Shown: one piece after another, positions 1 to 64,000 of the stretch
How the letters are laid out: each line of letters opens with the position of its first letter
How positions within the stretch are numbered: position 1 is the stretch's first letter
IMG/VR virus record: IMGVR_UViG_3300032007_000069
Coordinates: 10,328 to 74,327 of that record
Length of the DNA: 64,000 bases
Source of the DNA: a virus
Taxonomy: Duplodnaviria > Caudoviricetes
Direction: 5' to 3' (one strand)
Program-made: the position numbers and the translations under genes
The notes under the pieces: generated by a model
Seen by the model: only the letters and a program-made list of their open reading frames with translations
Database searches by the model: none
Told to the model about the DNA's origin: nothing

Positions 1-34
1 CGATTCCCCTGTCGATGTCGATGCCATTCAGATT

Positions 35-3000
35 ATGCGCGACTATGTGGACGCAACCCATGCTGTCACGGAAGGTCGCAAGAAGCTGATTGAGTCATGG
101 GATCAGGGCAAGAAGTCTGTTGAGAACGAGACAGAGGCTGTTGACTACTCCACCATGAGCATCGAGGATTTGGCGAAAGCCGCTGCCGATGCAAGTGACA
201 AGGTGACAGACCTCGGAGATTCCTCTGCCAGTCCGTCAGTAGATAAGACGTCCATTGACGATGCAGGTGATGCAGCCAGCAACACCAAGACAGGCATAGA
301 CCTCTTGAACGGCTTGACAGCCAAGCCTCTCGTTGACACCACCTCTATCGGCATTGCCATCGGTCAGACGAACCAACTGCTCGGCAATATGTTCCAGATT
401 GGTCAGATGGGTGGCGGTCAGAGTTCCTTCAGTCTCGGCTTCAATCCTAACAAGTTCGGCTTCGGTCAGTCCAGCACATTCAGTCTTTGGGGTGGCAAGA
501 AGCCAGTATGGGGAACCATCGGAGGCAAGTCGGGCATTCAGTGGATGCCGGACATTCCCATCACAGACCCAGCTCTGCTTGCTCAGCAGGAGTTGAACAG
601 CCGTGTCAATGGTGCCAATACCCAGAAGAAGGTCGATGATTTGTTGAAAGACGTCAACGATGCCCTCTCCAAGGCTGTCTTCGATAGTCCCGAATACAAG
701 GAGCTTGAAGGCTTGAAGAAGCGCCTTGAAGCCAAGTCAAGGAAAGGCAACAGGAAGTCCGGCAATAAGAATAAGACCAACACAGCCGAGAAGATTGCCG
801 ATGAGCAGGAGAAGCTTGAGGACATGCAGGACGATTTGGCTTTCGAGCGTCTGCGCTCCAAGCAGGACATGGAGGCTCGTATTGCCGATGCCACCATTGC
901 TGCTGAGCAGGATGCAGCCAAGAGAGTACGCATGTACCGTGAACAGCAGAACGCTGAGGAGATTCGTGCCATCGAGAAGCAGTCTGAGGATGCAGTCCGC
1001 AAGTACATCGAGGAGGAGAAGCGTATCTTCGAGCAACAGGAGAAGATCAAGAAGCTCCAGAACCCCAAGTACAAGGAGCAGAAGTTCGACGAGAGTACGG
1101 TAGATACATCTGCCATCACAGCCCAGTATCAGAGGCTCATCGACCTTACTAAGCAGCGCCAGTTTGGTGACATCGCCCGTGAGAACGCTGAGGCTATGAC
1201 TGACTACATGAAGCAGTATGGTAGCCTGCAGGACCAGAAGAGAGCCGTCAATGAGCAATATGAGCGCAAGATAGCCGACGAGTCCAATGCCATCAGACGT
1301 GCAGCCCTGGAGAAGGAGCGTGACGATATGCTTGAGGCTCTTGACTTCCAGCAGCTACAGGAAGAGATAGACTGGGAAGCTGTCTTCAATGACCTCGACA
1401 GGCTGAGCACAAGTTCCCTGCAGGCACTCCATGATAAGTTGAAGGCAGCACTCGACGCAGGTGACATCACAGCGGAGAACGCAAAGGTTATCTCTGAGAG
1501 ACTGTTGGAGATTGAAGACAAGATTTCCGACAAGACGAGCTTCTGGGGTTCCCTCATCCCTGCCTTGAAGGAGCGCGAGAGACTTACCCGTGCAGCCAAA
1601 GCCGCACAGGAGGAGTACAACCGCCTTGTCAAGGAGCAGGAGGCAGCAGAGCAGAAGGTAGTCGAGGCTCAGCAGAAGATACATGACGAGATTGTTTCCC
1701 TCTACGGACAGGACATAGACCTCAGCAAGATCAGTGTCGAGGGTAAGCTTCAGTTGTATAACGAGCTTGGTGTCGATGCCACAACCGCTGCAGGTCAGCA
1801 GCTCACTGAGGCCTTCGGTCTTCTTGAGACTGCCACCATAGACCTCACGAAAGCTGAAGAGGATGCCAAGAACGGCAAGAAGAAGTCTGAGGACGCTAAG
1901 AACCTGCTGAATGGCGGTTCCATCGGTGACATCTTCAAGAAAGCGCAGGAGGCAGGCGGTGGCGGTGTTATGGGTATCATAAGCATCGTCAATCAGAACG
2001 CTCAGAGCCTTGCGGACTTCGTGGATAAGGTTGGTCTCGAGAACACCGACTTCGGTGAGGCAGTACATGGCTTCGCAGACGGTGTGGCTGGTTTCCAGTC
2101 TGCCATCCAGTCGTTGGCCAGTGGCGACATCATAGGAGCAGTGAACGGAGTCCTTGACGGCATAGCAGGCTTCGGTCGCTCGTTCATATCCATCTTCGCA
2201 GGTGGTGGCAATGAGGAGGAAATGGAGAAGCGCATTGAGGAACTGGCTAAGGCCAACGAAGGCCTTTCTTCTGCCATTGACTCCCTCGCTGAGCGTATCG
2301 CAAGCAGTAACACTACAAACAGGGAGTCCGTTGAGGCTTACAAGCAGGCATTCCAGGCAGAGCAGGAATGGGAATCCAACCAGCGAGAAGCCATCAATGC
2401 CCGTGCCTCAGAGTATGCCAACAGCGGTTACGGCTTCCTTGGTCTCGGTGGTAAGCACTCGTTCAACTACTACATGGCCGGCAACGGATGGGAAGGATGG
2501 AAGACCCTCTCTCAGACCTTGAAGGAGCATGGCGAGAATGTCAACGTGAACAAGGATAACTTCTGGTCGCTCACTCCGGAGCAGATGAAGATACTCCGTG
2601 ACTTCGCACCATCCGAATGGGCAGCACTCATGAACGGTGACGGACACAGGAACCCGATAGATTTGGTCAATCAGTACATCGACAGGGCAGGCAAGCTCGA
2701 AGAGATTACGTCCGCCTTGAACGAGAAGCTGACAGGCTACTCATGGGACGGCTTCAGAGACTCCTTCGGCTCACTCCTTACTGATATGAGCAGTGACGTG
2801 GAGGACTTTGCCGACAACATGGAGAATGTCCTGTCGAAGGCCATCCTCAACTCCCTGCTGACAGCGAAGTACAAGGACAGGATTGATGCCTTGTACAAGA
2901 TGATTGCCGATGCAGCGATGGATGATAATATCACCAAGGAGGAGGCTGATGCCATCAGAAACACCAACAAGCAGATTGCCGAGGACATGCTTGCCGACAG

Positions 3001-3355
3001 GCAGATGTTGCAGGATTTGGGTATCATCAATTCCAATGGCTCGGAGTACTCGCAGGAAGCCTCTAAGAAAGGCTTTGCCGCTATGGGGCAGGAAACGGCA
3101 GAAGAGCTGAACGGACGCTTCACAGCCCTCCAGATAGCAGGTGAGACGATTGCCGCACAGGCTGTTCAAATCTACGGACAGATGATAGTGATGAGCCAAG
3201 TCCATGTGTCGAGCAACAGCTACCTCTCAGAGATAAGGAATATGATGATAACGGCCAACTCCTACCTTGAAGACGTGGCGAAGTACAGCAAGAAGATGTA
3301 CCTGGAGTTCACGGAGAAGCTGGATGATCTGGTCGATAACACTAAAAATATGTAA
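35..3355 (+). CDS. Tape measure protein (5' end lies upstream of the window)
   Basis: Long helical, Ala/Glu/Lys/Gln-rich coiled-coil ORF directly before the tail module; the frame is open from position 2, so the real start is outside the window. Confidence 0.8.
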   Translation: MRDYVDATHAVTEGRKKLIESWDQGKKSVENETEAVDYSTMSIEDLAKAAADASDKVTDLGDSSASPSVDKTSIDDAGDAASNTKTGIDLLNGLTAKPLVDTTSIGIAIGQTNQLLGNMFQIGQMGGGQSSFSLGFNPNKFGFGQSSTFSLWGGKKPVWGTIGGKSGIQWMPDIPITDPALLAQQELNSRVNGANTQKKVDDLLKDVNDALSKAVFDSPEYKELEGLKKRLEAKSRKGNRKSGNKNKTNTAEKIADEQEKLEDMQDDLAFERLRSKQDMEARIADATIAAEQDAAKRVRMYREQQNAEEIRAIEKQSEDAVRKYIEEEKRIFEQQEKIKKLQNPKYKEQKFDESTVDTSAITAQYQRLIDLTKQRQFGDIARENAEAMTDYMKQYGSLQDQKRAVNEQYERKIADESNAIRRAALEKERDDMLEALDFQQLQEEIDWEAVFNDLDRLSTSSLQALHDKLKAALDAGDITAENAKVISERLLEIEDKISDKTSFWGSLIPALKERERLTRAAKAAQEEYNRLVKEQEAAEQKVVEAQQKIHDEIVSLYGQDIDLSKISVEGKLQLYNELGVDATTAAGQQLTEAFGLLETATIDLTKAEEDAKNGKKKSEDAKNLLNGGSIGDIFKKAQEAGGGGVMGIISIVNQNAQSLADFVDKVGLENTDFGEAVHGFADGVAGFQSAIQSLASGDIIGAVNGVLDGIAGFGRSFISIFAGGGNEEEMEKRIEELAKANEGLSSAIDSLAERIASSNTTNRESVEAYKQAFQAEQEWESNQREAINARASEYANSGYGFLGLGGKHSFNYYMAGNGWEGWKTLSQTLKEHGENVNVNKDNFWSLTPEQMKILRDFAPSEWAALMNGDGHRNPIDLVNQYIDRAGKLEEITSALNEKLTGYSWDGFRDSFGSLLTDMSSDVEDFADNMENVLSKAILNSLLTAKYKDRIDALYKMIADAAMDDNITKEEADAIRNTNKQIAEDMLADRQMLQDLGIINSNGSEYSQEASKKGFAAMGQETAEELNGRFTALQIAGETIAAQAVQIYGQMIVMSQVHVSSNSYLSEIRNMMITANSYLEDVAKYSKKMYLEFTEKLDDLVDNTKNM

Positions 3356-3358
3356 GCT

Positions 3359-3832
3359 ATGACAGGTGACGTAACGATAAACAACTACGATGCCTTCACT
3401 CGCTGGGGTGTGAATCTTGAGGACGGTGCTTTGTCGGCCCTCATGACCCCAGCACCCATGAAGGAGTTCATTGAGAGCAAGAGCCGTGTCGCTCACGGCA
3501 AGAAGATTATCACCAAGGCACCGAAGGTCGATGCAAGGGAGGTGACTCTTCCGTTCCACATCATGGCCAAGACGAAGGAGGAGTTCTTTGACAAGTACAA
3601 CCTCTTCTGCGAGGAGGTGCTGAAGCCCGGTGCCTTCACCTTGAAGACGAAGTACCAGCCTCAGAGGACGAAGATAGTAGGCGGTGTGGCACAGACCATC
3701 CCAGAGGTGGTGTATCACCTCGTGTACCTCTCCTGTACGCAGTTCAGCCAGTATGACCAGCGCCTCGGCAGGTTCTCGCTGAAGGTCGCTGAGCCAGACC
3801 CCACTAACAGAGTAGCAGAAGTAACGACATGA
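3359..3832 (+). CDS. Distal tail (Dit)-like protein
   Basis: 157 aa in the position immediately after the TMP; KxDxREVTLxFxI pattern typical of Bacteroidales phage Dit-like proteins. Confidence 0.6.
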   Translation: MTGDVTINNYDAFTRWGVNLEDGALSALMTPAPMKEFIESKSRVAHGKKIITKAPKVDAREVTLPFHIMAKTKEEFFDKYNLFCEEVLKPGAFTLKTKYQPQRTKIVGGVAQTIPEVVYHLVYLSCTQFSQYDQRLGRFSLKVAEPDPTNRVAEVTT

Positions 3833-6642
3833 TACAGATAAAGCGATTAGACAACACCACGGTACTGACGCTTGCCGACGTGCCGGAGGGTTCATTGGTT
3901 CACAGGGAGCTGATGGGCGACCACTATGTGAAGTTGCCCTTCACCTTGGAGAACCCTGTCTATCTGCATCTTGGCGACTACGTTGAGATTGCTCCCTACG
4001 GACGCTTCGAGCTGACTGAGCCGTATTCACCAAAGTACAACAGAGAGACGGCAGGCTATGACTACACCCTCCAGCTGGATGCGTACTACGTCAAGTGGAA
4101 GAACAAGACGGTAAGGTACATGCCTACCGCCAATGCCAGCGAGACGTCGTTCAAGCTGACAGCCGCCATCGGCACCCACTTGAACGTCATTGTGAACGGC
4201 ATCAATGCCCTCGGAGGCAAGGACACGAACTACAGGTACAACGGCTCTCAGTCGTTCACCTGGTCCTTGACGAACTTCCCTGCAGACAAGGTGAATGCCG
4301 CCAAGTTCAAGGAGTACAACAACACCGACTTCATCACGGCTCTGAGCGACCTCGCACAGATGTATGACTGCGAGTGGTGGGTGGAGGCCAACGTTATCCA
4401 CTTCGGACGCTGTGAGCTGAACGCTACGGCTGTGGAGTTTGAGATAGACGTGAACATGGAGGAAATGTCCGGCTCGGAGTCCAAGGCAGACTATGCCACC
4501 CGTATCATCGGCTTCGGATCTGACAGGAACCTCCCGAAGAACTACCGTGCGAACCAAGGTGCTGACGTCACCCAGAACGGAGTGGTGCAGAAGAGGCTTA
4601 TGCTCCCTGCCACAGGACAGCACGCTTGCCCCTACGGCTATCTGCAGGACGGCAACCTTGCCAATGAGACGGAGGCCATCGAGCTTGTCGTGGTGGACGA
4701 CGACATCTACCCTCGCACCAACTGCGTGGTAGGTCGTGTCGAGACCTACGAGAACTCCTACGAGGACGAAGAGACCCATGAGACGGTCACACAGACGTTC
4801 TACAGGCTTTACGACAAGAGCGGCTTCCACTTCTCCAGCGACTACATTTTGGAGGGTGAGACGCTTCACATGATATTCCAGAGCGGTTCCATGAACGGCA
4901 TGGACTTCGAGTGCCACTATGATGATGAGCACGGCTACTATGAGGTCGTAGCCAACGAGGACTACGGACGTCTCTTGCCGGACACCAACCTGCACCCAGC
5001 CGTTGACGATGAGTTTGTGCTGGTCGGATGGGACAGCACACAGATTGGCAACACAGGTCTCATCGAGTCTGCTGAGGAAGAATTGTACCAGGCTATCGCT
5101 GCCAAGCTGCAGGAGATAAAGAAAGATCCGAACACGTACAACTGCAAGCTGATGTCGGACTGGTATGCCGAGAAGATGGAGGACGACAACCTCACCTACT
5201 ACTCTCTCGGACAGCCCGTGACGATTGTCAACCCCACCTTCTTCAGCGGCAGTCGTGATTCGAGGATAATAGGCTATGAGCTGAAGCTCGACTTTCCGTA
5301 TGACACTCCCGAATATATGGTCGGTGAGGCTGGAGCGTACTCACGTTCCAAGGCTATGGAGGAGAAGATTGACTCTCTCACGGTCAATGGCCAGACCTAC
5401 AACGGCAATGGCAACGGGAACGGCAGCGGCATCTACCTCATCACCACTACAAGCCAGACCCCTGCGAGCGACTTCAATGCCTACTCCGCTGCAAGGAGCG
5501 ACAAGCAGTTCCTTCACAGGGACAGGGCAGACACGGCATTAGGCCCTATTACCCACAGGCAGAAATCGACCCATGAGGCAGGTGCCCAGTTCGGACAGAC
5601 GTTCACTCCTGGTCTTGTCGGTGTCGGTGGTCAGATTGACGGACAGGGACGTGCGGAACTGCGCTCCTTGAAGCTGTGGGAATGGCTGGAGGTGCCGGAG
5701 CTGAGATACAACAGAGTGACCATATACACAGGCATCCGTTGGGACACCTTCGGAGGCGGCATCATAGAGACTATCACTCCAGACGCTAACGCTGAGACAG
5801 GTTCGGGAACACTGAAGCTCGACGACGGCGAGATTGGAGCCATTGCGGTAGGTGATCTGTGCATGGGTATATGGCACGACACCAGCGGAAACGCTTCTGC
5901 CAACAGCGATGATAACGTCGGTAACTTCACCTTTGCAGGTTTCAAGACGGTGTATTTCCAGATTACAGGGGTTAGCGGTGCCCACAATCAGAACTTCACC
6001 TACTTGCTGAGAGGCCAGGCACAGGGAGGTAACGGCTTCCATCCTTTCGTCGGAATGCACTTCGCTGGCCGAGGCAATATCAGCAACACGGCACGTCAGG
6101 CTTTCACCTACACCACCACGGAGTACAGCCTCTCGCTGAGGAACGTCAGCACATGGCAGTTCCAGCCCGAGAACTACTACGAGATTCACGGGCACATCGA
6201 GGGTTTCAGTATGCCGGCTATCGACAGCGCAGGACAGCCATACACGAAAACATTCCACGGATATGGCCAAGTGTTCGGTAATGCCTATATATTCGGTCAA
6301 TTAGACCAGTTCGAGCGCATATCCTATCGTTGCTTCATTGAACAATCTTTAGGCGGCTCACTGGCTCCAAATGAGACCGAGGATGTCGCAGTAAGCGTTC
6401 TCAACGGCTACGGTGAGGACGTGACAAGTCAGTTCACTCACATTGCGGTTACGAGGAACACTGGCGACGTGGCATCAGATGCTTTGTGGAACGCTCAGCA
6501 TACCGAGGTGACGAACCCCTTCCAGATCAGCTTCAATGATTTGGGCATCGACGGCATCCATAAGATTGTCGCGGTGTTCACGGTGGAGGCCTCGGATGCG
6601 AATAATCTGACAGCAGTAGCAACAGCAAACTATTTCAGTTGA
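3829..6642 (+). CDS. Tail tip/baseplate hub (Tal-like) protein
   Basis: 937 aa following Dit; N-terminal prophage-tail-like segments (ATRIIGFGSDRNLP, DDDIYP); beta-rich C-terminus. Confidence 0.65.
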   Translation: MIQIKRLDNTTVLTLADVPEGSLVHRELMGDHYVKLPFTLENPVYLHLGDYVEIAPYGRFELTEPYSPKYNRETAGYDYTLQLDAYYVKWKNKTVRYMPTANASETSFKLTAAIGTHLNVIVNGINALGGKDTNYRYNGSQSFTWSLTNFPADKVNAAKFKEYNNTDFITALSDLAQMYDCEWWVEANVIHFGRCELNATAVEFEIDVNMEEMSGSESKADYATRIIGFGSDRNLPKNYRANQGADVTQNGVVQKRLMLPATGQHACPYGYLQDGNLANETEAIELVVVDDDIYPRTNCVVGRVETYENSYEDEETHETVTQTFYRLYDKSGFHFSSDYILEGETLHMIFQSGSMNGMDFECHYDDEHGYYEVVANEDYGRLLPDTNLHPAVDDEFVLVGWDSTQIGNTGLIESAEEELYQAIAAKLQEIKKDPNTYNCKLMSDWYAEKMEDDNLTYYSLGQPVTIVNPTFFSGSRDSRIIGYELKLDFPYDTPEYMVGEAGAYSRSKAMEEKIDSLTVNGQTYNGNGNGNGSGIYLITTTSQTPASDFNAYSAARSDKQFLHRDRADTALGPITHRQKSTHEAGAQFGQTFTPGLVGVGGQIDGQGRAELRSLKLWEWLEVPELRYNRVTIYTGIRWDTFGGGIIETITPDANAETGSGTLKLDDGEIGAIAVGDLCMGIWHDTSGNASANSDDNVGNFTFAGFKTVYFQITGVSGAHNQNFTYLLRGQAQGGNGFHPFVGMHFAGRGNISNTARQAFTYTTTEYSLSLRNVSTWQFQPENYYEIHGHIEGFSMPAIDSAGQPYTKTFHGYGQVFGNAYIFGQLDQFERISYRCFIEQSLGGSLAPNETEDVAVSVLNGYGEDVTSQFTHIAVTRNTGDVASDALWNAQHTEVTNPFQISFNDLGIDGIHKIVAVFTVEASDANNLTAVATANYFS

Positions 6643-6643
6643 T

Positions 6644-7903
6644 ATGAACGAGAATACATTTCAATCACAGAGGACGCATACGCGCGTCAAGTTTGAACCG
6701 CTGACAGTGCATTGTCAGCTGGTTTGCCTTACCCCTCAGTCGCCGTGCGTACAGAGTATCACGGTGCTCTCGGGTTCTCCTGCATACGAGCCGGACAGGT
6801 CGCTGACACCAACCATCGTCTTCCCCGACGTGAGAGCCAACGACCCGGATAATGTCTTCCAGCACGGAGCAGCCAATGCCAACCTGTCGCTTGACACCAT
6901 CGAGTGGCTTGTGGACGAGCAGCCTATCGCAGACGTATGGACGGTGAACACTGACTACGAAATCAACACCAGCGCGACAGACCTCAGAGGTGCCTTGACC
7001 ATCAAGAAGAACCTCGCTGCATCCGCCAAGGCTGTGCTCCACTTCAGAGCCAAGTTCCTTGACTGGCGCACAGGCATCGCCTACGCTGTGGAGAGTGACG
7101 ACATCGCCCTCACCTGCACAGACAAGGGCGAGGACGTCTATACCTGCTCGGTGGATAAACCAAGTGTCGAGTATGACCCCCTCTTCGACGACCTCTTGCT
7201 CTATGAGCACAAGGTGGCCAGAGGTATCGCTGTGACAGGCACGAGGTCTGACTATGTGACAGGCAAGTGCTATGAGCAGAGCGTCAACGTCTTGCTCTCT
7301 CTCGGCACTTCGCAGATAACGACGCTCCAGAACGACATCACCATGCGTGTGGTGAAGCTCGGACAGAGCACGGCACTCACTCCAAACAGCGAGGCGAGTC
7401 CGGAGCTTCTGCTTGCCACCTTCCCTACGGTCAAGTTCGACATGAGGATGATCGCCAAGGCAGAGTACGAGGTGCAGTTCTTGAAAGGCGGAAATATCAT
7501 CGCCAGAGCCACGATTGGTCTTCACACGGCTACTACCATGCCGACCTTCGGAAAACCTCTCAGAGCGGCTGATATAAGCCCCTCGCAGGACGAATACTTC
7601 AACTCCGTGCTCTTGAACTTGGAGGACAGGCTCGTGGAGTACCCCGAGTGCTATTATCTGATAGAGTGGTTCACGCAGGCGAAGTACAATGATAGCGGCA
7701 CATGGAAGTACGCACAGGCCAAGACGTGGCAGAGAGGTGTCAACCTTGCTGCAGCAGTCAAGGACCTCGGAATCGGTGTGACGGTGAATGACAGCTTCTT
7801 CGACCTGTGGTTCAACCTCGATGCCCATGACGCAAGAGAACTGATAACGGATGAGGATGGCTACGTCCTTACCGATGAGAACAACGAATTTCTGATAGAC
7901 TGA
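6644..7903 (+). CDS. Putative virion/tail structural protein
   Basis: 419 aa, beta-rich, tightly coupled within the tail operon. Confidence 0.5.
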   Translation: MNENTFQSQRTHTRVKFEPLTVHCQLVCLTPQSPCVQSITVLSGSPAYEPDRSLTPTIVFPDVRANDPDNVFQHGAANANLSLDTIEWLVDEQPIADVWTVNTDYEINTSATDLRGALTIKKNLAASAKAVLHFRAKFLDWRTGIAYAVESDDIALTCTDKGEDVYTCSVDKPSVEYDPLFDDLLLYEHKVARGIAVTGTRSDYVTGKCYEQSVNVLLSLGTSQITTLQNDITMRVVKLGQSTALTPNSEASPELLLATFPTVKFDMRMIAKAEYEVQFLKGGNIIARATIGLHTATTMPTFGKPLRAADISPSQDEYFNSVLLNLEDRLVEYPECYYLIEWFTQAKYNDSGTWKYAQAKTWQRGVNLAAAVKDLGIGVTVNDSFFDLWFNLDAHDARELITDEDGYVLTDENNEFLID

Positions 7904-7904
7904 T

Positions 7905-8123
7905 ATGTTGTATAGTATCATTGACGCAGCGTTAGGCGAGGTGTACGGCTTCAAGCCAGCCCTCCACAAGACCATCGTCAACGGCACGAAGATGGTGGTC
8001 AACGAGAATGAGTTACGGCTTGTCAACAATGACATCGAGGAGGCCGCAAGGACTTTGCAGGGTGTCGTGATGAGTCAGGCCGAAGTGGTTAACGAAATAA
8101 AAAGATTAGAACGAAATGAGTAG
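7905..8123 (+). CDS. Hypothetical protein (tail module)
   Basis: 72 aa ORF abutting both neighbours. Confidence 0.55.
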   Translation: MLYSIIDAALGEVYGFKPALHKTIVNGTKMVVNENELRLVNNDIEEAARTLQGVVMSQAEVVNEIKRLERNE

Positions 8124-9186
8124 AGCAGGTGCGGCTTTCTCCGTCCGCTTCCTACGAAACGGAGACCAGGTAATTGTCACGCGCAACATCATCAACAGGA
8201 ACGGAGCTGGTGCAGCCCTGTTCCAAGTCGTTGACCCCAACAGCGGTGCCGTAAGCCCCGACTGGGATGCGACAGGCAAGACAGGTGATGCGCAGACTGC
8301 GGTGCTCAATGCACAGCCCATCATCCAGCTCGGAGTACGGTCGAGTGCCGGCTATCCTGCTGAGATAACGGGTGTGAACTGGGCTTATGACGGCACGACG
8401 TTGAACTTCACGCTGAACGGCTCGACATGGGTGACGGCATCCAATGACAGCAGGTTCCAGGCGCGTATCAACGGCCAGTATTATGAAATGAAGATTGTGG
8501 GCAACCTCGCTTCGGCACAGGCTATCGCTAACAAGCAGATAACCTATGAGGTGAGCTACATCAGCAACTCTTACACGGACAGTGTGAGGGGCAGCGTCGA
8601 TGTGCTCATTCAGATGGCAGGCAGCGACTCGCATATCCTTCAGATTACGACTGACAGGGTGGAGCTTGACGAGACCCATACGCAGGCCACCCTCACGGCA
8701 GTCGGCATGTATGGTACGGATAACGTCACCATCGGCAGCAACGGCTACACGATAAAGTGGTACCAAGACGGCACGGAGATCAGTGGTCAGACGGCAAGCA
8801 CGTTGACCGTGACGAGGGCTATGGTGGAAGGTGGCAGCATCTTCATCGCCAAGCTGTTCTTGAACGGCAATGCTGTGGCACAGGACAGCCAGCGCATCAA
8901 CGATATTGCCGACGAGTACCAGATTGCCTACACCCCGTCCAATGCAGGCAGTAACTACTGCGGTATCGGGCACAACGCTGTCTATACCCTCTCTGTGACG
9001 AAGAACGGCAATGCCTACGCGGGCAACGTGTCGTATGCCTGGCAGGTCTTCAATGCCATCGGAGAGTGCAAGAAGAGCGATGGTGTCGGTGCCACGGTTA
9101 CGGTGACTCCGGACTACTGCCTCGTGGGCACTGGCGAAGGTGCATATCATGCCGATGCAGATGTGCAGGTGACAGCAGATTTCTAA
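8116..9186 (+). CDS. Putative tail structural protein with Ig-like segments
   Basis: 356 aa; YTIKWYQDGTEISGQTASTLTVT is an Ig-like strand pattern. Confidence 0.5.
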   Translation: MSRAGAAFSVRFLRNGDQVIVTRNIINRNGAGAALFQVVDPNSGAVSPDWDATGKTGDAQTAVLNAQPIIQLGVRSSAGYPAEITGVNWAYDGTTLNFTLNGSTWVTASNDSRFQARINGQYYEMKIVGNLASAQAIANKQITYEVSYISNSYTDSVRGSVDVLIQMAGSDSHILQITTDRVELDETHTQATLTAVGMYGTDNVTIGSNGYTIKWYQDGTEISGQTASTLTVTRAMVEGGSIFIAKLFLNGNAVAQDSQRINDIADEYQIAYTPSNAGSNYCGIGHNAVYTLSVTKNGNAYAGNVSYAWQVFNAIGECKKSDGVGATVTVTPDYCLVGTGEGAYHADADVQVTADF

Positions 9187-9206
9187 ACTCCTAAATAACA
9201 GGTATT

Positions 9207-10547
9207 ATGAGTAAAAGTTTGATTAACAAGCCCTACGTTCACCAGATGAGTGACAGCAACTCCATCTTCGGGAACTTTGGCGGAGCGGTGGCCCAGATGA
9301 CCATTGATGAGTTCCGCCAGCACCTCAACGACAACGATGAGGAAGTATTGAACAACCTTGCGTTCTACATAGACGTGAACAAGGCATCAAGCCTCGGTTC
9401 CACCCGTGTAGATGTAGGTGGTAACATGCACATGCGCCAGCTTTGGGAAGACTCTGCTGTAAGTATTCTCATGGATAAGAATGGCAACTACTGCGAGCTG
9501 AACAGGAACGACAACCGCTACACAGCGGAAGGCGACTACCTGTTGCAGAACGACGGGACGATTATCTCGACCTATGCGAACTGCGACTTCATGAAGATTA
9601 TCCCTCAGACCTACGGACGTGTTCAGACGGTGACGGTCGGTGCCACCACCATCGCAAGGCTGTGGCTGTCTCTCGTTCCGCTGCCTGGCGGTTACATCAT
9701 CCCTCAGATGGTTGTCGGCAAGTTCAAGGCAAGCGTTGTGTCGAGCGCCCTGCGAAGCCTCCCCGGACTGGTGACTGCTGACAGCAACACCATCAATGCG
9801 TTCTGGACGAAGGCACAGGCAAGGAGCAAGAACCACGGCTTGGCGAACCTCGACTTCCGTAACCACCTGCTGTTCCACATGATGGCGAAGTATGCCTATC
9901 GTGACTCTCAGAACTGCAAGGGACAGGACAACACACCTATCTGGGGTGTCGGTCTCGACGGAACGGAGAACAGCGGAGGCTTCGACGGTCAGAAGAACAT
10001 CAAGACAGGTATCGTCCTCAGTCTCGGTGACTATGACGGAAACGTGGCCACCACGGATGCCAACAGCAACACTTGCCATTGTGTCAACGTGGCAGGCTTC
10101 GAGAACCCTTGGGGTCAGAAGTGGGAAATGGTACAGGGTCTCTGCTCTGTAGGCACTGATGTCTATTGCTGGAGAAACAACTGGCTACCTACCGGCACTC
10201 CTACGGCTGAGTCGTTTGCCCATGTGGAGCATGTCAAGCTGACACGTGCCACAAGTGCCGTCACAGGCATGAACATCATCGAGAGCCAGCAGGGACAAGG
10301 AGTCTATATGATACCTAAGCAATCCCTCAGCGGTGTAAGCTATGGCGATAACTTCTGGTACGCAGAGGCAGGACAGCTGTGGCTCTGGGGCGGTCCCTCG
10401 TACCGCGGGTCGTCTTGCGGTCTCGCTTATGCGGCCTCGGACTTCGCTTGGTCGGCCTCGTACGCGTACATCTCGGCTCGCCTTGCTTACTATGGTTCCC
10501 TGCAAAAGGTGTCAGCAAGTCGATTGGCGGAACTCGCGGCTGCCTAA
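9207..10547 (+). CDS. DGR target protein 1 (C-type-lectin-like VR domain; probable receptor-binding protein)
   Basis: C-terminal WGG...CGLAY...AWS...ISARL variable repeat matching the TR; GFENPWGQKWEMVQG resembles Mtd/FGE-like CLec folds. Confidence 0.9.
   Translation: MSKSLINKPYVHQMSDSNSIFGNFGGAVAQMTIDEFRQHLNDNDEEVLNNLAFYIDVNKASSLGSTRVDVGGNMHMRQLWEDSAVSILMDKNGNYCELNRNDNRYTAEGDYLLQNDGTIISTYANCDFMKIIPQTYGRVQTVTVGATTIARLWLSLVPLPGGYIIPQMVVGKFKASVVSSALRSLPGLVTADSNTINAFWTKAQARSKNHGLANLDFRNHLLFHMMAKYAYRDSQNCKGQDNTPIWGVGLDGTENSGGFDGQKNIKTGIVLSLGDYDGNVATTDANSNTCHCVNVAGFENPWGQKWEMVQGLCSVGTDVYCWRNNWLPTGTPTAESFAHVEHVKLTRATSAVTGMNIIESQQGQGVYMIPKQSLSGVSYGDNFWYAEAGQLWLWGGPSYRGSSCGLAYAASDFAWSASYAYISARLAYYGSLQKVSASRLAELAAA
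10375..10487 (+). repeat. DGR variable repeat VR1
   Basis: 113 bp aligns ungapped to TR 10698-10810; all 19 mismatches fall at TR adenines. Confidence 0.97.
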
Positions 10548-10574
10548 GCAGTCGCGTTGCGCCCGAAAGGGCGC
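10535..10574 (+). promoter_or_regulatory. Two GC-rich hairpins downstream of VR1 (candidate DGR target-recognition/cruciform element)
   Basis: CGCGGCTGC-CTAA-GCAGTCGCG (10535-10556) and GCGCCC-GAAA-GGGCGC (10559-10574). Confidence 0.6.
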
Positions 10575-10696
10575 TCCGCTTTCCTAAAGTAATAATCAGT
10601 AACAAAGAATGAAAGTTTAACAATTCTGCAGGTCAGACGACCGAAGGAACAAATCTCTCAAAAGCCATTACTTCGATGGTAGGTATAAAGGTATTG

Positions 10697-10810
10697 AAGC
10701 TGTGGATCTGGGGCGGTAACTCGAACAACGGGTCGAATTGCGGTCTCGCTTATGCGAACTCGAACAACGCTTGGTCGAACTCGAACGCGAACATCTCGGC
10801 TCGCCTAACT
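10697..10810 (+). repeat. DGR template repeat (TR)
   Basis: Ten in-frame AAY codons; differs from VR1 and VR2 essentially only at A positions; lies upstream of the RT. Confidence 0.97.
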
Positions 10811-11025
10811 ACGTTAGACAAGAAAAACTACAGGGTGTTAGTACTGCGTCATGGGAAAGCATCCGCATACCTTGAGCCTCGGCAGCGTGCAGTGTATGTA
10901 TAGCACGTGTTGGTCGGAACAACATTCACCTTGCGCGGAATAGGGTCAGCCCAGCCGCCCGTGGTGTTAGTAAGCCATAGAAATGGATTTGAACGCTTCA
11001 CACAGAGACGATAGCAAGCGAAAGA

Positions 11026-12456
11026 ATGAAGAGAGCAGGTCACATATATGAGCAGATGTCCGTCTGGGACAACATCGTGGAGGCTGAGAACATTTCCACG
11101 AAGCGCAAGATGCGCAATCCCGGAGTCGTCCGTCATGTCGCCAACAGGTGGCAGAACCTCATCGAGATACAGGGTATGGTCCTCGACGGCCGTATGCGTA
11201 CCGATGAGTACATGCACGAGAAGCGGGTGAGCGGACAGGACAAGATGCGAGACATTGCGAAGGTGCATTTCCATCCGTCGCATATCGAGCACCAGCTGCT
11301 TACGATGGCCGCTGACAGAAGGATAGACAGGACACTCATACGGCACACATACGCAAGCCGTAAGGGGTACGGGCAGATAGCCTGTGCCTTGCAGATCCGC
11401 AAGAACGTCCGCAAGTATCGCGGCACGACTCGGTGGTACGGGCAAGGTGACATCTGCAAGTATTACGAGAACATTCCCCACTCCGTGATTAGGGAGAAGA
11501 TGGTTCGCCTGTTTAAGGACGAGAGATTTGTTGACGCTTTCATAGAACCCTTCGTGCGGTTCGCTGAGGACGGTATAGGCATACCCCTCGGCATCCGTCC
11601 GAGTCAGAGCACAGGCAACCTGGTATTGTCAGACTTCGACCACTTCATGCTCGAAGAGAACAAGGTGGAGGATTACGTCCGCTACCTTGACGATTTCTTC
11701 TTCACGGGCGAGACGAAGGGAGAGGTTCGGAGGAAGATGAAGAGGGCTGCTAAGTTCCTCAAGGAGCGGTACGGCTTCGTGCTCCATGAGCCGAAGATTC
11801 ACCGCATCGAGGAAGGTGTGGATATGATGGGTTTCGTGTTCTACGGTGTCCGTAACGACATGTGGTGGAGGAAGTCAGACAAGAGACGCTGGCTCCATCA
11901 CCGCAAGCAGGTCACCAACGGGAAGCGTCTGAGGGAGTTGGACGATGCCGCATGGGGAATGCTCAAATGGGGTAACAGCCATTGCAAGAAGCTGTGGAGC
12001 GTCAAGACCGGCAGACAGATACCTAAGAAGAAAATGGGTGTATCGTACAAGAAAGCAGGCATCCAGCGCACCGAGCGTCTGGACGCCAATGGTGTTCCAT
12101 TCATCGACGACCCGAAGATAGGCATGCAGACATTGCTCAAGAAGCCTGTCGAGTGCCTTCGGTGGGTTCCGAACGTGAAGACTTCTCAAGGCGAGGGACG
12201 TTATGCTGTCCGTGTTAGGTTCATGGGTGACACTTACAAGGTTATCGTGAATGCCATAGACATCAAGATTTTCTTCGCTGACATGACGAAGAACAAGGTC
12301 ACTCGGCTGAAGACCGTGTTCATCGACAAGGGTTCAATGCACTATGGTATCGACGAGGAGCAGACCGAGATCCTGGAGGTCGATGGCCGCAAGGTTATCG
12401 AGCAGGATGGCAAGGTCGTCTTTGAAGATACGGGTGCTGAGGTAGAATTTAAGTAA
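11026..12456 (+). CDS. DGR reverse transcriptase with about 140-aa C-terminal extension
   Basis: YVRYLDD catalytic motif, DGR-type GIPLGIRPSQ motif, GQGDICKYYENI; adjacent to the TR. Confidence 0.95.
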   Translation: MKRAGHIYEQMSVWDNIVEAENISTKRKMRNPGVVRHVANRWQNLIEIQGMVLDGRMRTDEYMHEKRVSGQDKMRDIAKVHFHPSHIEHQLLTMAADRRIDRTLIRHTYASRKGYGQIACALQIRKNVRKYRGTTRWYGQGDICKYYENIPHSVIREKMVRLFKDERFVDAFIEPFVRFAEDGIGIPLGIRPSQSTGNLVLSDFDHFMLEENKVEDYVRYLDDFFFTGETKGEVRRKMKRAAKFLKERYGFVLHEPKIHRIEEGVDMMGFVFYGVRNDMWWRKSDKRRWLHHRKQVTNGKRLRELDDAAWGMLKWGNSHCKKLWSVKTGRQIPKKKMGVSYKKAGIQRTERLDANGVPFIDDPKIGMQTLLKKPVECLRWVPNVKTSQGEGRYAVRVRFMGDTYKVIVNAIDIKIFFADMTKNKVTRLKTVFIDKGSMHYGIDEEQTEILEVDGRKVIEQDGKVVFEDTGAEVEFK

Positions 12457-12476
12457 CATCAAAAATTGTAAAGAAC

Positions 12477-12878
12477 ATGAATACAGGACATCTACAGAGA
12501 CGGTTCAGTACTAACCGCCCCGAGGTTTTTGACAAAGAGACTCGCATTGTCTGCCTTGACATTCAAGAGGCTGTGGAGAACGACGAGAACGGACAGGAGC
12601 AGCAAGGCTTCTCCTTCATTCCCGTGGAGATCGACCACCAGATGGACTACGGTCACATCAAGTCTCAGCTGATTGAAGCCGGCTTCGCCCAGAAGGATGA
12701 GTTCGGACTGCTGATGAACTCCGTGGAGAACATCATCAATGCCGTGAAGAACTCAAGCAGCTGGGCAACGTTCAAGTCAGCCTTGAACACCGAGGACATC
12801 GAGACGTTTGTTTCCTTCTGTGAGTTCCGCCGTGAGTGTGCCAATGCCGCTCATGTGGTAATCAGCAACTATCAGTAA
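12477..12878 (+). CDS. Hypothetical protein downstream of the DGR RT
   Basis: 133 aa ORF with A-rich Bacteroidota-type start context. Confidence 0.65.
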   Translation: MNTGHLQRRFSTNRPEVFDKETRIVCLDIQEAVENDENGQEQQGFSFIPVEIDHQMDYGHIKSQLIEAGFAQKDEFGLLMNSVENIINAVKNSSSWATFKSALNTEDIETFVSFCEFRRECANAAHVVISNYQ

Positions 12879-12884
12879 GCGCCT

Positions 12885-15800
12885 ATGAAAATCAAAGGAG
12901 CATTTCCTGTCCGATGGGCTGCGCAGGATGGAGCACCTGGTACTGGAGTCACTATCGTGCAAGCCTTGTGCTTCACGAAGTATGCCTCAAGCAACTCCGG
13001 CACCACCCATCCTGCGGACTCGTCGAGCGACTGGAAGACATCAGTACCCACGGTAGCCAATGGCAACTACCTGTGGACGTGGACGCATGTTCACTATTCG
13101 GATGGCACGCACACCGATTCCTATTCCGTGTCGAGGATGGGTATTGACGGTGTAGGTATCATTTCGTCTGTCACGAAGTATTGTCAGAAAGCCAACACGA
13201 ACACGGCACCGGAGAACTTCCCAGAAAGCGACTGGGGAGCGTTCCCTACCAACCTCGTGAACGACTACTGGCTGTACACTCGGACGATAGTGACGTACAG
13301 CAACCAAGACACCGCCATCAGCTATGACGTGGCTCAGATAGGCCAAGGCTCATACTATGCAGGGTGCCAGGAGTACTATTGCGTGTCTAACGATGGTGAC
13401 AATGCTCCTTCGGGCTATCCCAACTCCAAGCCTTTCGTGGACGGTGTGGCTACTTATGCCAATGGTGAGGCATGTAACGTGACAGGCTCATGGAGCACGT
13501 CCAAGCCTACGGCAAACAACTCCACCCCGTACATCTGGAACTTCGAGATCAGCTACGACAGCCGAGGCAACAAGTATGTCACACGTCCTGTCAGAATAGG
13601 CAACTTCGCCAAGGGTATCTCCAGCATCGTCGAGACGTACACCATCAGCTCCCACAATGACGTGGAGAGCATGTTGGCAGACTTGACGGAGCGTGGCGAC
13701 TACCAGTGGCAGGACGAGCAGCATGCAGCCGTTCCGACTGACGAGTACCCGTACCAATGGAACAAGACGGTCGTGAACTATAACAACGGCAGTCCGGACA
13801 CGTACTACCATATCAGTGCCGTGAAGGGTGCCGACGGCAAAGGCTCGACGTACATTGACCTCGACAATGAGAACGATTCCATGCTCTATGACGGAGCAGG
13901 GAACCTCATAGGCGGTAACAGCGGATGGGTGACGAGTAACATCAGCCTCTACTCGAATGGTCAGAAGATAACCTCCAACCTGCCTACATTCTCCATCAAG
14001 GAACGCAGCGCGTCCATCACCTCCGCCAATGCGGTTATCAGCGGACAGGTGTTGACCGTGAAAGGCCTCACGGGAGATAGCGGCTGGGTCGTTGTCAAGT
14101 GTACCTACAATAACGTGGAGTACACGGCAAAAATGACCATCAAGAGGCTCGTGGGAGTGGATAAGTATGAGCTTCAGCTGAACCACAACGCTGTGTCGTA
14201 CAATACGACGACAGGTGTGCTTTCCAACACCGATATAGCGGTCAATGTGTACAGGACAGCACAAAACGGCTCACGCACGAAGGTCACTACCATGGCCACC
14301 TATACGCTTACTGCCAAGCTATACCCGAACGGAGCGAGCACGAACTCAAGGAGTATCACCTTCAACTCCAGCGGTAACGGAACGGCAAGCATCACTGCAG
14401 AAGAGGCAGCGGCATGGACGAACTTCGCCATCGTGCTCTTCAAGAACGGCAGTGAGGTTGACCGAGAGACCATCCCCATCAACAAGGCACAGAACGGTGG
14501 CCAAGGTCCTGGTGCCATCATCCTTGACCTCGACAACGAAAATGACTCGATGCTGTATGACGGGGCGAATAACAAGCTGTCGGGTAACGTCACCTCACAG
14601 GCAAGGTTGCTCGATGCCGGAGAGGATAAGACCTCTGACGTCACGAACTGGGACTTGGTGGATAAGACCAACGTCACGGGTTCCATCAACGGCAGCGGAC
14701 TTGTCACCATCACGGCTATCAGCGCAACGTCCGGCAGTGCCGTGGCTGTCGCCACCTACGGAGGCCAGCAGTATAGGGCGAAAATCACCATCAAGAAACT
14801 GGTCGGTGTGGATAAGTTCGAGATTGTCTGCTCTCCAAATGCGCTGACGTACAACACGACGAAAGCCACGAACCAGCAGCAGGCGGTGAATGTCAAGGTG
14901 TACCGCACAGGCCAGAATGGAGCGCGGTCGCTTGTCGCCAGTCTCTCCACCTATGGTCTGAAGTTGAGGTACTACTGGCAGACGACACAGGGAGGTACAT
15001 GGGGAGGCCCTTCGTCCATCACGGACGGAACTGAGGACGGCAAGTACAACAGCGGTGCAGACAAGACCCTGTATGCGAACATGTACTATGCCTATCGGTA
15101 TGAGCTTCTTGACTCGGATAATGTCATTCTCGATGTCGAGACGGTGCCTATCAGCAAGACCTCTGACGGAGAGGGCAAGGATGCTATCATGCTCGACTTG
15201 GATAACGAGAACGATTCCATCCTGTACGATGGTGCCGACAACCCTGTTTCCGATGTCGTGGTCAGCACGGGAAGCCTCTATAAAGGACCGAACAAGGTGA
15301 CGAGCGGCATCACATGGAGCATCGCCTCTGTCGAGGGCTGTACGATGATGAACAACGGTGCAGCGACAAGCAGCAGCTACTCACGCTCCAACTATCCCAC
15401 GGCAGCATGGATAAGCTCCAATGGTCTCGTGAAGGTCAACGGCTTGTCTGCCTCACAGGGCAAGGTGGTGGTGAATGCTCACTATGGCGATAACGACTAT
15501 CAAGCCACCCTCACCTTGAAGAAGCTGAGAGGTGTCGATAAGTATGAGCTGGTTCTGAAGCCTGCGGCATTGACGTACAACTCCACCACGGGTTTGGTGA
15601 ATGGCGCGTCTTCCGCAACCGTGATTGCTGAGATCTGGAGAACGGCACAGAATGGTGACAGGACGCTGGTTGACGACTTCAACGGAGCCAATCAGTACGG
15701 CTTGTCGATTGTCGTCACTCCGGATGCAGGAAGCCTCTCGGGTTCAACACCTAAGAGCTATGGCCTCGATTTCGCTGTCAGCAGCTCGCTTGCCAACACG

Positions 15801-18623
15801 GCATCGAATATCGCTGTGACGCTGAAGAAGGGAACCATGACCTATGACAGCGAGACCATTCCCATCGCCAAGACGACGAATGGTAGCGGTTCTCCTGGTC
15901 CTGCAGCCAAGGCCATCTATCGCCTGTCGTTCGCTCAGCCTGCCACTCCTACGGGTGCAAGCCCACAGGGTAGCGGTGCCCTCGCATGGCATGACGACCC
16001 ATTCGTGCAGGATGATGTCAAGATAGACCTCCAAGGTGACTGGTTCAGAGACACGGACGGCTTCATGCGTGCCCCTGCAGTCGGAACGTATCAGTACGTT
16101 CATGAGACCCTTTCGTTCGTGACCACAGCGAGCAACCAGAAAGTGTACCTCAGAGTGAAGGCAACGCTCGGCAGCGGTTCGTACATAAGAATCGGAAACC
16201 TCGATGCGACGGTTCCTGCAACCGACTACATGCGTAGCGTGAGCGGAAGCAACCAGGACACTGGAGATATTGAGGTGACCGTGCCTTACGCAGGTACGCA
16301 CTTCATCATTGTGAGGTACTATCGAGGCGGAAATACAGACACCTATGCCAAGTTCGCCTGTGGCAAGATGGACGTCTGGCAGTCCAACGCTAAGACGTAC
16401 AATGCAGCAGGAACCATCACGGCATGGAGCACACCTTTCAAGGTAGGCTCTGACAGCGAGTCGGATTCCTCTGAGACCCATGCGAACATCTTGAAGCAGA
16501 CAGCTTTCATCGCTAACAAGATGGATGCCTGGCTGACGAAGAACGGCTCAACCTCTGAAGGTACTGGAGGCAGGAACTCATACGTCGGTGATCCCGATTA
16601 CGGCTCTTCCATCAAGGAGCTGCTGATGCAGTCTGTATGGGAACCGGACGGTGACCAGCCTCTCAAGGCGAGCAAGTGGTACACGCTGTCCTTCTGGGCA
16701 AAGTCGAAGCCTTACATTCAGATTACGAAGAATGAGACCAGCAATGCCTATGGTTTCGCAAGGGTCAAGCCCATCTACTTCGAGGCAGGTGTGACCAACA
16801 CCATTTGGGTGAACGGCTATGTCTCTTCTGCAGCCAAGAACGCAGGAAAGAGTCTGAGGGTGTTCGTCTATGGTGACGGAGAGAATGACGGATGGGGCAG
16901 CACAATCGCTTCGGTGAAGATTGAAGCCACGTCTGCCACTACTGCCAGCGCCACCTTCACGGTTCCGACGACAGGATGGTACAACATCATGGCATACGTC
17001 TATTTGGAGCCTAACGGAGGCAATAGCCCCGTCGATGGCCAGACAGCCCGTGTGAACTACTATCGTGTCGATAGGGGCATGAGGATGAGGACGTACCTCT
17101 ATCCGAACTGCAATAATGGCGAGCAGTCCAGCTACACAGCCATTGACACCTCAGCAGGTCGTATCTTGGACGGTCAGATGCTCTCTACCTCTCCTACCGA
17201 CAACGGAGCGGAGTTCAAGCTCACTGAGGACTGGACGAAGCACACGTTGGTCTTCAAGACGAGAAGCTATATCCCGAACAAGCGCCAGCAGTTCTTGATA
17301 AGGATGCACGAGGCTTGCAACGGCATATACGTCTGTATGCCTAAGCTCGAAGAGGGCACACAGGCTACAGGCTACGTGACCAATGACAATGACCCCGTGG
17401 ATCTTGCCATCGAGGAAACCGGATTCCCGAACGACAGAGGTGTATGGGTAGAGTCACCTGCCACCCCTTACCAATGGAATGATACGAGCCGCGACTATGT
17501 GGCTTCATCAGTCAGCGGTGAGTGGAAGCGCTACTTCGTCAAGAAGAAGGGTATGGTAGTACCTAACGGCACAGGCCCGACAAGCGGTGGCAACAGCTAT
17601 TGGGAAGAAGGTTCGAGGATAAGCACTCTTTTGGTGAACACCATCGTAGGTGCGAATGCCGAGATTACCTTCGCCAAGAGCAACCGCATCCTTGTCACCA
17701 ATGCAAACGGAACGGTAGCCGCTGGTATGGGCGGTGCTGAGAACGGCAACGACGACTATCCTCTGTGGGTGGGCGCCACCTATGCGAACAGAGCCAACGC
17801 TCCGTTCAAGGTGTCCCTGGCAGGAAAGCTGTATGCCAATGGCGCGGTTATCATGGGTAAGATTACAGGCTCAGTCAGAAACCCCTTCTGCAGGACTGAC
17901 AACATACCCACGGACTACAATGGCGACAACCTTGCGCTGGTGTCTTCTTCGTCTGGAACCGTGACCATCGTGACGGGAACCTTCAATATGATGATGGGAA
18001 GCAACCCAGCCAATATGAGCGGTAGAACCATCAGACTTGTTGCAGGTAAATGGGGCAACACCTATGGAAACGGAACGGCTACGGTCTATTTCCGTGACAA
18101 CAGCTCTTACAACACCTACCCGATTTGGGAGAACGGTCACGAGGTTGACCATATCAGCATTTCAAACGAGGTGGTCGAGCTGCTTGGCTATGGTGACGGC
18201 AGTACCTTCTTCGGTTGGATAGTTCTGAACAGGATTGACTTCATGACGAATGCCCAGTATGGTGTCGGTGCGAAGTGTCTGATGTACGGAAAGATTACAG
18301 GTACTCCGAGCGGTTTGACAAGAAACTACTTGAAGGCCTTCGACGCATCGAGCATCACCATATCGAGGACGAACACGGGTCTGTACAAGATTACCGTGCC
18401 TACATCATGGAAGCTGTCAACGAACCACCTGCTTGTGCTGGCCACTCCTGTAGGCTATATCTATAACGGAAGTAATATGCTGTTCTGCTCGGTCGAGAGC
18501 ATAGAGACTGACAGCTCCGGATATGTCAGCGCTTTCACCCTGCAGTGTTCTGACGACCAGTCAAGGAACGACGGTTGTATCAGCTTCGCGGTGTTTAACA
18601 TGAACGATTGGACGAACTATTAG
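12885..18623 (+). CDS. Large tail fibre/host-specificity protein with three internal repeats
   Basis: 1912 aa, Thr/Ser/Asn/Gly-rich; N-terminal WKTSVPTVANGNYLWT-type anti-receptor repeats; DLDNENDSxLYDG occurs three times. Confidence 0.7.
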   Translation: MKIKGAFPVRWAAQDGAPGTGVTIVQALCFTKYASSNSGTTHPADSSSDWKTSVPTVANGNYLWTWTHVHYSDGTHTDSYSVSRMGIDGVGIISSVTKYCQKANTNTAPENFPESDWGAFPTNLVNDYWLYTRTIVTYSNQDTAISYDVAQIGQGSYYAGCQEYYCVSNDGDNAPSGYPNSKPFVDGVATYANGEACNVTGSWSTSKPTANNSTPYIWNFEISYDSRGNKYVTRPVRIGNFAKGISSIVETYTISSHNDVESMLADLTERGDYQWQDEQHAAVPTDEYPYQWNKTVVNYNNGSPDTYYHISAVKGADGKGSTYIDLDNENDSMLYDGAGNLIGGNSGWVTSNISLYSNGQKITSNLPTFSIKERSASITSANAVISGQVLTVKGLTGDSGWVVVKCTYNNVEYTAKMTIKRLVGVDKYELQLNHNAVSYNTTTGVLSNTDIAVNVYRTAQNGSRTKVTTMATYTLTAKLYPNGASTNSRSITFNSSGNGTASITAEEAAAWTNFAIVLFKNGSEVDRETIPINKAQNGGQGPGAIILDLDNENDSMLYDGANNKLSGNVTSQARLLDAGEDKTSDVTNWDLVDKTNVTGSINGSGLVTITAISATSGSAVAVATYGGQQYRAKITIKKLVGVDKFEIVCSPNALTYNTTKATNQQQAVNVKVYRTGQNGARSLVASLSTYGLKLRYYWQTTQGGTWGGPSSITDGTEDGKYNSGADKTLYANMYYAYRYELLDSDNVILDVETVPISKTSDGEGKDAIMLDLDNENDSILYDGADNPVSDVVVSTGSLYKGPNKVTSGITWSIASVEGCTMMNNGAATSSSYSRSNYPTAAWISSNGLVKVNGLSASQGKVVVNAHYGDNDYQATLTLKKLRGVDKYELVLKPAALTYNSTTGLVNGASSATVIAEIWRTAQNGDRTLVDDFNGANQYGLSIVVTPDAGSLSGSTPKSYGLDFAVSSSLANTASNIAVTLKKGTMTYDSETIPIAKTTNGSGSPGPAAKAIYRLSFAQPATPTGASPQGSGALAWHDDPFVQDDVKIDLQGDWFRDTDGFMRAPAVGTYQYVHETLSFVTTASNQKVYLRVKATLGSGSYIRIGNLDATVPATDYMRSVSGSNQDTGDIEVTVPYAGTHFIIVRYYRGGNTDTYAKFACGKMDVWQSNAKTYNAAGTITAWSTPFKVGSDSESDSSETHANILKQTAFIANKMDAWLTKNGSTSEGTGGRNSYVGDPDYGSSIKELLMQSVWEPDGDQPLKASKWYTLSFWAKSKPYIQITKNETSNAYGFARVKPIYFEAGVTNTIWVNGYVSSAAKNAGKSLRVFVYGDGENDGWGSTIASVKIEATSATTASATFTVPTTGWYNIMAYVYLEPNGGNSPVDGQTARVNYYRVDRGMRMRTYLYPNCNNGEQSSYTAIDTSAGRILDGQMLSTSPTDNGAEFKLTEDWTKHTLVFKTRSYIPNKRQQFLIRMHEACNGIYVCMPKLEEGTQATGYVTNDNDPVDLAIEETGFPNDRGVWVESPATPYQWNDTSRDYVASSVSGEWKRYFVKKKGMVVPNGTGPTSGGNSYWEEGSRISTLLVNTIVGANAEITFAKSNRILVTNANGTVAAGMGGAENGNDDYPLWVGATYANRANAPFKVSLAGKLYANGAVIMGKITGSVRNPFCRTDNIPTDYNGDNLALVSSSSGTVTIVTGTFNMMMGSNPANMSGRTIRLVAGKWGNTYGNGTATVYFRDNSSYNTYPIWENGHEVDHISISNEVVELLGYGDGSTFFGWIVLNRIDFMTNAQYGVGAKCLMYGKITGTPSGLTRNYLKAFDASSITISRTNTGLYKITVPTSWKLSTNHLLVLATPVGYIYNGSNMLFCSVESIETDSSGYVSAFTLQCSDDQSRNDGCISFAVFNMNDWTNY
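13857..15890 (+). repeat. Three tandem ~223-aa repeat units inside the tail fibre
   Basis: DLDNENDS codons start at 13857, 14526 and 15195 (669-nt period); VGVDKY/FEL and ETI/VPIxK also recur; end coordinate is approximate. Confidence 0.85.
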
Positions 18624-18625
18624 TC

Positions 18626-18892
18626 ATGAAAATCAATTTTGACGAAATGAAAATCTACACCTCCCTCGACAAAGAGGGCGGTGTAGTTCAGAGCATCAGG
18701 AAGGACTTCGCCAACCTCATCTATACAGAGGGGAGAGGCATCGAGGCTCATGCCCTTGCTCTGAAAATCTACAATGGCGATGCAGAGACGGAGTACAACG
18801 ACATGGAAGTTGCCATGATAAGAGACTTCTCGAAGATCTGCAGCCCATGTGTGATTGACGCTTTCGAGCGTGCTCTGAAAGGAGGTGTGTGA
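18626..18892 (+). CDS. Hypothetical protein (possible tail assembly chaperone)
   Basis: ATG 3 nt after the tail-fibre stop; 88 aa. Confidence 0.55.
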   Translation: MKINFDEMKIYTSLDKEGGVVQSIRKDFANLIYTEGRGIEAHALALKIYNGDAETEYNDMEVAMIRDFSKICSPCVIDAFERALKGGV

Positions 18893-19209
18893 TGAAGCTT
18901 GTGTTCAATAACATCATCCCCTTCAAGGGCTATGCTGCCATGTGTATCGGCAACCTCGTGTTCGTGAGGAAAGGAGTGCGAGTCACGACGACCCTCATCA
19001 ATCACGAGGCCATACACTCTGAGCAGTGGAAGGAGTGCCTGTATGTGTTCTTCCTGCCCATCTACGTCCTGTCATTCCTTTGGCAGTTCGTTAGGTGCTG
19101 GAAGTGGCACCAGGCATATCGGAGCGTATGCTTCGAGCGTGAAGCCTATGCCCACCAGTCAGAAGAAGGCTACCTCTCAAAGAGGAAGCGCTTCGCTTGG
19201 GTAAGGTAG
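18889..19209 (+). CDS. Membrane protein with HExxH (zincin-like) motif
   Basis: NHEAIH followed by a hydrophobic helix and FEREAY. Confidence 0.55.
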   Translation: MMKLVFNNIIPFKGYAAMCIGNLVFVRKGVRVTTTLINHEAIHSEQWKECLYVFFLPIYVLSFLWQFVRCWKWHQAYRSVCFEREAYAHQSEEGYLSKRKRFAWVR

Positions 19210-19283
19210 TTTGTTGGCTTCTATCTGCACTGCGGTCGTGAAGGTGGAGCCGGTTATGGTTGAATCATTTGTTTAACGTAAAA

Positions 19284-19646
19284 ATGGATTTCAGTGTAGT
19301 ATTAGAAGTATTCGCGGCTGTTACTACAGCCCTTGGCGGTTGGGAGGCCATCAAGTACCTCCTAAACCGCAAGACGAACCAGCGCAAGGAAGAGGCGGAA
19401 GCCGACAGCGTGGAGTTCGGTGTGCTCAAAGAGACGATAACCTTCCTGCAGGAACAGCTCCATGAACAGGTTATGCAGGATGCGGAGAAGGAGAAGCGTT
19501 TCGTAGAGCAGACTCAGCGATTGCGGAAGGTGCAGGATGAAAACTCGAAGCTCCTGCAGGAGAAAGCCAAGCTGGAGTTAGACCTTCAGATGTACCGCTG
19601 CATTCGGAAGAAATGTAATAATCGTGAACCTCAAAACGGCTATTAA
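19284..19646 (+). CDS. Holin-like protein
   Basis: One N-terminal hydrophobic helix plus a charged coiled coil, immediately before the endolysin. Confidence 0.5.
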   Translation: MDFSVVLEVFAAVTTALGGWEAIKYLLNRKTNQRKEEAEADSVEFGVLKETITFLQEQLHEQVMQDAEKEKRFVEQTQRLRKVQDENSKLLQEKAKLELDLQMYRCIRKKCNNREPQNGY

Positions 19647-19648
19647 GT

Positions 19649-20434
19649 ATGGTTTTGAAAAAAGGTAGTAAAGGACAGGAGGTCAAGGCGCTGCAAGGTG
19701 CCTTGCACCTCTATCCGCAAGACGGCATCTTCGGTCAGAAGACGGAGGATGCGGTGAAAGCGTTTCAGAAGGCCAAAGGCTTGAAGGTCGATGGCATAGT
19801 CGGTAACCAGACTTGGGCGCTCCTGTTTCCCGAAGACAATGGCGGTCTCGCCATCACGAAGGGATATATCAGCACCCATATCACACCTCTGAGGAACAGG
19901 CCCATCAAGTACATTGCCGTCCACTACACGGCAGGCAGCACCTCAAGAAAGGGCACGGCACTCAACGCGAGGAACGTGTTCTTGAAGCGTAAAGCCTCTG
20001 CTGACTTCGTGGTGGATGATGGTAGTATCGTGCAAATCAATCCAGATCTGCAGAACTACTACTGCTGGAGCGTGGGCGACAAGAAGAACCCATATTCGGG
20101 CGGTGGCAGGCTCTATGGTGTGGCCACCAACAGGAACACTATCTCGATAGAGGTCTGTTCCAATCTGAAGAGCGGTTTCTCTGTCAACTATGCAAACCAT
20201 GAAGGATGGTACTTCACGGAGGCCTCACTCGACAACGCTCTGAAGCTCATAAGGCATCTGATGAAGAAGTACGGTGTTCCTAAGAGCAACGTTGTTCGCC
20301 ACTATGACGTGTCGGGAAAGCTGTGCCCAGGTGTGGTAGGCTGGAACGACTCCTATGTTTATGAAGACAACGGCAAGCAGCTCAGCAAGAAGAGCGACAG
20401 CTCGAAGTGGCTTGCCTTCTGGTCAAGAATCTAA
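19649..20434 (+). CDS. Endolysin: peptidoglycan-binding domain plus N-acetylmuramoyl-L-alanine amidase (Amidase_2-like)
   Basis: DGIFGQKTEDAVKAFQ...DGIVGNQTW binding domain; YIAVHYTA, SADFVVD, SIEVC and VVRHYDVSGKLCPG amidase motifs. Confidence 0.9.
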   Translation: MVLKKGSKGQEVKALQGALHLYPQDGIFGQKTEDAVKAFQKAKGLKVDGIVGNQTWALLFPEDNGGLAITKGYISTHITPLRNRPIKYIAVHYTAGSTSRKGTALNARNVFLKRKASADFVVDDGSIVQINPDLQNYYCWSVGDKKNPYSGGGRLYGVATNRNTISIEVCSNLKSGFSVNYANHEGWYFTEASLDNALKLIRHLMKKYGVPKSNVVRHYDVSGKLCPGVVGWNDSYVYEDNGKQLSKKSDSSKWLAFWSRI

Positions 20435-20446
20435 ATCGGTAAAGTT

Positions 20447-21043
20447 ATGATGGACTACATGAACCCCAACGAACACTGGCTCAATCCCGAACTGATGAAG
20501 GATATGAAGCCGGATGATGCACAGAAGCTTGGATGCTGCACAGCCATCGGCTACATTGCAGCCATCTTCGTAGGTCTGCTCCTTTGCGCCCTGCTCGGCT
20601 CCTGCAGAAGTCACAAGGACGTAGTGAACGAAACCAGGGACAGCGTGAGGGTGGAGGTCAAGGAGAAGATCGTCTATGTGCCGGACACGACCTACATCAC
20701 CATCCCTGCTCAGTCGGCAGAGGTGACGGTCAAGGACAGCACGAGCCATCTGGAGAACGAGTACGCTGAGTCCGATGCCCGTATCAACCCAGACGGCACC
20801 CTGTTCCACTCGCTGGCCACCAAGCCGCAGGAAAAGCCTGTGGAGTTCCAGAAGCCTATCGTCTCAAAGGACAGCATACGTGTCGAGACGAAATGGCGGA
20901 CGCGAACCATCACCAAGGAGGTCGAGCGCAAGAAGACATGGTGGGAGCAAACGAAGTCCTACGGCTTCTATGTGCTTGTGTTGCTTACTTTGTTCCGCTA
21001 CCGAAAGAAAATCTGGAAAGTGCTCATGGCCATCAAGGTCTGA
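20447..21043 (+). CDS. Lipoprotein with C-terminal TM helix (spanin-like)
   Basis: Hydrophobic helix ending in lipobox LLGS|C, and C-terminal YGFYVLVLLTLF, after the endolysin. Confidence 0.55.
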   Translation: MMDYMNPNEHWLNPELMKDMKPDDAQKLGCCTAIGYIAAIFVGLLLCALLGSCRSHKDVVNETRDSVRVEVKEKIVYVPDTTYITIPAQSAEVTVKDSTSHLENEYAESDARINPDGTLFHSLATKPQEKPVEFQKPIVSKDSIRVETKWRTRTITKEVERKKTWWEQTKSYGFYVLVLLTLFRYRKKIWKVLMAIKV

Positions 21044-21068
21044 GCTGGCGGACGTACAAACAGACAGC

Positions 21069-21384
21069 AAACGGGGCTACAAGTTTCTTGTGGTCTCGTT
21101 TTTGATGATGCCACAGGTGAACAAAAATCGGTCTTAACTCGCACTCCCACAATGTCTTACGAGTTGCACACCGAAAAAACGGGGCAACAAGCGGAACGGA
21201 AAATGTGTTCAACATGGATAGGCAAACAGGGCTACAAGAACGGAAAAAACGGGGCTACAAGAATTGCTTGTAACTTGCACTACCACAATACATTACGGAA
21301 GAGGTGTCTGAAAAACGGGGCTACAAGAAGCCGAAAAACGGACACAAAACGAGGCACCAAACAGGGCAACAAACGAGCACAATA
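21069..21384 (+). repeat. Array of AAAC(G/A)GGGC(T/A)ACAA iteron-like repeats followed by an AT-rich tract
   Basis: Copies at 21069, 21177, 21224, 21247, 21313 and 21359 plus degenerate copies; same unit as in the replication initiator gene. Confidence 0.8.
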
Positions 21385-21514
21385 TAAGAATATATAAGAA
21401 TGATAATATATAGGATTATTCACTTCGTTCATAATCCGCGAGGTCGTTTTTCCGAGGTTTAGCTTGCGCTAAACTCGGTTAGGTGTCTTGAAGCAGTTTC
21501 GTTAAAAGTGAGCA

Positions 21515-21641
21515 AAAGTTAAATCTTTGTGTATCAGCGATTTATAGAGAAAATAATTTGAAAAACGTTTTGTCAAATGAAAAAAAATGGCTATCTTTGC
21601 ATTGATATAAGAAACAAAACCATCTAAATGAAAGAGCAATG
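21515..21641 (+). promoter_or_regulatory. Class I promoter/leader module 1
   Basis: AAAGTTAAA 21515, TATCTTTG 21592, TATAAGAAACA 21606, AAGAGCAATG 21632. Confidence 0.75.
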
Positions 21642-21947
21642 AAAACAGCAGAAGTAAACCAGAGCTTAGTCGGTAAGAGAGTCCGGATAACCGAAGGCCT
21701 GTATAAGGGCGAAGGTACGATTGTAGCAACAGTCGAGGGCAAGACGAAGAACCACCCGAAGAGGATAGCAGAAGGTGAGCCGGAAGAGGTCGTCTGCTCC
21801 AAGGGAGTGAGAGTTCATCTTGACAAGCCAGTGTTCCAGTCCTCTGGCTACGGAGTCCAGCACACGGAATGGTGGGAGGATGAGGCTGACATGACAGCAA
21901 GAGTGTTCGATGATTGGGGAAGCCTCCAGTACGTCGAATTGATATAG
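21639..21947 (+). CDS. Hypothetical early protein (KOW/SH3-like)
   Basis: Starts at AAGAGCAATG; LVGKRVRITEGLYKGEGTIV resembles a KOW motif. Confidence 0.65.
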   Translation: MKTAEVNQSLVGKRVRITEGLYKGEGTIVATVEGKTKNHPKRIAEGEPEEVVCSKGVRVHLDKPVFQSSGYGVQHTEWWEDEADMTARVFDDWGSLQYVELI

Positions 21948-21973
21948 TGTCTAACATCTAAAGTAAAAGAGCA

Positions 21974-22462
21974 ATGGAAAGAAGCAGATTGAAAGCAGCC
22001 GTTGAAGAAATGACGGCCATCCTGCAGGAAATGCAGGAAGAAGCGAACGAGTACGACCGCCAGCGGTCAGCATGGTATTATGAGCAGCTTGAGCAGCATC
22101 ACAGCGGTCTCAGCACCATAGCCGAGTTCCAGAACGAGACAGTGGAGAACTACAGGAAGCTGCACAGCGACTTCTACATCGGTGACTTGATTCACAGAGT
22201 CGAGAACCTGGAGAAGCGTCTGGATTTCTTCAACGTGAATAATGCGATGCTCCAGCAGTTCAAGGCAGAGGCCAAGAACCGGGTGCCTGCAGGCTGGAAG
22301 TATTGGGAAGTGACTTACAAGGACAGCCAGTGTGCCGTTGACCAGCACTCGAACTTCTATGCGCCCACTCCGGAAGAGGCAGGTGAAATGTGCAAGAAGG
22401 TGTACTGCTTCGGTCACAACACTATCGACATCGTAGAAGTGAAGGAGGTAAGCCATGATTGA
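21974..22462 (+). CDS. Hypothetical early protein
   Basis: Starts at AAGAGCAATG; coiled-coil N-terminus. Confidence 0.7.
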   Translation: MERSRLKAAVEEMTAILQEMQEEANEYDRQRSAWYYEQLEQHHSGLSTIAEFQNETVENYRKLHSDFYIGDLIHRVENLEKRLDFFNVNNAMLQQFKAEAKNRVPAGWKYWEVTYKDSQCAVDQHSNFYAPTPEEAGEMCKKVYCFGHNTIDIVEVKEVSHD

Positions 22463-22670
22463 TTTGCCTGCAATCGCCCAGCAGATATTAGATACTGCCT
22501 GGAGCCAGTTGGAAGATGCCGACTACGAGAACCATGCGCGTGTAATCATAGGTGGTGACATGGTGCTCATTGACAGAGACGAGTTTGAGGAGTTGAAGCA
22601 GGTTGTCACCAATGACAGAGATCTGCAGGACTTCGAGGAAATAGTAACCATCAAAGAAGAAGACTTATGA
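22455..22670 (+). CDS. Hypothetical protein
   Basis: Overlaps both neighbours; AAGGAGGT upstream. Confidence 0.6.
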   Translation: MIDLPAIAQQILDTAWSQLEDADYENHARVIIGGDMVLIDRDEFEELKQVVTNDRDLQDFEEIVTIKEEDL

Positions 22671-23386
22671 GATTGAAGCATATCACATTTACTGGCATTG
22701 ATTGGCGAACGAGCATGAATGCCTTGTTGGAGATTCAACGTCAGTACCCACTTGTAGAGTTCGGTGTATTGACAAGTTATCATTGGAGCGAGAACGGGAA
22801 CCGCTATTTGCGTCCGGACATCATTCGAGGATTGCGAGGAAGAGGTCTGAACCTCTCACTCCATCTATGTGGTTCTGCAGCACATGATGCAGCAGTAGGT
22901 GAGTGGGAGAAGATAGACGAGTTGTTGCTCGGTTCTCTCGACATCTTCAATCGTGTGCAGTTGAATATATCGAGCAGGAAGGACAACCCCGAGCACTGCT
23001 GGATTCCTCTGGTCATAGGTCAGGAGCTTATCGTGCAACAGCATGACGGTGACGATATGCCTGTCTATAAAGCAACGGTCAAGAAGTGGTCAGAGCATCC
23101 GTTCCCACATCGAGATACCATCAGCGTCCTGTTGGATGCAAGCGGAGGTCGTGGCATAGACACACCATTAAAGGTTTTGCCTACAAGTGGCAAGGTAGGC
23201 TATGCAGGAGGCTTCAACCCAGATAACGTAGGCGAGAAGCTGTCGTTCCTGCTGGAGAACACTCGTATGGGTGAGTTTTGGATAGATATGGAGTCTGGAG
23301 TAAGAACAGACGATTGGTTCGATACCGACAAGGTATTACAAGTGCTTCAGACGTGTCAACAGGTAATCAAAGAGCATGAGGTATGA
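22667..23386 (+). CDS. Phosphoribosylanthranilate isomerase (TrpF)-like TIM-barrel protein
   Basis: LLDASGGRG, GYAGGFNPDNV and WIDMESGVRT parallel TrpF motifs (AGGLxxxNV, DxxSGVE). Confidence 0.65.
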   Translation: MRLKHITFTGIDWRTSMNALLEIQRQYPLVEFGVLTSYHWSENGNRYLRPDIIRGLRGRGLNLSLHLCGSAAHDAAVGEWEKIDELLLGSLDIFNRVQLNISSRKDNPEHCWIPLVIGQELIVQQHDGDDMPVYKATVKKWSEHPFPHRDTISVLLDASGGRGIDTPLKVLPTSGKVGYAGGFNPDNVGEKLSFLLENTRMGEFWIDMESGVRTDDWFDTDKVLQVLQTCQQVIKEHEV

Positions 23387-23886
23387 AGAAGATTGATTTT
23401 TACGAGAAGAAGAAGGCCTTGCATCTGGAAATGCTTGAGGCCATCGTTGCCCTCTTCGAGAAGGCTGGCTTTGACGAGATAGACTTCCTGCCGGAAGGAG
23501 AGTGGCAGCGTAACGCATACGTCCTGTACTGCCCAGATGGAGCATACAGCATACAGGAGTTCCGGGTATGGAAGGTTCGCTGCAATGATGGACTGATAGA
23601 GGTTCTTGCGGAAGGTGACGAGGATGAGCACTGGATTTCCTGCGAACATGCAGGTGACATCATGACAGACTCCCTCGACAGCCTGTATGAGGCGGTGTAT
23701 GATGAAGTGGCAGATCTGAACCATGTGTACTACGTCTGCGAGCTTGACGAGAATGGCAAGCCCACAGGCAAGGTCACGAAAGAGACATGGCGACTGGAGT
23801 ATGCAGAGAGTCAGATGGAGAGCCGAGGTTTCATCTATAACGACTTCGAGACTGCCTTGCTGCACGCTCAGTACGGCAAAAGTTAA
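23383..23886 (+). CDS. Hypothetical protein
   Basis: 167 aa, ATGA overlap with the upstream gene. Confidence 0.65.
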   Translation: MKKIDFYEKKKALHLEMLEAIVALFEKAGFDEIDFLPEGEWQRNAYVLYCPDGAYSIQEFRVWKVRCNDGLIEVLAEGDEDEHWISCEHAGDIMTDSLDSLYEAVYDEVADLNHVYYVCELDENGKPTGKVTKETWRLEYAESQMESRGFIYNDFETALLHAQYGKS

Positions 23887-24001
23887 ACTATCTGTAGCAG
23901 CAGCGATTTCGTGCGATTTCGTTTGCTCAAATGCTATTTTTTGGCTAACTTTACAGCGTTATAAGAAACAAGATTCATTCATCTAAACGCTAAGAGCAAT
24001 G
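23879..24001 (+). promoter_or_regulatory. Class I promoter/leader module 2
   Basis: AAAGTTAAA 23879, TAACTTTA 23946, TATAAGAAACA 23960, AAGAGCAATG 23992. Confidence 0.7.
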
Positions 24002-24514
24002 GAAGCAAAATCAAAGGTCGTAAAGACGAAAAAGATGATGTGGAAAGGCAAGGCCTACGACATCGAACTGACAGAAGAGCAGCTGAATGACATTCGCCAT
24101 GAGGCTGACGTGTGCAAGCTGAACGGATGGGGGTACGACATATTCCTCCAGTGCCGTGTCGGCAACATGATTAGGGAAGACTGGCCGGAAGTTTGTGCCA
24201 CCTGCTTCAAGGAGGCGAACCCAGAACTGAAGGTCGGCTTGGGTGCAACGATGAACCTCTATAGTGACCGCAGGGCCATGACGATAGTCGAGGTCGTGAG
24301 TCCGAAGGAGATAGTGGTTGCGCACAACGACGTGGAGTGCCTGGACTACTACGCTGGCAGCTACGAGGTCAAGCCGACGTACAATAAGAACAGGACTTGT
24401 TCCTTCACCCTCAGACGTAACGGCACATGGGTAGAGAAGGACATGCCTAAAGAGAATGGTTGTGTAACATTGACGGTAGGTGTGCAGAGACACTACATCG
24501 ACCCGTCGTTCTAA
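23999..24514 (+). CDS. Hypothetical early protein
   Basis: Starts at AAGAGCAATG; 171 aa. Confidence 0.7.
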   Translation: MEAKSKVVKTKKMMWKGKAYDIELTEEQLNDIRHEADVCKLNGWGYDIFLQCRVGNMIREDWPEVCATCFKEANPELKVGLGATMNLYSDRRAMTIVEVVSPKEIVVAHNDVECLDYYAGSYEVKPTYNKNRTCSFTLRRNGTWVEKDMPKENGCVTLTVGVQRHYIDPSF

Positions 24515-24528
24515 GAAAGGAGGACACT

Positions 24529-24762
24529 ATGAACAAGGCAAGAAGAAAGTGGCTGGAAGACGTCATTGAGAAGATCGAGGAGGCTCAGCAGGAAATCGCC
24601 AGCATCGCTGAGGAAGAACGCGAGTGCTTCGACAACATGCCCGAAGGTCTGCAGGAAGGTGAGCGTGGCCAGTCCATCAGCGACAATGCAGACAGCCTCG
24701 AAGAAGCGGACAGCGATTTCGAGTCATTGTTAGACACCCTCAGAGAGGTATTGGAGAGATAG
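24529..24762 (+). CDS. Hypothetical acidic coiled-coil protein (MNKARRK...NMPEGLQEGERG)
   Basis: ATG at 24529 preceded by AGAAAGGAGG. Confidence 0.7.
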   Translation: MNKARRKWLEDVIEKIEEAQQEIASIAEEERECFDNMPEGLQEGERGQSISDNADSLEEADSDFESLLDTLREVLER

Positions 24763-24765
24763 CCT

Positions 24766-25011
24766 ATGCAGACGTTGGAGAAGAAGTTCCCGAATGGCTC
24801 AGTCCACACCTATACGCTGACAGAGCCGGACAAGGCTGGCACCACCTCCCATCGGTGGGCTACGAAGGACGGCAAGCCGTTCCTCCATATCATGCCGAGT
24901 GAGGAAGGATATTGCAACCTGTTTATCCATTGCGGAGAGGCAGGGTATCTGAAGCAAGGGGAGCTGATGGTTCCCTTCGACAAGTTGAACATTGAAATGA
25001 TAGCGATATGA
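24766..25011 (+). CDS. Hypothetical protein
   Basis: 81 aa in a tightly packed operon. Confidence 0.55.
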   Translation: MQTLEKKFPNGSVHTYTLTEPDKAGTTSHRWATKDGKPFLHIMPSEEGYCNLFIHCGEAGYLKQGELMVPFDKLNIEMIAI

Positions 25012-25184
25012 GCGAGAGTCTTAAAGAACTACTGAAGCAGCGTGACGGACATATTCCGACCGTGCTGCACTACGAGGAGCTGCTGTATGCCATAACGAAC
25101 AAGCTTGACATCAGTTATGAGACAGCACGCAAGAGATACGGTCAATACACCTATGCCCAATGGGCGAAGATAATCAAGTTTTAA
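25008..25184 (+). CDS. Small hypothetical protein (58 aa, absent from the ORF track)
   Basis: Manual translation MSESLKELLKQRDG...WAKIIKF; ATGA overlap; fills the operon gap. Confidence 0.55.
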   Translation: MSESLKELLKQRDGHIPTVLHYEELLYAITNKLDISYETARKRYGQYTYAQWAKIIKF

Positions 25185-25195
25185 CACTAAGAGCA

Positions 25196-25576
25196 ATGAA
25201 CATGAAAGCAGAAACATTCATCGAGAACAACGTGGTTGAGAACGGAGGTTTCAACCAGCTTGAGGTAGTCGTGAAGAACGATGCCCTGGAGGCAGTGAAG
25301 ATTGCCCACAACGATGCAGTCAAGAAGTGGAGCCTATGGTGCTTCAACTATCACACCCCCTTCGAGCGTACCATCTGTGAGATTTGGGGTGGAACGCTTG
25401 CTGGCTTCGGTGGCCGGTACTACTGCGAGAACAACCACTTCACCCAGCACTTGATAGAGAAGTGGCAGTCATTCGAGAACAGAGGTGACGCAAGGATGCT
25501 GTTCTTCTACTGCGACCTTGACAGCGGTCTCAGAGAGCAGCTTGTGAATTGGGTCATGGAACACTACGCTGGATAG
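25196..25576 (+). CDS. Hypothetical early protein
   Basis: Start placed at AAGAGCAATG (25189-25198). Confidence 0.65.
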   Translation: MNMKAETFIENNVVENGGFNQLEVVVKNDALEAVKIAHNDAVKKWSLWCFNYHTPFERTICEIWGGTLAGFGGRYYCENNHFTQHLIEKWQSFENRGDARMLFFYCDLDSGLREQLVNWVMEHYAG

Positions 25577-25577
25577 T

Positions 25578-25844
25578 ATGCAGTTCGGTATAAACTGGAA
25601 CGATGGCTACGAAGTGACCGTGCTGATGGTCGGAGAACATGGCTTTCTGAGGCACTTTCCCTTGCGCAACTTCGGAGAGCACCAAGGCGATGCGAGAATC
25701 TTCAAGGAGGTCGATTGCCCGAAGCTGACAGATGCCCAGATCCGTATGCTGATTAAGAACTACGACCCGAAAGTGAAGTACAAGCGGATAAGCGGAACGA
25801 GGTTTGTCCGTGAGAAGGTCACAGACCAAGAACGTAGTCAATGA
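25578..25844 (+). CDS. Hypothetical protein
   Basis: 88 aa, convergent with and overlapping the integrase 3' end. Confidence 0.55.
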   Translation: MQFGINWNDGYEVTVLMVGEHGFLRHFPLRNFGEHQGDARIFKEVDCPKLTDAQIRMLIKNYDPKVKYKRISGTRFVREKVTDQERSQ

Positions 25845-27033
25845 CCTTGCGGTTGGCTTCGTCCACCTTGCGATAGTCCGGAGCGATATAGATGGCTGTT
25901 GTCTTGTTGCCATACGAATGGCCCAAGGCAGCAGTTATCGTTTCGCGCGGTATGTCGAGCTGGTTGGCGATGGTTGCCCATGAGTGCCTGGCCACATAGA
26001 CGGAAAGACCAGGAAAGGCAGACAGGTACTCCAGAACTCGCTTCCCATCCTTCATGACGTGCCTGCGTGGTCCGATTTGCTTCAATGCCCTGTTGATTGT
26101 GCTTGTGTATGTGTGAGCGTCCTTGAAGTTGTCGGCTACGTTGAGCAGCTTCTTGGCTCCCCTGTAGCGGTCGATGATTTCCTGTGCCTCCGGCTCAACC
26201 TTGATGTTATAGGGTCTGGAGGTTTTGGAACGCTGGTATATAATTCTACCATCCTCGACTTTTTCGAGGTCACAGAGGTCAACAACGTTGATTCCGATGA
26301 GGTAAAATATCAGCTTAAACATGTCGAGGTACTTACGCTCGTGTGGCAGTACGGGATAGTTGAACAGCTCCCTCAGCCTCTCGACGGAGTATGCTCGCTT
26401 GATGGTTGGCACAGGTCTCACCATGAACTTGCGGAAAGGGTAGTTGTCTGTGATGTCGTTGTCGATGGCATCGTTGAACACGGCTCGGATATTGCGGAAG
26501 TGGATGCTCCTGGTATTCTGTGACGGCTCGAAGTCCATGAGGAAGGTGTCGAACTTCGTGAGCCAGTCCTTGTTGATCTGCTCGAAGGAGAGTTGTCCGG
26601 CCTTGGTGTCGTACTGCTCGATGCGCTTCAGAGTCTCTTGGTAGATTTCCCTTGTGCGCTGTTTCTTACGTGATGCGGTGTAAGCCTTGAAGCGCGACAG
26701 GAACAGATTGCTGTTCTCTGCCATAGGGTCAAGCCTCTCCAGAACGATGTTCTTGATTTGGACGGCAGTCTTCTTGGTCAGCTCTCCGTCTGCAGTCATT
26801 TGAAGCAGTAGGTTGTCGATTCTCTGCTTCAAAGTCTGAATGTATGAGTTGAGCTGAACTTTGTTCGGGCAGTCCTTGACCTTGCCGATACGTTTGTCCC
26901 ACTGGCTTGGCAGTATCTTGACATGAATGGAGAGGAGAGCGGTGTCGCTCTTCTTCGTGATGGCCAGCTTGAGCGGTGCAGGCTCGCCATGCTTGATTGC
27001 CCTTGTGTCGAGATAAAGCTTTGTCGTTACCAT
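25819..27033 (-). CDS. int: Tyrosine integrase (Bacteroidales type, arm-DNA-binding N-terminus)
   Basis: KLYLDTR arm-binding N-terminus; GINVVDL (catalytic Arg region degenerate), YQRSKT, YVARHSWATIA, ALGH and TAIY residues; adjacent att core. Confidence 0.92.
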   Translation of the reverse strand: MVTTKLYLDTRAIKHGEPAPLKLAITKKSDTALLSIHVKILPSQWDKRIGKVKDCPNKVQLNSYIQTLKQRIDNLLLQMTADGELTKKTAVQIKNIVLERLDPMAENSNLFLSRFKAYTASRKKQRTREIYQETLKRIEQYDTKAGQLSFEQINKDWLTKFDTFLMDFEPSQNTRSIHFRNIRAVFNDAIDNDITDNYPFRKFMVRPVPTIKRAYSVERLRELFNYPVLPHERKYLDMFKLIFYLIGINVVDLCDLEKVEDGRIIYQRSKTSRPYNIKVEPEAQEIIDRYRGAKKLLNVADNFKDAHTYTSTINRALKQIGPRRHVMKDGKRVLEYLSAFPGLSVYVARHSWATIANQLDIPRETITAALGHSYGNKTTAIYIAPDYRKVDEANRKVIDYVLGL

Positions 27034-27037
27034 CTAT

Positions 27038-27361
27038 TTGCAGGTTTCTTGCAGGTGATCTCGCTGAACCTCCCTGTTTACGGGCTTCTGAGCCGTTTTT
27101 TGTTGCAGGTTATTTGCAGGTTTTTCGGTTCAGATTGAGCCAAAATGGTGCAAAGTTGTTCAGAAAGTAAGAACGTCCACCTTTTGGGTGAACGTCTCAA
27201 AACCCTTTGTCTATCGGCTTTTCAGCGGAGAGAGGGGGATTCGAACCCCCGAAACACTTTTGATGTTTACACGCTTTCCAGGCGTGACTCCTGTCTTCGT
27301 ATTTTGTTGTTTTCCAGCGACTTGCGAAAGCCTTGTTTCTGATTTGCAGGCTATTTGCAGG
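27038..27361 (+). repeat. Integrase arm-type sites: three pairs of TTGCAGG
   Basis: Pairs at 27038/27049, 27103/27114 and 27344/27355, each with an 11-bp period, flanking the att core. Confidence 0.75.
27226..27286 (-). mobile_element. attP core: 3' half of a tRNA-Ser(GGA)
   Basis: Minus strand reads CACGC-CTGGAAA-GCGTG, long variable arm, GGGGG-TTCGAAT-CCCCC, TCTCTCCG; no D arm or 5' acceptor strand. Confidence 0.85.
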
Positions 27362-27489
27362 TTTTTTGACTTCGCCTGTATGCTTGCCGCTGTTTTGTTC
27401 ATCATTTATTCTTCAAAGAGCGATTTCGGCACGTTTAAGCGCACGAAATGTTAAATCTTGGCATAAAATAGAATTTTCTTAGGAAATCC

Positions 27490-27576
27490 TTTGGATATTC
27501 TAAATTAAATTGCTACCTTTGCACTACATTATTTATATAACCGCACAAAAGTAGGAAAAAAGTGCTTGAGTGCAAA
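27490..27576. promoter_or_regulatory. Face-to-face Bacteroidota promoters
   Basis: Rightward TTTG 27490 plus TACCTTTG 27514 (20-nt spacer); leftward TTTG 27576-27573 plus TACTTTTG 27553-27546 (19-nt spacer). Confidence 0.65.
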
Positions 27577-27592
27577 GGAAATTTGAAGAAAA

Positions 27593-27961
27593 ATGACGCA
27601 AAGTGCACGATTTTTAACGAAAACAGGCAGAAATGGCCTCGAAATGTCACCAATGAGGGCAAAATTGTTCGCTAAAGTGGCAAAAGAGGTGCATGACAGC
27701 ATCTACGAATCATCCTTAGAATCGGACAATGCGTATGCCTCGTTTGACTGCAAGTCCGGAACCATCGAGGTTGAGCTGACCCGCTTCGGTGACGTGAACG
27801 TTTCAGTCGTGCATGAGAACGAACACTCATCCCCCACCCTTGAAAAGGCAATCAGCGAGCACCTGCCCGACTGGTCCGACGTTGAGGCTGAGGCTGAGAA
27901 GGACATGAGAGAAGAACAGGAGTTCCGTGACTACCTGTGGCGGAACTGCCGATATATGTAA
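27593..27961 (+). CDS. Hypothetical protein (start uncertain)
   Basis: First ORF after the 27514 promoter. Confidence 0.55.
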   Translation: MTQSARFLTKTGRNGLEMSPMRAKLFAKVAKEVHDSIYESSLESDNAYASFDCKSGTIEVELTRFGDVNVSVVHENEHSSPTLEKAISEHLPDWSDVEAEAEKDMREEQEFRDYLWRNCRYM

Positions 27962-27979
27962 CATCTAAAGGCAAGAGCA

Positions 27980-28195
27980 ATGAAGGAAACAAAAGAAATC
28001 TGGTCCCTCTTGAAGCATGAAGCCCAGTGGGACAGAATGACAGCCAAGCAAAAGCTGTTGACAGTCTGGTTCAGTCTGTCATTTGTATTGTTAGGTTTGT
28101 GTGGCGAGAGTCTGTTGTTCGCAGTGATAGCAGTTGCGAACTTCGGGCTCTCTGCCTATTTCACCACCAAGTATGTACCGATGGAGGACGAGTAG
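27980..28195 (+). CDS. Small two-TM membrane protein
   Basis: Starts at AAGAGCAATG; two hydrophobic helices. Confidence 0.65.
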   Translation: MKETKEIWSLLKHEAQWDRMTAKQKLLTVWFSLSFVLLGLCGESLLFAVIAVANFGLSAYFTTKYVPMEDE

Positions 28196-28196
28196 T

Positions 28197-28598
28197 ATGG
28201 AATGGACGACTGAACAGCAATCCAAGCAGCTCATCGAAATCGGTGTGCCTGTGGTGACTTATGACGAAATGGTAGGTAATGTGCCGAGGTGGTCGTTCAC
28301 CACGCTCATGCAGATGCTCCCGGCCACGATCTGGCACGAAGACAAGAAGTATCGCCTCTATATGTGCAAGTCCGGCTCTGGCAGCTACACGTTGTGGTAT
28401 CGTCCGCTCCATGGCGGCGAGAGCCTAATGACGCTTGTTGACAGGTCTCTGACGAACCTTGCGTACAGAACCATCCTCAAGCTGAAGGAAGGTGACTATG
28501 TGAAGATAGTTGGCTGGCCTCGCCTGCTCAACCTATCGAAGGAAATGAATAAGGCATACAAGGCAGCAGCCATGTTGAAGAAGGAGGAGGAAGAGTAG
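28197..28598 (+). CDS. Hypothetical protein
   Basis: Start placed at MEWTTEQQ, 1 nt after the upstream stop. Confidence 0.6.
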   Translation: MEWTTEQQSKQLIEIGVPVVTYDEMVGNVPRWSFTTLMQMLPATIWHEDKKYRLYMCKSGSGSYTLWYRPLHGGESLMTLVDRSLTNLAYRTILKLKEGDYVKIVGWPRLLNLSKEMNKAYKAAAMLKKEEEE

Positions 28599-28599
28599 T

Positions 28600-28803
28600 A
28601 TGGTAAACGAAGAACCGAGAGTGCCGCCTACGGCAAGATACAGCATAGGTGAGGCAGCGCAGATACTTGGTGTTCACCGGAACACTCTGCGCAGACACAC
28701 GAACACTGGTCCTACGGGCATCAGTTGCAGCTATCGGAAGTCGAACAACCGCAAGTTCTACACGGGCTTGGATATAGTGAAGTTCTGGAGGGCAAGCGTA
28801 TGA
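28600..28803 (+). CDS. MerR-type HTH, excisionase-like protein
   Basis: RYSIGEAAQILGVHRNTLRRH; near int/attP. Confidence 0.75.
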   Translation: MVNEEPRVPPTARYSIGEAAQILGVHRNTLRRHTNTGPTGISCSYRKSNNRKFYTGLDIVKFWRASV

Positions 28804-28805
28804 GG

Positions 28806-29117
28806 TCAGGAACGGGGCTTGTTCTTCCTTACCATCCTTGGCGGTACGTTGGTGCCATCCTGGAACACTGCCCCCTCGCCTGTCAGCAGCCACAGCGCGG
28901 ACACGTTGTGGTGTTTAGGGAGGAGCGCGAGCACTTCGGGTTTCAGAACGGTGTTCGTCGGCTTCTCCTTAATATGCTGGAGGTTGCGCCTGTTGAGCTT
29001 GTGGTCGGACGTGAAGGACTGCAGCCCTCGGAAGTGACCAGCCTCGGTCAGTATCTCGATGGCCTTGAAGAACCTCTCTGTGATTGCCACACCCTCTGGC
29101 GATATGCGCATAGCCAT
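28806..29117 (-). CDS. XRE-like HTH protein
   Basis: C-terminal VSALWLLTGEG motif of XRE/CI-like domains. Confidence 0.65.
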   Translation of the reverse strand: MAMRISPEGVAITERFFKAIEILTEAGHFRGLQSFTSDHKLNRRNLQHIKEKPTNTVLKPEVLALLPKHHNVSALWLLTGEGAVFQDGTNVPPRMVRKNKPRS

Positions 29118-29119
29118 AG

Positions 29120-29506
29120 TCAGTCGAATTTGCTTTCAAGGAGGGTGATCAGTCTCTCCAGATTTTGGGCATTGAGCTTGTTCGCCTCAGCGTTCATGAG
29201 GTTCGCATCAGCGTTCTTTTTGCCGAGCTGTATGAACTCGCCCATCATCTTCACCATAGCGAGCATGTTGCCATCATTAGGATATTCTAATGGCGGCACG
29301 TCGCTGAGCATGTCACCTTCACCTGTCTTGAGCCATGTGAGGTTCAGCTCCGGGAAGCCCTTCCCGATGAGAGAGAGGGTTCCATCGGTGATGTTGTCAT
29401 TCACCTTGCTACAGAAGCCGTTGGAGAGTCCGCAGATTCTCTCAAATGCCGATGGCTTCATCTTTTTGGCGGCTAAGAAGTCGTATAGCCTGTCTTTTAC
29501 TCCCAT
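29120..29506 (-). CDS. CI-like repressor
   Basis: KPSAFERICGLSNG HTH and FPELNLTWLKTGEGDM; divergent from the Cro-like gene. Confidence 0.75.
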   Translation of the reverse strand: MGVKDRLYDFLAAKKMKPSAFERICGLSNGFCSKVNDNITDGTLSLIGKGFPELNLTWLKTGEGDMLSDVPPLEYPNDGNMLAMVKMMGEFIQLGKKNADANLMNAEANKLNAQNLERLITLLESKFD

Positions 29507-29541
29507 AATGTTAAAAATTGTTGCAAAATAGCATTTTCTAC

Positions 29542-29613
29542 GGATATTCTTAGGATATTCCGAAAATTATGGCTACCTTTGCACTATCATTTAATAAAAA
29601 CAATGCAAAATTA
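29542..29613. promoter_or_regulatory. Lysis/lysogeny switch with candidate operators
   Basis: GGATATTC at 29542 and 29553; rightward TACCTTTG 29574; leftward TAATTTTG 29613-29606. Confidence 0.6.
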
Positions 29614-29619
29614 GCAAAA

Positions 29620-29868
29620 ATGTTTGAAAGTAAAGCAGAAAATCAAGAAAAAGTGCAAAAATTGACCCTCAAGGGCTATTATTTGCAAATTCCCGATGCA
29701 GTCCATCCTAAGACTGACTTCGTGAATGAGATTGCGATGGAGGCTGGAGTATCAGTTGCGACGGTTCGCAACTGGGTCATTTACGGAATGAAGCCTCAGA
29801 ACCGAAAGCACGTCGATATTCTTGTCCGAAAGACAGGTATTCCAGCAGACGAATTATGGGAGGATTGA
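29620..29868 (+). CDS. Cro-like HTH protein
   Basis: IAMEAGVSVATVRNWV HTH; first gene of the rightward operon. Confidence 0.7.
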   Translation: MFESKAENQEKVQKLTLKGYYLQIPDAVHPKTDFVNEIAMEAGVSVATVRNWVIYGMKPQNRKHVDILVRKTGIPADELWED

Positions 29869-30413
29869 TGATGAACGGGATAGAGTTCTATACGATTGAC
29901 AGCGAGGTATGGTTTCTCACCTCTGACGGCAAGAACGAGCGTCTTGACGAGACACAGGATGAGGTTGTTGCCATGCTGATCGAGCGTATGATGGAATGCT
30001 ACCCAGAGGCTTACAAAGCCCTCTCGAAGTTCTATGCTAAGAGTGCGATGAACGTGCACTACTACCGCTTCTTGATTGCCCGTCGTTTCTGCAAGTGCAA
30101 CTTCGGCAAGCTTGACACAGCCGAGATTGACTGCAACACGACGTTCCGCTTCGAGAAGGTGAGCTGCCCCCTCAGAGGTGAATGTCCCTTGGAGGGGGTT
30201 GTCTGTATGCCTAAGTTCAACAGCCAGCTTTCCAAGAAGGAACTGGACGTGATGCGTCTGGTCTATGAAGGATGCAGCAACGATGAGATAGCCGACAGGC
30301 TGTACCTCTCACCCTTCACGGTGAAGAACCACATCAAGTCTGTGTATGCGAAGCTTGGCATCCATGAGAAGAGTGAGTTCATCCAGTATGCTAACAAGAA
30401 CAAAGTGTTTTAG
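29868..30413 (+). CDS. LuxR-type HTH regulator with Cys cluster
   Basis: SKKELDVMRLVYEGCSNDEIADRLYLSPFTVKNHIKSVYAKLGI; CPLRGECPLEGVVC. Confidence 0.8.
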   Translation: MMNGIEFYTIDSEVWFLTSDGKNERLDETQDEVVAMLIERMMECYPEAYKALSKFYAKSAMNVHYYRFLIARRFCKCNFGKLDTAEIDCNTTFRFEKVSCPLRGECPLEGVVCMPKFNSQLSKKELDVMRLVYEGCSNDEIADRLYLSPFTVKNHIKSVYAKLGIHEKSEFIQYANKNKVF

Positions 30414-30449
30414 TTTTCTATATGTTTAATTCGTTAAATTCAAAGAGCA

Positions 30450-31394
30450 ATGAGTTTATTTAAGAAACCGAGCGAACTTGAGTTCGTAACGACCATTAAG
30501 ATGCTTGTCTATGGTCAGCCTGGTATCGGTAAGAGTACCATGGCACTGAGTGCACCGAACCCCGTCCTGTTTGACTTCGACGGAGGTGTACAGCGTGTAA
30601 ACGTAGCGTTCCAGTGTCCTACGCTGCAAGTGAAGAGTTGGGAAGAGGCCCTGCAGGCTCTCGAAGAGCTGAAGAGCGGTGAGGTTCCCTGCAACACCAT
30701 CGTTATCGACACAGCCGGCAAGATGCTGGACTACATGTCAGATTTCATCATGCGCAACGACTCAAAGATGCGTATGCGTGACGGTTCCCTCAGTCTGAAA
30801 GGCTACGGAGCGAGAAAGGTGATGTTCCAGAACTTCCTCAGAGAGGTGGCCATGATGGGCAAGAACATCGTCTTCGTAGCGCACGAGCGAGAGGAGAAGG
30901 ATGGTGAGACGAAGATCGTCCGTCCCGAGATTGGCGGTTCATCCGCTGGCGACCTCATGAAGGAACTGGACCTTGTTGGTTATGTGCAGGCTGTAGGCTC
31001 TGACAGAACCGTGTATTGGACTCCACAGGAGAAGTTCTATGCGAAGAACACCTGCAACCTGCCTGCATGGCAGAAGATACCTGTCATTGTAGATGAGAAG
31101 GGTAACGTGACACAGGTCAACGACACCCTGCAGAAGGTGTTCGGCTATTACGAGGCCAACGTGAAGAAGATTGAAGAGACCCGCAAGCGCTACAATGAGC
31201 TGCTTGAGGAAATCGAGATGGCCATCGAGAACATCACCGATGCCAAGTCGGCTAACGAGTTTGCGAAGAGCATTGCCGAAGCAGAGATTATCTGGGACAG
31301 CAAGGTTCGTGCCCGTGAGCTGTTCAAGGGCAAGGTCGAGCAACTGAAGCTGAAGTGGAACGCTAAGTCAAAGACTTATGAAGATGCAGCCTAA
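30450..31394 (+). CDS. AAA-family ATPase (Sak4-like recombinase)
   Basis: Walker A GQPGIGKS, Walker B IVIDT, IVFVAHE; starts at AAGAGCAATG. Confidence 0.8.
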   Translation: MSLFKKPSELEFVTTIKMLVYGQPGIGKSTMALSAPNPVLFDFDGGVQRVNVAFQCPTLQVKSWEEALQALEELKSGEVPCNTIVIDTAGKMLDYMSDFIMRNDSKMRMRDGSLSLKGYGARKVMFQNFLREVAMMGKNIVFVAHEREEKDGETKIVRPEIGGSSAGDLMKELDLVGYVQAVGSDRTVYWTPQEKFYAKNTCNLPAWQKIPVIVDEKGNVTQVNDTLQKVFGYYEANVKKIEETRKRYNELLEEIEMAIENITDAKSANEFAKSIAEAEIIWDSKVRARELFKGKVEQLKLKWNAKSKTYEDAA

Positions 31395-32340
31395 CTATGC
31401 TTTTTCTCCATCCCTGTTGGATGCTTTCCAGCGCATGGTCGATACGAAGGTAGAGGAGTTCTTCTATCAAGACGAGACAGGCGCATGGCATCTGAACTGG
31501 AATGAGACAGAAGAGACGCTCCACTACTCCGAGGAGGAAGTGGACGCTCTTCTGAAGCAGGAGTTCCTTGACAAGTTGAACAAGGTGCCCATGCCTCCAT
31601 CCGAGGCAGCAAGCAAGGGCACTGCGTTCAACGAGATACTTGATTGCCTGGTCAAGAAGTGCAAGCCGACGAACCCTGCCATCATCATCAAGACGGTGCG
31701 CAGTGGCGAAGATCTGTTTGACGCTCGCTTGAAGAAAGCCATGTATGAGGCTGACTGCTTGGGCAAGAATATCATCCCAGAGGAAATGAAGCCTGACGAG
31801 AGCATAGCGGAGTTCAATAAGATTGGCATTCCGTTCATCTATGTGGCTTTGGACGGCTTCGAGTTCTTCTTCGACAAGAACTTCTGCATCGAGGCAGCGG
31901 AGTACTTCAAAGGCTCCATCTGCCAGTACTACACGAAGGGTATGATTGAGACCTCTAAGGGTGTTGTGGAGTTGCACGGCTATATCGACTACCTCAGAAT
32001 GATGAAGGTGTTCGACTGCAAGACGACGAAGCGCTACACCTTTGGCGACTTTCAGAAGAAGTGGCAGAGGTACACATATCCGTTCACGCTCATCGAGTCC
32101 GGCATGATGAACGAGGTGAACTGCTTCGAGTTCACCATCTACGTCCTCAGCGGTGGCTCGTCTCGCTCACCCCTCATCACAGGAACGCAGTTCAAGGAGG
32201 TCTATACTTACGACCATGAGCAGGCAAGGATGATGCTCACGCAGCAGTGCGAGCGTCTGATTGAGTTCCTGGAGGCTAACAGAGATAAGATTACTAACAT
32301 GAAAGTATTTGGTGAAGATGGCATTCCAGATAACAGGTAA
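31378..32340 (+). CDS. PD-(D/E)XK exonuclease-like protein
   Basis: KGTAFNE, LHGYIDYL and VFDCKTT; between the recombinase and SSB. Confidence 0.65.
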   Translation: MKMQPNYAFSPSLLDAFQRMVDTKVEEFFYQDETGAWHLNWNETEETLHYSEEEVDALLKQEFLDKLNKVPMPPSEAASKGTAFNEILDCLVKKCKPTNPAIIIKTVRSGEDLFDARLKKAMYEADCLGKNIIPEEMKPDESIAEFNKIGIPFIYVALDGFEFFFDKNFCIEAAEYFKGSICQYYTKGMIETSKGVVELHGYIDYLRMMKVFDCKTTKRYTFGDFQKKWQRYTYPFTLIESGMMNEVNCFEFTIYVLSGGSSRSPLITGTQFKEVYTYDHEQARMMLTQQCERLIEFLEANRDKITNMKVFGEDGIPDNR

Positions 32341-32806
32341 GATAGAATTGATAGGCGAGATAGTATCAAAGCCGTCAAAGAACGGTGGCCAGCCGTTCCA
32401 AAGCAGGGAGTTCGTCCTTGATGCCACTCGTTTCAATCCAGAGACGGGCGAGCCGTGGGAGAACCATCCCAAGTTTGAGTTGAGCAGCCGGAACGTGAAT
32501 ATCACGGATGGCTTCCAAGTCGGTCAGAAGGTGACTGTTGACTTCTCGCTTCGAGGAGCGAAGTACACAGACCAGGCGACGGGAGAGACGAAGTACTTCA
32601 CGTCCATCAATGCGTTCAAGATTACTCCTGCAGAGCAGCAGCAACAGCAGCAGACTCAGTATTCATCACAGAGCCAGCCCACGTTCCAGCAGCCTGCACA
32701 AGTCCCTCAGTACGCACAGGCTCCAAGCCAAGGTGCTCCGTTCCCTCCGCAAGTTGACGCTAATGGCGAACCTCTACCAGAGGGAGCCGATGATCTGCCG
32801 TTTTGA
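32318..32806 (+). CDS. Single-stranded DNA-binding protein (DUF3127-like)
   Basis: OB-fold pattern, Gln/Pro-rich linker and acidic DDLPF tail. Confidence 0.8.
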   Translation: MAFQITGKIELIGEIVSKPSKNGGQPFQSREFVLDATRFNPETGEPWENHPKFELSSRNVNITDGFQVGQKVTVDFSLRGAKYTDQATGETKYFTSINAFKITPAEQQQQQQTQYSSQSQPTFQQPAQVPQYAQAPSQGAPFPPQVDANGEPLPEGADDLPF

Positions 32807-32807
32807 T

Positions 32808-33035
32808 ATGGAAAAGGAGAAGCCTACACAGAAGAGCATGATTCTTGCTCATCTGAAGAGTTTTGGAAGCATCGAGCCGTTACAGGCCTTGCGTGAGTAT
32901 GGTTGCTATGCCCTGGCACAAAGGATAAAAGACCTTCGTAACGAAGGGCATGACATCATTACTGAGACCATCACCTCTACGAGCCGCATCACAGGTCGGC
33001 CAGTTCACTTTGCCAACTATATCCTCCGAAGCTGA
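32808..33035 (+). CDS. Small winged-HTH protein
   Basis: QKSMILAHLKSFGSIEPLQALREYGCYALAQRIKDLRNEG; start re-placed at 32808. Confidence 0.7.
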   Translation: MEKEKPTQKSMILAHLKSFGSIEPLQALREYGCYALAQRIKDLRNEGHDIITETITSTSRITGRPVHFANYILRS

Positions 33036-33490
33036 TGGCATTGTTCAACCTCCATAATGAGTATGAGCGACAGCAGTTCAAGGAGTACTGCAACAAGGTC
33101 TATGAGGAGTGTATCAAGGCACCCCTCGGCCTTGTTGAGGTAAAGAAGAAGCACAGACAGCGTTCTGACTCGCAGAACAGGTATCTCCATGTATGCCTCG
33201 GTTACTTCGCATCAGAGTTCGGCTATTCGCTGGAGGAGGTCAAGCAGGACATTTTCAAGCGTAAGCTGAACAAGGACATCTTCGAGGTCGAGAGAGTGAA
33301 CAGGCGCGGACAGAAGGTGAAGCGTCTCAGAAGCACAAGAGACCTCGACACGCTGGAGCTGACGAATGCTCTGGAGAGGTTCCGGAACTGGTCGAGTGCA
33401 GTCGCAGGTCTCTACATTCCCAACCCGAATGAGACTGAGGCCCTGTTTGCGGCACAGAAGCAGATGGAAGAGTACGAGCAGTATTTGTAA
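33035..33490 (+). CDS. NinB-like recombination protein
   Basis: RSDSQNRYLH and RSTRDLDT patterns. Confidence 0.55.
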   Translation: MALFNLHNEYERQQFKEYCNKVYEECIKAPLGLVEVKKKHRQRSDSQNRYLHVCLGYFASEFGYSLEEVKQDIFKRKLNKDIFEVERVNRRGQKVKRLRSTRDLDTLELTNALERFRNWSSAVAGLYIPNPNETEALFAAQKQMEEYEQYL

Positions 33491-33508
33491 CCAAAATAAG
33501 TAACTAAA

Positions 33509-33766
33509 ATGAAGAAATTTAGCAGACAAGAAATTGAGACCAAGGTCAACGAAGTGTTGGTTGACAAGTTGGGTGTCAGCGAGAGTGAGGTAAGACCGGA
33601 AGCCAAGTTGGAAGACGATTTCGGTGCAGACTCCCTCGATGCTGTGGAAATCGTGATGGAACTGGAGAGAGAGTTCGGTATCTCTATCTCCGATGAGGAA
33701 CTGGGCGGTGTGACCTCCTGTAAGGTCAGCGACGTCTATGACCTCGTGGAAAGACTACAGAAGTAA
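33509..33766 (+). CDS. acpP: Acyl carrier protein
   Basis: DDFGADSLDAVEIVMELEREFGISI with the phosphopantetheine-attachment Ser. Confidence 0.9.
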   Translation: MKKFSRQEIETKVNEVLVDKLGVSESEVRPEAKLEDDFGADSLDAVEIVMELEREFGISISDEELGGVTSCKVSDVYDLVERLQK

Positions 33767-33779
33767 AACCAATAGAATT

Positions 33780-34226
33780 ATGAGATTTATGAACGAAGTA
33801 AGGTTAGATTTAGTGCAGTACGACGATTTGAACAATCGCATCCGTACTAAGACTGAGAGAATCAATGCCCTGGAGTAGGAGTTGTCGAAGCAGAAGGAAG
33901 ACCATGAAGCCGAGATAGACAAGCTCGTAAAGGAGGGTAAGGTAAGAGTGGTGACGAAGACACGTCCGTTCAGCTTCTTCGCCATCCTCGAAGGTCATGC
34001 TGAGCCGAGTGTTTCCTACAAGGGCTTTGATGAAATCAAGGCTGAGGTGGAGGAGCACTTCAAGCAAGGTCTGTTCAACGAGGAACTGGAGAAGGAGAAG
34101 CAGAACCAGCTTAACGGCCTCGTGAAGCAGATTGCCGAGAAGGACACAGCCATCAGCGACCTCAAGGCTGAGATTGAGAGACTAAAGAGCCGTTCCCTGT
34201 GGGAGCGCATCATGAACAAGTTTTAA
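33780..34226 (+). pseudogene. Coiled-coil gene interrupted by an in-frame TAG at 33876
   Basis: ATG 33780 gives MRFMNEVRLDL...INALE*ELSKQKEDH..., continuous in one frame. Confidence 0.6.
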
Positions 34227-34243
34227 CCCCTAATAGTTTAAGT

Positions 34244-34981
34244 ATGTATGCAGATTTGAAGGGTTATGTGCCCGAAAAGGTCGAGTTCGTTTTATCCGAC
34301 CATGTGAAAGAGATTTTCCCTGCTGAGCTGGACTTCACCCAGATCGAGGGTCTGAAAATCAAGAATGCCAACGATGCCATCAAGTTCGTCGGCAAGGAGT
34401 TTGTAGCCACCTTCCCAACAGGTGAGACGGTCATGCGTAAGCTGGATGAGTTCGAGGTGCGCAATATCCGAGAGGAGTATTGTGTGATGCAGGAGAACGA
34501 AGTCCCCAAGCGCAAGCTGAACCTCGAAGAGACACTGGAGGAAATCAAGGCGATGAAGAAGCGTGCCGAGCAGGCATACGACTCCATCCTCGCTGAGGTT
34601 GCCAAGTACGCTGCGGAGGTGAAGGCCGGCACCCGTGAGGTGCAGCTGTCATCGAAAGAGACCTTCTGTATCGCTCTCGCTGGCTACTATGCCATCTACA
34701 CCTACGACAAGGTGCGCAAGGTGTTCGTGCTGGCAAAGGCTTTCGAGATTCACGACCACTCTGAGTTGTGGGCCAACGAGGAAGCCAACCGTGAAGCCAT
34801 GCTGAAGTTCTTTGGTCTTGAGTTCCCAGAGACACCCAAGCCGGAGGAGAAGGAGCAGAACGAGAACACCGACAACGAAGGTAACGACCTGCCTTTCGCA
34901 GGCGAGGAAGAGACCGAGCAAGATGCCGACGATGCCACCCAAGGCAGAGACCCTTGGGAGGAAGATGAAGACGAAGAGTAA
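34244..34981 (+). CDS. Hypothetical protein with acidic tail
   Basis: Start placed at MYADLKG. Confidence 0.65.
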   Translation: MYADLKGYVPEKVEFVLSDHVKEIFPAELDFTQIEGLKIKNANDAIKFVGKEFVATFPTGETVMRKLDEFEVRNIREEYCVMQENEVPKRKLNLEETLEEIKAMKKRAEQAYDSILAEVAKYAAEVKAGTREVQLSSKETFCIALAGYYAIYTYDKVRKVFVLAKAFEIHDHSELWANEEANREAMLKFFGLEFPETPKPEEKEQNENTDNEGNDLPFAGEEETEQDADDATQGRDPWEEDEDEE

Positions 34982-34993
34982 GTAGTAACAATC

Positions 34994-35019
34994 GGGAGTG
35001 GGTAGCAATACCCATTCCC
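34994..35019 (+). promoter_or_regulatory. GCAA-tetraloop hairpin upstream of the helicase start
   Basis: GGGAGTGGGTA-GCAA-TACCCATTCCC, 11-bp stem. Confidence 0.6.
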
Positions 35020-35031
35020 TTCCTAAGAGCA

Positions 35032-36207
35032 ATGAGATACCAATTAAGACCATATCAGAAGCAAGCCTCCGATGCTGCAGTGGCCGCTTTCACCTCCAAG
35101 CAGGAAAGCAACGGCTTACTCATCCTGCCTACGGGTGCAGGCAAGAGTCTCGTGATAGCAGACATCGCCCATCGGCTCGAAGGCCCGCTTCTCATTCTAC
35201 AGCCCTCTAAGGAGATCCTGGAGCAGAACTTCGCCAAACTACAATCCTACGGCATTTGGGATAGCTCGATATACTCGGCCTCAGTGGGGTATAAGGAGAT
35301 AAATCGCATCACCTTTGCCACCATCGGTAGCGTGATGAACCACATGGATGATTTTGCTCACTTCAAGAACGTGATGATTGACGAGTGCCACTATGTCAAC
35401 AGCAAGGGTGGCATGTATGAGGAGTTCATCCATGCGGTGCCGAGGAAGGTGGTAGGTCTGACAGCTACTCCATACAGGCTTGGCAGAGGCGCAGAGGGAA
35501 TGTCTATGCTGAAGTTCCTCACGAGGACGAAGCCGAGGATATTCAGTCGTGTGCTGTACTGCTGCCAGATTTCAGAACTGCTGGCGAAGGGCTATCTTGC
35601 ACAGCTGAGCTACTATGACCTCACGGCTATCAATCTCGAAATGGTGAAGAGCAACAGCACAGGTGCCGACTATGACGAGAAGTCGCTGAAGGAAGAGTAT
35701 GAGCGTAGCGGTTTCTATGACAAGCTGACCACGACCACGCTGAGAGTGCTGAAGCCTAAGAGCGGCATCCCTCGTAAGGGTGTGCTGGTGTTCACTCGCT
35801 TCACGGAGGAAGCCGACAACCTCGTTGAGAAGCTGATGGTGAAAGGCATCAGAGCAGCCATCGTGACAGGCGAGACTCCAAAGAGGGAGCGAGAGAATAT
35901 GCTGGAAGACTTCAAGTCCGGCAAGATACAGGTCATTGCCAACGTCGGTGTGCTGACGACGGGCTTTGACTATCCAGAGCTTGACACCATCATCCTTGGC
36001 AGACCCACGAAGTCGCTGGCATTGTACTATCAGATGGTAGGTCGTGCCATACGTCCGCATCAAGGCAAGGATGGATGGGTGATAGACTTGGGTGGAACTT
36101 ACAGACGGTTTGGTGCCGTCGCAGATCTGAGAATTGACTGCCCTCCTGGTTCCTCGAAGTGGGCGGTGTATTCGAGAGGAAGACAATTAACGAACGTAAG
36201 TTTTTGA
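35032..36207 (+). CDS. Superfamily II DEAD/DEAH helicase (RadD/YejH-like)
   Basis: LPTGAGKS, IDECH, GLTATP, VLTTGFDYP and QMVGRAIR motifs. Confidence 0.92.
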   Translation: MRYQLRPYQKQASDAAVAAFTSKQESNGLLILPTGAGKSLVIADIAHRLEGPLLILQPSKEILEQNFAKLQSYGIWDSSIYSASVGYKEINRITFATIGSVMNHMDDFAHFKNVMIDECHYVNSKGGMYEEFIHAVPRKVVGLTATPYRLGRGAEGMSMLKFLTRTKPRIFSRVLYCCQISELLAKGYLAQLSYYDLTAINLEMVKSNSTGADYDEKSLKEEYERSGFYDKLTTTTLRVLKPKSGIPRKGVLVFTRFTEEADNLVEKLMVKGIRAAIVTGETPKRERENMLEDFKSGKIQVIANVGVLTTGFDYPELDTIILGRPTKSLALYYQMVGRAIRPHQGKDGWVIDLGGTYRRFGAVADLRIDCPPGSSKWAVYSRGRQLTNVSF

Positions 36208-36213
36208 AGAAAT

Positions 36214-36468
36214 ATGGAAGTGCTAAAGTTATTCGACTACATTCAGAAAAGAGTGAACGGCAAGAGAAATGACAGCATCGTTCAAGACCTTGTTGACGAT
36301 ATGGCGAGAGACAAGGAACTGAAAGGTAAGACTGGCGCGGAGATTGTCAGTCATATCCGCTGGAAAGCATGTACAGGTGCCAGAGAGGCATTAGGTAAGT
36401 TCCTGCAGAGCTACAAGCAGTATTGCAAGGCTCACAACTATCTACCAGAACAAGTAAGCATGAGATAA
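36214..36468 (+). CDS. Hypothetical protein (YozE-like)
   Basis: DLVDDMARDKEL pattern. Confidence 0.5.
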   Translation: MEVLKLFDYIQKRVNGKRNDSIVQDLVDDMARDKELKGKTGAEIVSHIRWKACTGAREALGKFLQSYKQYCKAHNYLPEQVSMR

Positions 36469-36469
36469 T

Positions 36470-36802
36470 ATGAAGAGAATCTATATCAGCTTGCCCATCA
36501 GTGGCTACGACTATTCCGAAAGGAAGCAGCTTGCCCTATCAGTCCAACAGGAGTTGGAGAAAAGGGGCTATGAGGTGTTCAATCCCATGTTCAACGGACT
36601 TCCGAAGGACGCAACCACCAACGAGCACATGAGGGTCGATTTCAAGATGCTCTGTGAGTGTGACGAGATTATCATGCTGCCTAAGTGGAACCATTCCGCT
36701 GGTTGTACGCAGGAGTTCAATGTGGCCGTGTCGATAGGTTGTGAGGTGAAGTTCCTTCTGTCGGTTGAGCCGTTCATCATGTTAGAGACTAAATTCAAGT
36801 GA
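36470..36802 (+). CDS. DUF4406-like (nucleoside deoxyribosyltransferase-like) protein
   Basis: RIYISLPISG, VFNP, MLCECDEIIMLPKWNHSAGCTQE. Confidence 0.75.
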   Translation: MKRIYISLPISGYDYSERKQLALSVQQELEKRGYEVFNPMFNGLPKDATTNEHMRVDFKMLCECDEIIMLPKWNHSAGCTQEFNVAVSIGCEVKFLLSVEPFIMLETKFK

Positions 36803-36804
36803 GT

Positions 36805-37296
36805 ATGTTTCCATGGTACATGAAGAAGCGCAAGCAGAAGAAGTCGGAGCCAGATCTGTTTCCTGCGGCAAAGAAGACGAGAGCCAAGAAGCCTGTTGAC
36901 CTCACCAAGAAGCTCGACAAGGTGTTCAGCGCATACATTCGTCTGAGGGATTCCATGCCCAACGGCTGTTTCCGTTGCATCAGTTGCGGACAGATAAAGA
37001 GGTTTGAGCAGGGCGATTGTGGTCACTATCATTCCAGAACCCACATGGCGACACGATGGGAGCCGGATAACTGCCACATGGAATGTCGCGGATGCAACAG
37101 AGCAAGTGCCGACCACCTCATAGGCTACCGCAGGAACTTGGTCGAGAAGATAGGTCTCGACAGAGTGAACAGGCTCGAAATGATGGCACACTCGCAGAAG
37201 CACTGGCTGGACTTCGAGCTGCAGGAGAAGATTGACTATTTCACCAGAGAAGTGAAGAGGTTGAGTGCAGAGAAAGGTATCAATGTCAAAATCTGA
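36805..37296 (+). CDS. NinG-like recombination endonuclease
   Basis: LDKVFSAYIRLRD, CISCG, DCGHYHSR, DNCHMECRGCN. Confidence 0.8.
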   Translation: MFPWYMKKRKQKKSEPDLFPAAKKTRAKKPVDLTKKLDKVFSAYIRLRDSMPNGCFRCISCGQIKRFEQGDCGHYHSRTHMATRWEPDNCHMECRGCNRASADHLIGYRRNLVEKIGLDRVNRLEMMAHSQKHWLDFELQEKIDYFTREVKRLSAEKGINVKI

Positions 37297-37332
37297 AAAA
37301 ATGTTAGCAGTCAGGCGATTTCTGCCGAAAAT

Positions 37333-37365
37333 GTGCGTCTATCTCAAGCATTTTTGCTATCTTTG
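37333..37365 (+). promoter_or_regulatory. Class II promoter 1 (upstream of the replication initiator)
   Basis: GTGCG 37333, TCAAGCATTTTT 37344, TATCTTTG 37358. Confidence 0.7.
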
Positions 37366-37382
37366 CATAGAAATTAAGAGCA

Positions 37383-37492
37383 TCTGCATAGTGACGTTTG
37401 CAGAGGACAATATAAGAAACAACAGGTTCCGTTCAGTGGCCGCTCTAATGTCACCTGCGCAAGCAGAGAGCAGTCCTGTCCGGAACCTATTT
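37383..37492 (+). promoter_or_regulatory. Structured 5' leader of the replication initiator gene
   Basis: TCTGCA/TGCAGA hairpin; AGGTTCCG/CGGAACCT 8-bp stem enclosing GCTCT/AGAGC and CTGC-GCAA-GCAG. Confidence 0.55.
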
Positions 37493-37501
37493 TGATAGAA
37501 G

Positions 37502-38437
37502 ATGGAAGGTTATGTCAAACTCTATAGGTCGTCGTTGAAAGACCCTCTGTACATGAAGGAGGTCTTCACGAAATGGCAGGCATGGTGTGACCTCATACTA
37601 ATGGCCTACCATACACCGACAGACATCTTCGTAAGGAATGTGAAGGTCAAGGCTAAGCGTGGCTGTGTGTACATGAGTGTCGCAGATCTTGCTGAAAGGT
37701 GGAGGTGGAGCAGAGGTAAGGTTGACAGGTTCCTCAAGTATCTCGAAGATGATATGAGGATAAAGGTCAAGGTGAGCAATATCGTGAACTGCATAGCCAT
37801 CGTGAACTACGAGAAGTTCCAGCAGCCCAGCCAAGACGAGCGTACAAACGGGGCAACAAACAGGGCATCAAACGGGGCAACAAACGGACACAATAGAATA
37901 AATGATAATAATGATAATATATTATTATTTCCAGCGTCGCCCGAAAGCGACACTGGTGAGGGTGTCCTTCAGCAGATTCTCTCTCAGATGCAAGAACTGA
38001 AAGACCGCCTCGATGCACAGGAGCAGCCCAAGCCGGAGAAGAAGACGAAGAAGAAGGAGCCGAACCCCCTTATCGTTGAAGGAAGGAAGGTGTTCGAGAA
38101 AAGGTACGCAGACCTGTTCAGCGACAGCTACTATTGGCAGGCAAAGGATGCAGCGGCTATGGATGCCCTCACGAAGAAAATCATCTACTCACGTCAGCAG
38201 AAGGGAATGAGCGTTGAGGTCGAAGACGTGTTGAAAGCACTCGGTGCTCTTCTGGAGAGTGTGCAGGACGCATGGATATTGAAGAATTTCAGCGTGACGA
38301 ACATCAATTCAAAGTATAACGAGATAGTGGCCCAGGCAAGGGCTGCAAAGAATAACAGCAATCAAGATGGGACGGATAAACGTAGAAGCTCTGAAGTCAC
38401 AGCTACTTCAGCGGAAGATTACAAGGGAGCGTTTTAA
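37502..38437 (+). CDS. Replication initiator (lambda O-like)
   Basis: N-terminal winged HTH (SVADLAERWRWSRGKVDRFL), internal iterons, followed by a DnaC-like gene. Confidence 0.8.
   Translation: MEGYVKLYRSSLKDPLYMKEVFTKWQAWCDLILMAYHTPTDIFVRNVKVKAKRGCVYMSVADLAERWRWSRGKVDRFLKYLEDDMRIKVKVSNIVNCIAIVNYEKFQQPSQDERTNGATNRASNGATNGHNRINDNNDNILLFPASPESDTGEGVLQQILSQMQELKDRLDAQEQPKPEKKTKKKEPNPLIVEGRKVFEKRYADLFSDSYYWQAKDAAAMDALTKKIIYSRQQKGMSVEVEDVLKALGALLESVQDAWILKNFSVTNINSKYNEIVAQARAAKNNSNQDGTDKRRSSEVTATSAEDYKGAF
37846..37927 (+). other. Putative replication origin: four 12-bp-period iterons plus AT-rich tract
   Basis: Units at 37846, 37858, 37870 and 37882, then AATAAATGATAATAATGATAATATATTATT. Confidence 0.75.
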
Positions 38438-39014
38438 GCTGCCCTTGGATAAGGAACAGGCGGTGGATGCCCTCACGGCTGCGTATCAGGCAGAGGTGGA
38501 GTACCGCAAGAGGTCTTTCGTCCTCGACGAGCACACGAAGGGCAACATCGAGCAGCTGGCTTCATTCCTCATCGGTGGAGGCAGCAAGTTCGGCATCATG
38601 TTCAGCGGTGTATGCGGCAACGGCAAGACAACCCTGCTGTATGCCTTCCAGAACTTGTTGAACTACATGAACGACAGAGGCCTCATTGAGGGAAGGACTG
38701 GCATATCTGTGATAGATGCGAAAGATGTTGCGTGGTATGCCAAGGACGTGGAGCGTTTCCGTCAGTTCAGACAGCGTGAAATGATGGCTATTGAGGATAT
38801 GGGTCGTGAGCCTGTTGAGGTGCTGGAGTACGGCAATGTGCTCAATCCTGTCATTGACCTTCTGGAGTACAGGTACAACGAGCAGCTGTTCACCATCATA
38901 ACGACGAACCTTGTGCCGAAAGAGATCCGCGAGCGCTATGGCAACCGCATAGCAGACCGCTTCAACGAAATGTTCGACAAGGTGATTTTCGGCAACGAGA
39001 CGTACAGAAAGTAG
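38367..39014 (+). CDS. DnaC/IstB-like helicase loader ATPase
   Basis: GVCGNGKTT, MAIEDMGRE, TIITTNL, RYGNRIADRF. Confidence 0.85.
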   Translation: MGRINVEALKSQLLQRKITRERFKLPLDKEQAVDALTAAYQAEVEYRKRSFVLDEHTKGNIEQLASFLIGGGSKFGIMFSGVCGNGKTTLLYAFQNLLNYMNDRGLIEGRTGISVIDAKDVAWYAKDVERFRQFRQREMMAIEDMGREPVEVLEYGNVLNPVIDLLEYRYNEQLFTIITTNLVPKEIRERYGNRIADRFNEMFDKVIFGNETYRK

Positions 39015-39016
39015 CG

Positions 39017-39127
39017 AAAGTTAAACTATATGTAGCACAGGCGATTATAGGATTTTCCGTTTGGTCAAATGCAAAAAATTGGCTATCTTTACAGCATATA
39101 AGAAACATTCATAATTCAAGAGCAATG
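39017..39127 (+). promoter_or_regulatory. Class I promoter/leader module 3
   Basis: AAAGTTAAA 39017, TATCTTTA 39084, TATAAGAAACA 39097, AAGAGCAATG 39118. Confidence 0.7.
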
Positions 39128-39964
39128 GAAACATCAGAGAAAGTTTTGCGTACCTCGACACCGCGAGCCAACAGGCAGCATGTATGTTCTGTCTGCGGCA
39201 AGCCGATAGAGAAAGGTGAGAGGTATCTCAATATCACCATCAAGCAGGGAAAGAAGCTTGTCAGTCGCAAGACTCACTTCGGTTGCAGCGAGAAGAAGGA
39301 GCAGCCGAAGGTCATGGCGGTCCCTGGAGTCCCGGTTACGGAGGCTCAGTTCAAGCAGCAGGTGCACGACGACACGCTGACGATGCTTGAGACGTTCACC
39401 TTTGAGGAGAACATGAAGATAGCGTTCCTCCCTCTCATCATCACAGAGGTTGCCTGGCACTATGCCTTCAAGGTTGTGAAGCAGGCAGCGGACTATAGGA
39501 TAGAGGCGACGAAGAAGCTGTCGAGAACCGTGAAGATGTTGCGCGAGAAGTACATCAGCGATTGCAAGAAAGACCTCGATCGTGCCCATATCGAGAAGAT
39601 GGAGAAAGGTGCCTCGATGTTCATTAAAGGCTGTGGCAATGATTTCCTGCTCCTGTTCTTCTCGATGAACAACCTACTGAAGAAGCAATGGGCAGACGTT
39701 CCGTATCTCGACATGAGGACGAATGCCTGTATCACGATGGTTCTTCTGAAGATGTTGAAGGAGCACAGCAAGAAGATGGATGAGCTGATGGCAAGCAAGC
39801 TCGGTGGTGACGTGCCGGCCTACCGCAACCCCATCAACGAAGCGTTGTGGGACTGCATGGATGCCTATGCCGACCCCTGTCAGTTCTCCTTTGACGGTCA
39901 TGTAAGGACGTCGATGCAGATAATCATGAAGAAGTTCAATCAGATAGAATGGGACATCAAGTAA
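39125..39964 (+). CDS. Hypothetical protein with N-terminal Zn-finger
   Basis: HVCSVCGKPI...HFGC; starts at AAGAGCAATG. Confidence 0.65.
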   Translation: METSEKVLRTSTPRANRQHVCSVCGKPIEKGERYLNITIKQGKKLVSRKTHFGCSEKKEQPKVMAVPGVPVTEAQFKQQVHDDTLTMLETFTFEENMKIAFLPLIITEVAWHYAFKVVKQAADYRIEATKKLSRTVKMLREKYISDCKKDLDRAHIEKMEKGASMFIKGCGNDFLLLFFSMNNLLKKQWADVPYLDMRTNACITMVLLKMLKEHSKKMDELMASKLGGDVPAYRNPINEALWDCMDAYADPCQFSFDGHVRTSMQIIMKKFNQIEWDIK

Positions 39965-39983
39965 CCCCTAAATAGAAAGTTTT

Positions 39984-40349
39984 ATGGAAAAAGAAATGAC
40001 GCTCAATCAGTATCAGCGGTGTGCACTCGAAACGGCAGTGTACCCGAAAGAGTTCAAGACCATCTATCCGGCTCTCGGTTTGACTGGAGAAGCTGGAGAG
40101 GTCTCAGACAAAGTGAAGAAAGTCCTGCGTGACTCGGAGGTGATTATCCGTGACGGTGCAGGCTCCATCGTTCTGCCAGATCAGAAGCGAGAGGAGTTGG
40201 CCAAGGAGGTCGGTGACGTCCTTTGGTATGTGGCAACCCTCGCACACGACATCGGCTATTCGCTGGAAGAGATAGCAGTGATGAACTACGAGAAGTTGAA
40301 GTCTCGCCAGCAGCGTGACCAGCTTCATGGAAGTGGTGATAATCGTTGA
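39984..40349 (+). CDS. mazG: MazG-like nucleotide pyrophosphohydrolase
   Basis: [16 protein letters not shown] and KEVGDVLWY motifs. Confidence 0.88.
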
Positions 40350-40369
40350 ACCCCTAAAATCAAAGAGCA

Positions 40370-40978
40370 ATGAAAGAAATTGTAGTAGCAGTCCCGGACG
40401 GCAAAAGAGCTGAATGGGTGAATGGTGTGCTCACACTCGTTGACGACGTTGTGGAAGCCACGAAAGACGAGCGTCCTGTAATGGAACGCATCAAGACGTT
40501 TGAAGATGCCTGCGATGAAGTTGGCAGACTTGCCGAAAGAGGTAACGAAGGCCTTGCCACACTACTGGCAGACTATGAGTCCAATGCTGACAACATCAAG
40601 ACGAAGGGTACGCTGGCATACATGAAGCTGTGCATCATAGCGGCAGCTCTCAACGAAGGTTGGGAACCTCAGTTCACTACTGACGAATACCGCTGGTACC
40701 CTTGGTTCACATTATGGACGAAAGAGGAACTGACAGACAAGACCGAAGAGTGGAAGCAGGAGCATAAGCTGTGGTGGGGCGGTTCCTCGCTCCTCGGGTC
40801 GCTTTGCGGTCTCGCTTATGCGCGCTCGGCCCCCGCTTGGTCGCACTCGGCCGCGTGCATCTCGGCTCGCCTTGCTGTCAAGTCAGAAGAGTTGGCAGAC
40901 TACTTCGGAAAGCAGTTCATTGAGATTTGGGCAGACTATGTTGGCCCGTTTAACCTAAAGGAAGAAAGTGATGATTGA
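40370..40978 (+). CDS. DGR target protein 2 (remote, non-structural region)
   Basis: Contains VR2; IAAALNEGWEP...YRWYPWF core; starts at AAGAGCAATG. Confidence 0.9.
   Translation: MKEIVVAVPDGKRAEWVNGVLTLVDDVVEATKDERPVMERIKTFEDACDEVGRLAERGNEGLATLLADYESNADNIKTKGTLAYMKLCIIAAALNEGWEPQFTTDEYRWYPWFTLWTKEELTDKTEEWKQEHKLWWGGSSLLGSLCGLAYARSAPAWSHSAACISARLAVKSEELADYFGKQFIEIWADYVGPFNLKEESDD
40766..40876 (+). repeat. DGR variable repeat VR2
   Basis: Aligns to TR 10697-10810 with 21 substitutions, all at TR adenines, plus one 3-nt gap (ATC) near the 5' end. Confidence 0.95.
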
Positions 40979-42143
40979 TAAGCTGAAAGTTTATGCACGG
41001 ACGATAGAAGATGAAGCCGTGCAGCAGATTGACAAGATGAACGGCTGTGATGCGTACAAGGATTGCCTGGTGCGCATCATGCCGGACTGCCATGCAGGTA
41101 TCGGTTGCACGATAGGTACGGTCATTTACCTGCAGGACAGGATAGTTCCCAATACGGTAGGTGTTGACATCGGCTGTGGTATGCTGGTCACCTGTCTCGG
41201 CAAGCAGGAGGTGGACTTGGAACGTCTCGATGAGGTAATCAATGAGAAGATACCTTCGGGCTTCAATATCCATGACAAGCAGCGTCGAGCCTTCCACCTG
41301 CTCGACAAGATGTACTGCAAGGAAGTCATTGACGAAGACATGGCTCTGCGAAGCATCGGCTCCCTCGGTGGTGGCAACCACTTCATCGAATTGGATGAGG
41401 ATGGTAACGGCAACAAGTACCTTGTCATTCACAGCGGAAGCCGAAACCTCGGCAAGCGAGTGTGTGACTACTGGCAGAAGAAAGCTGTTGACTACTGCAA
41501 GAAGCAGCAGTGCGATGAGCAGGAGATTATCGCACGTCTGAAAGCAGAAGGTCGTGAGCGTGAGATTTCAGCAGCCATAGCGGAAGCCAAGTCAAAGGCT
41601 GGTAAGATTGACAAGGAGCTGGCATACGTCGAAGGTACGGATGCCTCTCACTACCTGTTCGACATGATGATCTGCCAGAGCTATGCAAGCGAGAACCGCC
41701 ACACCATGGCCGACATCATCTGCCGTGAAATGGGATTGAAGGTGGAGCGTCAGTTCCAGACCATCCACAATTACATCGACCTGCAGCACAAAATCCTGCG
41801 TAAGGGAGCAGTAAGCGCCCTCAGAGGCGAGGAACTTCTGATACCCATCAACATGCGTGATGGCTCGCTCCTCTGTGTCGGCAAGGGCAACCTTGACTGG
41901 CTCTACTCAGCGCCTCACGGTGCCGGACGTCTGATGTCTCGCAAGAAAGCCAAGGAAACGCTCGACATGGCAGACTTCGAGAAGTCGATGGAGGGTGTCT
42001 ATACCACCTCGGTTTGCGAGAGCACGATAGATGAGGCTCCGATGGCGTACAAGCCCATGAAGGAGATCCTGGAGTGCATCGAGCCGACGGTGGAAGTGGT
42101 AGCGGTAATCAAGCCCTTGTACAATTTCAAGGCGAAGCAGTAA
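40968..42143 (+). CDS. rtcB: RtcB RNA ligase
   Basis: MPDCHAG, VGVDIGCG, GGGNHFIE, IHSGSR, HNYID, SAPHGAGR, DEAPMAYK. Confidence 0.95.
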   Translation: MMIDKLKVYARTIEDEAVQQIDKMNGCDAYKDCLVRIMPDCHAGIGCTIGTVIYLQDRIVPNTVGVDIGCGMLVTCLGKQEVDLERLDEVINEKIPSGFNIHDKQRRAFHLLDKMYCKEVIDEDMALRSIGSLGGGNHFIELDEDGNGNKYLVIHSGSRNLGKRVCDYWQKKAVDYCKKQQCDEQEIIARLKAEGREREISAAIAEAKSKAGKIDKELAYVEGTDASHYLFDMMICQSYASENRHTMADIICREMGLKVERQFQTIHNYIDLQHKILRKGAVSALRGEELLIPINMRDGSLLCVGKGNLDWLYSAPHGAGRLMSRKKAKETLDMADFEKSMEGVYTTSVCESTIDEAPMAYKPMKEILECIEPTVEVVAVIKPLYNFKAKQ

Positions 42144-42162
42144 CCAAAAGCAAAGTGAAAGT

Positions 42163-43533
42163 ATGACGTACAATGAGACGATATTGTTCCGTCGCTTCAT
42201 GGAGAGCAAGGGGGTACTCAATAATTACGAGTACCTCTACCGCTCCCATCGTTTCGACAATCGGGATATAAACCAGTTCTTTGATGAAGTTGATGCAGAG
42301 GACGTGATATTGTCGGCCTTTGACTTCTCTGGAGCAAGGAGCACCATCTTCGGCTATCAGTATTGGAAGAAGATGAATGAGAAATGGCAAGTCCGTCTCA
42401 GCGAGTACAGAAATTCCGGCCAGTTGGAGGAGAACGTTCAGATATTGTGCGTCCACTGCAAGCGCACGTTACCGAAGTCTTCTTTCGCATACACCACGAA
42501 GGGAGTCTTGCACAAGCATTGTAAGGAATGCGAGAGCGGTGAGTGGGACAGGAAGCGCAAGGAGAAAGAAAAGGAAGAGCAGGAACGTGAGAAACAGGAG
42601 AAAGCGGCCAAGCAGCTCGAAAAGGAAATCATGGAAAAGGAAACCAAGTTGAATAAGACGACGAAGGTTTGCACCCATTGCGGTAAGCGTAAGCTGAGGT
42701 CTGAGTTCCTCCCCTCATCCACTTCTGAGGACGGCTTGCAATCCTGGTGTAGGAAATGCCAAGATGCAGCGGCAAACGTAAGTGCTGAGGCAGACTGGCA
42801 AATGGAACGTGAAAAGAAGCGCGAGGAAATGATCGAGCTTCCGTCCGCAAAGCCTGCCTCCCTCGACAAGCTGACGGCACCGAAGCTGGGTGAGTATGAT
42901 GCTACGTTGCACTATAAGGCAGCGCAGAAGAGTATCACCTTCAACGCTACCCTGTCGGAGCAGCTGCAGGCTGGTCAGTTCACCAAATGCTATCTGAAGA
43001 CGGATATGGCACAGAGGTTATTCCTCATCTTCAATCGTGTCGAAGGTGCCAACGTCGTAGGTGTCAGCAGCCGTGCATCCATGTTGCTCGGTATCAACTC
43101 AGCCGACATTTGCAGGTCGCTGGCAGCTCGCTTCAACCTGTCGCTGGGTGAGAACTACTACCTGCACATCACTCGTAACCTGTCGAGACGTGAAGAGGTG
43201 GCCACCATCGAAGTGCTGGCAGTCAGAAGCCGTGAAGAGTATGTTGGTATAGCGCAGAGACGTGATGGCAACGAGCCATCAGAGTCAGAACTGGAGCATC
43301 CGGTGGTTCAACCTCAGCCGATAGTTGAGACACCAGCTCTGAAGAAGTCAGAACCTAAGAAACCCGAAACGAAACCCACTATGGAGTTTAGCACACCAAT
43401 GAAAGCCGAAGAGAAGCTTCAGTGGCTTATCGAGAACAATCATTTGACCGAGCAAGACCTCGCTGCCTTCCTCTACAAGAAAGGATGGAAGTTGCAGGAG
43501 CCTGTGAGGTCGTATAAGAAATTCACACTATAA
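42163..43533 (+). CDS. Hypothetical protein with two CxxC...CxxC Zn-ribbons
   Basis: CVHC...CKEC and CTHC...CRKC. Confidence 0.65.
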   Translation: MTYNETILFRRFMESKGVLNNYEYLYRSHRFDNRDINQFFDEVDAEDVILSAFDFSGARSTIFGYQYWKKMNEKWQVRLSEYRNSGQLEENVQILCVHCKRTLPKSSFAYTTKGVLHKHCKECESGEWDRKRKEKEKEEQEREKQEKAAKQLEKEIMEKETKLNKTTKVCTHCGKRKLRSEFLPSSTSEDGLQSWCRKCQDAAANVSAEADWQMEREKKREEMIELPSAKPASLDKLTAPKLGEYDATLHYKAAQKSITFNATLSEQLQAGQFTKCYLKTDMAQRLFLIFNRVEGANVVGVSSRASMLLGINSADICRSLAARFNLSLGENYYLHITRNLSRREEVATIEVLAVRSREEYVGIAQRRDGNEPSESELEHPVVQPQPIVETPALKKSEPKKPETKPTMEFSTPMKAEEKLQWLIENNHLTEQDLAAFLYKKGWKLQEPVRSYKKFTL

Positions 43534-43543
43534 CGGAAAGGTT

Positions 43544-44701
43544 ATGAAAAAGAAAGACGTGGAAAAGTGTCAGCACATCAATCTGAGTACTGACCCGAAC
43601 GAAATCCTGCAAACCATGCTGTTGGAGTTGCCAACGGTGAAGTACTTCTTCATGAAGGACTATGGTGGCAAGAAGAAGTTCTTTGACCATCAAGACAAGA
43701 CTCTTGACAAGTGTTTGGAAGAAGAGAAGTCCAGCGTTACCGACATCAGCGAATATATCTCGCAGAAGGGTAACAGATGGATGTCGTACAGCTTCTTCGA
43801 GTATTTCCCTCGTGCCAAGTTTGCACAGGCATGGCCTACCTCATTCATCTACTATGAGACCTATGGCTCATGCGGTGCCTTCTTTCCCACCTACCGCCCA
43901 TCGAAGAAAAAGGGCGACAAGGGCAAGATTAACGAGGTCTATGGTGTGCTGATATTCACCTCACACTTCTTCCAGAGAATGTCGGAGAGGACAGGCAAGG
44001 CATACCGCTCCCGTGAGCTGATACAGGAGTTCATAACGACGAAGGAAACCCATGCTGCACAAGCCGATGCAGACGGTGAGGTAATCATGAAGTTCAAGGG
44101 TGGCTATGGCTTCGGTGTCCTGCGAAGCGAGAAGCCGTATGTCCTGGAGGTGAGAACGTTCCTCACGGATGAGCAGCTGTCACCCAAGCAGAAGCGCAAA
44201 TGCGAGAAGATTGATGCCTATGCAGAACTGATAAAGGACGGAACCTTCTTGAAGGACGTGAGCAACCATACAGCCTACCATTCGACGAACACTCCAGAGG
44301 AGAATATGAAGCAGGCTATGCACAACCTCGAACTGGCGAAGAAGATAGGTGCAGATCGTTTCCTTATGCTTGCCGGAATGGTGCACTTGACGTTCTTGAA
44401 GCTTATGACTGACATACTCGGCATGAGCCTTGAAGAGATTAGTCCAGCTCAGAACGTAGTCATTGGCAACGAGACGCAGGAGTGCTATGCAGACTTCTTG
44501 AATAAGTATGAGCACTTCGATGGTCGTAATGCAACAGATGAGGAAAACCAGCAGTTCAGAGACGACCTGTTGGATTGCATGGTCAAGGCGGCAAAGAAGC
44601 TGAAGTTGCGTAGTATGACCAGAGAGCGGATAGAACAGCAATTCGACAAGGCTCTTGCGCATAGTAATGCTAACACAGAGGCGTTTGCAGATGGAAAGTG
44701 A
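43544..44701 (+). CDS. Hypothetical protein
   Basis: 385 aa ORF with phage-typical codon usage. Confidence 0.65.
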   Translation: MKKKDVEKCQHINLSTDPNEILQTMLLELPTVKYFFMKDYGGKKKFFDHQDKTLDKCLEEEKSSVTDISEYISQKGNRWMSYSFFEYFPRAKFAQAWPTSFIYYETYGSCGAFFPTYRPSKKKGDKGKINEVYGVLIFTSHFFQRMSERTGKAYRSRELIQEFITTKETHAAQADADGEVIMKFKGGYGFGVLRSEKPYVLEVRTFLTDEQLSPKQKRKCEKIDAYAELIKDGTFLKDVSNHTAYHSTNTPEENMKQAMHNLELAKKIGADRFLMLAGMVHLTFLKLMTDILGMSLEEISPAQNVVIGNETQECYADFLNKYEHFDGRNATDEENQQFRDDLLDCMVKAAKKLKLRSMTRERIEQQFDKALAHSNANTEAFADGK

Positions 44702-45026
44702 AATGAAGATACTTGAGCTGCCGTTGAAGTCTCGGTGGTACTTGATGATAGAGTCTGGCATCAAGCCGGAGGAATATCGTGAAATCAAGCCGTATTGGAG
44801 CAAGAGACTGATTGGCTTTGACAGCCCCTTGTTCTCCCACAGGAACGGCTACAGCCAGTGTAACGCAAAAGGTTATACGCATGTCCGTTTCCGCTACGGC
44901 TATACGAAGCGGTCGATGCTCTTCAAGATTGAGAGCATTGTGATAGGTCGCGGCAATCCCGAATGGGGAGCGCCTGCTGACAAGAGTGTGTTCATCATAA
45001 AGCTTGGAGAGAGAGTATGCCAATAA
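44691..45026 (+). CDS. ASCH-domain protein
   Basis: ILELPLKSRWYLMIESGIKPEEYREIKPYW. Confidence 0.75.
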   Translation: MESEMKILELPLKSRWYLMIESGIKPEEYREIKPYWSKRLIGFDSPLFSHRNGYSQCNAKGYTHVRFRYGYTKRSMLFKIESIVIGRGNPEWGAPADKSVFIIKLGERVCQ

Positions 45027-45325
45027 GACCGGAGAACAGGGCCAGATACCCGAAGGATTGGAAGGAGATACGTGCAAGCATCTTGAAGCGTGCCGGCAAC
45101 CGATGTGAGTTCTGTGGCATCGAGAACTATGCCATCAGAGAGAACGGTTCCAAGGTCGTGCTGACGATAGCCCACCTCGACCATATCCCAGAGCATTGCG
45201 ACCCGAGCAATCTGCGAGCTTTGTGTCAGAAGTGTCATAACCAGTACGATGCAGCCCATCGTGCAGAGACAAGGAAACGTACCAGGAATGAAAAGGAAAA
45301 AGATTTGCCCTCATTGTGGCCGTAG
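45017..45325 (+). CDS. HNH endonuclease-like protein
   Basis: CEFCG, LTIAHLDH, NLRALCQKCHN. Confidence 0.8.
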   Translation: MPIRPENRARYPKDWKEIRASILKRAGNRCEFCGIENYAIRENGSKVVLTIAHLDHIPEHCDPSNLRALCQKCHNQYDAAHRAETRKRTRNEKEKDLPSLWP

Positions 45326-45872
45326 CCTGTGGCTGTCCTCATTCTACCCTCAGAAGGGTGGTGGAAGGTCAAGCTGGTGCAAGGATTGTCAGAGGCAGTC
45401 CAAGCGTGACTGGTATGCAGCCAACAGGAAGAAGCCGGATGGTACGCACTATGACAGAGAGACGGGAAGGTGTTATGTTCACAACGGCTGCAGCAAGCGT
45501 ATCATGTGGAGCCGTCAGATGCTCGATGATCTGCGCTCGATGTTTCCGACCACTCAGAACGCAGAACTGGCAGGCATCCTCGGTGTGAGTCAGAGGACGA
45601 TGATACGCAAGGCTCGTGAGCTTGGTCTGGAGAAGAACAAGACTTGGCTTCTGAAGCAGTGGGAGGACAACAGGTTTCTCGCTCATTGCGTGGCAAAGCA
45701 GAAAGGCTATCCGGGTTCCATCAAGAAGGGTGAGCATAGAGGTCGTGACAACGAGTTCAAGCCTGGTCACAGAATGGCTGACGAAGAGAAGGAGAAGCAG
45801 TCTCGCTCGTTGAAGGCCTCATGGGTGAAAAGAAGATTCAAGAACATAATGAAGAAAAGACATGGCGAATAA
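45288..45872 (+). CDS. Zn-ribbon plus HTH protein
   Basis: CPHCG...CKDC and AELAGILGVSQRTMIRKARELGL. Confidence 0.65.
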   Translation: MKRKKICPHCGRSLWLSSFYPQKGGGRSSWCKDCQRQSKRDWYAANRKKPDGTHYDRETGRCYVHNGCSKRIMWSRQMLDDLRSMFPTTQNAELAGILGVSQRTMIRKARELGLEKNKTWLLKQWEDNRFLAHCVAKQKGYPGSIKKGEHRGRDNEFKPGHRMADEEKEKQSRSLKASWVKRRFKNIMKKRHGE

Positions 45873-46020
45873 TGACTTCACTTATTGCAAGGGCAATCGT
45901 TGTGCCCTCAGAGAGCATTGTGTCCGCTTCGTGGAAGGCTGCAAGCTTCCAGAAGATAACATGGAGTGGATGCAGAGTTGTGACGAATTGACAAGAATGG
46001 GATTCATTGAAACTGCATGA
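45862..46020 (+). CDS. Small Cys-rich protein (52 aa, absent from the ORF track)
   Basis: Manual translation MANNDFTYCKGNRCALREHCVRF...; overlaps both neighbours. Confidence 0.55.
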   Translation: MANNDFTYCKGNRCALREHCVRFVEGCKLPEDNMEWMQSCDELTRMGFIETA

Positions 46021-46301
46021 AGAAGTACAAGTACAAGAGAGAGCATTTCGACTCGCAGGAGCAGTACGACAGCTTCAAGGGCAAGCGTACTAAGTGGCAG
46101 AAGTCATGGCTGGATAAGTTCGAGTCAGCCAATCCGGAGCACAAGGAGAGACGTTTGCTCAGGCAGCGTTTGTACTCTCGCTATTACCATCATACCGACT
46201 GCCACCAGAGCTTTGCGGAATGGCTGCGTGAGACCCTTCATATCGACAATATAAAGACGGTGCCTCTGGAACGTCTGAAAGCGTTAGTGAGCAAAAGTTA
46301 A
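46017..46301 (+). CDS. Hypothetical protein
   Basis: 94 aa, ATGA overlap. Confidence 0.55.
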   Translation: MKKYKYKREHFDSQEQYDSFKGKRTKWQKSWLDKFESANPEHKERRLLRQRLYSRYYHHTDCHQSFAEWLRETLHIDNIKTVPLERLKALVSKS

Positions 46302-46416
46302 ATCTTTGATTTCAAGCGTTTTGTGCTGAAAATAATTGCGTTTCTGTTTGGTCAAATGAAAAAAAATGGCTAACTTTACAGCAAATAAAAGAAACATAAA
46401 AAATCATAGAGCAATG
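46294..46416 (+). promoter_or_regulatory. Class I promoter/leader module 4
   Basis: AAAGTTAAA 46294, TAACTTTA 46371, TAAAAGAAACA 46386, AGAGCAATG 46408. Confidence 0.7.
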
Positions 46417-46806
46417 AGACAGCAAGAGTTTGAAAGCAGGGTACAGATGCAAGTCAGCATCGAAGAGTACAGCCACATCGAGCAAGTGTACATGAACAGC
46501 GACCTCGACAAGGATGAGTTCTGCAAGTTATGGGTAAAGATGAACCGCTCCAGAGTTCTCGCATCCATCGAGAAGGAGAAGGCTCGCAAGCAGCAGGAAG
46601 CCTTGAACGACAAGCTGTGGTACATCGTCACGAAGTATGGAAACAGAGATTACAAGTACATCGGCAGCGAGTCAGCCTACTCCGGCTTCACGAAGAGAGA
46701 GAAGGCAACGATTGAGTCTGCAGGTCTGGAACTTGAAAGCGGTATCTGTCCGAAGGTCATGAGCACAGTGCTCTACGAGATCCGCAAGTATCTGAAAGCA
46801 GCATGA
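46414..46806 (+). CDS. Hypothetical early protein
   Basis: Start re-placed at AGAGCAATG. Confidence 0.65.
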   Translation: MRQQEFESRVQMQVSIEEYSHIEQVYMNSDLDKDEFCKLWVKMNRSRVLASIEKEKARKQQEALNDKLWYIVTKYGNRDYKYIGSESAYSGFTKREKATIESAGLELESGICPKVMSTVLYEIRKYLKAA

Positions 46807-46862
46807 GAGAAGGGAGGGTTCGCCCTCCCACCCATTATAAGAAACGTTTAATTGAAAGAGCA

Positions 46863-47777
46863 ATGAAAGTAAAGAAGTTAGTTTGGTCGCCTTCTAAGAC
46901 ATACAGAAGCGACGGTAAGAATTACAGGATTTCGGTCCATGCAAGTCTTGACGATGATTGTCATAACATGACTTGTGATTTCAGTATCACTGGTGACGTT
47001 TACGAGCAGAAACGTAATGGCAGATGGGAGCACTACACAGGTGGTTGCATCCATGAAAGGATTGTAAGGCACTTCCCAGAGCTGAAGAAGTTCATTCCTC
47101 TGCACCTGTCGAATTACCTTGGCCAGCCGATGTACCCCGAGGCTAATGGTCAGTATTTCATCAGAGAGAGAGGCAAGAAGGTTGCTATGGATGAGCTTCG
47201 TTGTACTGCAGAAGAGTTCACAGCTCTATCCTGTTATTGTGAAACAGAAGATCGTCCGTACTTCAAGTATCTGCTTTTCAAGATTGGTTTGGTTGACCGC
47301 TGGAAGAAGGAAGCTGACGAGTTCATCAAGTTCCTGGAGGAGAAGACTGGCAACGAATGGGAGAACCCATACAAGCCGGAAGAGGAAAGGTTTGTTCTCC
47401 GAATGACGGATGAAGAGAGGAGTGAGATAGAGAAGGATGAGAAAGAAGATTTCTACTCCATCGAGAATGTGAAAGCAAGAGCGGAAGAGCGTCTGCGCTT
47501 GAAGAACGAAGCAATACGGGCAAAGGTTATTGAGGACTGCGAGAAGGAGTGCAAGAAAGCTACGGAAGAGCGCGATGTCAAGCTGTACATCTTCGACTGC
47601 GGGCTACCTCTCAATAATGTGATTTTCTACAACCACACGAAGGAGGTGGTGTTCAACTGGCAGGACTATGAGTCTAAGATAACCCAAGAGCAGTTCGATG
47701 AATTTGTCAGCAAGGTTGACTATTCGAAGCTGCCGGAAGGTGTCACGTTCCACTTCGGAAAGAAAGACAAGAAGTAG
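46863..47777 (+). CDS. Hypothetical early protein
   Basis: Start re-placed at AAGAGCAATG; preceded by a GGGAGGG-TTCG-CCCTCCC hairpin (46812-46829). Confidence 0.7.
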   Translation: MKVKKLVWSPSKTYRSDGKNYRISVHASLDDDCHNMTCDFSITGDVYEQKRNGRWEHYTGGCIHERIVRHFPELKKFIPLHLSNYLGQPMYPEANGQYFIRERGKKVAMDELRCTAEEFTALSCYCETEDRPYFKYLLFKIGLVDRWKKEADEFIKFLEEKTGNEWENPYKPEEERFVLRMTDEERSEIEKDEKEDFYSIENVKARAEERLRLKNEAIRAKVIEDCEKECKKATEERDVKLYIFDCGLPLNNVIFYNHTKEVVFNWQDYESKITQEQFDEFVSKVDYSKLPEGVTFHFGKKDKK

Positions 47778-47808
47778 TTTTAGTATTCACCATAAAAGTA
47801 ATTAAAGT

Positions 47809-48468
47809 ATGGAATTTTTCAAGACAATCGCAGATTTCCTGCAAGACGGCCAGCAGCTACAGATGGCCATTCGTAAGAGCGGTGAAAACATCGCAGTAAG
47901 TATCTTGCCCGACAACAGAGGTGTCAAGGACAAGGCAGTAGAGAACATCACTCCGCTGGTCATGAGCGGAAGCCCAGAGGAGTTCGAGGAAGGCTTTGCC
48001 GACGCTCTCAAGCCTCTGCAGGAGGCACAGGGCTTAGTGTCTAACATCAAGGAGTTTGAGGCGAACACCGAGAAAGCCAAGCGTGAGTCCGAAATGGCAA
48101 AGAAGCTCAAGGACGAAGCCGCTAAGCAGAAGAAGGAGTTCAACGACCTCATCGCTCTTGCCCGTAAGAACAACGAGGAGCACAAGTTCAAGGATGCTCG
48201 CACGGTACTGGCAAAGGCTACTGCACTCCCTGCAGCAGAGAAGTCAATCATTGACAAGGTGCGCAAGGAGATTGACGACAAGTCCGGTGTCGGTAATATG
48301 TTCGGAGGCGAGGAAGATCTGAGCGACGGCAAGGGTATCTCAGTATCGGCATCCAAGCCTGCACCTGCTCCAGAGAAGAAGTCAGACACGGACGCTGCCT
48401 TTGCTGAGGCAATGGAACTGTCTGACGAAGACAACGAGAATGACAACCAAGAAGAAGAGGAGGAATAG
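47809..48468 (+). CDS. PRTRC system protein E
   Basis: PLVMSGSPEEFEEGF N-terminal domain; first gene of a canonical cassette. Confidence 0.8.
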   Translation: MEFFKTIADFLQDGQQLQMAIRKSGENIAVSILPDNRGVKDKAVENITPLVMSGSPEEFEEGFADALKPLQEAQGLVSNIKEFEANTEKAKRESEMAKKLKDEAAKQKKEFNDLIALARKNNEEHKFKDARTVLAKATALPAAEKSIIDKVRKEIDDKSGVGNMFGGEEDLSDGKGISVSASKPAPAPEKKSDTDAAFAEAMELSDEDNENDNQEEEEE

Positions 48469-48471
48469 ACT

Positions 48472-48681
48472 ATGGCACTTAACGTAACAGGTATGAAGCG
48501 TGTCTTCAAGTTCGGTAATCGTGAGCTGAAAGACCCAGACAAGAACATGTCGCCCGAAGATGTGATGCAGTTCTATTCGGGAACGTACCCGGAGTTGACC
48601 ACCAGCAACGTCCACGGCCCCAAGGTCGAAGAGGATAAGGCGGTCTATGAGTTCAAGACAACGGTAGGAACAAAGGGATGA
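48472..48681 (+). CDS. PRTRC system protein C (prokaryotic ubiquitin-like)
   Basis: RVFKF...LKDPD...SPEDVMQFYSGTYPELTT...VGTKG with terminal Gly. Confidence 0.88.
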   Translation: MALNVTGMKRVFKFGNRELKDPDKNMSPEDVMQFYSGTYPELTTSNVHGPKVEEDKAVYEFKTTVGTKG

Positions 48682-48688
48682 GTAAGAA

Positions 48689-49876
48689 ATGCGAACAGCA
48701 GTCAGATTTCCACAAAGCCCTGTACGGAGTTATAGAGTCACTCCACAAGTCAGAGTATCGCGTGAGAGAGGAGCGGCACGAAAGGCTGCTTCCTCCCTCA
48801 GCGCCCCTGCTTTTCTGACACAGCGGATTGACGATATACGTCCGGCAGAGACGGATGGCATGAATGCTTACGGCATAGACCTCGTGAAGAGCTATAAGCA
48901 TGTTCTGAAGTGCTGCAAGAGGTTCTGTCGGTTCGTGGGTCTGAAGTTTGACTTCACCCCACGGGCTGACCTCACGAAGAGCCAGTTGCTCGGAGAGCTG
49001 ATAGATTATTTCGACAAGCTGATACGTCCGCTCGGTCTGGATTTCTTCGTCAGCAAGAAGACATCGCAAGGCGACGAGACAAGCGTTCTCGAATGTGCAG
49101 TCTATCGGTACGGCTCAGAGCTGGCAGAGACTATCGTGATTATGTATGTCGCTCCTGCGAGGTATCTGTCCCCTAAGAGCGCAGAGTACTTCAAGCGGTT
49201 CATGAAGTTCTTCAGTGACAGCACGAACATTCCGCTCGGCATCATAGGTCATAGCGAGAACTTCTATCTCGACAGCATCCTCGGTATGTACGAGGAAGAT
49301 CCGTTCTACGATGAGGATGATGAGGACGAAGAACGTGACAAGCGCAAGGCCATAGCTGCTGCCTACAACGAGGACGGTGAGTTTTGGAACCTGTTTGATG
49401 AGATAGGTTCTCTCCCCAAGCAGGATGCAGAGAAGCTGGTAGACGAGATAGACAAGTACAGGTGTGAGAGTCCGGAAGAGGAGCTGGGTCTCATGGAGAG
49501 TCTGATAGAGGGCATCCCAATCGTCAAGGACATGAACTACTACTGGTTTGAGTTCAATCCAGAGGATGATGGCCTGCCCGATGCCTACGGCAATACTGAT
49601 GGCGACGGATGGTCAAGCGGTGTGTTTGCCTCTGCCATCCTCTACTCAGAGCAGGATGGTATCAGCGAGCAGCTTCTTGAATCCATCAACAGCGAGGTAA
49701 ATGCAGGTATCATGATGTCCGGCTGGAACATTCATCAGTACCTCTACGAAGACGTGAAGAAGGAGGTCATAGCCGACTTCATGCGTTGTAAGGATAAGGT
49801 AGGAGATTTCGACAAGTGGTTACGTTCTTATTACACGGAAATGGAAGAATTTGACAAGTATGGGAAGTCTAAGTAG
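48689..49876 (+). CDS. PRTRC system protein F-like
   Basis: Acidic 395-aa protein located between C and B. Confidence 0.6.
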   Translation: MRTAVRFPQSPVRSYRVTPQVRVSRERGAARKAASSLSAPAFLTQRIDDIRPAETDGMNAYGIDLVKSYKHVLKCCKRFCRFVGLKFDFTPRADLTKSQLLGELIDYFDKLIRPLGLDFFVSKKTSQGDETSVLECAVYRYGSELAETIVIMYVAPARYLSPKSAEYFKRFMKFFSDSTNIPLGIIGHSENFYLDSILGMYEEDPFYDEDDEDEERDKRKAIAAAYNEDGEFWNLFDEIGSLPKQDAEKLVDEIDKYRCESPEEELGLMESLIEGIPIVKDMNYYWFEFNPEDDGLPDAYGNTDGDGWSSGVFASAILYSEQDGISEQLLESINSEVNAGIMMSGWNIHQYLYEDVKKEVIADFMRCKDKVGDFDKWLRSYYTEMEEFDKYGKSK

Positions 49877-50561
49877 TATTTTGAATAGCAAGTTGGAGCC
49901 GACTGATGCCCTGGTGTTCTATAAGAGCACGTTGAGCAACGGAGGCTCGTATGTGGAACACAGAGCCATCAAGAACGGTGTGATGGGTGCAGGTGCTCCG
50001 CTCGAAATAGATGTGCTTGCGAAGATTATGAAGACGGTGGATAAGTTCGCTCACGACACCACGTCGATGGTCTCGCTGCATGGAGTGATACCAGAGAACC
50101 TTCTGTATGCCAGTGCAAGCATTGACAGCTACAAGATGGTGTGGTATAGGAAGCCAGAGAAGCGGATGATGTACTTCGTTGATACGCTCGGCATACCGAA
50201 CGGGGAAATGGAGATACCTGGTCTTGTGTACTCGACGGACGGGCGAGGCCTCAGAGTCTTCGCCTTCAAGGGCAGCAAGCCGAAGAAGCTCCTGTTCTAT
50301 GCTCCGTTCTTCAATGTTGACGACCATGTGTGCCTCGGCAGTGCTAAGATCGCCAAGCCGAAGGTGCAGACGTACCAGAACTGGATGCAGTACTGGGAGG
50401 ATATGTTTTGGAAGTCTGAGTTTGCGCACATCTTAGGCGGAAATCCGGTGAAGGGCAACCTTTCCATCATTACCAAGGAGTGCATCAAGGAGCATAAGCC
50501 CTTCCCTATGGGGCAACTGAAGAAGTCAAAATTCACATTACAAAGGTTGTATGAAATATAG
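49851..50561 (+). CDS. PRTRC system protein B (prokaryotic E2 family D)
   Basis: VWYRKP, IPGLVY, APFFNV..HVCLG (catalytic Cys), FWKSEFAH. Confidence 0.85.
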   Translation: MTSMGSLSSILNSKLEPTDALVFYKSTLSNGGSYVEHRAIKNGVMGAGAPLEIDVLAKIMKTVDKFAHDTTSMVSLHGVIPENLLYASASIDSYKMVWYRKPEKRMMYFVDTLGIPNGEMEIPGLVYSTDGRGLRVFAFKGSKPKKLLFYAPFFNVDDHVCLGSAKIAKPKVQTYQNWMQYWEDMFWKSEFAHILGGNPVKGNLSIITKECIKEHKPFPMGQLKKSKFTLQRLYEI

Positions 50562-51348
50562 GCATTTTGTTCACAATTACATGCTGAACCCTCAGCATCC
50601 GTTGACGGTCTCGGTGATAGGAGCTGGAGGAACTGGCTCGCAGGTACTCACGGCACTCGGGAGAATGAACTACGCTCTGATGGAGCTGGGGCATCCTGGT
50701 CTGCAGGTGAGAGTGTATGATGAAGACATAGTGACCCAAGCCAACTGCGGACGTCAGTTGTTCGCTCCACAGGAGATAGGTCTCAACAAGGCTGATGTGC
50801 TTGCTACGAAGCTGAATATGTTCTTCGGAACGGCATGGGAGAGTTTCCCTGTCATGTACGATGTGAACACGGAACGCTCGAACATCACCATATCGTGCGT
50901 CGATACGGTCAAGTCACGTCTGGAGATAGCGAAGAACCTGCTTAACGGACAGAACAGCAGGTATGGCGACATGGGAAGGACGTTCTACTGGCTCGACTTT
51001 GGCAACACGCTCAACTCTGGTCAGGTGGTGTTAGGCTCGGTGTTTGACATCACACAGCCGAAGGGCAAGAGAAGCTGCATAGGCAAGCTGAGGACGGTGA
51101 CTGAAATGTTCGACCTCTCGAAGGTGAATGAGAAGAAGTCCGGTCCAAGTTGCTCCCTTGCAGAAGCGTTGAGCAAGCAAGATCTGTTCATCAACTCCAC
51201 GTTGGCAAACATAGGTATGGCGCTCATGTGGAAGATGTTCACGAAAGGAGTGCTTGAGACACAGGGTGCGTTCCTCAACCTCGAAACGATGAAGGTAAAC
51301 CCGATAAAGATAGAGAAGGTATGGGAAGGCCGACAGGTAACGGATTGA
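50551..51348 (+). CDS. PRTRC ThiF/E1-like enzyme
   Basis: VIGAGGTGSQ, DEDIVTQANCGRQ, CVDT, WLDFGN, GPSCSLAEALSKQDLFIN. Confidence 0.92.
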   Translation: MKYRHFVHNYMLNPQHPLTVSVIGAGGTGSQVLTALGRMNYALMELGHPGLQVRVYDEDIVTQANCGRQLFAPQEIGLNKADVLATKLNMFFGTAWESFPVMYDVNTERSNITISCVDTVKSRLEIAKNLLNGQNSRYGDMGRTFYWLDFGNTLNSGQVVLGSVFDITQPKGKRSCIGKLRTVTEMFDLSKVNEKKSGPSCSLAEALSKQDLFINSTLANIGMALMWKMFTKGVLETQGAFLNLETMKVNPIKIEKVWEGRQVTD

Positions 51349-51584
51349 TAGAACTGGTTGACGAGAAGTCACAGGACAGAGGCTTCTTCTGCATGAAGCT
51401 CGCTGGCTACATCATGCAGGAACGTAAGGAGCAGTTGACCCTCGACCCTGCAGATCTGTGGGAACTTCGTTTTGCCGAGGCGAAAGCAGGTGCCTGTGCC
51501 TACCGTGACATCTGCCCCATCCATGCAAGGACGATAGCAAAGAGAGGCAAGCAGGTTATCCAGCTCTCATTCGAGTTCCTGTAG
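51321..51584 (+). CDS. Hypothetical protein
   Basis: 87 aa at the end of the PRTRC operon. Confidence 0.5.
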   Translation: MGRPTGNGLIELVDEKSQDRGFFCMKLAGYIMQERKEQLTLDPADLWELRFAEAKAGACAYRDICPIHARTIAKRGKQVIQLSFEFL

Positions 51585-51658
51585 AAGTGCTCTTTACATA
51601 CCAAAGCGATTAGAGAAATGTTAAATAAATCTTAAAACAAGCGATTTTTGGGCAAAAT

Positions 51659-51691
51659 GTGCGTTTATTTCAAGCATTTTTTGTACCTTTG
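51659..51691 (+). promoter_or_regulatory. Class II promoter 2
   Basis: GTGCG 51659, TCAAGCATTTTT 51670, TACCTTTG 51684. Confidence 0.7.
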
Positions 51692-51711
51692 CATAAGAAA
51701 ACAAAGAAAAT

Positions 51712-52110
51712 ATGAAGATATTTACCAGCTATTTCGCAAACATGAGCAAGTTGAGCAAGGAGGGTGTCATGCCAATCTGCATCGCTCGCTACGCTCCAAG
51801 ATGGTACAGCGGCCCTCAGTATTTGGACGTTGCGCCAACAGGTTATATGCTGAGTGCAGCCTGTAACCATGAGGAATATCTGAAGAAGTACGACGATATA
51901 CTGAAGCGTCTCGTTCCGGCTGATGTGGTGAGGTCGATAGAACGTATCTCACAGGGCAGGGACGTGGCTCTTTGCTGCTATGAGAAGCCTGGTGACTTCT
52001 GCCACCGCCACCTTCTGGCTGACTGGCTCACAAAGAACGGCTACGAGGTTAAGGAGTGGGAGTCCAAGGAAGAGAAAGCCAAGGCACAGCAGCTATCCCT
52101 ATTTGACTGA
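51712..52110 (+). CDS. DUF488-family protein
   Basis: MKIFTSYF, LDVAPT, ALCCYEKPGDFCHRHLLADWL. Confidence 0.8.
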   Translation: MKIFTSYFANMSKLSKEGVMPICIARYAPRWYSGPQYLDVAPTGYMLSAACNHEEYLKKYDDILKRLVPADVVRSIERISQGRDVALCCYEKPGDFCHRHLLADWLTKNGYEVKEWESKEEKAKAQQLSLFD

Positions 52111-52202
52111 TACTTTTTTGTCATACGAATAAAAGTTTAGATTGATTAAAAACTAAAGTTGATTTCTCTCAGCCTGCCGTCTGAGAAGACATGCAGGCAA
52201 AC

Positions 52203-52275
52203 GCTTCGATAGCTCAGTAGGTAGAGCAACAGCCCTTTAAGCTGTGGGTCCATGGTTCGAGTCCATGTCGTGGCA
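52203..52275 (+). tRNA. tRNA-Lys(UUU) with C33
   Basis: Full cloverleaf; anticodon stem ACAGC/GCTGT, loop CCTTTAA; one T-T mismatch in the acceptor stem; CCA not encoded. Confidence 0.85.
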
Positions 52276-52284
52276 CAGACTGAT

Positions 52285-52372
52285 GAGCTTGTATGGCTTA
52301 CGCAAGTAAGAGGTAAAGGGAAGCCAGATGTAGATGCTGGCAACGATGCAGGTTCGAGTCCTGTCAAGTTCG
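52285..52372 (+). ncRNA. tRNA-like element with non-canonical D and anticodon arms (Tyr-like GTA in loop)
   Basis: Acceptor GAGCTTG/CAAGTTC and T arm GCAGG-TTCGAGT-CCTGT are present; the interior does not form a standard cloverleaf. Confidence 0.55.
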
Positions 52373-52378
52373 GACGTT

Positions 52379-52452
52379 TAGCAGTTAGCTCAGTTGGTAG
52401 GAGCGCCCGATCGTTAATCGGGAGGTCATGGGTTCGAGTCCCATACTGCGTT
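52379..52452 (+). tRNA. tRNA-Asn(GUU) with U32/C33
   Basis: Anticodon stem CCCGA/TCGGG, loop TCGTTAA; T arm ATGGG-TTCGAGT-CCCAT; only 5 clear acceptor pairs. Confidence 0.75.
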
Positions 52453-52456
52453 CTAA

Positions 52457-52535
52457 TTGGTGTCCGTTACGGAGCAAGTAAGTCCAGATTCCAAATGGCA
52501 TGCAGCCACTCCGGCAATTACCGAAACGGCACCAA
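52457..52535 (+). ncRNA. Unidentified structured RNA in the tRNA cluster
   Basis: Closing stem TTGGTG(T)CCGTT/AACGGCACCAA; inner CGGAG/CTCCG and TGGC/GCCA stems. Confidence 0.4.
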
Positions 52536-52538
52536 CAT

Positions 52539-52611
52539 CGCGGAATAGAGCAGATGGTAGCTCGGCTGGCTCATAACCAGCAGGTCGCAGGTTCGAGTCC
52601 TGCTTCCGCAA
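52539..52611 (+). tRNA. tRNA-Met(CAU), initiator-like
   Basis: C1-A72 mismatch, initiator-type GAGC/GCTC D stem, loop CTCATAA; only two of the three anticodon-stem G-C pairs. Confidence 0.88.
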
Positions 52612-52617
52612 CAAAGA

Positions 52618-53496
52618 TTGCGAAATATGAGATATATCGTATCGAGGGAAATCCTCAACCAGAACATTGATTCTGCGCAGACCATGATAGGTTCGCGCAG
52701 ACTTTCGTTGATGTTCAAGGAATACTATGAGCGCCTGTACCTCCTTGTTGACCAGCACCCTACGGGCGACATCTTCGCCATCAATCTGCAGGATAGTATC
52801 TGCTATGCCTTGGGTATGGCAAACGAGAAGAACAAGGGAGCCTTGGTGAATAACATCATGGACGCGAAAGCCCTGCATGATAAGGGCATGAGCCAGTTCT
52901 ATGTACCTATCGACACCTGCGATGGACGTGAGGGCTTGCCAGTCTATGAAGCGAAGCTGCTTGCTGAGGCTATCCATGAGTTCATCGGTAAGAAGACGCT
53001 GGTCACTGGTATGGTGACGAATGGCTGTATCAACGACCTTCATCTGAAGACGAAAGAGGAGTGGAAGGAATTGTGGTCTGCTTTCGGGAACCATCTTACA
53101 GGCCTCTCGGTAGGCGGTAGCTACTGGCTCGACAAGGCGAAGGATCTGCCGGAGTTCGTGCGAGACGTGAGGATAGGCCGCTTCATGCTGTTCGGCTATA
53201 TCCCATACAGCGACAAGAAGTATGGTAGGAACTGCATGGTGGTAGAAGGAAACGTCCTCGGTGTCAATCTCAGACAGCAGAAGGTGATGGTTGACCTCGG
53301 TGATGCCTACTGCGACCCTGTTCAGTGTGTGCCGTACAACGAAGACCTGGTATTCACGGAGTCTTCGAGCAACTACGCTCTGTACACTACACCTCAAGCC
53401 TCTCGGTATTACATCGGTCAGCGGCTTCTATTCACCCCCAATTACAAACATTCATCGGCCTTAGCAAGGTTGGAAGTACAATATGACTATGAATAG
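52618..53496 (+). CDS. PLP fold-type III racemase, ornithine/lysine racemase (Orr/YhfX)-like
   Basis: LMFKE (PLP Lys), IDTCDGREG, TNGC, LSVGGS, VRIGRFMLFG, SSNY and YIGQRLLFTPNY align by eye with ornithine-racemase motifs. Confidence 0.75.
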   Translation: MRNMRYIVSREILNQNIDSAQTMIGSRRLSLMFKEYYERLYLLVDQHPTGDIFAINLQDSICYALGMANEKNKGALVNNIMDAKALHDKGMSQFYVPIDTCDGREGLPVYEAKLLAEAIHEFIGKKTLVTGMVTNGCINDLHLKTKEEWKELWSAFGNHLTGLSVGGSYWLDKAKDLPEFVRDVRIGRFMLFGYIPYSDKKYGRNCMVVEGNVLGVNLRQQKVMVDLGDAYCDPVQCVPYNEDLVFTESSSNYALYTTPQASRYYIGQRLLFTPNYKHSSALARLEVQYDYE

Positions 53497-55495
53497 GACA
53501 GTTGGTTTTGAACTTGAAATATCTGATGTGAAGCGGAGCGATGTATTCGTTCCGCAAGGCTATAGCTGGAGCCGTGAGGAAACACTCTACGGCACAAACG
53601 GCAAGCGTCAATCCCCCACCTCATTGCTCGGAGGCGAGTTGAACACCAGGCCACTATCTTTCACCCATGAGGATATGGAAGAACTGCGCAAGGTGTTCAA
53701 CTCATTTTTTGAAGCCGGAGGGAACGTCATGTGGTGCAACTACTTCCATTGCCATGTGTGGGTAGGTGACTTCACGCTGGATGAGCTGAAAAACGTGTTC
53801 CTGCTGACATATCACACGAACAGGTTCATCAAGGCATACTGCGATGTGAAGCCGTACAGGGAGTTCAACCTGTGTTGTCCTACACCCACCATCGAGTATG
53901 TGGAGAAGTGCCGTGAGGCGGAATCCTTTGAGGCCCTGCAGAACGTCTTCAAGAACAGCAGCAACAAAGGCTATATAAGGCACTTGGTGAACATCAATTC
54001 GTATTGGAAGGTGCAGACGGTGGAGTTTCGTATGTTCGCATCGACACGCAACTTCGACGAGCTGGTAGCATCAGCGTTCTTTGCCATGCGCTTCGTGAAC
54101 TATGCTAAGAACCACACGGAGGAGGACTTCAAGAAGATCCGCTCGATGGAGGACTTCCAGAGGGAATTGAAGATACACATGCCTGTGGCGAAAGTGCTGC
54201 CACACCTCATCAACGCAGGTGACCAGATGTCAGAGAGCGACCGCTTCGTGTCGAGGGTAATCAAGTATTCCTCTCCTATGGTGAAGCTCATCGTGGAGAA
54301 CTGCGGTGACGAGTTATGCTGTGTGAACCCCAATATGTTCGGTCTTGAAATGTCGCTGTTCCCGAAGTTGAAGAGGCTGAGCATCTACAACACCAACGAG
54401 TTCAACGACGTGCTGTATCGGATGGCTACGCAAGGTCTGAAGATACGCTACAAGGATAAGATGGAGTTTCTGGAGCAGTATGCCGACGGTACACCCGAAA
54501 TGGAGATAGTGCGTCTGATGATGTTCCACAGAATACGCAAGTTCATCGCAGACAACGACTATGCGAGGAAGTCCTTTGAGGCCATCGTGTCAGTATTGCC
54601 GGACAGCATCACGAAGGGCTTGGAGGTGGCTCGTAAGATGGTGCAGATGCTTCAGTCGTGCAAGTATGTCAGAGGTACGCTGAATGACGCTCTGGAGAAT
54701 GAGAATGTCGTCTTCTATCAGTATGAGGGTCTGCCGAAGCTGAACAGCACCCTCCATCATCTGGAGAAGCTGTCGGACTTCAAGGCGACGATGGAGCCGA
54801 TGCTAACCAACTATCAAGGTGTGACGGAGAATCTGAAAGAGGGACAGAGGTTGTTCGTTGCCAGCATGGACCAGTATCTCTCGCTCAATCGCCTTGGTTC
54901 TGTGAATGGTCTGATATTGTACTCCAATATCGGTTCCGAGAAGACGAAGGTCTCTGCCTCATTTGAGCCTGTCTATCAGTTCGGCTTCAAGATACCTCCA
55001 GACGATTTGGAGATAGACGACCCGAAGAAGCTGATGATTGTCCCTGCACAGGGCAAGCAGTTCACCATCCTGCAGCACGCTTTCGTGAAGAAGGTGGCCA
55101 GCTTCATGAGCGGACGCTTTCAGTTCATCGTGTACTACGACAACTATGTGCTTGGTGCCTTTGCCTTCGACCTGCCCAAGGCTGAGGGTTATGATGTATG
55201 GCTGCTGTCAGACTTCACGACGAATAACCAGGTGAAGCGGTTGGCGAAGCTCATCCTCCTGTGCATCAAGTCGGCTCCAGTGAAGAAGTTCCTGTCGAGG
55301 AAGCTCCAGCGCACGGCTGAGAAGATGTACACGAAGGTCTATACCACCAGACCTGTTTCCATGAAGTATCGTGGCCCGTTCAAGAAGGTGAAGATAGAGG
55401 GCATGGATAAGGGCTTGGTCTATGAGGCAGATTTCGGTTCGTCCGGAAATGGAGAGGATATTATCAGAGAATATCAAAAAATCATTCAACGATGA
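53483..55495 (+). CDS. Fusion: COOH-NH2 amidoligase (type 2) + degenerate MTase-like + GNAT/Mom-like domain
   Basis: VGFELE, GGELNTRP, HCHVWV and LVN...TVEFRMF in the N-terminus; GAFAF, LLSDF, RLAKLIL and PVSMKYRG in the C-terminus. Confidence 0.7.
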   Translation: MTMNRTVGFELEISDVKRSDVFVPQGYSWSREETLYGTNGKRQSPTSLLGGELNTRPLSFTHEDMEELRKVFNSFFEAGGNVMWCNYFHCHVWVGDFTLDELKNVFLLTYHTNRFIKAYCDVKPYREFNLCCPTPTIEYVEKCREAESFEALQNVFKNSSNKGYIRHLVNINSYWKVQTVEFRMFASTRNFDELVASAFFAMRFVNYAKNHTEEDFKKIRSMEDFQRELKIHMPVAKVLPHLINAGDQMSESDRFVSRVIKYSSPMVKLIVENCGDELCCVNPNMFGLEMSLFPKLKRLSIYNTNEFNDVLYRMATQGLKIRYKDKMEFLEQYADGTPEMEIVRLMMFHRIRKFIADNDYARKSFEAIVSVLPDSITKGLEVARKMVQMLQSCKYVRGTLNDALENENVVFYQYEGLPKLNSTLHHLEKLSDFKATMEPMLTNYQGVTENLKEGQRLFVASMDQYLSLNRLGSVNGLILYSNIGSEKTKVSASFEPVYQFGFKIPPDDLEIDDPKKLMIVPAQGKQFTILQHAFVKKVASFMSGRFQFIVYYDNYVLGAFAFDLPKAEGYDVWLLSDFTTNNQVKRLAKLILLCIKSAPVKKFLSRKLQRTAEKMYTKVYTTRPVSMKYRGPFKKVKIEGMDKGLVYEADFGSSGNGEDIIREYQKIIQR

Positions 55496-56196
55496 AGCAA
55501 GATAAATGGAAAGTCGAGAAGGTCAGTCTCGAAAAGATTGTGCCGGCAGAGCTGAACGCTAACGAAATGTCCGAAGAGGACTTTCAGCAGCTCTGTGAGA
55601 ACATAGGCATCAGTGGCCTTAGTAGTGTGCCGACCTGTTACCGCAGGGAGTCGGACGGAATGTTTGTCACCATCAGCGGCCATCACAGAATCAAGGCTGC
55701 AGAGAAGGAGGGCTATACGGAAATCTACATCATGTACGCAGAGGAGCGTGACTTCGAGCCGGATGAGATTGTGGCTATACAGCTATCCCACAATTCCCTG
55801 CATGGAGAGGACAACAAGGGTATCTTGAAGCGCCTGTTTGAGAGTATCAAGACGGTTCAGTTCAAGAAGTTCGCTCACATAGACATGAATGAGATAGGCA
55901 CCATTGACATCGAGTCGGTGAACATCATTCCCATGCGTGAGACGTACAATGTGTCGGTGGTTCTGTACAAGCAGGACATTCGTCTCTTGGAGGAACTGAC
56001 AGGGTGTGTCAGGGAGGCATTGGATAGCAGCGAGTATGTTATCCTTGCAGACCAGGAGAAGACGGAGGATGCGTACCTTGCGCTGATGAAGGAGGTAGGT
56101 CAGAAGTTTAACATCAAGTCAAGCAACATCGCTTTTGCGAAGATACTTGAGCTTGCAAAAAAACAGATAGAATATGAAAGTTGTAGTAGTAACTAA
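55492..56196 (+). CDS. ParB/Srx N-terminal domain protein
   Basis: IVPAELNANEM, FVTISGHHRIKAA, LSHNSLHGED. Confidence 0.85.
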   Translation: MKQDKWKVEKVSLEKIVPAELNANEMSEEDFQQLCENIGISGLSSVPTCYRRESDGMFVTISGHHRIKAAEKEGYTEIYIMYAEERDFEPDEIVAIQLSHNSLHGEDNKGILKRLFESIKTVQFKKFAHIDMNEIGTIDIESVNIIPMRETYNVSVVLYKQDIRLLEELTGCVREALDSSEYVILADQEKTEDAYLALMKEVGQKFNIKSSNIAFAKILELAKKQIEYESCSSN

Positions 56197-57067
56197 CACG
56201 AGAGAGGTCAATTCTCTTATTCCACAGGTCAAGTTTGACCTCATCAAGGCAACGTTGGCACCTATCGAGGTGCAGATTATGTTCGTTGAGAACGAGGAGG
56301 ATTTCCAGCTTCTCGACAAGATCAGTCAGAACGACATCGTGCTCGTTGAGACCAAGGATGCAGAGACCATTCACCAGATTGCCATTCGTGGCCTCAGACA
56401 CACTGGAGAGGTTCCTGCTGCCGTGAACTTCGACTCGAATAAGGTTGACCTCCGCAAGGCGGTTGCAGGTAAGATTCCCATGCCTGGCTTGTATGTAAGT
56501 CTTGACGAGGTGGAGGATGGCAAGCGTTACTTCGTGAAGCCTCTCATCCTCGAAGACAGCATCGGCATTGACGAGCACTCTCTCTGTCATTCAAAGGCAG
56601 AGGTCGTGGAGCGAGTGAAGTACATCAACGAGAAGTTTGGCAAGCCAGCCATCATCGAGGACTTCATTGAGGGCTATGACGTGACGGTGGGCATCATCAA
56701 TCGTGGTGACAGCTTCATCGTGAAAGCAGTCCGTATTGACTCCCTGCTCGAGGGTGTCCCGTTCCAGTCGGAACAGGTGAAGACGGAAGATCTGCGCGAC
56801 TTCTACGACATGGATGAGCTGAACCCGAAGCTCAGCGAAATGTTGAAGAACATGGCCATCGGTGCTTTCCTCAGTATCGGTGCCACCAACTATGCCCGTC
56901 TGGATTTCCGTGTGACTGAGGCAGGACAGCCTTACCTTATCGAGGTGAACCTGTACCCGGGCTTGAAGGACACAGGAGCGATGTATCGTGCCATCAAGTT
57001 CACAGGCATCCCTTACCGTGACTACTTGTACGAGGTCTTGAACACAGCACGCAGACGTTTGATATAA
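56174..57067 (+). CDS. ATP-grasp ligase, D-Ala-D-Ala ligase-like
   Basis: FVKP...DSIGI, IIEDFIEGYDVTVGII, YARLDFR...YLIEVNLYPG. Confidence 0.85.
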   Translation: MKVVVVTNTREVNSLIPQVKFDLIKATLAPIEVQIMFVENEEDFQLLDKISQNDIVLVETKDAETIHQIAIRGLRHTGEVPAAVNFDSNKVDLRKAVAGKIPMPGLYVSLDEVEDGKRYFVKPLILEDSIGIDEHSLCHSKAEVVERVKYINEKFGKPAIIEDFIEGYDVTVGIINRGDSFIVKAVRIDSLLEGVPFQSEQVKTEDLRDFYDMDELNPKLSEMLKNMAIGAFLSIGATNYARLDFRVTEAGQPYLIEVNLYPGLKDTGAMYRAIKFTGIPYRDYLYEVLNTARRRLI

Positions 57068-57414
57068 TGGCAAAGAACTTCACCATAGAGCAGATTGTGA
57101 CCATTTACGAGAAGAAGGGGTGTAACATCACTTCTACTTGTAAGGCTCTCGGCATATCACGCAAGACCTTCTATGAGTGGAGGGCCAAGAAGAAGAAGCT
57201 CGCTGAGGCTCTGGAGGAGGCTGACGAGTCCATCCTCGACTACGCAGAGAGCAAGTTGGTCGAGCATATTCAGAACGATGATGTGCAGTCCTTGATTTTC
57301 TTCCTAAAGACCAAGGGCAAGAAGAGAGGATATGTAGAGAAGACTGAGAGCGATGTCAACATTAACGCATTTGAGAAACTGATGCAGGAAACTGAAGACG
57401 ACGACGACGAATGA
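57067..57414 (+). CDS. Terminase small subunit-like HTH protein
   Basis: NITSTCKALGISRKTFYEW and LIFFLKTKGKKRGY; directly before terL. Confidence 0.75.
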   Translation: MAKNFTIEQIVTIYEKKGCNITSTCKALGISRKTFYEWRAKKKKLAEALEEADESILDYAESKLVEHIQNDDVQSLIFFLKTKGKKRGYVEKTESDVNINAFEKLMQETEDDDDE

Positions 57415-58922
57415 GTTCTGGTAACAAGCGACAGAATAAGATGCGAGCGTGGCGCAAGGACTGGTGTTTATTTGCCAAACAAGTGCTCCACGCTCGCCTC
57501 GATGAAGAACAGAAGGCAATCCTGCGTGCTGTTCAGAAAGAGCGTATGGTGGCCGTTGCTTCGGGTACAGCCCGAGGCAAGGACTACATCGCTGCTGTTG
57601 CGTGTCTGTGCTTCATGTACCTCACCCCACGCTGGAAGGACGGCAAGCTGATAAAGAACACGAAGATTGCCATGACAGCCCCTACGGACAGACAGGTGGG
57701 TAATATCATGGTGCCGGAGGTTAGACGTCTCTTCAAGGCCGCTGCCGTGCTCCCTGGGCGACTTGTCGGACACGACATCAGAACGGAGTACGAGGAATGG
57801 TTCTTGACAGGTTTCAAGTCGAGTGCAGACAACACGGAGGCTTGGTCAGGTTTCCATGCCGTCAACACCATGTTCGTGGTGACAGAGGCATCGGGTATCT
57901 CAGAAACCATCTATAATGCCATCGAGGGTAACCTGCAGGGTAACTCACGTCTGCTGATTGTGTTCAACCCGAACATCACTACTGGATATGCGGCAAAGGC
58001 GATGAAGTCGGAGCGTTTCAAGAAGTTCCGTCTCAACTCCCTTCATGCCGAGAATGTGGTCAAGAAGAAAGACATCATTCCGGGCCAGGTTGACTATGAG
58101 TGGGTGCAGGATAAGGTCAAGAGCTGGAGCATCCCCATCCGCAGGGAAGACTACAACGAGGGTGAGGGTGACTTCGAGTGGGAGGGTCAGTACTACAGAC
58201 CAAATGACCTCTTCCGTGTCAAGGTGCTCGGTATGTTCCCGAAGGTGTCGGAAGACGTGCTCATCCCTTACGAATGGGTGGAGCTTGCAAACGAGCGTTG
58301 GAAGGAACTACAGGAAGAAGGTTTCGAGCCGAAGAAGACCTGCCGTGTCGGTGTCGATGTCGCTGGTATGGGACGTGACTCTTCTGTGCTATGTCCGAGG
58401 TATGGTAACTTCGTAGGAGAGTTCGAGGTGCACAACTCGGCTGGTGTGGCCGACCACATGCACGTCTGTGGCATGGTGGTTCCGTACCTCAAGAAGAAGG
58501 GTGTCAAGGCCTTCGTCGATACCATCGGTGAAGGTGCTGGTGTCTATTCCCGTCTGAAGGAGCTTGGCTATGACTATGCCTATTCCTGCAAGTTCTCGGA
58601 GGGCGCGAGAAACCTCTCTGACATCACGGAGGTACGCACATTTGCGAATATGCGAGCCTACCTGTATTGGGCGGTGAGGGACTGGCTTGATCCGAAGAAC
58701 GGCTTCTATCCAGCGTTGCCTCCCAACGACTTGCTCATGCAGGAGTGCACGGACGTCCATTGGAAGTTCCAGAGCGATGGCGACATCATCATAGAACCCA
58801 AGGAAGACATCAAGAAGAGGCTCGGTCGAAGCCCGGACTACCTCGATGCACTGGCCAACACGTTTTACCCACGAGACTACGAAGTTGTGCAAGAAAACGA
58901 AATTTTCGGGGATATGTTGTAG
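57411..58922 (+). CDS. terL: Terminase large subunit
   Basis: ASGTARGKD Walker A, VTEASG, IVFNP, VGVDVAGMGRD and SPDYLDALA nuclease motifs. Confidence 0.92.
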   Translation: MSSGNKRQNKMRAWRKDWCLFAKQVLHARLDEEQKAILRAVQKERMVAVASGTARGKDYIAAVACLCFMYLTPRWKDGKLIKNTKIAMTAPTDRQVGNIMVPEVRRLFKAAAVLPGRLVGHDIRTEYEEWFLTGFKSSADNTEAWSGFHAVNTMFVVTEASGISETIYNAIEGNLQGNSRLLIVFNPNITTGYAAKAMKSERFKKFRLNSLHAENVVKKKDIIPGQVDYEWVQDKVKSWSIPIRREDYNEGEGDFEWEGQYYRPNDLFRVKVLGMFPKVSEDVLIPYEWVELANERWKELQEEGFEPKKTCRVGVDVAGMGRDSSVLCPRYGNFVGEFEVHNSAGVADHMHVCGMVVPYLKKKGVKAFVDTIGEGAGVYSRLKELGYDYAYSCKFSEGARNLSDITEVRTFANMRAYLYWAVRDWLDPKNGFYPALPPNDLLMQECTDVHWKFQSDGDIIIEPKEDIKKRLGRSPDYLDALANTFYPRDYEVVQENEIFGDML

Positions 58923-58950
58923 GTTTCTCGAAAAATTGTCGTACCTTTGC

Positions 58951-59036
58951 AATGTTTCTTATAATGAGACTGCTTTCAATGGCAGTTTTCATTGCTCTTG
59001 CCAGCCTAAGCCGTGAGGCCTCAGACTGGCTTTTTT
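58951..59036 (+). ncRNA. Candidate trans-acting antisense sRNA
   Basis: Own TACCTTTG box (58942), hairpin 58963-58993, intrinsic terminator; carries reverse complements of TATAAGAAACA and AAGAGCAATG; 5' end approximate. Confidence 0.7.
59000..59036 (+). terminator. Intrinsic terminator
   Basis: GCCAG...CTGGC stem with inner GCCT/AGGC pairing, followed by T6. Confidence 0.7.
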
Positions 59037-59052
59037 GTTGCGTAGGTTAGTA

Positions 59053-59185
59053 AAAGTTAAACTTTTGTCGTACAGCGTTTTAGCCTGCATTTTAGCTGAT
59101 TTTTGTTTGGTCATTTGAAAAAAAATGGCTATCTTTGCAATGTTATAAGAAACAAAATTTATTCATCTAAAATTGAAGAGCAATG
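59053..59185 (+). promoter_or_regulatory. Class I promoter/leader module 5
   Basis: AAAGTTAAA 59053, TATCTTTG 59130, TATAAGAAACA 59144, AAGAGCAATG 59176. Confidence 0.75.
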
Positions 59186-59335
59186 AAGGAAATCATCGTC
59201 AACATCATCAAGGAAGGTTGGAAGAAAAACCTGCCAGTCTGTGAGGTTATCCGTAAGATTGAGAATGAGACGGGCTTATACCCACGTTTCGCTCAGCAGG
59301 AGTTTGTCAACAACGTTTTCACCTGCAGGCCATGA
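59183..59335 (+). CDS. Small hypothetical protein (50 aa, absent from the ORF track)
   Basis: MKEIIVNIIKEGWKK...; starts at AAGAGCAATG; ATGA overlap with the next gene. Confidence 0.6.
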   Translation: MKEIIVNIIKEGWKKNLPVCEVIRKIENETGLYPRFAQQEFVNNVFTCRP

Positions 59336-59562
59336 AGAAGACTGACAAGGCTCTGTCCCTTTTACGGCAAGGCAGGTTTGAGGATGCGCTGAGTATCATC
59401 GTGCATTTCAGACTCGGCTTCACGAAGGAAGAGAAGAGGACGCTGGAGATAGCCCATGAGAGCCTTACAGGTCATTCGTCGTTCTACGAGAGCATCGGAG
59501 TAGATACCAGCACTTGCATCAGCAAGGCAAGAGAGATAGTAAGAAACAAGTACAACATCTAA
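59332..59562 (+). CDS. Hypothetical protein
   Basis: 76 aa coupled ORF. Confidence 0.65.
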   Translation: MKKTDKALSLLRQGRFEDALSIIVHFRLGFTKEEKRTLEIAHESLTGHSSFYESIGVDTSTCISKAREIVRNKYNI

Positions 59563-59574
59563 AGACAAAGAGCA

Positions 59575-59976
59575 ATGAAGACAAGTATTGAATTTGAAGG
59601 CAAGACCATCACGATCAGCAGCCGGCACATCGGCATCGACACTCCAGAATGGAGCAAAGGTTACGCAAAGCATCACTACAAGGTTACGGTGTCTGTTCCG
59701 TACAGCACTGGCAAGCGTGAGTACACCACGGACTATTGGTGCAACTCTGCAGAACTGAAGAAGAGAGACCTCTATGAGGTTCTTGAGACCCTGTGCAGCG
59801 ATGCCACCTACGGAGATATGAGTATAGACGACTTCAACTCGGAGCTGTGCTACGAGAAGGTGTCTGAGTGCATCCGTGCCTACAACGGCTGCAAAGAGAC
59901 GTTTGAAGCGTTCAAGAATATGTTCCTTAACCCATACAGCCTGGGAGATTATCTGAGAGAGAAGTATGACATTTAG
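59575..59976 (+). CDS. Hypothetical protein
   Basis: Starts at AAGAGCAATG. Confidence 0.7.
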   Translation: MKTSIEFEGKTITISSRHIGIDTPEWSKGYAKHHYKVTVSVPYSTGKREYTTDYWCNSAELKKRDLYEVLETLCSDATYGDMSIDDFNSELCYEKVSECIRAYNGCKETFEAFKNMFLNPYSLGDYLREKYDI

Positions 59977-60020
59977 AGTATCAAGGCAGACAGCATTGAT
60001 TGCTCTTCAATAGATGAAGC

Positions 60021-60060
60021 GATGGTGCTGGTCTGCGAAGATAGGCACCATCCAATTTTT
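60021..60060 (+). terminator. Terminator-like hairpin preceded by an anti-leader sequence
   Basis: GATGGTGC/GCACCATC 8-bp stem with inner TCT-GCGA-AGA, followed by CAATTTTT. Confidence 0.55.
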
Positions 60061-60067
60061 GAGAACT

Positions 60068-60355
60068 ATGAGCAAGGTTTATGAGAACACAGGCAGTCGC
60101 ATAACCATCTATTCAGACAGCGGCGAGTACAGGATGATAGCCGTCAGAAGGGCTATCTCAGAAGACCACAACGGCATCACTCACTACTATGGCTCCAAGT
60201 GGTACATCGAGACGCACCAACGGAAAGGGTTCGGTTTCATCCCTTGCACGTTCAGAGGTCTTCAGTACGTCGTAAGGAAGAAGAAGGAGATTATCGAAAT
60301 GCTCAGCAAGTCTGTTCAATTCACACAGGCATACGCAGAAATGAAGGCAAAATGA
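60068..60355 (+). CDS. Hypothetical protein
   Basis: Start placed at MSKVYEN, after the hairpin. Confidence 0.55.
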   Translation: MSKVYENTGSRITIYSDSGEYRMIAVRRAISEDHNGITHYYGSKWYIETHQRKGFGFIPCTFRGLQYVVRKKKEIIEMLSKSVQFTQAYAEMKAK

Positions 60356-60415
60356 GGCGGTTTTAGCCAAAAAGTATAAAAAGTGCTTGATGTTGCGCAT
60401 ATTTTTCAGAAAAAA

Positions 60416-60448
60416 GTGCGTGATTTTCAAGCATTTTTTGTATCTTTG
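60416..60448 (+). promoter_or_regulatory. Class II promoter 3 (portal/head operon)
   Basis: GTGCG 60416, TCAAGCATTTTT 60427, TATCTTTG 60441. Confidence 0.7.
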
Positions 60449-60470
60449 CCGCGTTATAACATTTACGCGC

Positions 60471-61916
60471 ATGCCACCTATCAAAGAAATCTTTGGTCTC
60501 GGTAATCCGGGAACCATCATTAACGAGTTGAAGAAGAAGTCGGTCGAGGTGCCCGATTGGGGTGTCTTGATTAACGACTACGAGCCCACCAAGCACAAGA
60601 TCGTGCATGACATGATTGGCCGTAAGGACAGACAACGTTCTGACGGAGTGGTGGAGAAAGCGTCTCGCATCTACATCGGTATGGAGAAGCTGTTGTCGCA
60701 TCGCTACAACGAGTACACGTTCTCCATCCCTGTGAAGCGTGTGTATTCCAACCTCGAAGACAACCAGACGAGGGAGGATATTGCCAAGGCTATCGAGGCT
60801 ATCTACAAGCATGCTCGCATAGATGCCGTGAACCTCAAGCGAGGCCTTGCCTACTACGCTGCCTGTGAGATTTTCACTATCTGGTACACCGTGGAACGTG
60901 AAAACACGCTCTATGGCTTCCCATCCAAGTACAAGCTGAAGTGTAAGACCTACTCGCCTATGGATGGCACGAAGCTGTACCCTCTCATTGACGAAATGGA
61001 CGATATGCTTGCCATGTCGTTTGAGTACGTCAAGAAGGACGGTGAGAAGACCGTGACCTACTTCGAGACCTACACGGCTGACAAGCACTACCTCTGGAAG
61101 CAGGACGGTTCCGGTCCAGACGGATGGACTGAGGTTACCGCTGTCGTGACTGATGAGGGCATGATTCAGAGCGGTGAGAGCATCGAGATAATGAAGATAC
61201 CTGGAGTGTACCTGCATCGTGTGGCTCCCGTCTATCATGGTCTCACTTACCTGCGTGAGGAAATGGAATACTCGCTGTCCCGTCACAGCGACGTGATAGC
61301 CTACAACTCGGCTCCTGTGCTGAAGATTACAGGTAAGATTATCGGTGACGAGAACAAGGGTGACAGCCGTCGTGCATGGCGCTTGGAGAATGGCGGTGAT
61401 GTGGCATACGTTTCTTGGCAGCAGTCCGTGGAGGCTTTGAAGTACCACGTTGACATGCTGGTTAAGCTGTTCTTCATGCAGGCACAGATGCCTGACGTTT
61501 CCTTCGACAACTTGAAGGGTCTTGGCAGTATCGGCTATGATGCAAGGCAGACCCTCTTTACTGATGCTCACTTGAAGATTGGTGATGAGGCTGGCGCATG
61601 GATTGAGTTCCTGGAGCGCGAGTGCAACGTTATCAAGGCCTTCTTGAAGAAGATGAACGTCAAGTGGGAAAAGGAGATTGACAACGTAGATGTCGAGCAT
61701 GTAATCACTCCGTTCGTCCAGAACGACGAGAAGTACGAGATCGAGAAGTGGATGAAGGCTAATGGCGACAAGCCTCTTGTCAGCCACTTGGAGTCCATCC
61801 GCAAGGCAGGTCTTTCAGACGACCCAGATGCCACATTCGAGGAGTACGAGAGAGAGCAGAACGCAAGCATGGAAAGCCGTATGCAAGATGTTCTTGGAGG
61901 CGGTTCAGCAGAATAA
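60471..61916 (+). CDS. Portal protein (SPP1-like)
   Basis: About 480 aa between terL and MuF; start placed at MPPIKE, downstream of the promoter. Confidence 0.8.
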   Translation: MPPIKEIFGLGNPGTIINELKKKSVEVPDWGVLINDYEPTKHKIVHDMIGRKDRQRSDGVVEKASRIYIGMEKLLSHRYNEYTFSIPVKRVYSNLEDNQTREDIAKAIEAIYKHARIDAVNLKRGLAYYAACEIFTIWYTVERENTLYGFPSKYKLKCKTYSPMDGTKLYPLIDEMDDMLAMSFEYVKKDGEKTVTYFETYTADKHYLWKQDGSGPDGWTEVTAVVTDEGMIQSGESIEIMKIPGVYLHRVAPVYHGLTYLREEMEYSLSRHSDVIAYNSAPVLKITGKIIGDENKGDSRRAWRLENGGDVAYVSWQQSVEALKYHVDMLVKLFFMQAQMPDVSFDNLKGLGSIGYDARQTLFTDAHLKIGDEAGAWIEFLERECNVIKAFLKKMNVKWEKEIDNVDVEHVITPFVQNDEKYEIEKWMKANGDKPLVSHLESIRKAGLSDDPDATFEEYEREQNASMESRMQDVLGGGSAE

Positions 61917-61934
61917 CATTCAATCCCACATATT

Positions 61935-62282
61935 ATGAAGAAGAGATTAGCAAAATGGTTTCTGTTGGTCGCCAAGCGTCTTGACCCAGAGACACACATC
62001 GAGAATGCGCAGGTCATAGAGGACTACGATGCGCAGAAGGTCGGTCTGACCTATGTTATCACCAAAAAGGACATCAAGGACTACCGCTTCAAGGAGGGCG
62101 CGAGAATGTCGCTGAGAGAGGGTAAGCGTTGTCTCATCAACGAAGTGCGAAAGAAGATCCGTGCCCACATCATCGGCTGTGTGGATGCCAAGAGGCTCAT
62201 CGAGTACGACATCAAGGAAGAGGATGGCGGCTTCCGTGTGAGTGGAGAACTGAAGGTTTACGTTCCAAAGCGAGAAGCGTAA
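61935..62282 (+). CDS. Hypothetical protein
   Basis: 115 aa in the head operon. Confidence 0.6.
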   Translation: MKKRLAKWFLLVAKRLDPETHIENAQVIEDYDAQKVGLTYVITKKDIKDYRFKEGARMSLREGKRCLINEVRKKIRAHIIGCVDAKRLIEYDIKEEDGGFRVSGELKVYVPKREA

Positions 62283-62479
62283 TGGCAAGCCGTACAAAGA
62301 AACAGCCGGAGGTGTTGCACTTCTGCCGTGAATGTGCCAACGTGACCATCGTGACGAGATTCAACACCCTAAGCATACAGGGCAAGCCCACACTTGGTGA
62401 ATGTCCGTATTGGACGGAATCAAGGTGTGTCCTGTTAAGCCAGGCAGCATGTAAGGAACATTTTAAGCCGAGGGTATAA
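62282..62479 (+). CDS. Small Cys-rich hypothetical protein
   Basis: TAATG overlaps at both ends; CRECA...GECPY...C. Confidence 0.55.
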   Translation: MASRTKKQPEVLHFCRECANVTIVTRFNTLSIQGKPTLGECPYWTESRCVLLSQAACKEHFKPRV

Positions 62480-64000
62480 TGGCAAAGCCAAAGGGTATCA
62501 ATCAGAAAGCCAAATGGAAAGCGCACTCTATTCGTCTTGCGAGATATGCGGATAGAGTGCAATCCGTTTATGATACCCTCAATCTCGAAGTGGCGAGGTT
62601 GGTTCTAAGGTCCGGCTATGACGGTTCCAAGCCCTTCCGCTTCTCAGACTATCCAGCTACCAAGAGGAAGTTCGACGAGATACGTGCGCAGTTCGTGAGT
62701 GAAATGCGCTCTGTTATCTACGCTGGCACTACGGAGGAATGGAAGCAGAGTAACCTCGTGCAGGATTTGCTTGCTGACAAGGCTCTGAAGTTCTATGGCA
62801 TCAAGTCGAGAGGCAAGAAATACCGCAGATACTATCAGACGAACAGCGATGTGCTTAAAGCCTTCCAGCAGCGCAAGGAAGATGGTCTCAACCTGTCACA
62901 GCGGTTGTGGAACCAGTCGGGCAACTACAAGGAGGAAATGGAGTACTGCCTGTCTTCGGCTATCGAGAAGGGCACCAGTGCCGTGAAGCTGTCGAAGAGA
63001 CTGAGCAAGTACCTTACAGACTTTCCGTCCCTCAAGAAAGACTACAAGGAGAAGTATGGCAAGGCTGTCGCCTGTCAAGACTGCGAGTATCGTTCCATCC
63101 GTCTTGCACGTTCCGAGATAAACATGGCCTACAGGATTGCCGAGCAGGAGCGATGGAAGCAGTTTGACTTCGTGCTGGGCTATGAGGTGAAGCTCACTCA
63201 GAACGGACATCATGTGCCGGACATCTGCGATGATCTTGCTGGCAAGTACCCGAAGGACTTTGTGTTCAAGGGCTGGCATCCGAACTGCATGTGCTATGTC
63301 ATTCCAATCCTTATGAGCGAAGACCAGTTCTGGGGTAACGAGGAAGTGAAGCCCATCGAGGAGGTTCCAGATGAAATGAAGGTGTGGATAAAGAACAATG
63401 AGGAGCGTCTTGAAGAAGCGGAGGAAAGAGGTACGCTGCCTTATTGGATAACGGACAACTCAGACAAGATTGAGGATATTCGCTCGAAGGACATTCACGA
63501 CTTGGTTGATACGAGCATACCCATATTCAAGGGCAAGCGTGCTCTGCTCCATGAGAGAGAGGATTTGTATGAGACCCTTCTTGAAGATGCAGAATATGAG
63601 GACGTGCGCTTCGACAGCAAGTCGCTTGGTCTGATGGCCACCCATATAGAGCACAACTTCGACAAGCGAGGCGGTGTCTATGAGAAAGCCGTGCAGAAGG
63701 CAGGCTTCAGATCCGGTCATGCCGTTATCCTGGAAAAGGAATATGGTGATGTCATTGGCGAGCGTTTCACAGAAGGTACGTGGGATGGTCTGGAGTTCGA
63801 GGTAGCTGGTCGAGAGACTGCAACGGAGAACAACGTGCTCAGAGGTCTCAAGCATTGTGCCTTGAAGAAGAAGACGCAGGTTGCCGTCCTGCATTTCCCG
63901 AAGGGTGGCTTTGATGAGGAGGTGCTTGACAAGGTTCTGAGACGATACAAGGGACTGGAGAAGTTGAAGGATGGTCAGTACCTAAAGTTCGAGCGTATTG
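62479..64000 (+). CDS. MuF/SPP1 gp7-like head morphogenesis protein with C-terminal extension (runs off the window; absent from the ORF track)
   Basis: Manual translation is open for 507 codons; RLARSEINMAY, ICDDLAG and GWHPNCMC MuF motifs. Confidence 0.85.
   Translation, partial: MAKPKGINQKAKWKAHSIRLARYADRVQSVYDTLNLEVARLVLRSGYDGSKPFRFSDYPATKRKFDEIRAQFVSEMRSVIYAGTTEEWKQSNLVQDLLADKALKFYGIKSRGKKYRRYYQTNSDVLKAFQQRKEDGLNLSQRLWNQSGNYKEEMEYCLSSAIEKGTSAVKLSKRLSKYLTDFPSLKKDYKEKYGKAVACQDCEYRSIRLARSEINMAYRIAEQERWKQFDFVLGYEVKLTQNGHHVPDICDDLAGKYPKDFVFKGWHPNCMCYVIPILMSEDQFWGNEEVKPIEEVPDEMKVWIKNNEERLEEAEERGTLPYWITDNSDKIEDIRSKDIHDLVDTSIPIFKGKRALLHEREDLYETLLEDAEYEDVRFDSKSLGLMATHIEHNFDKRGGVYEKAVQKAGFRSGHAVILEKEYGDVIGERFTEGTWDGLEFEVAGRETATENNVLRGLKHCALKKKTQVAVLHFPKGGFDEEVLDKVLRRYKGLEKLKDGQYLKFERI

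Follow-up and report, generated by a model that had tools for sequence, protein, structure and literature searches.

The gene under study lies on the plus strand of a 64,000-nucleotide stretch of DNA (the whole stretch analysed, hereafter the window) which, judged from its sequence, is most of the genome (~74 kb) of a temperate gut Bacteroidales phage. The host phylum was taken to be Bacteroidota because homologues occur in Bacteroides, Phocaeicola, Prevotella and Cryptobacteroides phages and MAGs. The gene encodes a 202-aa protein, P0001, and contains a variable segment (VR2) that is related to the TR of a DGR located 30 kb away. The features of the window used in this study are as follows.

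35-3355: tape measure, followed by distal tail genes
9207..10547, plus strand: target gene 1, encoding the 446-aa tail-like protein P0002 (phrog_5302 tail protein, E=4e-21), after the tape measure and distal tail genes
10375..10487, plus strand: VR1, at the 3' end of target gene 1
10698..10810, plus strand: TR, the sole template repeat of the genome
11026..12456, plus strand: RT, P0003, 476 aa (RVT_1, E=2.5e-8, above the curated cut-off; phrog_1423, E=7e-50)
19649: endolysin
25819-27033, minus strand: integrase
39079..39106, plus strand: promoter-like motif GGCTATCTTT.CA...TATAAGAAAC, ahead of the operon ORF279-MazG-P0001-RtcB
39984..40349, plus strand: MazG-like pyrophosphatase (PF03819, phrog_229), directly upstream of P0001 and in the same place in close relatives
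40370..40978, plus strand: target gene 2, the remote target, encoding the 202-aa P0001 (ORF; phrog_11581; no Pfam family)
40766..40876, plus strand: VR2, codons 133-169 of the 202-aa gene, with ten diversified AAY-derived codons
40859..40876, plus strand: 3' end of VR2, a GC-rich stretch that does not vary, then TTGCT (IMH-like); VR1 ends in the same way, and the TR has AACT instead
40968..42143, plus strand: RtcB RNA ligase (PF01139, E=6e-62; phrog_1075, E=6e-131)
52203-52612: three tRNAs, Lys(UUU), Asn(GUU) and Met(CAU), ~10 kb downstream of RtcB
57411: TerL
60387: portal

A Sak4-like annealing protein, a helicase and DnaD-like and DnaC-like loaders are encoded between the integrase and ORF279. 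The target operon then runs in the order ORF279, MazG, P0001 and RtcB, with an HNH-like protein next, and an amidoligase gene follows the tRNAs. The presence of both tRNAs and RtcB is suggestive of a response to anticodon nucleases. The RT adjoins the TR, beginning 215 nt after it, and has a C-terminal extension of ~140 residues. Directly after the DGR cassette lies a 1,912-aa ORF (12885-18623) that matched no PHROG (E<=1e-5) and no Pfam family (E<=1). We also noted PRTRC_E and Prok_Ub genes downstream of the target region in relatives (L094:14167-15042); the corresponding block of the window, at ~47.8-51.3 kb, is a ubiquitin-like PRTRC module carried by a phage.

VR2 is a target of the single TR

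VR2 is a genuine DGR target of the single TR. Ungapped comparison of TR positions 10709-10810 with VR2 positions 40775-40876 revealed 21 mismatches, 21/21 of which fall on TR adenines: 19 lie in ten AAY codons and 2 in the end motif (CTAACT in the TR, CTTGCT in the VR). No mismatch was observed at the 76 non-A positions of the TR (0/76), and the chance that all 19 body mismatches would land on the 22 TR adenines is 1.8e-17. The nine bases at the 5' end of VR2, AAGCTGTGG (40766-40774), agree with the TR as well once a 3-nt gap is allowed for. This gap corresponds to one TR codon, ATC, that is missing from VR2, indicating that the 5' end of VR2 has not been refreshed since that deletion. VR1 (10386-10487) has 16 body mismatches with the TR, all at A, and is read in the same frame as VR2. 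Both VRs end in ...CTCGGCTCGCCTTGCT, the TR equivalent being ...CTCGGCTCGCCTAACT; the ends ...GCTCGCCTTGCT of VR1 and VR2 and ...GCTCGCCTAACT of the TR have the appearance of an IMH and an IMH*, respectively. A similar difference between VR and TR ends was found in five other genomes (G001-G005) and in phage Versailles. These comparisons corroborate the original prediction, made from the sequence of the window, that VR2 matches a single TR with 21 substitutions at TR adenines and a 3-nt gap, and that the two VRs share one end motif distinct from the TR end. Its count of A positions lost in AAY codons (19/20 in VR2, 16/20 in VR1) was the same when repeated.

With the end motif set aside, all TR adenines lie in AAY, TAT or ATC codons, and stop codons therefore cannot arise by mutagenesis. 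When the window was searched against itself at low stringency with the VR2 region, two other copies were recovered (10386-10487 and 10709-10806). Across the whole 74,327-bp, 99%-complete IMG/VR record there are three repeat copies in total, with a single TR. The VR scaffold, with N in place of each A, was used as an exact pattern against IMG/VR and gave no match.

In the window, 73% of the TR adenines are changed in VR1 and 86% in VR2; in relatives, the corresponding range for either VR is 38-70%. The near-total loss of A in VR2 had been read as a sign of selection or of repeated partial homing. If each template A is fully randomised, a 75% change is expected, and at least 19 of 22 would be changed with P=0.16. 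Since the observed 19/22 fits random replacement, neither selection nor repeated homing is necessary to account for the loss of A, and we have abandoned that explanation.

VR2 differs between near-identical relatives

A protein search with P0001 returned 4,236 clusters at 90% identity. DNA was compared for the four closest relatives (L101-L104), which come from other samples in four unrelated sequencing runs and are 97-98% identical to the window outside the VR. Relative to the window, three of them (L102, L103 and L104) have 8-15 differences in the 498 nt outside the VR and 19-27 in the 111 nt inside it. When the window and all four relatives were taken together, 22/22 TR-A positions varied between samples versus 5/76 of the others (Fisher, 1.8e-17).

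The same pattern was apparent in an alignment of 56 P0001 relatives (>=58% identity). Mean entropy of the ten AAY codons of VR2 was 3.2 bits, compared with 0.94 for the rest of the VR. When the columns of the protein were ordered by variability, nine of the ten took the first nine places and the tenth came eleventh; TAT and ATC, the other A-containing codons of VR2, likewise were raised in variability. VR1 behaved in a like manner in its own family (3.0 versus 0.49 bits), which suggests that VR2 varies in nature about as strongly as the tail target. VR2 almost certainly is an active DGR target at present. The original prediction had allowed for a fossil target, recognisable by a lack of A-specific polymorphism in populations; A-specific variation was instead found among near-identical relatives.

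It could be argued that VR2 was once diversified but has recently become frozen in this genome, with homing no longer possible. VR2 has lost 3 nt that the TR retains, no hairpin follows it, and decay or fixation is seen in related lineages, all of which would be consistent with this. However, the end motif of VR2 is intact and equal to that of VR1, none of the 76 non-A positions has changed, and the nearest relatives (98% identical outside the VR) hold independent A-specific variants. Furthermore, the hairpin is absent from VR2 of every active-looking relative, so its absence is normal. We give very little credence to a frozen VR2.

Some relatives show other forms of VR. In L094 (10001-10609) the VR end motif is degraded (GCTCTCATTTCT), and in the L097-L100 lineage one identical VR variant, with non-A differences from the window TR, was present on at least 10 contigs from several samples. 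These two lineages possibly have inactive targets or use a different TR. L104 (2475-3083; protein P0006) and P0008 contain compensating indels in the 5' VR (-4 and +1 nt relative to the window), yielding a short frame-shifted stretch within the VR. This could reflect assembly from a mixed population or a real variant.

Hairpins and Avd

VR1 of the window is followed by GC-rich hairpins (z -3.65), and the region after VR2 folds no better than shuffled sequences (z +0.9), as expected from the earlier observation that no VR1-like hairpin is visible downstream of VR2. In all six genomes examined (the window and G001-G005), a strong GC hairpin lies 60-100 nt past VR1, beyond the stop codon, and none follows VR2. 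The absence of a hairpin at VR2 can be attributed to the ORF, which runs on for ~100 nt there. Since it is absent after every VR2 examined, its absence is the norm for this class of target and no sign of decay. The VR1 hairpins may be simply terminators, and the BPP-1-type downstream hairpin/cruciform is not universal among DGRs. A 7-bp stem right after VR2 (40876-40898) was considered and discarded, being weak, insignificant and not kept in relatives.

Recognisable Avd is absent from many DGRs. When the window was searched for Avd, the small ORFs around the TR and RT had no Pfam match at E<=1, and the 133-aa ORF after the RT (12477-12878) matched neither Pfam nor PHROG. The gap between target 1 and the TR is too small for Avd.

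P0001 is encoded with non-structural genes

P0001 matches phrog_11581 with E=2.2e-46, residues 23-191 aligning to profile positions 30-191 of 200. Read from the sequence, the last 8-11 nt of its gene overlap the start of RtcB. The endolysin and TerL genes of the window are 20 kb and 17 kb away from it, respectively. Its start context is AAGAGCAATG, of which there are 12 exact plus-strand occurrences between 21.6 and 59.6 kb, often after CATCTAAA, and none in the tail module (21632, 21967, 23992, 25189, 27973, 30443, 35025, 39118, 40363, 46856, 59176 and 59568). If up to one mismatch is allowed, 22 matches are found versus 6.7 expected. The GGCTATCTTT.CA...TATAAGAAAC motif, which looks like a phage-specific promoter, precedes four of the AAGAGCAATG sites (21632, 23992, 39118 and 59176), and the site at 39118 heads ORF279-MazG-P0001-RtcB. 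The distribution of these two motifs indicates that, as far as sequence can tell, the P0001 gene belongs to the non-structural expression class. The initial description of this locus, as a 202-aa gene between mazG and rtcB that begins with AAGAGCAATG, lies within a non-structural operon and encodes no signal peptide, proved accurate in each respect. ORF calls and domain matches agree on the gene order, the motif was found in the sequence, and the neighbours are replication and nucleotide-metabolism genes. A sequence check of P0001 revealed no N-terminal hydrophobic segment, signal peptide or long hydrophobic segment.

The remote target belongs to a large family

A profile search of 1.8 billion representatives (E<=1e-3) identified phrog_11581-type relatives of P0001 in 2,317 clusters at 50% identity. 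A P0001 relative is encoded on 319 IMG/VR contigs, and prophage copies of the family occur in Bacteroidaceae, Cryptobacteroides and Prevotella MAGs. Megablast of the 10 kb around the P0001 gene against deposited phages gave no match.

In ten genomes, among them the window, G001-G005, G020, BI-TP1 and Versailles, a single TR beside the RT corresponds to two VRs, one nearby in a tail-like gene and the other in a distant P0001 homologue. Comparison at the nucleotide level showed that the mismatches in these two-target genomes are A-specific and that the VR and TR ends differ. The RTs of G001-G005 range from 76% to 25% identity with the window RT, and TR sequences differ between lineages. In BI-TP1 the homologue is 44% identical to P0001, and its VR matches a TR 56 kb away with 14/14 mismatches at A. 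Versailles (ON453897.1), a prophage of OMM12 B. caecimuris, has a two-target DGR with the TR at ~53832-53943, VR1 at ~53630-53741 and VR2 at ~10550-10661.

An RT was present in 19/24 records that are >=90% complete and carry a P0001 homologue (20 counting G020). Three complete or near-complete records (G031, G036 and G038, the sources of L051, L058 and L064) keep the homologue and have no RT or TR. Their homologues retain an S/Y/G-rich VR-like segment, a 68%-identical copy of which remains in another gene of G031, and look like fossil targets after loss of the DGR. In G026, a TR/VR pair is present but does not match the P0001 homologue.

In the genomes examined, the family is invariably flanked by genes for replication, recombination, DNA modification or RNA repair, and no structural gene was among its neighbours; examples of flanking genes are NinG, helicase, methyltransferases, PAPS reductase, exonucleases, Thy1, Dam and RtcB. 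Adjacency to MazG and RtcB was rejected as a general feature, being confined to close relatives, with different neighbours in 80 more distant IMG/VR loci. The N-terminal extensions of longer family members matched no PHROG and no known family. A Tad2-like match on the extension of one long member (E=0.0011, below the cut-off) was not seen in other members and was set aside.

We considered whether P0001 is a virion accessory adhesin or decoration protein that is encoded outside the structural module and whose VR varies host or mucus binding. Some phages do encode decoration proteins away from their structural genes, as T4 does with hoc and soc, and P0001 contains the same TR-encoded 36-residue segment as the tail-like protein. 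Moreover, the great majority of phage DGR targets known so far are proteins of the surface or of receptor binding (PMC12636319, PMC10743442). Against this, the gene lies in replication/DNA-modification operons in every genome examined. In the window it has the leader and promoter class of non-structural genes and is translationally coupled to RtcB. The P0001 and P0002 families have only 41 VR columns in common by BLASTP and profile-profile comparison, and the "tail protein" label on the Versailles homologue derives from a match to the VR alone. VR1 and VR2 carry an identical new base at 3-5 template-A positions per genome, which is about the chance level and so gives no hint of a common ligand. 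A virion role thus appears unlikely, and P0001 probably is a non-virion protein.

Predicted structure of P0001

AF2 models of P0001 had pLDDT values of 73 and 81, the latter with a 105-sequence alignment, and of 51-57 in the VR. The protein is predicted to consist of an N-terminal beta-hairpin (12-25), a three-helix bundle (44-95), loops, the VR and two C-terminal helices. The scaffolds known from DGRs are the C-type-lectin fold, which the literature assumes for such targets, and the Ig fold; neither was recovered by Foldseek (PDB), VIA-align or PDB profile search, the VR itself being poorly modelled. No match from Foldseek or from VIA-align (48,161 chains) exceeded Z 4.8, and the matches were to three-helix bundles over residues 42-100 alone. 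Pfam analysis found no family for any of the 105 members and no CLec-type family at E<=0.1. BFVD returned uncharacterised members of the P0001 family only, and a protein feature search returned only its own viral family. A profile of the VR1 family had no match in the PDB.

One reading of these results is that phrog_11581 represents a third DGR scaffold, neither C-type lectin nor Ig, in which a helical protein has been grafted with the loop of the tail protein and acts as a re-randomised cytoplasmic counter-defence binder. We regard this as quite unlikely. If true, a third-scaffold binder would be conserved across phages whose RTs are only 25% identical.

Proposed mechanism and function

Reasoning from BPP-1, we consider it most likely that the DGR works by standard retrohoming, a single TR supplying two acceptor sites with a common end motif. 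The TR, which adjoins the RT (10.7-12.5 kb), would be transcribed, and the RT would copy the transcript while inserting a random base wherever the template has an adenine. The resulting cDNA would replace either VR1, in the tail-like gene 300 bp upstream of the TR, or VR2, 30 kb away. Homing would be guided by the GC-rich 3' end motif that is identical in both VRs and absent from the TR. P0001 would be co-transcribed with MazG and RtcB in the replication/accessory region, its helical scaffold presenting a loop of ten randomised residues.

The most likely function of P0001, we infer, is that of a cytoplasmic hypervariable binder. As to its purpose, a counter-defence role, in which it would bind host defence proteins, is our leading candidate, although less likely than not. 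Alternatively, P0001 may be expressed in the lysogen as a sensor or superinfection-exclusion factor, its loop recognising proteins of competing phages and not host defences. The phage is temperate, with an integrase at 25819-27033, and discussions in PMC8008677 and PMC12629997 note connections between the DGR targets of bacteria and systems of defence and signalling. However, no effector domain is fused to P0001 or consistently adjacent to it, the N-terminal extensions of the longer members had no match to a known family, and the gene is located in a lytic replication operon, away from the integrase/repressor. We therefore view an exclusion sensor as very unlikely. Taken as a whole, the data lead us to lean, by a little, towards VR2 being an active trans target within a cytoplasmic, non-virion hypervariable binder that serves in phage-host conflict.

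Comparison with known DGRs

The DGR of BPP-1 has one local target, a tail-fibre C-type-lectin protein (Mtd); it also includes Avd, and its IMH is followed 4 bp later by a hairpin. It has in common with the window DGR a TR, an RT, adenine mutagenesis and stop-proof AAY codons. In both, the VR is located towards the 3' end of the ORF, and the GC-rich end motif is not the same in the VR as in the TR. Unlike BPP-1, the window has a remote second target that is not followed by a hairpin, and no Avd was found. In tentaclin-type DGRs, as in the window, one TR serves two proteins and the VRs vary independently (PMC10743442). In the tentaclin systems the cassette itself contains both targets, which are regarded as receptor-binding C-lec proteins (PMC10743442), whereas the second target of the window is 30 kb off in the replication module. 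The tentaclin paper (PMC10743442) and a 2025 gut-virome atlas treat phage targets as tail proteins.

The remote target is not without precedent: the same layout, with a tRNA ligase nearby, has been published for Quimbyvirus (PMC8008677) and for four cultured prophage species (PMC12629997). Quimbyvirus ('Quimbyviridae'), a Bacteroidota gut phage, has one TR and two VRs (Benler et al. 2021, PMC8008677): VR1 is just past the tail-fibre genes, and VR2 belongs to a distal gene that is apparently non-structural, with a nuclease, methyltransferases and a tRNA ligase no more than 7 kb away. Adenine-specific substitutions were described across near-identical Quimbyvirus genomes, and a role in phage-host conflict was proposed (PMC8008677). 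Compared with the published description, the window phage has a layout of the Quimbyvirus type, with a VR in the tail module and a distal VR near RNA-ligase genes. Unlike the RT of Quimbyvirus, which is split over three overlapping frames, that of the window is one 476-aa ORF. The distal Quimbyvirus target was called a C-type-lectin protein, whereas P0001 gave no match to such a family or fold.

A 2025 study in Nature of induced gut prophages reported four species, including LoVEphage relatives, with a second distal VR near counter-defence genes, and likewise speculated on a counter-defence role (PMC12629997). BI-TP1, which is LoVEphage-like, has a remote target of the P0001 family, as does the window. 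P0001 neighbours MazG and RtcB; the phages of that study have methyltransferases in this position (PMC12629997). A second DGR target is not mentioned in the LoVEphage or Versailles descriptions, and our search of the literature on remote phage targets found no functional test.

The window DGR is a further case of the published double-VR phage DGRs and introduces no new principle, and the function of non-structural targets was already raised as a question in 2021 and 2025. This study adds that the remote targets form one large family, whose link to DGRs persists although the RTs and TRs are very different. It also adds population evidence that VR2 is active and diversified as strongly as the tail target, and casts doubt on the fold. 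The family is present in cultured, inducible phages, namely BI-TP1, PV4-TP1, LoVEphage isolates and Versailles (OMM12 Bacteroides caecimuris). Knowledge of phage DGRs is nearly all about receptor-binding proteins, and non-structural targets point to variation that acts inside the cell.

Follow-up and report, generated by a model that had tools for sequence, protein, structure and literature searches.

Why should a temperate phage of the Bacteroidales type carry a run of amino-acid enzymes directly upstream of its DNA-packaging genes? Could these enzymes act on the phage's own DNA? We addressed this question in a 64,000-nucleotide stretch of the IMG/VR viral record IMGVR_UViG_3300032007_000069 (record positions 10,328 to 74,327), here called the window, to which all coordinates refer. 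On its + strand, overlapping or abutting genes lead from a DUF488-N3a protein through tRNAs, a PLP enzyme, a fusion protein, a ParB-like protein and an ATP-grasp ligase into terS and terL. An original prediction, made from the sequence alone, had described overlapping reading frames running into the terminase; their coordinates are as described, and PHROG matches back both the small subunit terS (57067–57414; phrog_309, 1.9e-12) and the large subunit terL (57411–58922; phrog_2, 8.5e-31). That prediction did not include the DUF488-N3a gene and the three tRNAs (52203–52612), which are parts of the same conserved kit. The DUF488-N3a protein (132 aa, 51712–52110; Pfam PF22751, 39.5 bits) is the kit's first gene product and displays the motif C89...C97-H98-R99 in the alignment. 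The tRNAs, called by ARAGORN and Infernal, are tRNA-Lys(UUU) (52203–52276; Infernal 62.6 bits with alignment), tRNA-Asn(GUU) (52379–52453) and tRNA-Met(CAU) (52539–52612). Upstream, NCBIfam profiles detect genes for PRTRC E, C and B and ThiF, and the phage genome also encodes RtcB.

Is this arrangement peculiar to one phage? Relatives of the fusion are encoded on 389 IMG/VR contigs. We compared the neighbourhoods of the best 80 of these and 7 others, with counts given over 88 viral loci. DUF488, fusion, ParB and terS/terL are nearly always found together, a pattern that recurs in 38 bacterial genome loci. The ParB-like gene comes after the fusion in all related loci and DUF488-N3a lies upstream of it in nearly all; in the window, too, the three stand together and adjoin the terminase. 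The core of the kit is DUF488-N3a, fusion and ParB beside the terminase, across hundreds of phages and prophages, and the window carries an extended version of it. Among the genomic loci are short forms that lack the amidoligase, in Leptospira, Chlorobiaceae, Aquificaceae and Planctomycetes; Gordonia phage Sting (gp28/gp29) has such a kit too. A literature search returned no publication on the function of the kit.

The variable slots of the kit hold amino-acid enzymes only: an ATP-grasp ligase in 64 of the 88 viral loci, an opine dehydrogenase in 38, a fold-type III PLP enzyme in 14, an AlaDH-like dehydrogenase in 9 and an extra GNAT in 7. A weak NlpC/P60 match was seen in a single relative. 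PLP enzyme and ATP-grasp do not co-vary, each being found without the other, and both are optional, independently swappable accessories, whose place in other loci is taken by the opine dehydrogenase, the AlaDH-like dehydrogenase or the extra GNAT. Because they occur separately, a fixed pathway in which a racemase feeds a Ddl-like ligase is not general. The broad proposal of the original prediction, DNA hypermodification based on amino acids and coupled to the terminase, is supported; its set route from racemase to ligase is not.

Could the product be something other than a nucleic acid? Candidates would be altered stem peptides of peptidoglycan, a metabolite of the small-peptide or opine kind, and a virion or host protein carrying a modification. 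Cell-wall and metabolite chemistry offers precedents for the Ddl-like ligase, the racemase-like PLP enzyme, the opine dehydrogenase and the amidoligase alike, and the NlpC/P60 match would fit as well. We consider such a product very improbable: what stays constant in the kit is a Dam-like DNA-enzyme fold together with ParB, beside the terminase, it is the enzymes of metabolite type that vary, and no membrane, export or cell-wall-binding domain was seen in the cassette. The peptidoglycan alternative offered in the original prediction gained no support from any result of the analysis.

The fusion (670 aa, 53483–55495) was predicted to join an amidoligase, a methyltransferase-like middle region devoid of motif I and PPY, and a GNAT domain, and this is borne out by Pfam matches, all above cut-off, and by an AlphaFold model with a pLDDT of 88. 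Residues 1–245 (53483–54217) form a carboxylate-amine ligase domain of the Amidoligase_2/YbdK type (PF12224, 55 bits; cut-off 22). In the model, residues 3–244 match the YbdK-like ligase 1tt4 at Z 11.0 and plant GCL at Z 10.4, and E10, E12, E52, H91, E181 and R183 are invariant in the alignment. The second domain (residues ~250–485, 54230–54937) matches DAM-like-phage2 (PF22556, 66 bits). Its modelled residues 259–484 resemble E. coli Dam (2ore; Z 10.2 over 183 aa), T4 Dam (1q0s; 9.1) and DpnM (2dpm; 8.8), and 183–190 residues align with DNA adenine methylases, recognition region included, against ~130 with generic methylases. SAM motif I (FxGxG) and the catalytic (D/N)PPY are both absent from its alignment; a conserved VNPN loop follows strand 1, Y-x-x-G-T-x-x-D-A stands at the motif IV position, and the sole PP belongs to a PPDD in the linker. 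We presume that this domain is a base- or DNA-binding module. Because the subfamily has lost DPPY, adenine targeting rests on the fold and on relatives.

What does the third domain transfer? Residues 505–670 (54995–55495) match GNAT-phage-like (PF22559, 104 bits) and adopt the GNAT superfamily fold. The best structural match of residues 510–653 is Mom of phage Mu (8bv8; Z 10.5 over 137 residues, VIA), with a lead of less than 1 Z unit over ordinary GNATs, dozens of which score at VIA Z 9–10.5; Foldseek matches are to Naa50/GCN5 (E 1e-4). Mu Mom transfers glycine from Gly-tRNA to N6-dA in double-stranded DNA (Silva 2026, PMC13219725). By sequence the domain does not belong to the Mom family: it has no match to the Mom profile PF25680 even at E<=1, a profile that Mu Mom itself hits with 253 bits in the same library, and hhalign of the two families gives a probability of 1.9%. 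The catalytic R111 and S124 of Mom have no reliably aligned counterparts in it, and the family has invariants of its own (D577, R606, S626, K628, R630, and the motif LSDF...PVSMKYRG). Absent from the domain is the acyl-CoA pyrophosphate loop Q/R-x-x-G-x-G/A; after strand 572–579, all members have DF(T/C)TNNxVxRL instead.

These features bear on whether a tRNA is needed at all. Conceivably, a carboxylate activated by the amidoligase or ATP-grasp enzyme, or an acyl-CoA, is put on the base by the GNAT/Dam-like module, the tRNAs being ordinary phage tRNAs, or decoys or replacements against host anticodon nucleases. The two ATP-dependent ligases could indeed provide activated acyl groups, and the missing homology to Mom fits such a scheme, but the missing pyrophosphate loop speaks against acyl-CoA, and the short-form kits keep the GNAT and have no ligase, so that this domain must draw on another activated donor.

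The tRNAs themselves bear on the same choice. Among 31 dereplicated lineages, 18 have tRNAs between DUF488 and fusion, in 14 cases including Gly or Gly-like ones, and 13 have none, as is also true of all 13 short-form genomic loci. Fifteen of the 31 in-kit tRNAs are Gly(-like) where ~1.5 would be expected (P ~4e-12, uncorrected for shared ancestry), and 13 of the 31 have an anticodon loop without U33 or of other than 7 nt; the non-decoding features comprise 6-nt loops, A33 or C33, an ACC anticodon and a TGC T-loop. The window's own kit contains no tRNA-Gly, its three tRNAs being those for Lys, Asn and Met. Two of them have C33, in place of U33 in the case of tRNA-Lys (loops CCUUUAA for tRNA-Lys, UCGUUAA for tRNA-Asn), and the tRNA-Met loop is canonical. 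A tRNA-Gly(UCC) lies elsewhere in the phage genome, in the late structural module; with its TGC T-loop and a D-loop lacking GG it matches in type the tRNA-Gly that a related locus (L037) carries inside its kit. It resembles the non-proteogenic staphylococcal tRNA-Gly used by the GNAT-fold transferase FmhB (PMC7826273), sharing the TGC T-loop and the GlyRS identity elements G1-C72, C2-G71, U73, C35 and C36. Lineages devoid of in-kit tRNAs agree with the tRNA-free reading, as do the Lys and Asn tRNAs, classic anticodon-nuclease targets, in a phage with RtcB. Neither decoding nor a decoy role readily accounts for the excess of tRNA-Gly or for the non-decoding loops, and we regard tRNA-free modification as unlikely, if the most serious of the rivals.

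Might the tRNAs be the target rather than the donor? Base modifications that bear amino acids are common in tRNA, and the Dam-like/GNAT/amidoligase enzyme could hypermodify a tRNA base, possibly in the kit's own tRNAs, to protect or retune them. The tRNA genes embedded in the operon and the phage's RtcB are compatible with such a role. It is improbable all the same, since the match of the middle domain to DNA adenine methylases extends over the additional recognition region of these enzymes, many kits lack a tRNA, kit and terminase are closely coupled, and the constant partner is ParB-like, a class known to activate DNA-modifying enzymes on double-stranded DNA (PMC13229309).

This partner (234 aa, 55492–56196) matches phrog_7405 at 1e-56 and combines an N-terminal ParB/Srx nucleotide-binding domain with a C-terminal domain. 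The SGHHR sequence (GxxR box) is invariant in its alignment and relatives have ParB_N Pfam matches, in agreement with the predicted ParB/Srx assignment; at E<=0.01 it has no match to the PRTRC ParB profile (TIGR03734), which would have linked it to the PRTRC genes upstream. The phage thymine dioxygenase system 5mYOX176/ParB176 (O'Toole 2026, PMC13229309) similarly pairs a small ParB-like protein, in both cases with no obvious DNA-binding domain, with a post-replicative base-modifying enzyme, although the catalytic partner there is an Fe/2OG dioxygenase whose chemistry is unrelated.

What could the window's two accessories contribute? The PLP enzyme (289 aa, 52627–53496) has a reading frame open from TTG 52618, and ATG 52627 is its likely start because tRNA-Met ends at 52612. 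Sequence searches in Pfam, PHROG, NCBIfam and PDB returned no match, nor did PF01168 at E<=0.01. All top 38 fold-search matches of its structure model (pLDDT 75) are fold-type III PLP enzymes: D-Ser dehydratase and D-Thr aldolase at Z 14.3, alanine racemases at 13.5–12.4 and decarboxylases at 11.7 or less. The model comprises barrel and beta-domain; the lysine sits where strand 1 ends, there is an RxG phosphate/N1 motif, and 30/30 Atlas embedding neighbours are Ala_racemase_N. K31 (LMFKE) and C134 (TNGC) are unchanged even in relatives of ~20% identity, and R101, S161xGGS165 and R182xG184 are also invariant. The model thus places the enzyme in the alanine-racemase/D-Ser-dehydratase structural group. 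The fold and residues named in the original prediction hold; racemase is only one option for this predicted enzyme, with D-amino-acid dehydratases and aldolases equally close structurally, and the racemase-specific second base (Tyr265') has no assigned counterpart in it. The ATP-grasp ligase (297 aa, 56174–57067) is a Ddl-family protein by its C-terminal domain (Dala_Dala_lig_C, PF07478, 65 bits) with the Mg-binding residues (RLDF...EVN), and 26/26 PDB matches are Ddl (best 3e-10). As predicted, the classical N-terminus is missing, Pfam giving no Ddl_N (PF01820) match, and its 64 bits lie far below the NCBIfam Ddl cut-offs of at least 243.

Taken together, the most likely function of the kit is to attach a group derived from an amino acid to the phage's own DNA, probably, by analogy with Mu Mom, via charged tRNA. 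The phage genes checked revealed no pathway for a precursor nucleotide, in keeping with a canonical base being modified once the DNA has been replicated. With middling confidence, we propose a late-expressed kit for post-replicative, ParB-assisted, tRNA-dependent DNA aminoacylation followed by ligase extension. The ParB-like protein would activate the fusion enzyme or load it onto the double-stranded DNA of the phage, the Dam-like domain, dead as a methylase, would present a base, probably at adenine N6, and the GNAT domain would move an aminoacyl group to it from a charged tRNA, as Mom does with Gly-tRNA. Candidate donors are the phage's tRNA-Gly of the TGC type and the two C33 tRNAs in the kit, for Lys and Asn, singly or jointly. 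The fused amidoligase and the Ddl-like ligase could then lengthen the adduct by amide bonds, the unit added being an amino acid, plausibly of D-form, on which the PLP enzyme has acted. Aminoacyl transfer followed by extension is, on the Mom analogy (PMC13219725), more likely than GNAT transfer of a prebuilt amide or dipeptide, as originally proposed. N6-aminoacyl adenines rearrange (Silva 2026, PMC13219725), which complicates extension of the adduct.

How does the kit relate to known systems? With Mu Mom it shares the GNAT fold, late expression, association with tRNA-Gly and, presumably, adenine in double-stranded DNA as acceptor. Whereas Mom is a stand-alone enzyme using host tRNA, the GNAT of the kit is fused to Dam-like and amidoligase domains, keeps constant ParB and DUF488 company, and comes with atypical tRNAs of its own and with additional amino-acid enzymes. 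The staphylococcal aminoacyl-tRNA transferases FemX/FmhB (PMC7826273) likewise combine a GNAT-fold transferase with dedicated tRNA-Gly genes, but act on a peptidoglycan precursor where the kit presumably acts on DNA. Thymidine hypermodification clusters (Lee 2021, PMC8989533) share a combinatorial, natural-product-like tailoring set around a conserved DNA-modifying core, and amidoligases are among their unexplained neighbours; those pathways set out from 5-hmdU and use a kinase and aGPT-Pplase, and a check of phage reading frames found none of these. The short forms (Sting gp28–gp29; Leptospira and Chlorobiaceae prophages) consist of DUF488-N3a, a DAM-like-phage1/GNAT-phage-like fusion and ParB, and have in common with the window PF22559, the ParB and DUF488 partners and proximity to packaging genes. 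Compared with these, the window has an added N-terminal amidoligase, the other Dam-like subfamily (PF22556) with no PPY-type motif, and one or two accessory amino-acid enzymes, which implies a more elaborate product. For the phage, this product would serve as a bulky mark on its DNA, blocking the nucleases of the host.

The 74.3-kb IMG/VR virus record from which the window derives is estimated to be 99% complete, and the window covers 64 kb of it. The phage is temperate and siphovirus-like, with Bacteroidales-type relatives. Between 51.7 and 58.9 kb every gene lies on the + strand and overlaps or abuts its neighbour: a DUF488-N3a protein (51712-52110); genes for tRNA-Lys, tRNA-Asn and tRNA-Met (52203-52612, Rfam); a 289-aa fold-type III PLP protein (52627-53496, with an ORF open from TTG 52618, tRNA-Met ending at 52612); a 670-aa fusion protein (53483-55495), assigned by Pfam, PHROGs and a structural model; a ParB-like protein (55492-56196); an ATP-grasp protein (56174-57067, Pfam and PDB sequence matches); terS (57067-57414) and terL (57411-58922). 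The co-directional run into the terminase genes in the original prediction is thereby confirmed. A megablast search of the 9-kb region containing the cassette against 50,697 phage records returned zero matches. Elsewhere in the window, two proteins (42163-43533 and 45249-45872) match HNH/endonuclease VII-like and Lar-like restriction-alleviation PHROGs, and a MuF-like head morphogenesis protein (62479-63999), whose ORF continues past the window edge, also hits, at 5.6e-69, a PHROG annotated as Bxa ADP-ribosyltransferase.

Which of these genes belong together? The fusion has relatives on at least 389 IMG/VR contigs. We scanned neighbourhoods with the window's proteins in 87 related viral loci (the best 80 plus 7 others) and then in 38 loci from bacterial genomes. 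Across these 87 and 38 loci, DUF488-N3a, fusion and ParB form an invariant set, nearly always immediately upstream of terS/terL; we refer to this set with its optional accessory genes as the kit. A short form of the fusion, composed of DAM-like-phage1 and GNAT-phage-like domains without the amidoligase, keeps its DUF488 and ParB partners and is found in Leptospira, Chlorobiaceae, Aquificaceae and Planctomycetes, and in Gordonia phage Sting. Two variable slots flank the fusion-ParB pair. The slot between DUF488 and fusion holds an opine dehydrogenase in 38 loci, the fold-III PLP family in 14 and an Acetyltransf_1 GNAT in 7, while the slot between ParB and terS holds a Ddl-like ATP-grasp protein in 64 loci and an AlaDH/PNT-family dehydrogenase in 9. 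Apart from one DUF4417 protein, all Pfam-assignable occupants are amino-acid enzymes; a few small ORFs could not be assigned. The PLP enzyme is present with or without the ATP-grasp protein, and vice versa, and we therefore regard both as interchangeable tailoring modules rather than the pathway core that had been proposed. Rare accessories in sister kits are a GNAT protein that weakly matches NlpC/P60 (locus L020:4622-5992) and the DUF4417 protein (locus L046:5274-5999); in a further locus, L101, a DUF4417 relative is placed after terS.

Directly upstream of the kit (47809-51348) lies a PRTRC ubiquitin-like module comprising protein E, the Ubl protein C, a 395-aa protein, the E2-like protein B and a ThiF-type E1. 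Profile searches detected neither PRTRC ParB nor protein A in it, and no such module stands beside the kit in related loci. We rejected the kit ParB as a component of this module, since the PRTRC ParB profile had no match.

The fusion combines Amidoligase_2, DAM-like-phage2 (PF22556) and GNAT-phage-like (PF22559) domains, each exceeding its Pfam cut-off, and belongs to phrog_2443. Searches with its sequence found nothing meaningful in the PDB (sequence/profile) and, among cultured phages (tblastn), separate GNAT or amidoligase pieces only, none full-length. We compared an AlphaFold model, built from 21 homologues (pLDDT 88), with 48,161 PDB representatives. In this model, residues 3-244 resemble YbdK-type carboxylate-amine ligases (1tt4, Z 11.0) and also glutamate-cysteine ligases; residues 259-484 resemble E. 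coli Dam (2ore, Z 10.2 over 183 residues), T4 Dam and DpnM; and residues 510-653 resemble GNATs, with phage Mu Mom at the top (8bv8, Z 10.5 over 137 residues), although ordinary GNATs trail it by under 1 Z unit. Alignment shows that the amidoligase domain retains its acidic, His and Arg residues, that FxGxG and (D/N)PPY are both absent from the Dam-like domain, DPPY being missing from the subfamily, and that no glycine loop for CoA is present in the GNAT domain. Both the amidoligase/GNAT fusion and the motif-lacking adenine-methyltransferase-like middle region foreseen in the original prediction are thus borne out by Pfam and structure. Neither the whole fusion nor the GNAT domain alone gave a significant hhalign match to Mom, and sequence membership of the Mom family was rejected by this comparison and by profile search.

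The ParB-like protein carries an SGHHR box and is a member of phrog_7405, in keeping with its earlier ParB/Srx assignment. The DUF488 protein has an invariant C...CHR motif in the alignment and no match in sequence/profile searches of the PDB. The ATP-grasp protein scores 65 bits in Pfam, and all 26 of its 26 PDB matches are Ddl; judged by sequence, it is a Ddl-family relative, as had been suggested, with a Ddl orthologue ruled out. The 289-aa protein has zero profile matches and zero PDB sequence matches. The top 38 structure matches of its model (pLDDT 75) are exclusively fold-type III PLP enzymes, led by D-serine dehydratase and D-threonine aldolase (Z 14.3), followed by alanine, serine, histidine and lysine racemases (Z 13.5-12.0) and decarboxylases (Z at most 11.7). 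K31, R101, C134, S161xGGS165 and R182xG184 do not vary, even among relatives of about 20% identity. The predicted PLP fold and PLP lysine are confirmed; racemase, the activity originally assigned, is not singled out, and on the model it is one candidate among two or three activities, each of which acts on D-amino acids or their precursors.

What might the tRNAs contribute? We dereplicated the loci at 90% fusion identity into 33 lineages, of which 31 have a visible upstream region. Between DUF488 and fusion, 18 of these 31 lineages carry tRNA genes, with tRNA-Gly or a Gly-like tRNA in 14 of the 18; many kits have no in-kit tRNAs. Gly or Gly-like types make up 15/31 of the in-kit tRNAs, and 13/31 depart from U33 or have an anticodon loop of 6 or 8 nt (naive binomial P = 4e-12 and 1e-14, respectively, uncorrected for shared ancestry). 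Several show an ACC anticodon or a T-loop with TGC replacing TTC, and the acceptor end GCG...CGC-U73 is retained in every Gly type. U33 is near-universal in tRNAs. In the window, tRNA-Lys(UUU) and tRNA-Asn(GUU) (52203-52453) both have C33, the tRNA-Met being normal, and sister phages likewise have non-U33 tRNAs in their kits, of the Ser, Arg and Gly types. Additional tRNA-like elements proposed for the spacers (52277-52378 and 52454-52538) were undetected by Rfam at E<=1. The genome's fourth tRNA, a tRNA-Gly(UCC), lies outside the window between the major head and tape-measure genes (genome positions 7190-7264, locus L092) and matches in type the tRNA-Gly that the largest sister lineage carries inside its kit. 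Its T-loop, UGCGAAU, has a G at position 55, and GG is missing from its D-loop. Staphylococci have a non-proteogenic tRNA-Gly, set aside for the GNAT-fold transferase FmhB, that shares this TGC T-loop (PMC7826273). The phage also encodes an RtcB RNA ligase homologue (40968-42143, Pfam 210 bits), and because of this putative tRNA-repair enzyme the Lys and Asn tRNAs could alternatively act against anticodon nucleases.

The Mom protein of phage Mu is a GNAT that takes glycine from Gly-tRNA and attaches it to adenine N6 in dsDNA; the adduct then rearranges (PMC13219725, 2026). On dsDNA, small ParB-like proteins of phages activate their cognate DNA-modifying dioxygenases (PMC13229309, 2026). Because of these precedents we read the core as ParB-assisted, tRNA-dependent aminoacylation. 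The ParB-like protein would assist the fusion on dsDNA, the methylase-dead Dam-like domain would present a base, probably adenine, and the GNAT domain would aminoacylate it from a charged tRNA. Where the fusion bears an amidoligase, the adduct may then be elaborated by two ATP-dependent ligases together with the PLP enzyme or a dehydrogenase. Among the roughly 20 early-region ORFs checked there were no thymidylate-synthase-like, kinase, dioxygenase or nucleotide-precursor genes, which fits a canonical base being modified after replication. The original interpretation thus stands in part, its DNA modification being retained and its racemase/Ddl-like core abandoned. We consider DNA modification of some kind by the kit probable, and give tRNA-dependent hypermodification an even chance. 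A bolder proposal, which we think unlikely, is a short peptide-like or opine-like chain on the base, with several dedicated, non-decoding aminoacyl-tRNAs for Gly, Lys and Asn as donors for the Mom-like GNAT, ligases adding a further unit, possibly a D-amino acid, and lineages swapping tailoring enzymes to yield diverse 'peptidyl-DNA' marks.

The architecture is already catalogued, as Pfam has families for each piece; a literature search by domain combination and Pfam names found no paper on the kit or its function. To our knowledge, Mom (2026) is the single known case of tRNA-dependent DNA modification. Compared with Mom-like DNA aminoacylation, the kit adds a fused amidoligase, combinatorial tailoring enzymes including the fold-III PLP family, and private non-decoding tRNAs. 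Direct tests of the idea are feasible, since sequenced isolates harbour matching prophages. Muribaculaceae bacterium MF13079 (CP061009) has two, one whose PLP and ATP-grasp genes are those of the window (locus L094) and one with the AlaDH-like variant (locus L096), and Prevotella vespertina A2879 has another (locus L107). If true, it would extend Mom-type chemistry to a large cross-phylum family, with fusion relatives on those 389 or more viral contigs, that reaches prophages in Bacteroidota, Leptospira, Chlorobiaceae, Aquificaceae and Planctomycetes as well as actinophages, and private non-decoding phage tRNAs would be amino-acid donors. From the form that bears the amidoligase, whose PLP, ATP-grasp and dehydrogenase partners are swappable, several new DNA adducts can be predicted; these would be relevant to restriction evasion, to gut-virome sequencing artefacts and to enzymatic site-specific DNA derivatisation.

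Follow-up and report, generated by a model that had tools for sequence, protein, structure and literature searches.

A conserved RNA unit behind terL as a candidate antisense regulator of start-tagged genes in Bacteroidota phages

The genome of one uncultured phage raises the question of why a ten-base motif that opens many of its genes occurs once more, in reverse orientation, in the gap behind the large terminase gene, terL. The original prediction, made from the letters of the DNA, was that the reverse copy is the seed of a small RNA (sRNA) that silences the genes beginning with the motif. The stretch of DNA analyzed here, referred to as the window, comprises 64,000 nucleotides, which are bases 10328-74327 of a 74,327-bp IMG/VR virus record. 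The unit behind terL belongs to this Prevotella-type uncultured phage and to more than 100 relatives from gut and rumen samples.

The start-codon tag and its reverse copy

The 10-mer AAGAGCAATG has 13 exact matches in the window, of which 12 are on the + strand and the other, at 58990-58999, is on the - strand. Shuffled sequences, a control proposed along with the original prediction, contained 0.30 copies on average and never more than 3 (100 shuffles). Each of the 12 + strand copies lies where it had been reported and supplies the ATG of an ORF, with products of 50-391 aa. The related word AGAGCAATG is likewise present at 46408. One additional + strand copy is located outside the window, at base 433 of the 74,327-bp record. 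The AAGAGCAAUG tag spans -7 to +3 of 13 phage genes, 14 counting a near-copy. The tagged starts in the window are as follows.

21632..21646, + strand: start of a 102-aa ORF, with 15 perfect pairs to 58985-58999
21967..21976, + strand: start of a 162-aa ORF
23992..24001, + strand: start of a 171-aa ORF, the first gene behind a promoter
25189..25198, + strand: start of a 126-aa ORF
27970..27984, + strand: start of a 71-aa ORF, with 15 perfect pairs including a GGC extension
30443..30452, + strand: start of a Sak4-like ATPase, 314 aa
35025..35034, + strand: start of a DNA helicase, 391 aa
39118..39127, + strand: start of a 279-aa ORF, the first gene behind a promoter
40363..40372, + strand: start of a 202-aa ORF
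46407..46416, + strand: near-copy TAGAGCAATG at the start of a 130-aa ORF
46856..46865, + strand: start of a 304-aa ORF
59176..59185, + strand: start of a 50-aa ORF, which opens the cassette immediately behind the predicted sRNA
59568..59577, + strand: start of a 133-aa ORF

The tagged genes are spread over more than 40 kb and are non-structural, with functions in replication, recombination and accessory processes and with many small ORFs among them. Searches of the small tagged genes against Pfam and PHROGs mostly returned no family. The 50-aa ORF at 59176 has its own promoter, TATCTTTG, at 59130. Farther downstream, a conserved gene at 60014 has a leader hairpin made of the tag and its complement.

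Two of the targets retain the tag across clades. Sak4-like orthologues are tagged in all sRNA-bearing genomes examined (G000-G003, G006-G008, G019, G020 and further gut-clade contigs), and helicase orthologues are tagged in G007, G008 and other gut-clade contigs. The GGC extension at the start of the 71-aa gene is kept in G001-G003.

The tag consists of AAGAGCA followed by ATG; it has no Shine-Dalgarno core and it overlaps the start codon. The Bacteroidota phylum largely does without Shine-Dalgarno-based initiation. The register of the tag was examined in five genomes, where 71/76 sites start ORFs of at least 40 aa. At these 71 ORF starts position +4 is a purine in every case and position +5 is A in 58/71, as would be expected opposite an invariant UU in the seed of the proposed RNA. 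A sequence logo of the tag sites in the same five genomes adds TAAA at -15 to -12.

A second motif, TATAAGAAACA, is found in several leaders. It occurs exactly on the + strand at 21606, 23960, 37411, 39097 and 59144, and on the - strand at 58953-58963 (0.55 copies expected). These five leader sites had all been reported correctly, as had the near-copies at 46386 and 46836; a third reported near-copy at 59540, TAGTAAGAAACA, proved to have two mismatches. The reverse copies of both motifs sit in the 260-nt gap after terL, where the following features were located.

57411..58922, + strand: terL, large terminase, 503 aa
58942..58949, + strand: predicted promoter, -7 box TACCTTTG of the TAnnTTTG type
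58953..59037, + strand: predicted sRNA of about 85 nt, consisting of a 5' single strand, hairpin 1, a single-stranded seed and a terminator
58953..58963, + strand: 5' segment TGTTTCTTATA, the reverse complement of TATAAGAAACA and a possible second seed
58962..58994, + strand: hairpin 1, whose 3' arm contains UUCAU of the seed
58988..58999, + strand: seed UUCAUUGCUCUU, complementary to AAGAGCAAUGRA
59000..59036, + strand: two-tier intrinsic terminator with a GUGA tetraloop, stem 59000-59030 and a run of six Ts at 59031-36

The TAnnTTTG box is presumably the -7 element of a Bacteroidota-type promoter. In the predicted fold GCUCUU (58994-58999) is unpaired with a probability of about 0.9. The promoter box, hairpin, unpaired GCUCUU and terminator of the original prediction were thus all located from the sequence and its fold. 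The two longest matches held as well, with 15 perfect nucleotides between 58985-58999 and 21632-21646 and between 58988-59002 and 27970-27984. The two seeds do stand in reverse order relative to the motifs in the leaders. Taken alone, the stretch of the unit in the window folds only moderately better than shuffled sequences (z = -2.4). The weight of the evidence for an RNA unit is comparative.

Conservation of the unit and co-occurrence with the tag

Relatives were collected by TerL similarity in IMG/VR and then by word and pattern searches. In the four closest TerL relatives (85-87% identity) the unit occupies the identical place. Overall it follows terL in about 80 loci whose TerL is 69-100% identical to that of the window, and it is found in more than 115 contigs. 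It is absent from relatives with a TerL of 68% identity or less. In every sRNA-bearing locus but L140 the seed lies 36-96 nt past the point where the TerL match ends; in L140 none was found in that stretch.

Several searches extended the set. The exact 16-mer of the seed added three further members. A pattern that left the seed free and specified only the 5' motif and the terminator loop retrieved these same seven viral contigs, and 11/14 of its metagenome matches were true members; all of these keep the seed. A looser pattern (TTTGC, seed and T-run) matched at least 115 viral contigs, mostly with a 76-nt form of the unit that is typical of the gut clade. Among the matches listed, many units of the 76-nt form sit in 40-70-kb contigs or proviruses. 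A seed-free pattern for the 76-nt form identified 70 loci; the seed is exact in 69, and the remaining locus carries a C-to-U substitution by which a G-U pair is preserved. The word GCGATACGATG, a different tag sequence, was absent from all loci gathered.

In bacterial genomes TerL matches were obtained on two contigs, L090 and L087, which belong to a single Prevotella sp. MAG. The terminator of L090 is rebuilt. L087, with a TerL of 72% identity, has other hairpins and no 5' motif. Both were found through TerL and both retain TTCATTGCTCTT. The T, A and CTTTG of the promoter box are invariant in 8 relatives even though the search did not require them, and the box is also found in L087 and L090. 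The window-clade pattern (5' motif plus terminator loop, with a free seed) had no match in representative bacterial genomes. A pattern of the seed plus 4 was run on 401 genomes from the family to which the Prevotella MAG (G021) belongs; 12/12 inspected matches were chance or coding, and about four copies looked like the window type, judged by the matched word alone. Neither the locus nor the 76-nt RNA of the gut clade had a match in a collection of isolated phages.

Alignment of 27 distinct variants showed no invariant parts besides UUCAUUGCU(C)UU and the GUGA loop. The seed UUCAUUGCUCUU is unchanged in these variants save for one C-to-U substitution that keeps a G-U pair. All 27 variants are predicted to fold alike, into a 5' single strand, hairpin 1, a single-stranded (A)UUGCUCUU and a terminator. 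In the terminator 92% of alignment cells are paired, versus 29-58% when the partners are slid; there are 68 double-change cells, 8/9 pairs have double substitutions, and 0/500 shuffles reach the observed covariation score. Hairpin 1 carries compensatory changes within the window clade (L073, L078 and L080) and is entirely different in sequence in the gut clade. Variants of this hairpin differ in length by 1-4 nt through indels that are not multiples of 3. The seed is invariant across three distinct designs of hairpin 1.

A covariance model built from the window clade only scores 96 bits at 58953..59037, the single copy in the window, and recovers the gut-clade RNAs with E values of 6e-7 to 2.5e-3. 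A search of the window and three relatives against Rfam, also among the checks first proposed, yielded only tRNAs at the gathering threshold, with no described sRNA family for the unit. Judged by these patterns of change, the unit is a conserved, structured, non-coding element running from promoter to terminator and not a protein gene.

About 30 gut-clade loci contain a second RNA scaffold of approximately 100 nt that also runs from promoter to terminator. In G006 it lies about 2 kb downstream of the first unit. It is unrelated in sequence to the first and displays CAUUGCUCUUAC in a 24-nt hairpin loop. The presence of the same seed in two unrelated scaffolds also points to the seed as the functional part.

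The 5' segment has a narrower distribution. TGTTTCTTATA is confined to the clade of the window, GTTTCTTA is invariant in that clade and absent from the gut clade and from L087, and G004 carries the variant GUUUCUUAAA, which was compared for covariation of the 5' seed with the leader motifs. Both in the leaders and in the sRNA promoter the 5' motif sits 3-7 nt past the -7 box. A DNA-level operator at the transcription start is plausible from this similar spacing, and the 5' motif may be that or a second seed.

One relative outside the sRNA-bearing group, L006 (TerL 67%), has a homologous GUGA-capped terminator after terL; its seed-like stretch is degenerate and a promoter box is absent. The terminator thus probably predates the sRNA, which may have arisen from the 3' end of terL.

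Tags were counted in sRNA-bearing genomes and in relatives that lack the unit. The sRNA-bearing genomes gave 13/1, 11/1, 11/1, 7/2, 7/1, 10/2, 17/1, 23/2, 9/1 and 3/2 copies on the gene strand and the opposite strand, respectively. Five sRNA-less TerL relatives (32-61 kb) contained 0-1 tags in total. The sRNA and the tag regulon therefore co-occur, with 11/11 sRNA-bearing genomes rich in tags and 5/5 sRNA-less genomes at 0-1. Two Bacteroidales MAGs with sRNA-less TerL relatives contained 0-1 copies of the 12-mer, and the Prevotella MAG contained 7, two on the L090 and L087 contigs and the rest on short contigs. The original prediction depended on the seed being kept in relatives that bear the tag, and with the unit behind terL in about 80 loci the seed was found to be invariant.

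Pairing between the predicted RNA and the tag, and competing explanations

Since the core of the seed and tag is frozen, the flanks were examined for covariation. Past the seed the gut-clade sRNA reads AGUGC or AGUGUG, which forms the 5' arm of the terminator. Where the sRNA has AGUGC (G006, G007, G019 and G020), (A)AGCACU directly precedes the Sak4-like tag, and in G007 it also precedes the tags of the helicase and of a 276-aa gene. Where the sRNA has AGUGUG (G008 and four contigs, the latter reached through the target word CACACU plus tag), (AA)CACACU precedes the Sak4-like and helicase tags. The association between flank and arm was seen in 9/9 genomes, giving 15-20 perfect pairs and, when G-U wobbles are counted, as many as 23. 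G007 and G008 have the same hairpin 1 and encode similar Sak4-like proteins (MGLIKKSNE...), and exactly the co-varying positions differ between them on both partners. The window clade has GCCAG as its arm, and in four genomes GGC or TGGC stands in front of the tag of the 71-73-aa gene.

The covariation of seed and targets in relatives, which the original prediction had named as a test, was thus seen in the gut-clade flanks around an invariant core. It rests on the flanks and essentially on one switch (AGUGC to AGUGUG), though this switch recurs in several lineages and at two target genes. The flanks are complementary to the arm rather than identical to it, which argues for RNA pairing over a shared protein site.

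Duplex energies were computed in two ways. With the seed only, tagged starts gave -16.6 to -26.7 kcal/mol versus a mean of -9.1 at other starts. With the whole sRNA, random positions scored equally well and tagged starts were not separated, because the GC-rich terminator pairs anywhere.

We consider it very probable that the sRNA and the tags pair as RNAs. That 58953-59037 (+) encodes a trans-acting antisense sRNA occluding the start codons of a phage regulon is, from the sequence evidence, the likely reading. Its exposed stretch mirrors the start tag of many genes, and one predicted RNA probably controls the translation of the tagged genes together. The sRNA would be transcribed from its own host-type promoter (TAnnTTTG) and end at the intrinsic terminator. 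The exposed (A)UUGCUCUU between the hairpins would nucleate pairing with the AAGAGCAAUG tag. Pairing would then spread on the 5' side to UUC/UUUU, opposite the purine-rich second codon, and for some targets also into the 5' arm of the terminator. The resulting duplex (-7 to +5) would hide the start codon, so that 30S binding should be blocked. Long duplexes of 15-20 perfect pairs could in addition be cut by a double-strand RNase. The outcome of pairing is likely to be translational repression. Genes of replication and recombination and accessory genes, among them the Sak4-like ATPase, the helicase and many small ORFs, may be repressed jointly, in the lysogen or at a late stage of infection. 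Every part of the original sRNA reading that could be tested in silico held: the structured unit, the invariant seed, the co-occurrence and the flank covariation. In the window clade most targets offer only 12-15 pairs, and the UUCAU part of the seed is held in hairpin 1. We know of no Hfq or ProQ in Bacteroidota, which was counted against the sRNA reading.

Three other explanations were weighed. The reverse copy could be the start of a minus-strand gene or the relic of an inverted leader, with the hairpins serving solely as the terminator of terL. An ATG-initiated ORF of 60 aa (58992..58810) does begin at the reverse tag, and the terminator of L006 stands after terL with no promoter box. The ORF, however, runs antisense into terL, its frame is not conserved, and the gut-clade equivalents are 20-35 aa long and unrelated in sequence. 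The minus-strand gene was rejected on the indels of 1-4 nt among relatives in the would-be coding part and on the unrelated sequences of the 20-60-aa ORFs. An inverted leader would have the two motifs in the other order, and the promoter box and seed are conserved in more than 100 contigs. This explanation is hardly tenable. It is slightly less implausible, but still very unlikely, that the 10-mer is a DNA site for a phage regulator, in the manner of the asymmetric stoperators of Cluster A mycobacteriophages, with the copy at 58990 as a site that happens to be inverted and TATAAGAAACA/TGTTTCTTATA as an operator over transcription starts. Such a site would account for the occurrence of both motifs in both orientations and for the spacing of the 5' motif, which follows the -7 box by a comparable 3-7 nt in the leaders and at the sRNA promoter. 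It would not account for the fixed register of the ATG in 71/76 sites. Nor does it fit a reverse copy that occurs once per genome (rarely twice), always within a unit of covarying hairpins, or flank covariation that is of the antisense type and not the identity expected at a shared protein site.

The remaining explanation accepts the pairing and changes its outcome. Abundant tagged mRNAs (Sak4-like, helicase) could act in trans as antiterminators by pairing with the seed and the 5' terminator arm of the nascent RNA. The terminator would then fail to form, and transcription begun at terL or at the sRNA promoter would continue into the downstream cassette and the structural genes. Alternatively, the sRNA could activate translation of some mRNAs by opening inhibitory hairpins. 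The co-varying extension falls exactly in the 5' arm of the terminator, so that antitermination fits this observation as well as repression does, and the unit lies at the junction of terL with the downstream genes in all relatives. Activation has a candidate target in the leader hairpin of the gene at 60014, which the sRNA could open. Most of the 13-23 tags per genome, however, pair with the seed only and not with the terminator arm, and the second scaffold bears its seed in a loop far from its terminator. Coverage of the AUG by every tag fits occlusion and would be needless for antitermination, and the downstream operons have promoters of their own. We therefore regard antitermination or activation as unlikely, though less so than the two explanations above. 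If antitermination were true, the abundance of replication-gene mRNA would be linked to readthrough beyond terL.

As a broader and more tentative proposal, the start tags and the matching sRNA might form a private translational code frozen across a temperate Bacteroidota phage family, in which 13-23 targets must keep matching one seed, and the reverse copy of the start-associated sequence of mycobacteriophages might represent the same solution.

Comparison with known systems

The start-associated sequence (SAS) of Cluster K mycobacteriophages is the closest described phenomenon. SAS is a 13-bp asymmetric repeat located just upstream of many non-structural gene starts; apart from one copy on the complementary strand in several genomes, all copies point the same way, and the sequence is seldom found in the host (Pope et al. 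2011, PMC3203893). What binds it was left by the authors as "RNA or protein" (PMC3203893). The tag described here is likewise asymmetric, located at non-structural gene starts and found in one orientation plus a single reverse copy. The SAS consensus GGGATAGGAGCCC differs in having a Shine-Dalgarno core and in lying 3-7 bp before the start codon, whereas the tag overlaps the ATG. The host phylum and the phage lineage are also different, and the tag is an analogue of SAS and not a member. No antisense RNA gene has been described for SAS, while here the reverse copy lies within a conserved unit of promoter, hairpin, seed and terminator.

The c4 RNA of phages P1 and P7 (immI) uses exposed segments to pair with phage mRNA at a ribosome-binding site, which blocks translation, and it has a role in lysogeny and immunity. 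It is processed from the operon that it controls, acts on one target region through two seed pairs and differs between heteroimmune phages. In contrast, the predicted sRNA has its own promoter box, 13-23 dispersed targets and a seed that is invariant across the family. The Rfam C4 covariance model had no match in the window or in three relatives. In phage T4, RegA and RegB bring about a global post-transcriptional shut-off through a sequence shared by initiation regions, and RegA sites overlap the AUG of many early mRNAs. The T4 effectors are proteins, whereas the recogniser here is predicted to be an RNA. Stoperators of Cluster A mycobacteriophages are DNA sites bound by a protein and differ from the tag in that their position is not tied to the start codon, while the tag is in register with the ATG in 71/76 sites.

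Chromosomal sRNAs of Bacteroides, such as GibS, are Hfq-independent, run from promoter to terminator and pair at start regions through a seed located between hairpins or inside one. They are encoded by the host and have host metabolic targets, and they are unrelated in sequence and structure to the predicted sRNA.

Known phage cis-antisense RNAs include OOP and aQ of lambda, sar and sas of P22 and STnc6030 of BTP1, and trans-acting prophage sRNAs include DicF and others (PMC12197685). According to a 2025 review of phage sRNAs, the cis RNAs overlap a single target and the trans RNAs mainly hit host genes, with none from Bacteroidota (PMC12197685). The predicted sRNA resembles these RNAs in being phage-encoded and in acting by base pairing, but differs in addressing a many-gene regulon of the phage itself through a start-codon tag. 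Full-text literature searches for the motif strings and for sRNAs of Bacteroidota phages returned nothing relevant.

What is unusual here is that the start codon serves to address a large, frozen regulon made up of phage genes, and that the system is widespread in gut and rumen Bacteroidota phages. If the sRNA reading is true, it would be the first description, as far as we have found, of a regulatory RNA encoded by a Bacteroidota phage; control of a large set of a phage's own genes by a single sRNA through a start-codon tag would, moreover, be a rare case. The system is common, with more than 100 viral contigs that include proviruses of cultured isolates and Prevotella MAGs, and is therefore amenable to tests in lysogens. 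The 12-nt seed and tag could serve as an orthogonal translational switch for the engineering of gut Bacteroides and Prevotella. For start-associated sequences such as SAS, whose function has been open since 2011, the predicted pairing offers a concrete mechanism.

Promoter modules and the extended tag

Five copies of a ~45-nt promoter module, TTTGgTCAAATGaAAAAAAATGGCTAtCTTTGCA/ACA, occur in the window at the following positions.

21560-21616, promoter module copy
23925-23970, promoter module copy
39062-39107, promoter module copy
46350-46396, promoter module copy
59098-59154, promoter module copy

The motif (T)ATAAGAAACA lies 5-7 nt past the module, at the predicted transcription start. The 5' end of the sRNA, the predicted RNA directly 3' of terL, carries an inverted copy of this motif.

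The start tag (AAGAGCA plus ATG) was extended using 71 tag sites from G000, G001 and G006-G008, for example window 59162-59185. The extended tag carries TAAA at -15 to -12, followed by four free bases and then AAGAGCAATG. The TAAA is often an in-frame TAA and often lies inside CATCTAAA. It is sometimes the stop codon of the upstream gene, and is also present in leaders immediately 3' of the promoter.

Further anti-tag and seed-bearing elements

Elements complementary to the tag were found at other sites in the window and its relatives.

Window 59994-60013, second anti-tag element, hairpin ATTGA-TTGCTCT-TCAAT
L103:6821-7040, + strand, predicted sibling RNA gene of the gut clade
G006 46778, sibling RNA gene copy
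G008 44880, sibling RNA gene copy
L264:2196-2211 (G020), CACACU+tag word preceding an ORF of just 4 aa

The window hairpin ends 1 nt upstream of the ATG of ORF 60014-60355. TTGCTCTTCAATAGATG is kept upstream of the orthologue of this ORF in 6/6 genomes of the window clade, with G004 having a variant form, and in G001 and G005 the element pairs locally with an upstream AGAGCAA. The element could act in cis as a hairpin that is opened by the sRNA, or be an anti-leader that forms part of the mRNA.

Besides L103, about 30 gut-clade loci carry the predicted sibling RNA gene. A TATATTTG box is followed by a short hairpin, then AGAACU and AGUUCU enclosing a 24-nt loop with CAUUGCUCUUAC, and finally a terminator. 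It carries the same seed (reverse complement of the tag) as the terL-adjacent sRNA, and is otherwise unrelated to it.

The reverse complement of L264:2196-2211 passed a crude script test for an sRNA, which looked for a preceding TAnnTTTG box and a T-run on the 3' side, and could be an additional seed-bearing RNA. The main sRNA of G020 is of the AGUGC type.

Contigs with no visible sRNA, the L006 terminator and one Prevotella MAG

Seven contigs of 4.5-7 kb (L250, L254, L260, L265, L268, L270 and L279) share CACACTAAGAGCAATG upstream of a 73-aa ORF (MGKGDEEGSLDF...), and no sRNA is visible in them.

L006:4490-4562, homologous two-tier, GUGA-capped terminator after terL

In L006, a relative with 67% TerL identity, this terminator region contains a degenerate seed-like TTTCTTGCTTTG and lacks the promoter box. 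The sRNA may have evolved from the 3' end of an ancestral terL, and this terminator may represent that starting form.

Contigs L087 and L090 belong to a single Prevotella sp. MAG, G021, in which window-type and short-type sRNA loci are both found. The 12-mer seed/tag word has 7 copies in G021, compared with 0-1 in two other Bacteroidales MAGs. The presence of both sRNA types and 7 such words in one MAG suggests that the bin holds two related prophages or strains together.

Follow-up and report, generated by a model that had tools for sequence, protein, structure and literature searches.

A conserved RNA element at the end of a small phage operon and its possible pairing with the operon's own leader

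What is the role of a sequence at the tail of a phage operon that mirrors the leader at its head? The question is raised by the 20-mer ATTGCTCTTCAATAGATGAA, found on the + strand at 59999-60018, where two small ORFs leave a gap of 91 nt. It lies in a stretch of 64,000 nt, here called the window, which comprises bases 10328 to 74327 of a 74.3-kb IMG/VR virus record with a CheckV completeness of 99%. A preliminary description of the locus had proposed either a 3'-UTR-derived small RNA (sRNA) or a long-range pairing in cis that folds the mRNA back onto its own first start codon. Promoters of the phage are of the Bacteroidota type (TAnnTTTG), and a Prevotella MAG (L181) contains the element on one of its contigs; the phage, an uncultured one, is of Prevotella type. 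The genome that holds the window (G000) was compared with the relatives G020, G021, G022, G023, which is a fragment, and G030.

The interval from the terminase-like to the portal gene contains, in this order, a small RNA, a promoter at 59130, three small ORFs, the element, one further ORF, and a promoter at 60441 (Table 1). On the + strand, the promoter pattern CTATCTTTGCA occurs at 10 sites genome-wide, 6 of which, including that at 59129, are followed by a ATAAGAAACA box and an (A)AGAGCAATG tag. The tag is present at the first and the third of the three small ORFs. A Pfam search assigned none of these three ORFs to a family, and their PHROGs matches were to families of unknown function only; the product of the first cistron has 50 aa and is not a hydrophobic toxin. 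As had been noticed for the sequence just upstream of the element, no TAnnTTTG box was found between 59130 and 60441, which leaves the element without a promoter of its own. For the same reason, the distal ORF can be expressed only by read-through of the element; in relatives, an additional ORF is present at this position. The U-run may terminate transcription only partly, and with an ORF behind it, the element is intercistronic in read-through transcripts.

Table 1. Coordinates of the features discussed, given as positions in the window
Feature	Position	Strand	Details
CATCTA box and tag before the 71-aa protein gene	27962..27982	+	Gene at 27980-28195, long hydrophobic core; recurring predicted trans target
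Second, diverged family hairpin	52173..52197	+	CCTGC C GTCT GAGA AGAC AT GCAGG; 5 nt before tRNA-Lys (52203-52276)
Large-terminase-like gene	57411-58922		Its relatives served as the anchor
Neighboring promoter-driven small RNA (first anti-leader)	58942..59036	+	Perfect anti-tag CATTGCTCTT
Promoter core CTATCTTTGCA of the small operon	59129..59139	+	Bacteroidota -7 box TATCTTTG at 59130-59137
5' leader of the first cistron	59162..59185	+	TTCATCTA box at 59162-59169, AAA, then TTGAAGAGCAATG with tag and start codon at 59176-59185
Three small operon ORFs	59183-59335, 59332-59562, 59575-59976	+	From the ORF list
Invariant 21-mer ATTGCTCTTCAATAGATGAAG	59999..60019	+	Anti-tag ATTGCTCTT, then mini-hairpin CTTCA (60005-60009)/ATAGA/TGAAG (60015-60019)
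Terminator hairpin	60021..60052	+	Outer stem GATGGTG/CACCATC around tip CTGGTCTGCGAAGATAGG (60028-60045)
U-run behind the hairpin	60056..60060	+	4-6 T in every copy
Distal ORF, 95 aa	60068..60355	+	Between the element and the next promoter
Portal ORF	60387-61916		TTG start; PF05133
Next TAnnTTTG box	60441..60448	+	Just within the 5' end of the listed portal ORF

The tag itself is tied to translation starts. AAGAGCAATG, which ends in the start codon, has 13 perfect sites on the + strand of the window and likewise 13 on the + strand of the whole genome; all 13 window sites end in a start codon, and they occur on one strand only. When up to one mismatch was allowed, 22 sites were observed versus 6.7 expected. 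Six leaders carry a CATCTA box 4 to 6 nt upstream of the tag, namely, those near 21621, 21955, 23979, 27962, and 59557, to which the element had been likened, and the operon's own leader near 59164. Such boxes are present in 6 of 14 leaders in G000, 3 of 13 in G020, and 4 of 7 in the fragment G023; G021 and G022 have few of them and G030 has none, with TAGATGAAG or AAGATGAAG retained. The best duplex between the tag and Prevotella 16S rRNA (-7.3 kcal/mol) lies away from the 3' end of the latter, and no pairing of Shine-Dalgarno type was found. The perfect reverse tag occurs once per genome in G000, G020, G021, and G022. Loci of terminase relatives with 56 to 71% identity were too short to reveal tags.

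The initially described complementarity of the element to the first-cistron leader was confirmed at 59999-60018. ATTGCTCTTCAATAGATGAA is the reverse complement of TTCATCTA and TTGAAGAGCAAT in the leader at 59162-59184, with 8 + 12 pairs and the leader's AAA bulged out, and it mirrors the two-box layout (box, spacer, tag) in colinear antisense order. A match of the 20-mer with no more than three mismatches is expected by chance 0.02 times per window. Using a 21-nt query (the 20-mer with a G added at its 3' end), RNAduplex yielded -24.9 kcal/mol for the element-leader duplex, which is the best site in the 74-kb genome (background mean, -8.2; SD, 2.5), and 8 of the 15 best duplex sites of the element in G000 are tag leaders. 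Within the element, an ATG at 60014 shares the frame of the following ORF in the window but leads to stop codons in loci L031 and L181. A coding extension from this ATG was therefore rejected as not conserved, and the element is considered to be noncoding.

The exact 20-mer was found in five other viral contigs. Extended by one base, it is identical in 18 of 18 further copies (5 viral contigs, 11 metagenome contigs, and one Prevotella MAG), the metagenome search pattern having fixed only TTGCTCTT and the hairpin tip while leaving the middle, the second half of the 21-mer, free. The genes upstream of the element vary among copies (a homologue of the 133-aa ORF, a stand-alone MutS-domain-I gene, or other sequence), and invariant columns of the alignment (A1) are confined to the 21-mer and the hairpin tip. 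The outer stem of the terminator exists in five compensatory versions: GATGGTG/CACCATC, CCTATG/CATAGG, CTGCG/CGCAG, CCTGTA/TACAGG, and CAGTGGTG/CACCAC. Because the 21-mer is identical behind different upstream genes and the adjacent stem is compensatory, the element is judged from these alignments to be real and under selection. The more distant provirus, G030, carries the variant CATTGCTCTTTAATAAGATGAAG, in which the anti-tag is complete (10/10) and behind which a related form of the hairpin stands; its mini-hairpin persists, with a C-G pair turned into U-G by a C-to-U change and with one base added to the loop. All seven tag-bearing genomes with enough sequence contain the element, and the scans found no copy in tag-less genomes. 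The family is narrow, being confined to one clade of gut or rumen phages.

Conservation in relatives had been named as a check on the idea that the element pairs with AAGAGCAAUG leaders, and it supported this idea only in part. The invariant anti-tag, intact even in G030, supports the principle, but the 8 + 12 duplex is peculiar to G000, and neither the CATCTA half of the mirror nor the strong duplex is conserved. The best leader duplexes in relatives reach -17 to -20 kcal/mol, which is no better than the best nonleader sites, and the CATCTA-pairing part of the element is unchanged even where CATCTA is rare in or absent from the leaders. Since anti-tag and tag are both invariant, no covariation between them is possible. 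Further pattern scans for homologues of the element with a different anti-tag, intended as a covariation test, yielded only chance matches in coding regions. The half that mirrors CATCTA is better explained by its place in the mini-hairpin CUUCA/AUAGA/UGAAG, of which it supplies the loop and the 3' arm.

Next to the 21-mer, the terminator-like hairpin of the preliminary description proved to be real. The hairpin at 60021-60052 has a predicted energy of -18.9 kcal/mol (-12.3 to -18.9 kcal/mol among copies) and a covarying stem, and it is followed by TTTTT at 60056-60060. Its tip, CUGGUCUGNGAAGAUAGG, comprises a GNGA tetraloop, G-U and U-G pairs, and one G.A mismatch. Together with the U-run, the hairpin has the makeup of an intrinsic (Rho-independent) terminator; a simple terminator scan missed it, as loop and stem are beyond the limits of that scan. 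The short ATTGA/TCAAT hairpin that had been drawn around TTGCTCT fared less well: it can be drawn in the window but is weak, is absent from predicted folds, and is degraded in several relatives.

Whether the anti-tag is free to pair was evaluated by folding. In 11 variants folded with 40 nt of flanking sequence, the anti-tag was mostly paired locally (mean probability of being unpaired, 0.03 to 0.41), its partner being either an adjacent upstream arm that resembles the tag (in most relatives, AGAGCAA...TTGCTCT) or the mini-hairpin. By comparison, the seed of the neighboring sRNA is entirely single stranded in its 3' half (probability of being unpaired, 1.0). Opening the anti-tag in a short element RNA with 12 to 40 nt of 5' flank costs 2.4 to 9.8 kcal/mol, and the duplex gain is -9.9 kcal/mol for a bare 9-bp tag and -16 to -23.5 kcal/mol for extended leaders. 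This balance makes a free sRNA with multiple targets unlikely, and a selective or intramolecular partner feasible.

Such an intramolecular partner was predicted in all six genomes. In a 918-nt mRNA model, which extends from approximately 59143, a transcription start assumed from the promoter consensus, to the U-run, the minimum-energy fold pairs all 20 bases of 59999-60018 with 59162-59169 and 59173-59184. The summed pair probability between element and leader was 19.3 out of 20 in this model, and that with the first leader was 11.4 in G020, 15.2 in G021, 12.8 in G022, 17.2 in G023, and 11.6 in G030, with local pairing of the element in these five at 1.5 or less, values to be read with the caution that long-range pairs in folds of 0.7- to 1.5-kb RNAs are unreliable and that ribosomes and cotranscriptional folding are ignored. 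The relatives' operons were 736 to 1,547 nt long and differed in gene content. Ensemble folding of the full mRNA thus paired the element with the first leader and its AUG in 6/6 genomes, as the initial proposal of pairing in cis had anticipated. It should be noted that the predicted fold-back is almost built in, because the anti-tag is at the 3' end and an unstructured tag is at the 5' end; folding would give this result irrespective of any use of the pairing by the phage.

Based on these results, the element most likely acts as an RNA via its anti-tag. We tentatively propose that the promoter at 59130 drives an operon mRNA whose tail is the element and that this tail works by base pairing, in a 5'-3' fold-back in cis. 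Of the modes considered, the fold-back is the one best supported by the models, above a trans-acting sRNA and a structural end module, though we would place its likelihood somewhat short of even. Once the tail has been transcribed, the anti-tag AUUGCUCUU and its neighbors would pair with the A/U-rich 5' leader and the AUG of the operon's own first cistron, closing the mRNA into a 5'-3' panhandle. New ribosomes would then be stopped from loading on the first gene, which would amount to a timer or a negative feedback; other possible effects of the panhandle are protection of the 5' end or a double-stranded site for a nuclease. The local hairpins (upstream tag-like arm and CUUCA/UGAAG mini-hairpin) would keep the anti-tag occupied until they give way to the long-range partner, and they would render binding to the plain tags of other mRNAs energetically marginal. 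Leaders with CAUCUA, chiefly the one before the gene for the 71-aa hydrophobic protein at 27980, could still be targets in trans. The hairpin with the conserved tip would terminate part of the transcripts and, by analogy with the terminators of host sRNAs of the FopS/GibS type, probably confers RNA-end stability or serves as a protein handle.

Release of the last ~65 nt by a host endonuclease, or their persistence as a stable decay product, would instead turn the element into a trans-acting 3'-UTR-derived sRNA. Such an RNA would repress several tagged genes by pairing across their start codons and would be a second regulator in addition to the sRNA at 58942-59036. The layout of seed, hairpin, and U-run is that of Bacteroides FopS sRNAs (PMC11697453), with a conserved seed upstream of a terminator that is shared with the operon; in G030, a stable 5' hairpin, a single-stranded linker with CAUUGCUCUU, and the terminator resemble a free-standing sRNA. 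The tag leaders among the best duplex sites in G000, 8 of 15, also fit this reading. Moreover, the box and tag at the 71-aa gene are kept in G000, G020, G021, and G022 (CATCTA, or CATCTT in G022), and this leader recurs among the top matches of the element in the four genomes. Its duplex with the element has -17 to -19 kcal/mol, and that with the neighboring sRNA, of which it is the best target, has -26.7 kcal/mol. Most targets, however, would already be covered by that sRNA with its better seed. The low accessibility of the anti-tag in the isolated element, a net energy near zero for plain tags, and the lack of a promoter or a recognizable processing site at the element argue further against a free RNA with multiple targets, and we consider this explanation a serious rival, though a rather unlikely one.

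Alternatively, the three hairpins may form a structural end module without antisense function, i.e., an intercistronic attenuator and 3'-end protector, which would set how much transcription reaches the distal ORF(s) and would stabilize the upstream message. The anti-tag would then be conserved as a hairpin arm or as a relic of a duplication of the neighboring sRNA. This is consistent with the location of the element within the operon, upstream of ORF 60068-60355 and of the next promoter, at 60441, and with the occurrence of the hairpin family in many phages that lack the anti-tag. The upstream arm to which the anti-tag pairs locally is a different one in each variant, and in G030 a C-to-U change leaves the mini-hairpin intact. 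An arm, however, could covary as the terminator stem does, whereas the 9- to 10-nt anti-tag is constant although its upstream partner differs. In addition, the element is confined to genomes that use the tag, and a colinear mirror of the two-box leader is expected by chance at only 0.02 per window. A purely structural role is a serious rival as well, although it appears improbable to us.

A protein-binding site of nut type, with UGCUCUU as a boxA-like and the GNRA-capped hairpin as a boxB-like sequence, would load host Nus or a phage factor for read-through into the packaging and head genes. Between UGCUCUUCAAUAG and the boxA of E. coli rrn, UGCUCUUUAACAA, 10 of 13 positions agree; boxA, ~12 nt, and a hairpin with a U[GNRA]A loop follow each other with lambda-nut-like spacing; and the hairpin family, like nutL and nutR, has 1 to 2 copies per genome, here with structural genes downstream. 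The Prevotella rrn leader, however, has GUUCUUUGACUAA, with a core match of only 5/8, and other members of the hairpin family lack a boxA-like sequence upstream. A U-run of 4 to 6 U directly follows the hairpin in every copy, as in a terminator itself rather than a site ahead of one, a promoter-like TAnnTTTG box is present at the 5' end of the portal ORF, and the 13 tags are left unexplained. This reading is very doubtful. A DNA-level operator made of inverted repeats, for which the consecutive palindromes in relatives (TAATCGCGATTA, AGAGCAA-N3-TTGCTCT, and TCTTCA-N5-TGAAGA) would speak, or an accidental leader match is the least plausible explanation of all, since the conserved stems use G-U pairs that are A-C on the other strand, the loop-length and C-to-U changes in G030 fit an RNA and not an operator, the tags are one stranded and tied to start codons, the chance expectation is 0.02, and the 21-mer is invariant across divergent flanks.

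The hairpin next to the anti-tag has a much wider distribution than the element and belongs to a family in more than 100 unrelated phage contigs. Its tip, CTGGTCTGNGAAGATAGG, is invariant among the relatives and on its own matches at least 113 viral-contig stretches, with 117 motif matches in loci L055 to L171. In bacterial genomes, the tip was found at 27 places in 596 Gb, which is under the rough random expectation for a 17-base pattern, and about half of these fold as hairpins. The four tip-adjacent pairs are paired in 100% of 30 diverse members, with all pair types present, and their covariation is 0.578 versus 0.123 when shuffled and at most 0.165 with the partners slid. Across family variants, the constant core is G-Y-C-U, GNGA, and A-G-R-U plus one non-Watson-Crick pair. 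Each of five phage genomes checked (70 to 178 kb) has 1 to 2 copies. Among the 117 matches listed, a T-run comes next in 80, and a tRNA gene lies 2 to 11 nt downstream in 22, most often at 4 nt; the tRNA varies (Arg, Glu, Asp, Ser, Ala, or Lys). Similarly, variant hairpins like that at 52173-52197 precede tRNA genes in G021, G022, and G023. No protein gene recurs as a neighbor of the family, the neighbors being amidase/regulator-like, HNH, SSB-like, Erf-like, or unknown. Two GenBank phages carry the hairpin, unannotated. An Rfam search matched no family at an E value of ≤10 over 58800-60400 and nothing at the hairpin in nine other phage loci, ribozyme families included, and the literature searched on the hairpin sequence and on conserved hairpins at phage tRNA genes held no description of it.

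Three other identities were tried for these hairpins and rejected. The tip could be read as an anticodon-loop mimic (CU-GNG-AA), but this requires a stem with a G.A and a U.G, compared with four good pairs in the tetraloop fold, and the identity of the downstream tRNA varies. The theta (HDV-like) ribozymes of gut phages are double pseudoknots with a cleavage site abutting the tRNA 3' end (PMC10879173); the hairpin, in contrast, is a simple stem-loop located 2 to 11 nt upstream of tRNA 5' ends or at terminators. A guide role for the 48 nt before the second hairpin (52125-52172) was dismissed, as no outstanding target was found in the genome.

The same tip leads to the host. A 12-nt core, GUCUGNGAAGAU, is common to the phage hairpin tip and to GGCUGUCUGUGAAGAUGGCC, the terminator of a genuine FopS sRNA (RF04319, 73 bits) of Parabacteroides hominis. 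A model of the phage hairpin matches this terminator and other units of promoter, ~50 nt, hairpin, and U-run in that genome, and it matches 8 of 31 Bacteroidaceae genomes. It is conceivable, though we regard it as improbable, that GUCUGNGAAGAU and the covarying outer stem are a portable 3' handle for small RNAs, common to host FopS-type sRNAs and gut phages, to which phages fuse private guides; the RNA end would be made by termination or by an RNase P cut at the tRNA 4 nt downstream. If this were true, the element would be the clearest example, with its guide and its targets (13 to 15 tagged starts, the operon's own mRNA first) readable from sequence, and together with the neighboring sRNA it would form a two-RNA circuit that explains start-associated sequences. 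To our knowledge, such sequences in phage genomes have lacked an explanation since 2011.

In each phage here, the tag is mirrored by two RNA-like modules of the same genome, which makes the partner of the tag experimentally approachable. The fold-back, if true, would add a phage example that involves a whole regulon to the very few proven cases of 5'-3' pairing in bacterial mRNAs. The hairpin tip ties the element to a large unannotated family of gut phages and to host sRNA terminators, which suggests a common host factor or processing step. The setting would be the Bacteroidales; as far as we know, these bacteria lack Hfq and ProQ, and their RNA biology is little known. Should the handle idea hold, it could provide gene-control parts for Prevotella and Bacteroides.

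Among known systems, pairing between the 5' and 3' UTRs of icaR is, by analogy, the closest proven mechanism, followed by the fold-back of hok. In Staphylococcus aureus icaR, 3'-UTR/5'-UTR pairing controls translation, blocks initiation, and yields a double-stranded nuclease substrate (PMC3868564). Here, too, a 3' element is complementary to a 5' leader, with 8 + 12 bp and the first-cistron leader as predicted partner in 6/6 genomes. However, icaR is a single host gene whose motif mirrors the Shine-Dalgarno sequence, whereas the phage element, predicted from sequence, mirrors a private leader of 13 to 15 genes and ends a multigene operon. In the hok mRNA of plasmid R1 (hok/sok), the 3'-terminal element pairs with the 5' end (tac/fbi fold-back) and blocks translation; local metastable hairpins form first, and a separate antisense RNA acts on the same system. 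The phage operon resembles it in 3'-to-5' end pairing, local hairpins, and a separate antisense RNA nearby, but its 50-aa first product is no hydrophobic toxin, and the neighboring sRNA has many targets.

Two further comparisons are more distant. C4 RNA of phages P1 and P7 and CI RNA of satellite P4 are antisense RNAs cut from the transcript that bears their targets. They share with the element complementary sites in the same transcript that overlap the ribosome-binding region; in contrast to it, they are made by RNase P, of whose processing signal the element shows no trace, and control immunity genes via paired loops. Intrinsic terminators, protective intercistronic hairpins, and T4-type PeSL cassettes are portable hairpins between genes, as is the hairpin with its U-run found here in differing gene contexts, but they have neither a tip conserved across unrelated phages at 1 to 2 copies per genome nor a mirror of a leader.

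We found no published description of a start-tag mirror at an mRNA 3' end, and the Quimbyviridae paper does not mention an sRNA or a start motif. The closest parallel to the tags themselves are the SAS/ESAS of cluster K mycobacteriophages, asymmetric repeats a few bases before the start codons of nonstructural genes (PMC3203893). Approximately half of the SAS have an extended upstream box, single reverse copies are unlinked to gene starts, and it was left open whether the partner is RNA or protein (PMC3203893). The tags of the phage are likewise asymmetric, in one orientation, a few bases from start codons, and at nonstructural genes. SAS differ in containing a Shine-Dalgarno core, whereas the phage tag does not pair with the 3' end of 16S rRNA. 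In addition, no anti-SAS RNA has been described, whereas here two reverse copies lie in RNA-like modules with terminators.

Pairing in the vicinity of start codons is described for Bacteroides FopS sRNAs, one of which originates from a 3' end (PMC11697453). FopS and GibS (Rfam RF04319 and RF04182) resemble the element in having a seed followed by an intrinsic terminator and in pairing near starts. Their covariance models did not match it at an E value of ≤10 over 58800-60400, whereas genuine FopS copies score 73 to 74 bits. The seed of the element is unrelated, the element is promoterless and phage encoded, and RbpB binds FopS at its 5' part rather than at the hairpin. By analogy, then, the element is built like a host sRNA in which the seed has been swapped for a phage anti-tag.

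More than 100 phage contigs with no other evident relationship carry hairpins that share the tip CUGGUCUGNGAAGAUAGG on freely covarying outer stems; Rfam holds no entry for this family. Each phage genome carries one or two copies, placed either ahead of a U-run or about 4 nt ahead of a tRNA, and strong Shine-Dalgarno sites occur in some of these contigs. A diverged copy (tip GUCU-GAGA-AGAC) is present in the window, where it lies within the leader of a three-tRNA array, 5 nt upstream of tRNA-Lys; similar copies precede tRNAs in relatives too. Near the tRNA arrays of large hairpin-bearing phage contigs, we also noticed a tmRNA, RAGATH-34 RNA and a RAGATH-1 hammerhead ribozyme.

The same tip occurs in two Parabacteroides hominis contigs, in units that consist of a TAnnTTTG promoter, about 50 nt of sequence, the hairpin and a U-run. 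Neither unit matched the Bacteroides sRNA families FopS or GibS. They look like unannotated sRNA genes.

The sequence just upstream of the anti-tag element (the anti-tag being the reverse complement of the tag, which ends in the start codons of many phage genes) varies among relatives. In L011, a gene for a stand-alone MutS domain I protein of 111 aa (PF01624, E 6e-26) lies immediately 5' of the element; the same gene occupies the corresponding site in L031, and in both it replaces the 133-aa gene. In most relatives, the perfect palindrome TAATCGCGATTA overlaps the upstream gene's stop codon, immediately 5' of the tag-like arm of the element (L009, and likewise L010, L056 and L227-L237); it is not present in the window.

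A second promoter class is defined by the boxes AAAAGTGCTTGA and GTGCGT...CAAGCATTTTTTG upstream of the -7 box. Genes downstream of these promoters are without the tag.

Locations of the features
Feature	Location	Remark
Hairpin family, examples	L061:3664-3701; L074:11812-11849 (family: viral contigs L055-L171)	tip CUGGUCUGNGAAGAUAGG
Diverged hairpin	window 52173-52197	
tmRNA, RAGATH-34 RNA, RAGATH-1 ribozyme	L093:7615-8152; L081:8876-9263; L093:6283-6387; L074:5649-5733	
P. hominis units	L292:1923-1960; L296:2325-2363	
MutS domain I gene	L011:6897-7232	
Palindrome TAATCGCGATTA	L009:2893-2904	
Second-class promoters	window 60356-60448; 37330-37367; 27560-27580	first: -7 box just within 5' end of portal ORF
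sRNA 5' end, UUUCUUAUA	window 58955-58965	
Leader box UAUAAGAAACA	e.g., window 59146-59156	downstream of most promoters of the first class
71-aa protein gene	window 27980-28195	

At its 5' end, the neighbouring sRNA, a promoter-driven small RNA with a perfect anti-tag, mirrors a third leader box, UAUAAGAAACA, in an order parallel to the tag mirror, not colinear. The leader GGCAAGAGCAATGAAGG of a gene for a 71-aa protein with a long hydrophobic core is the sole leader to pair with this sRNA over 15 to 17 nt (-26.7 kcal/mol), and it is conserved across four genomes. The 71-aa gene resembles an antisense-controlled gene for a small toxin or holin.
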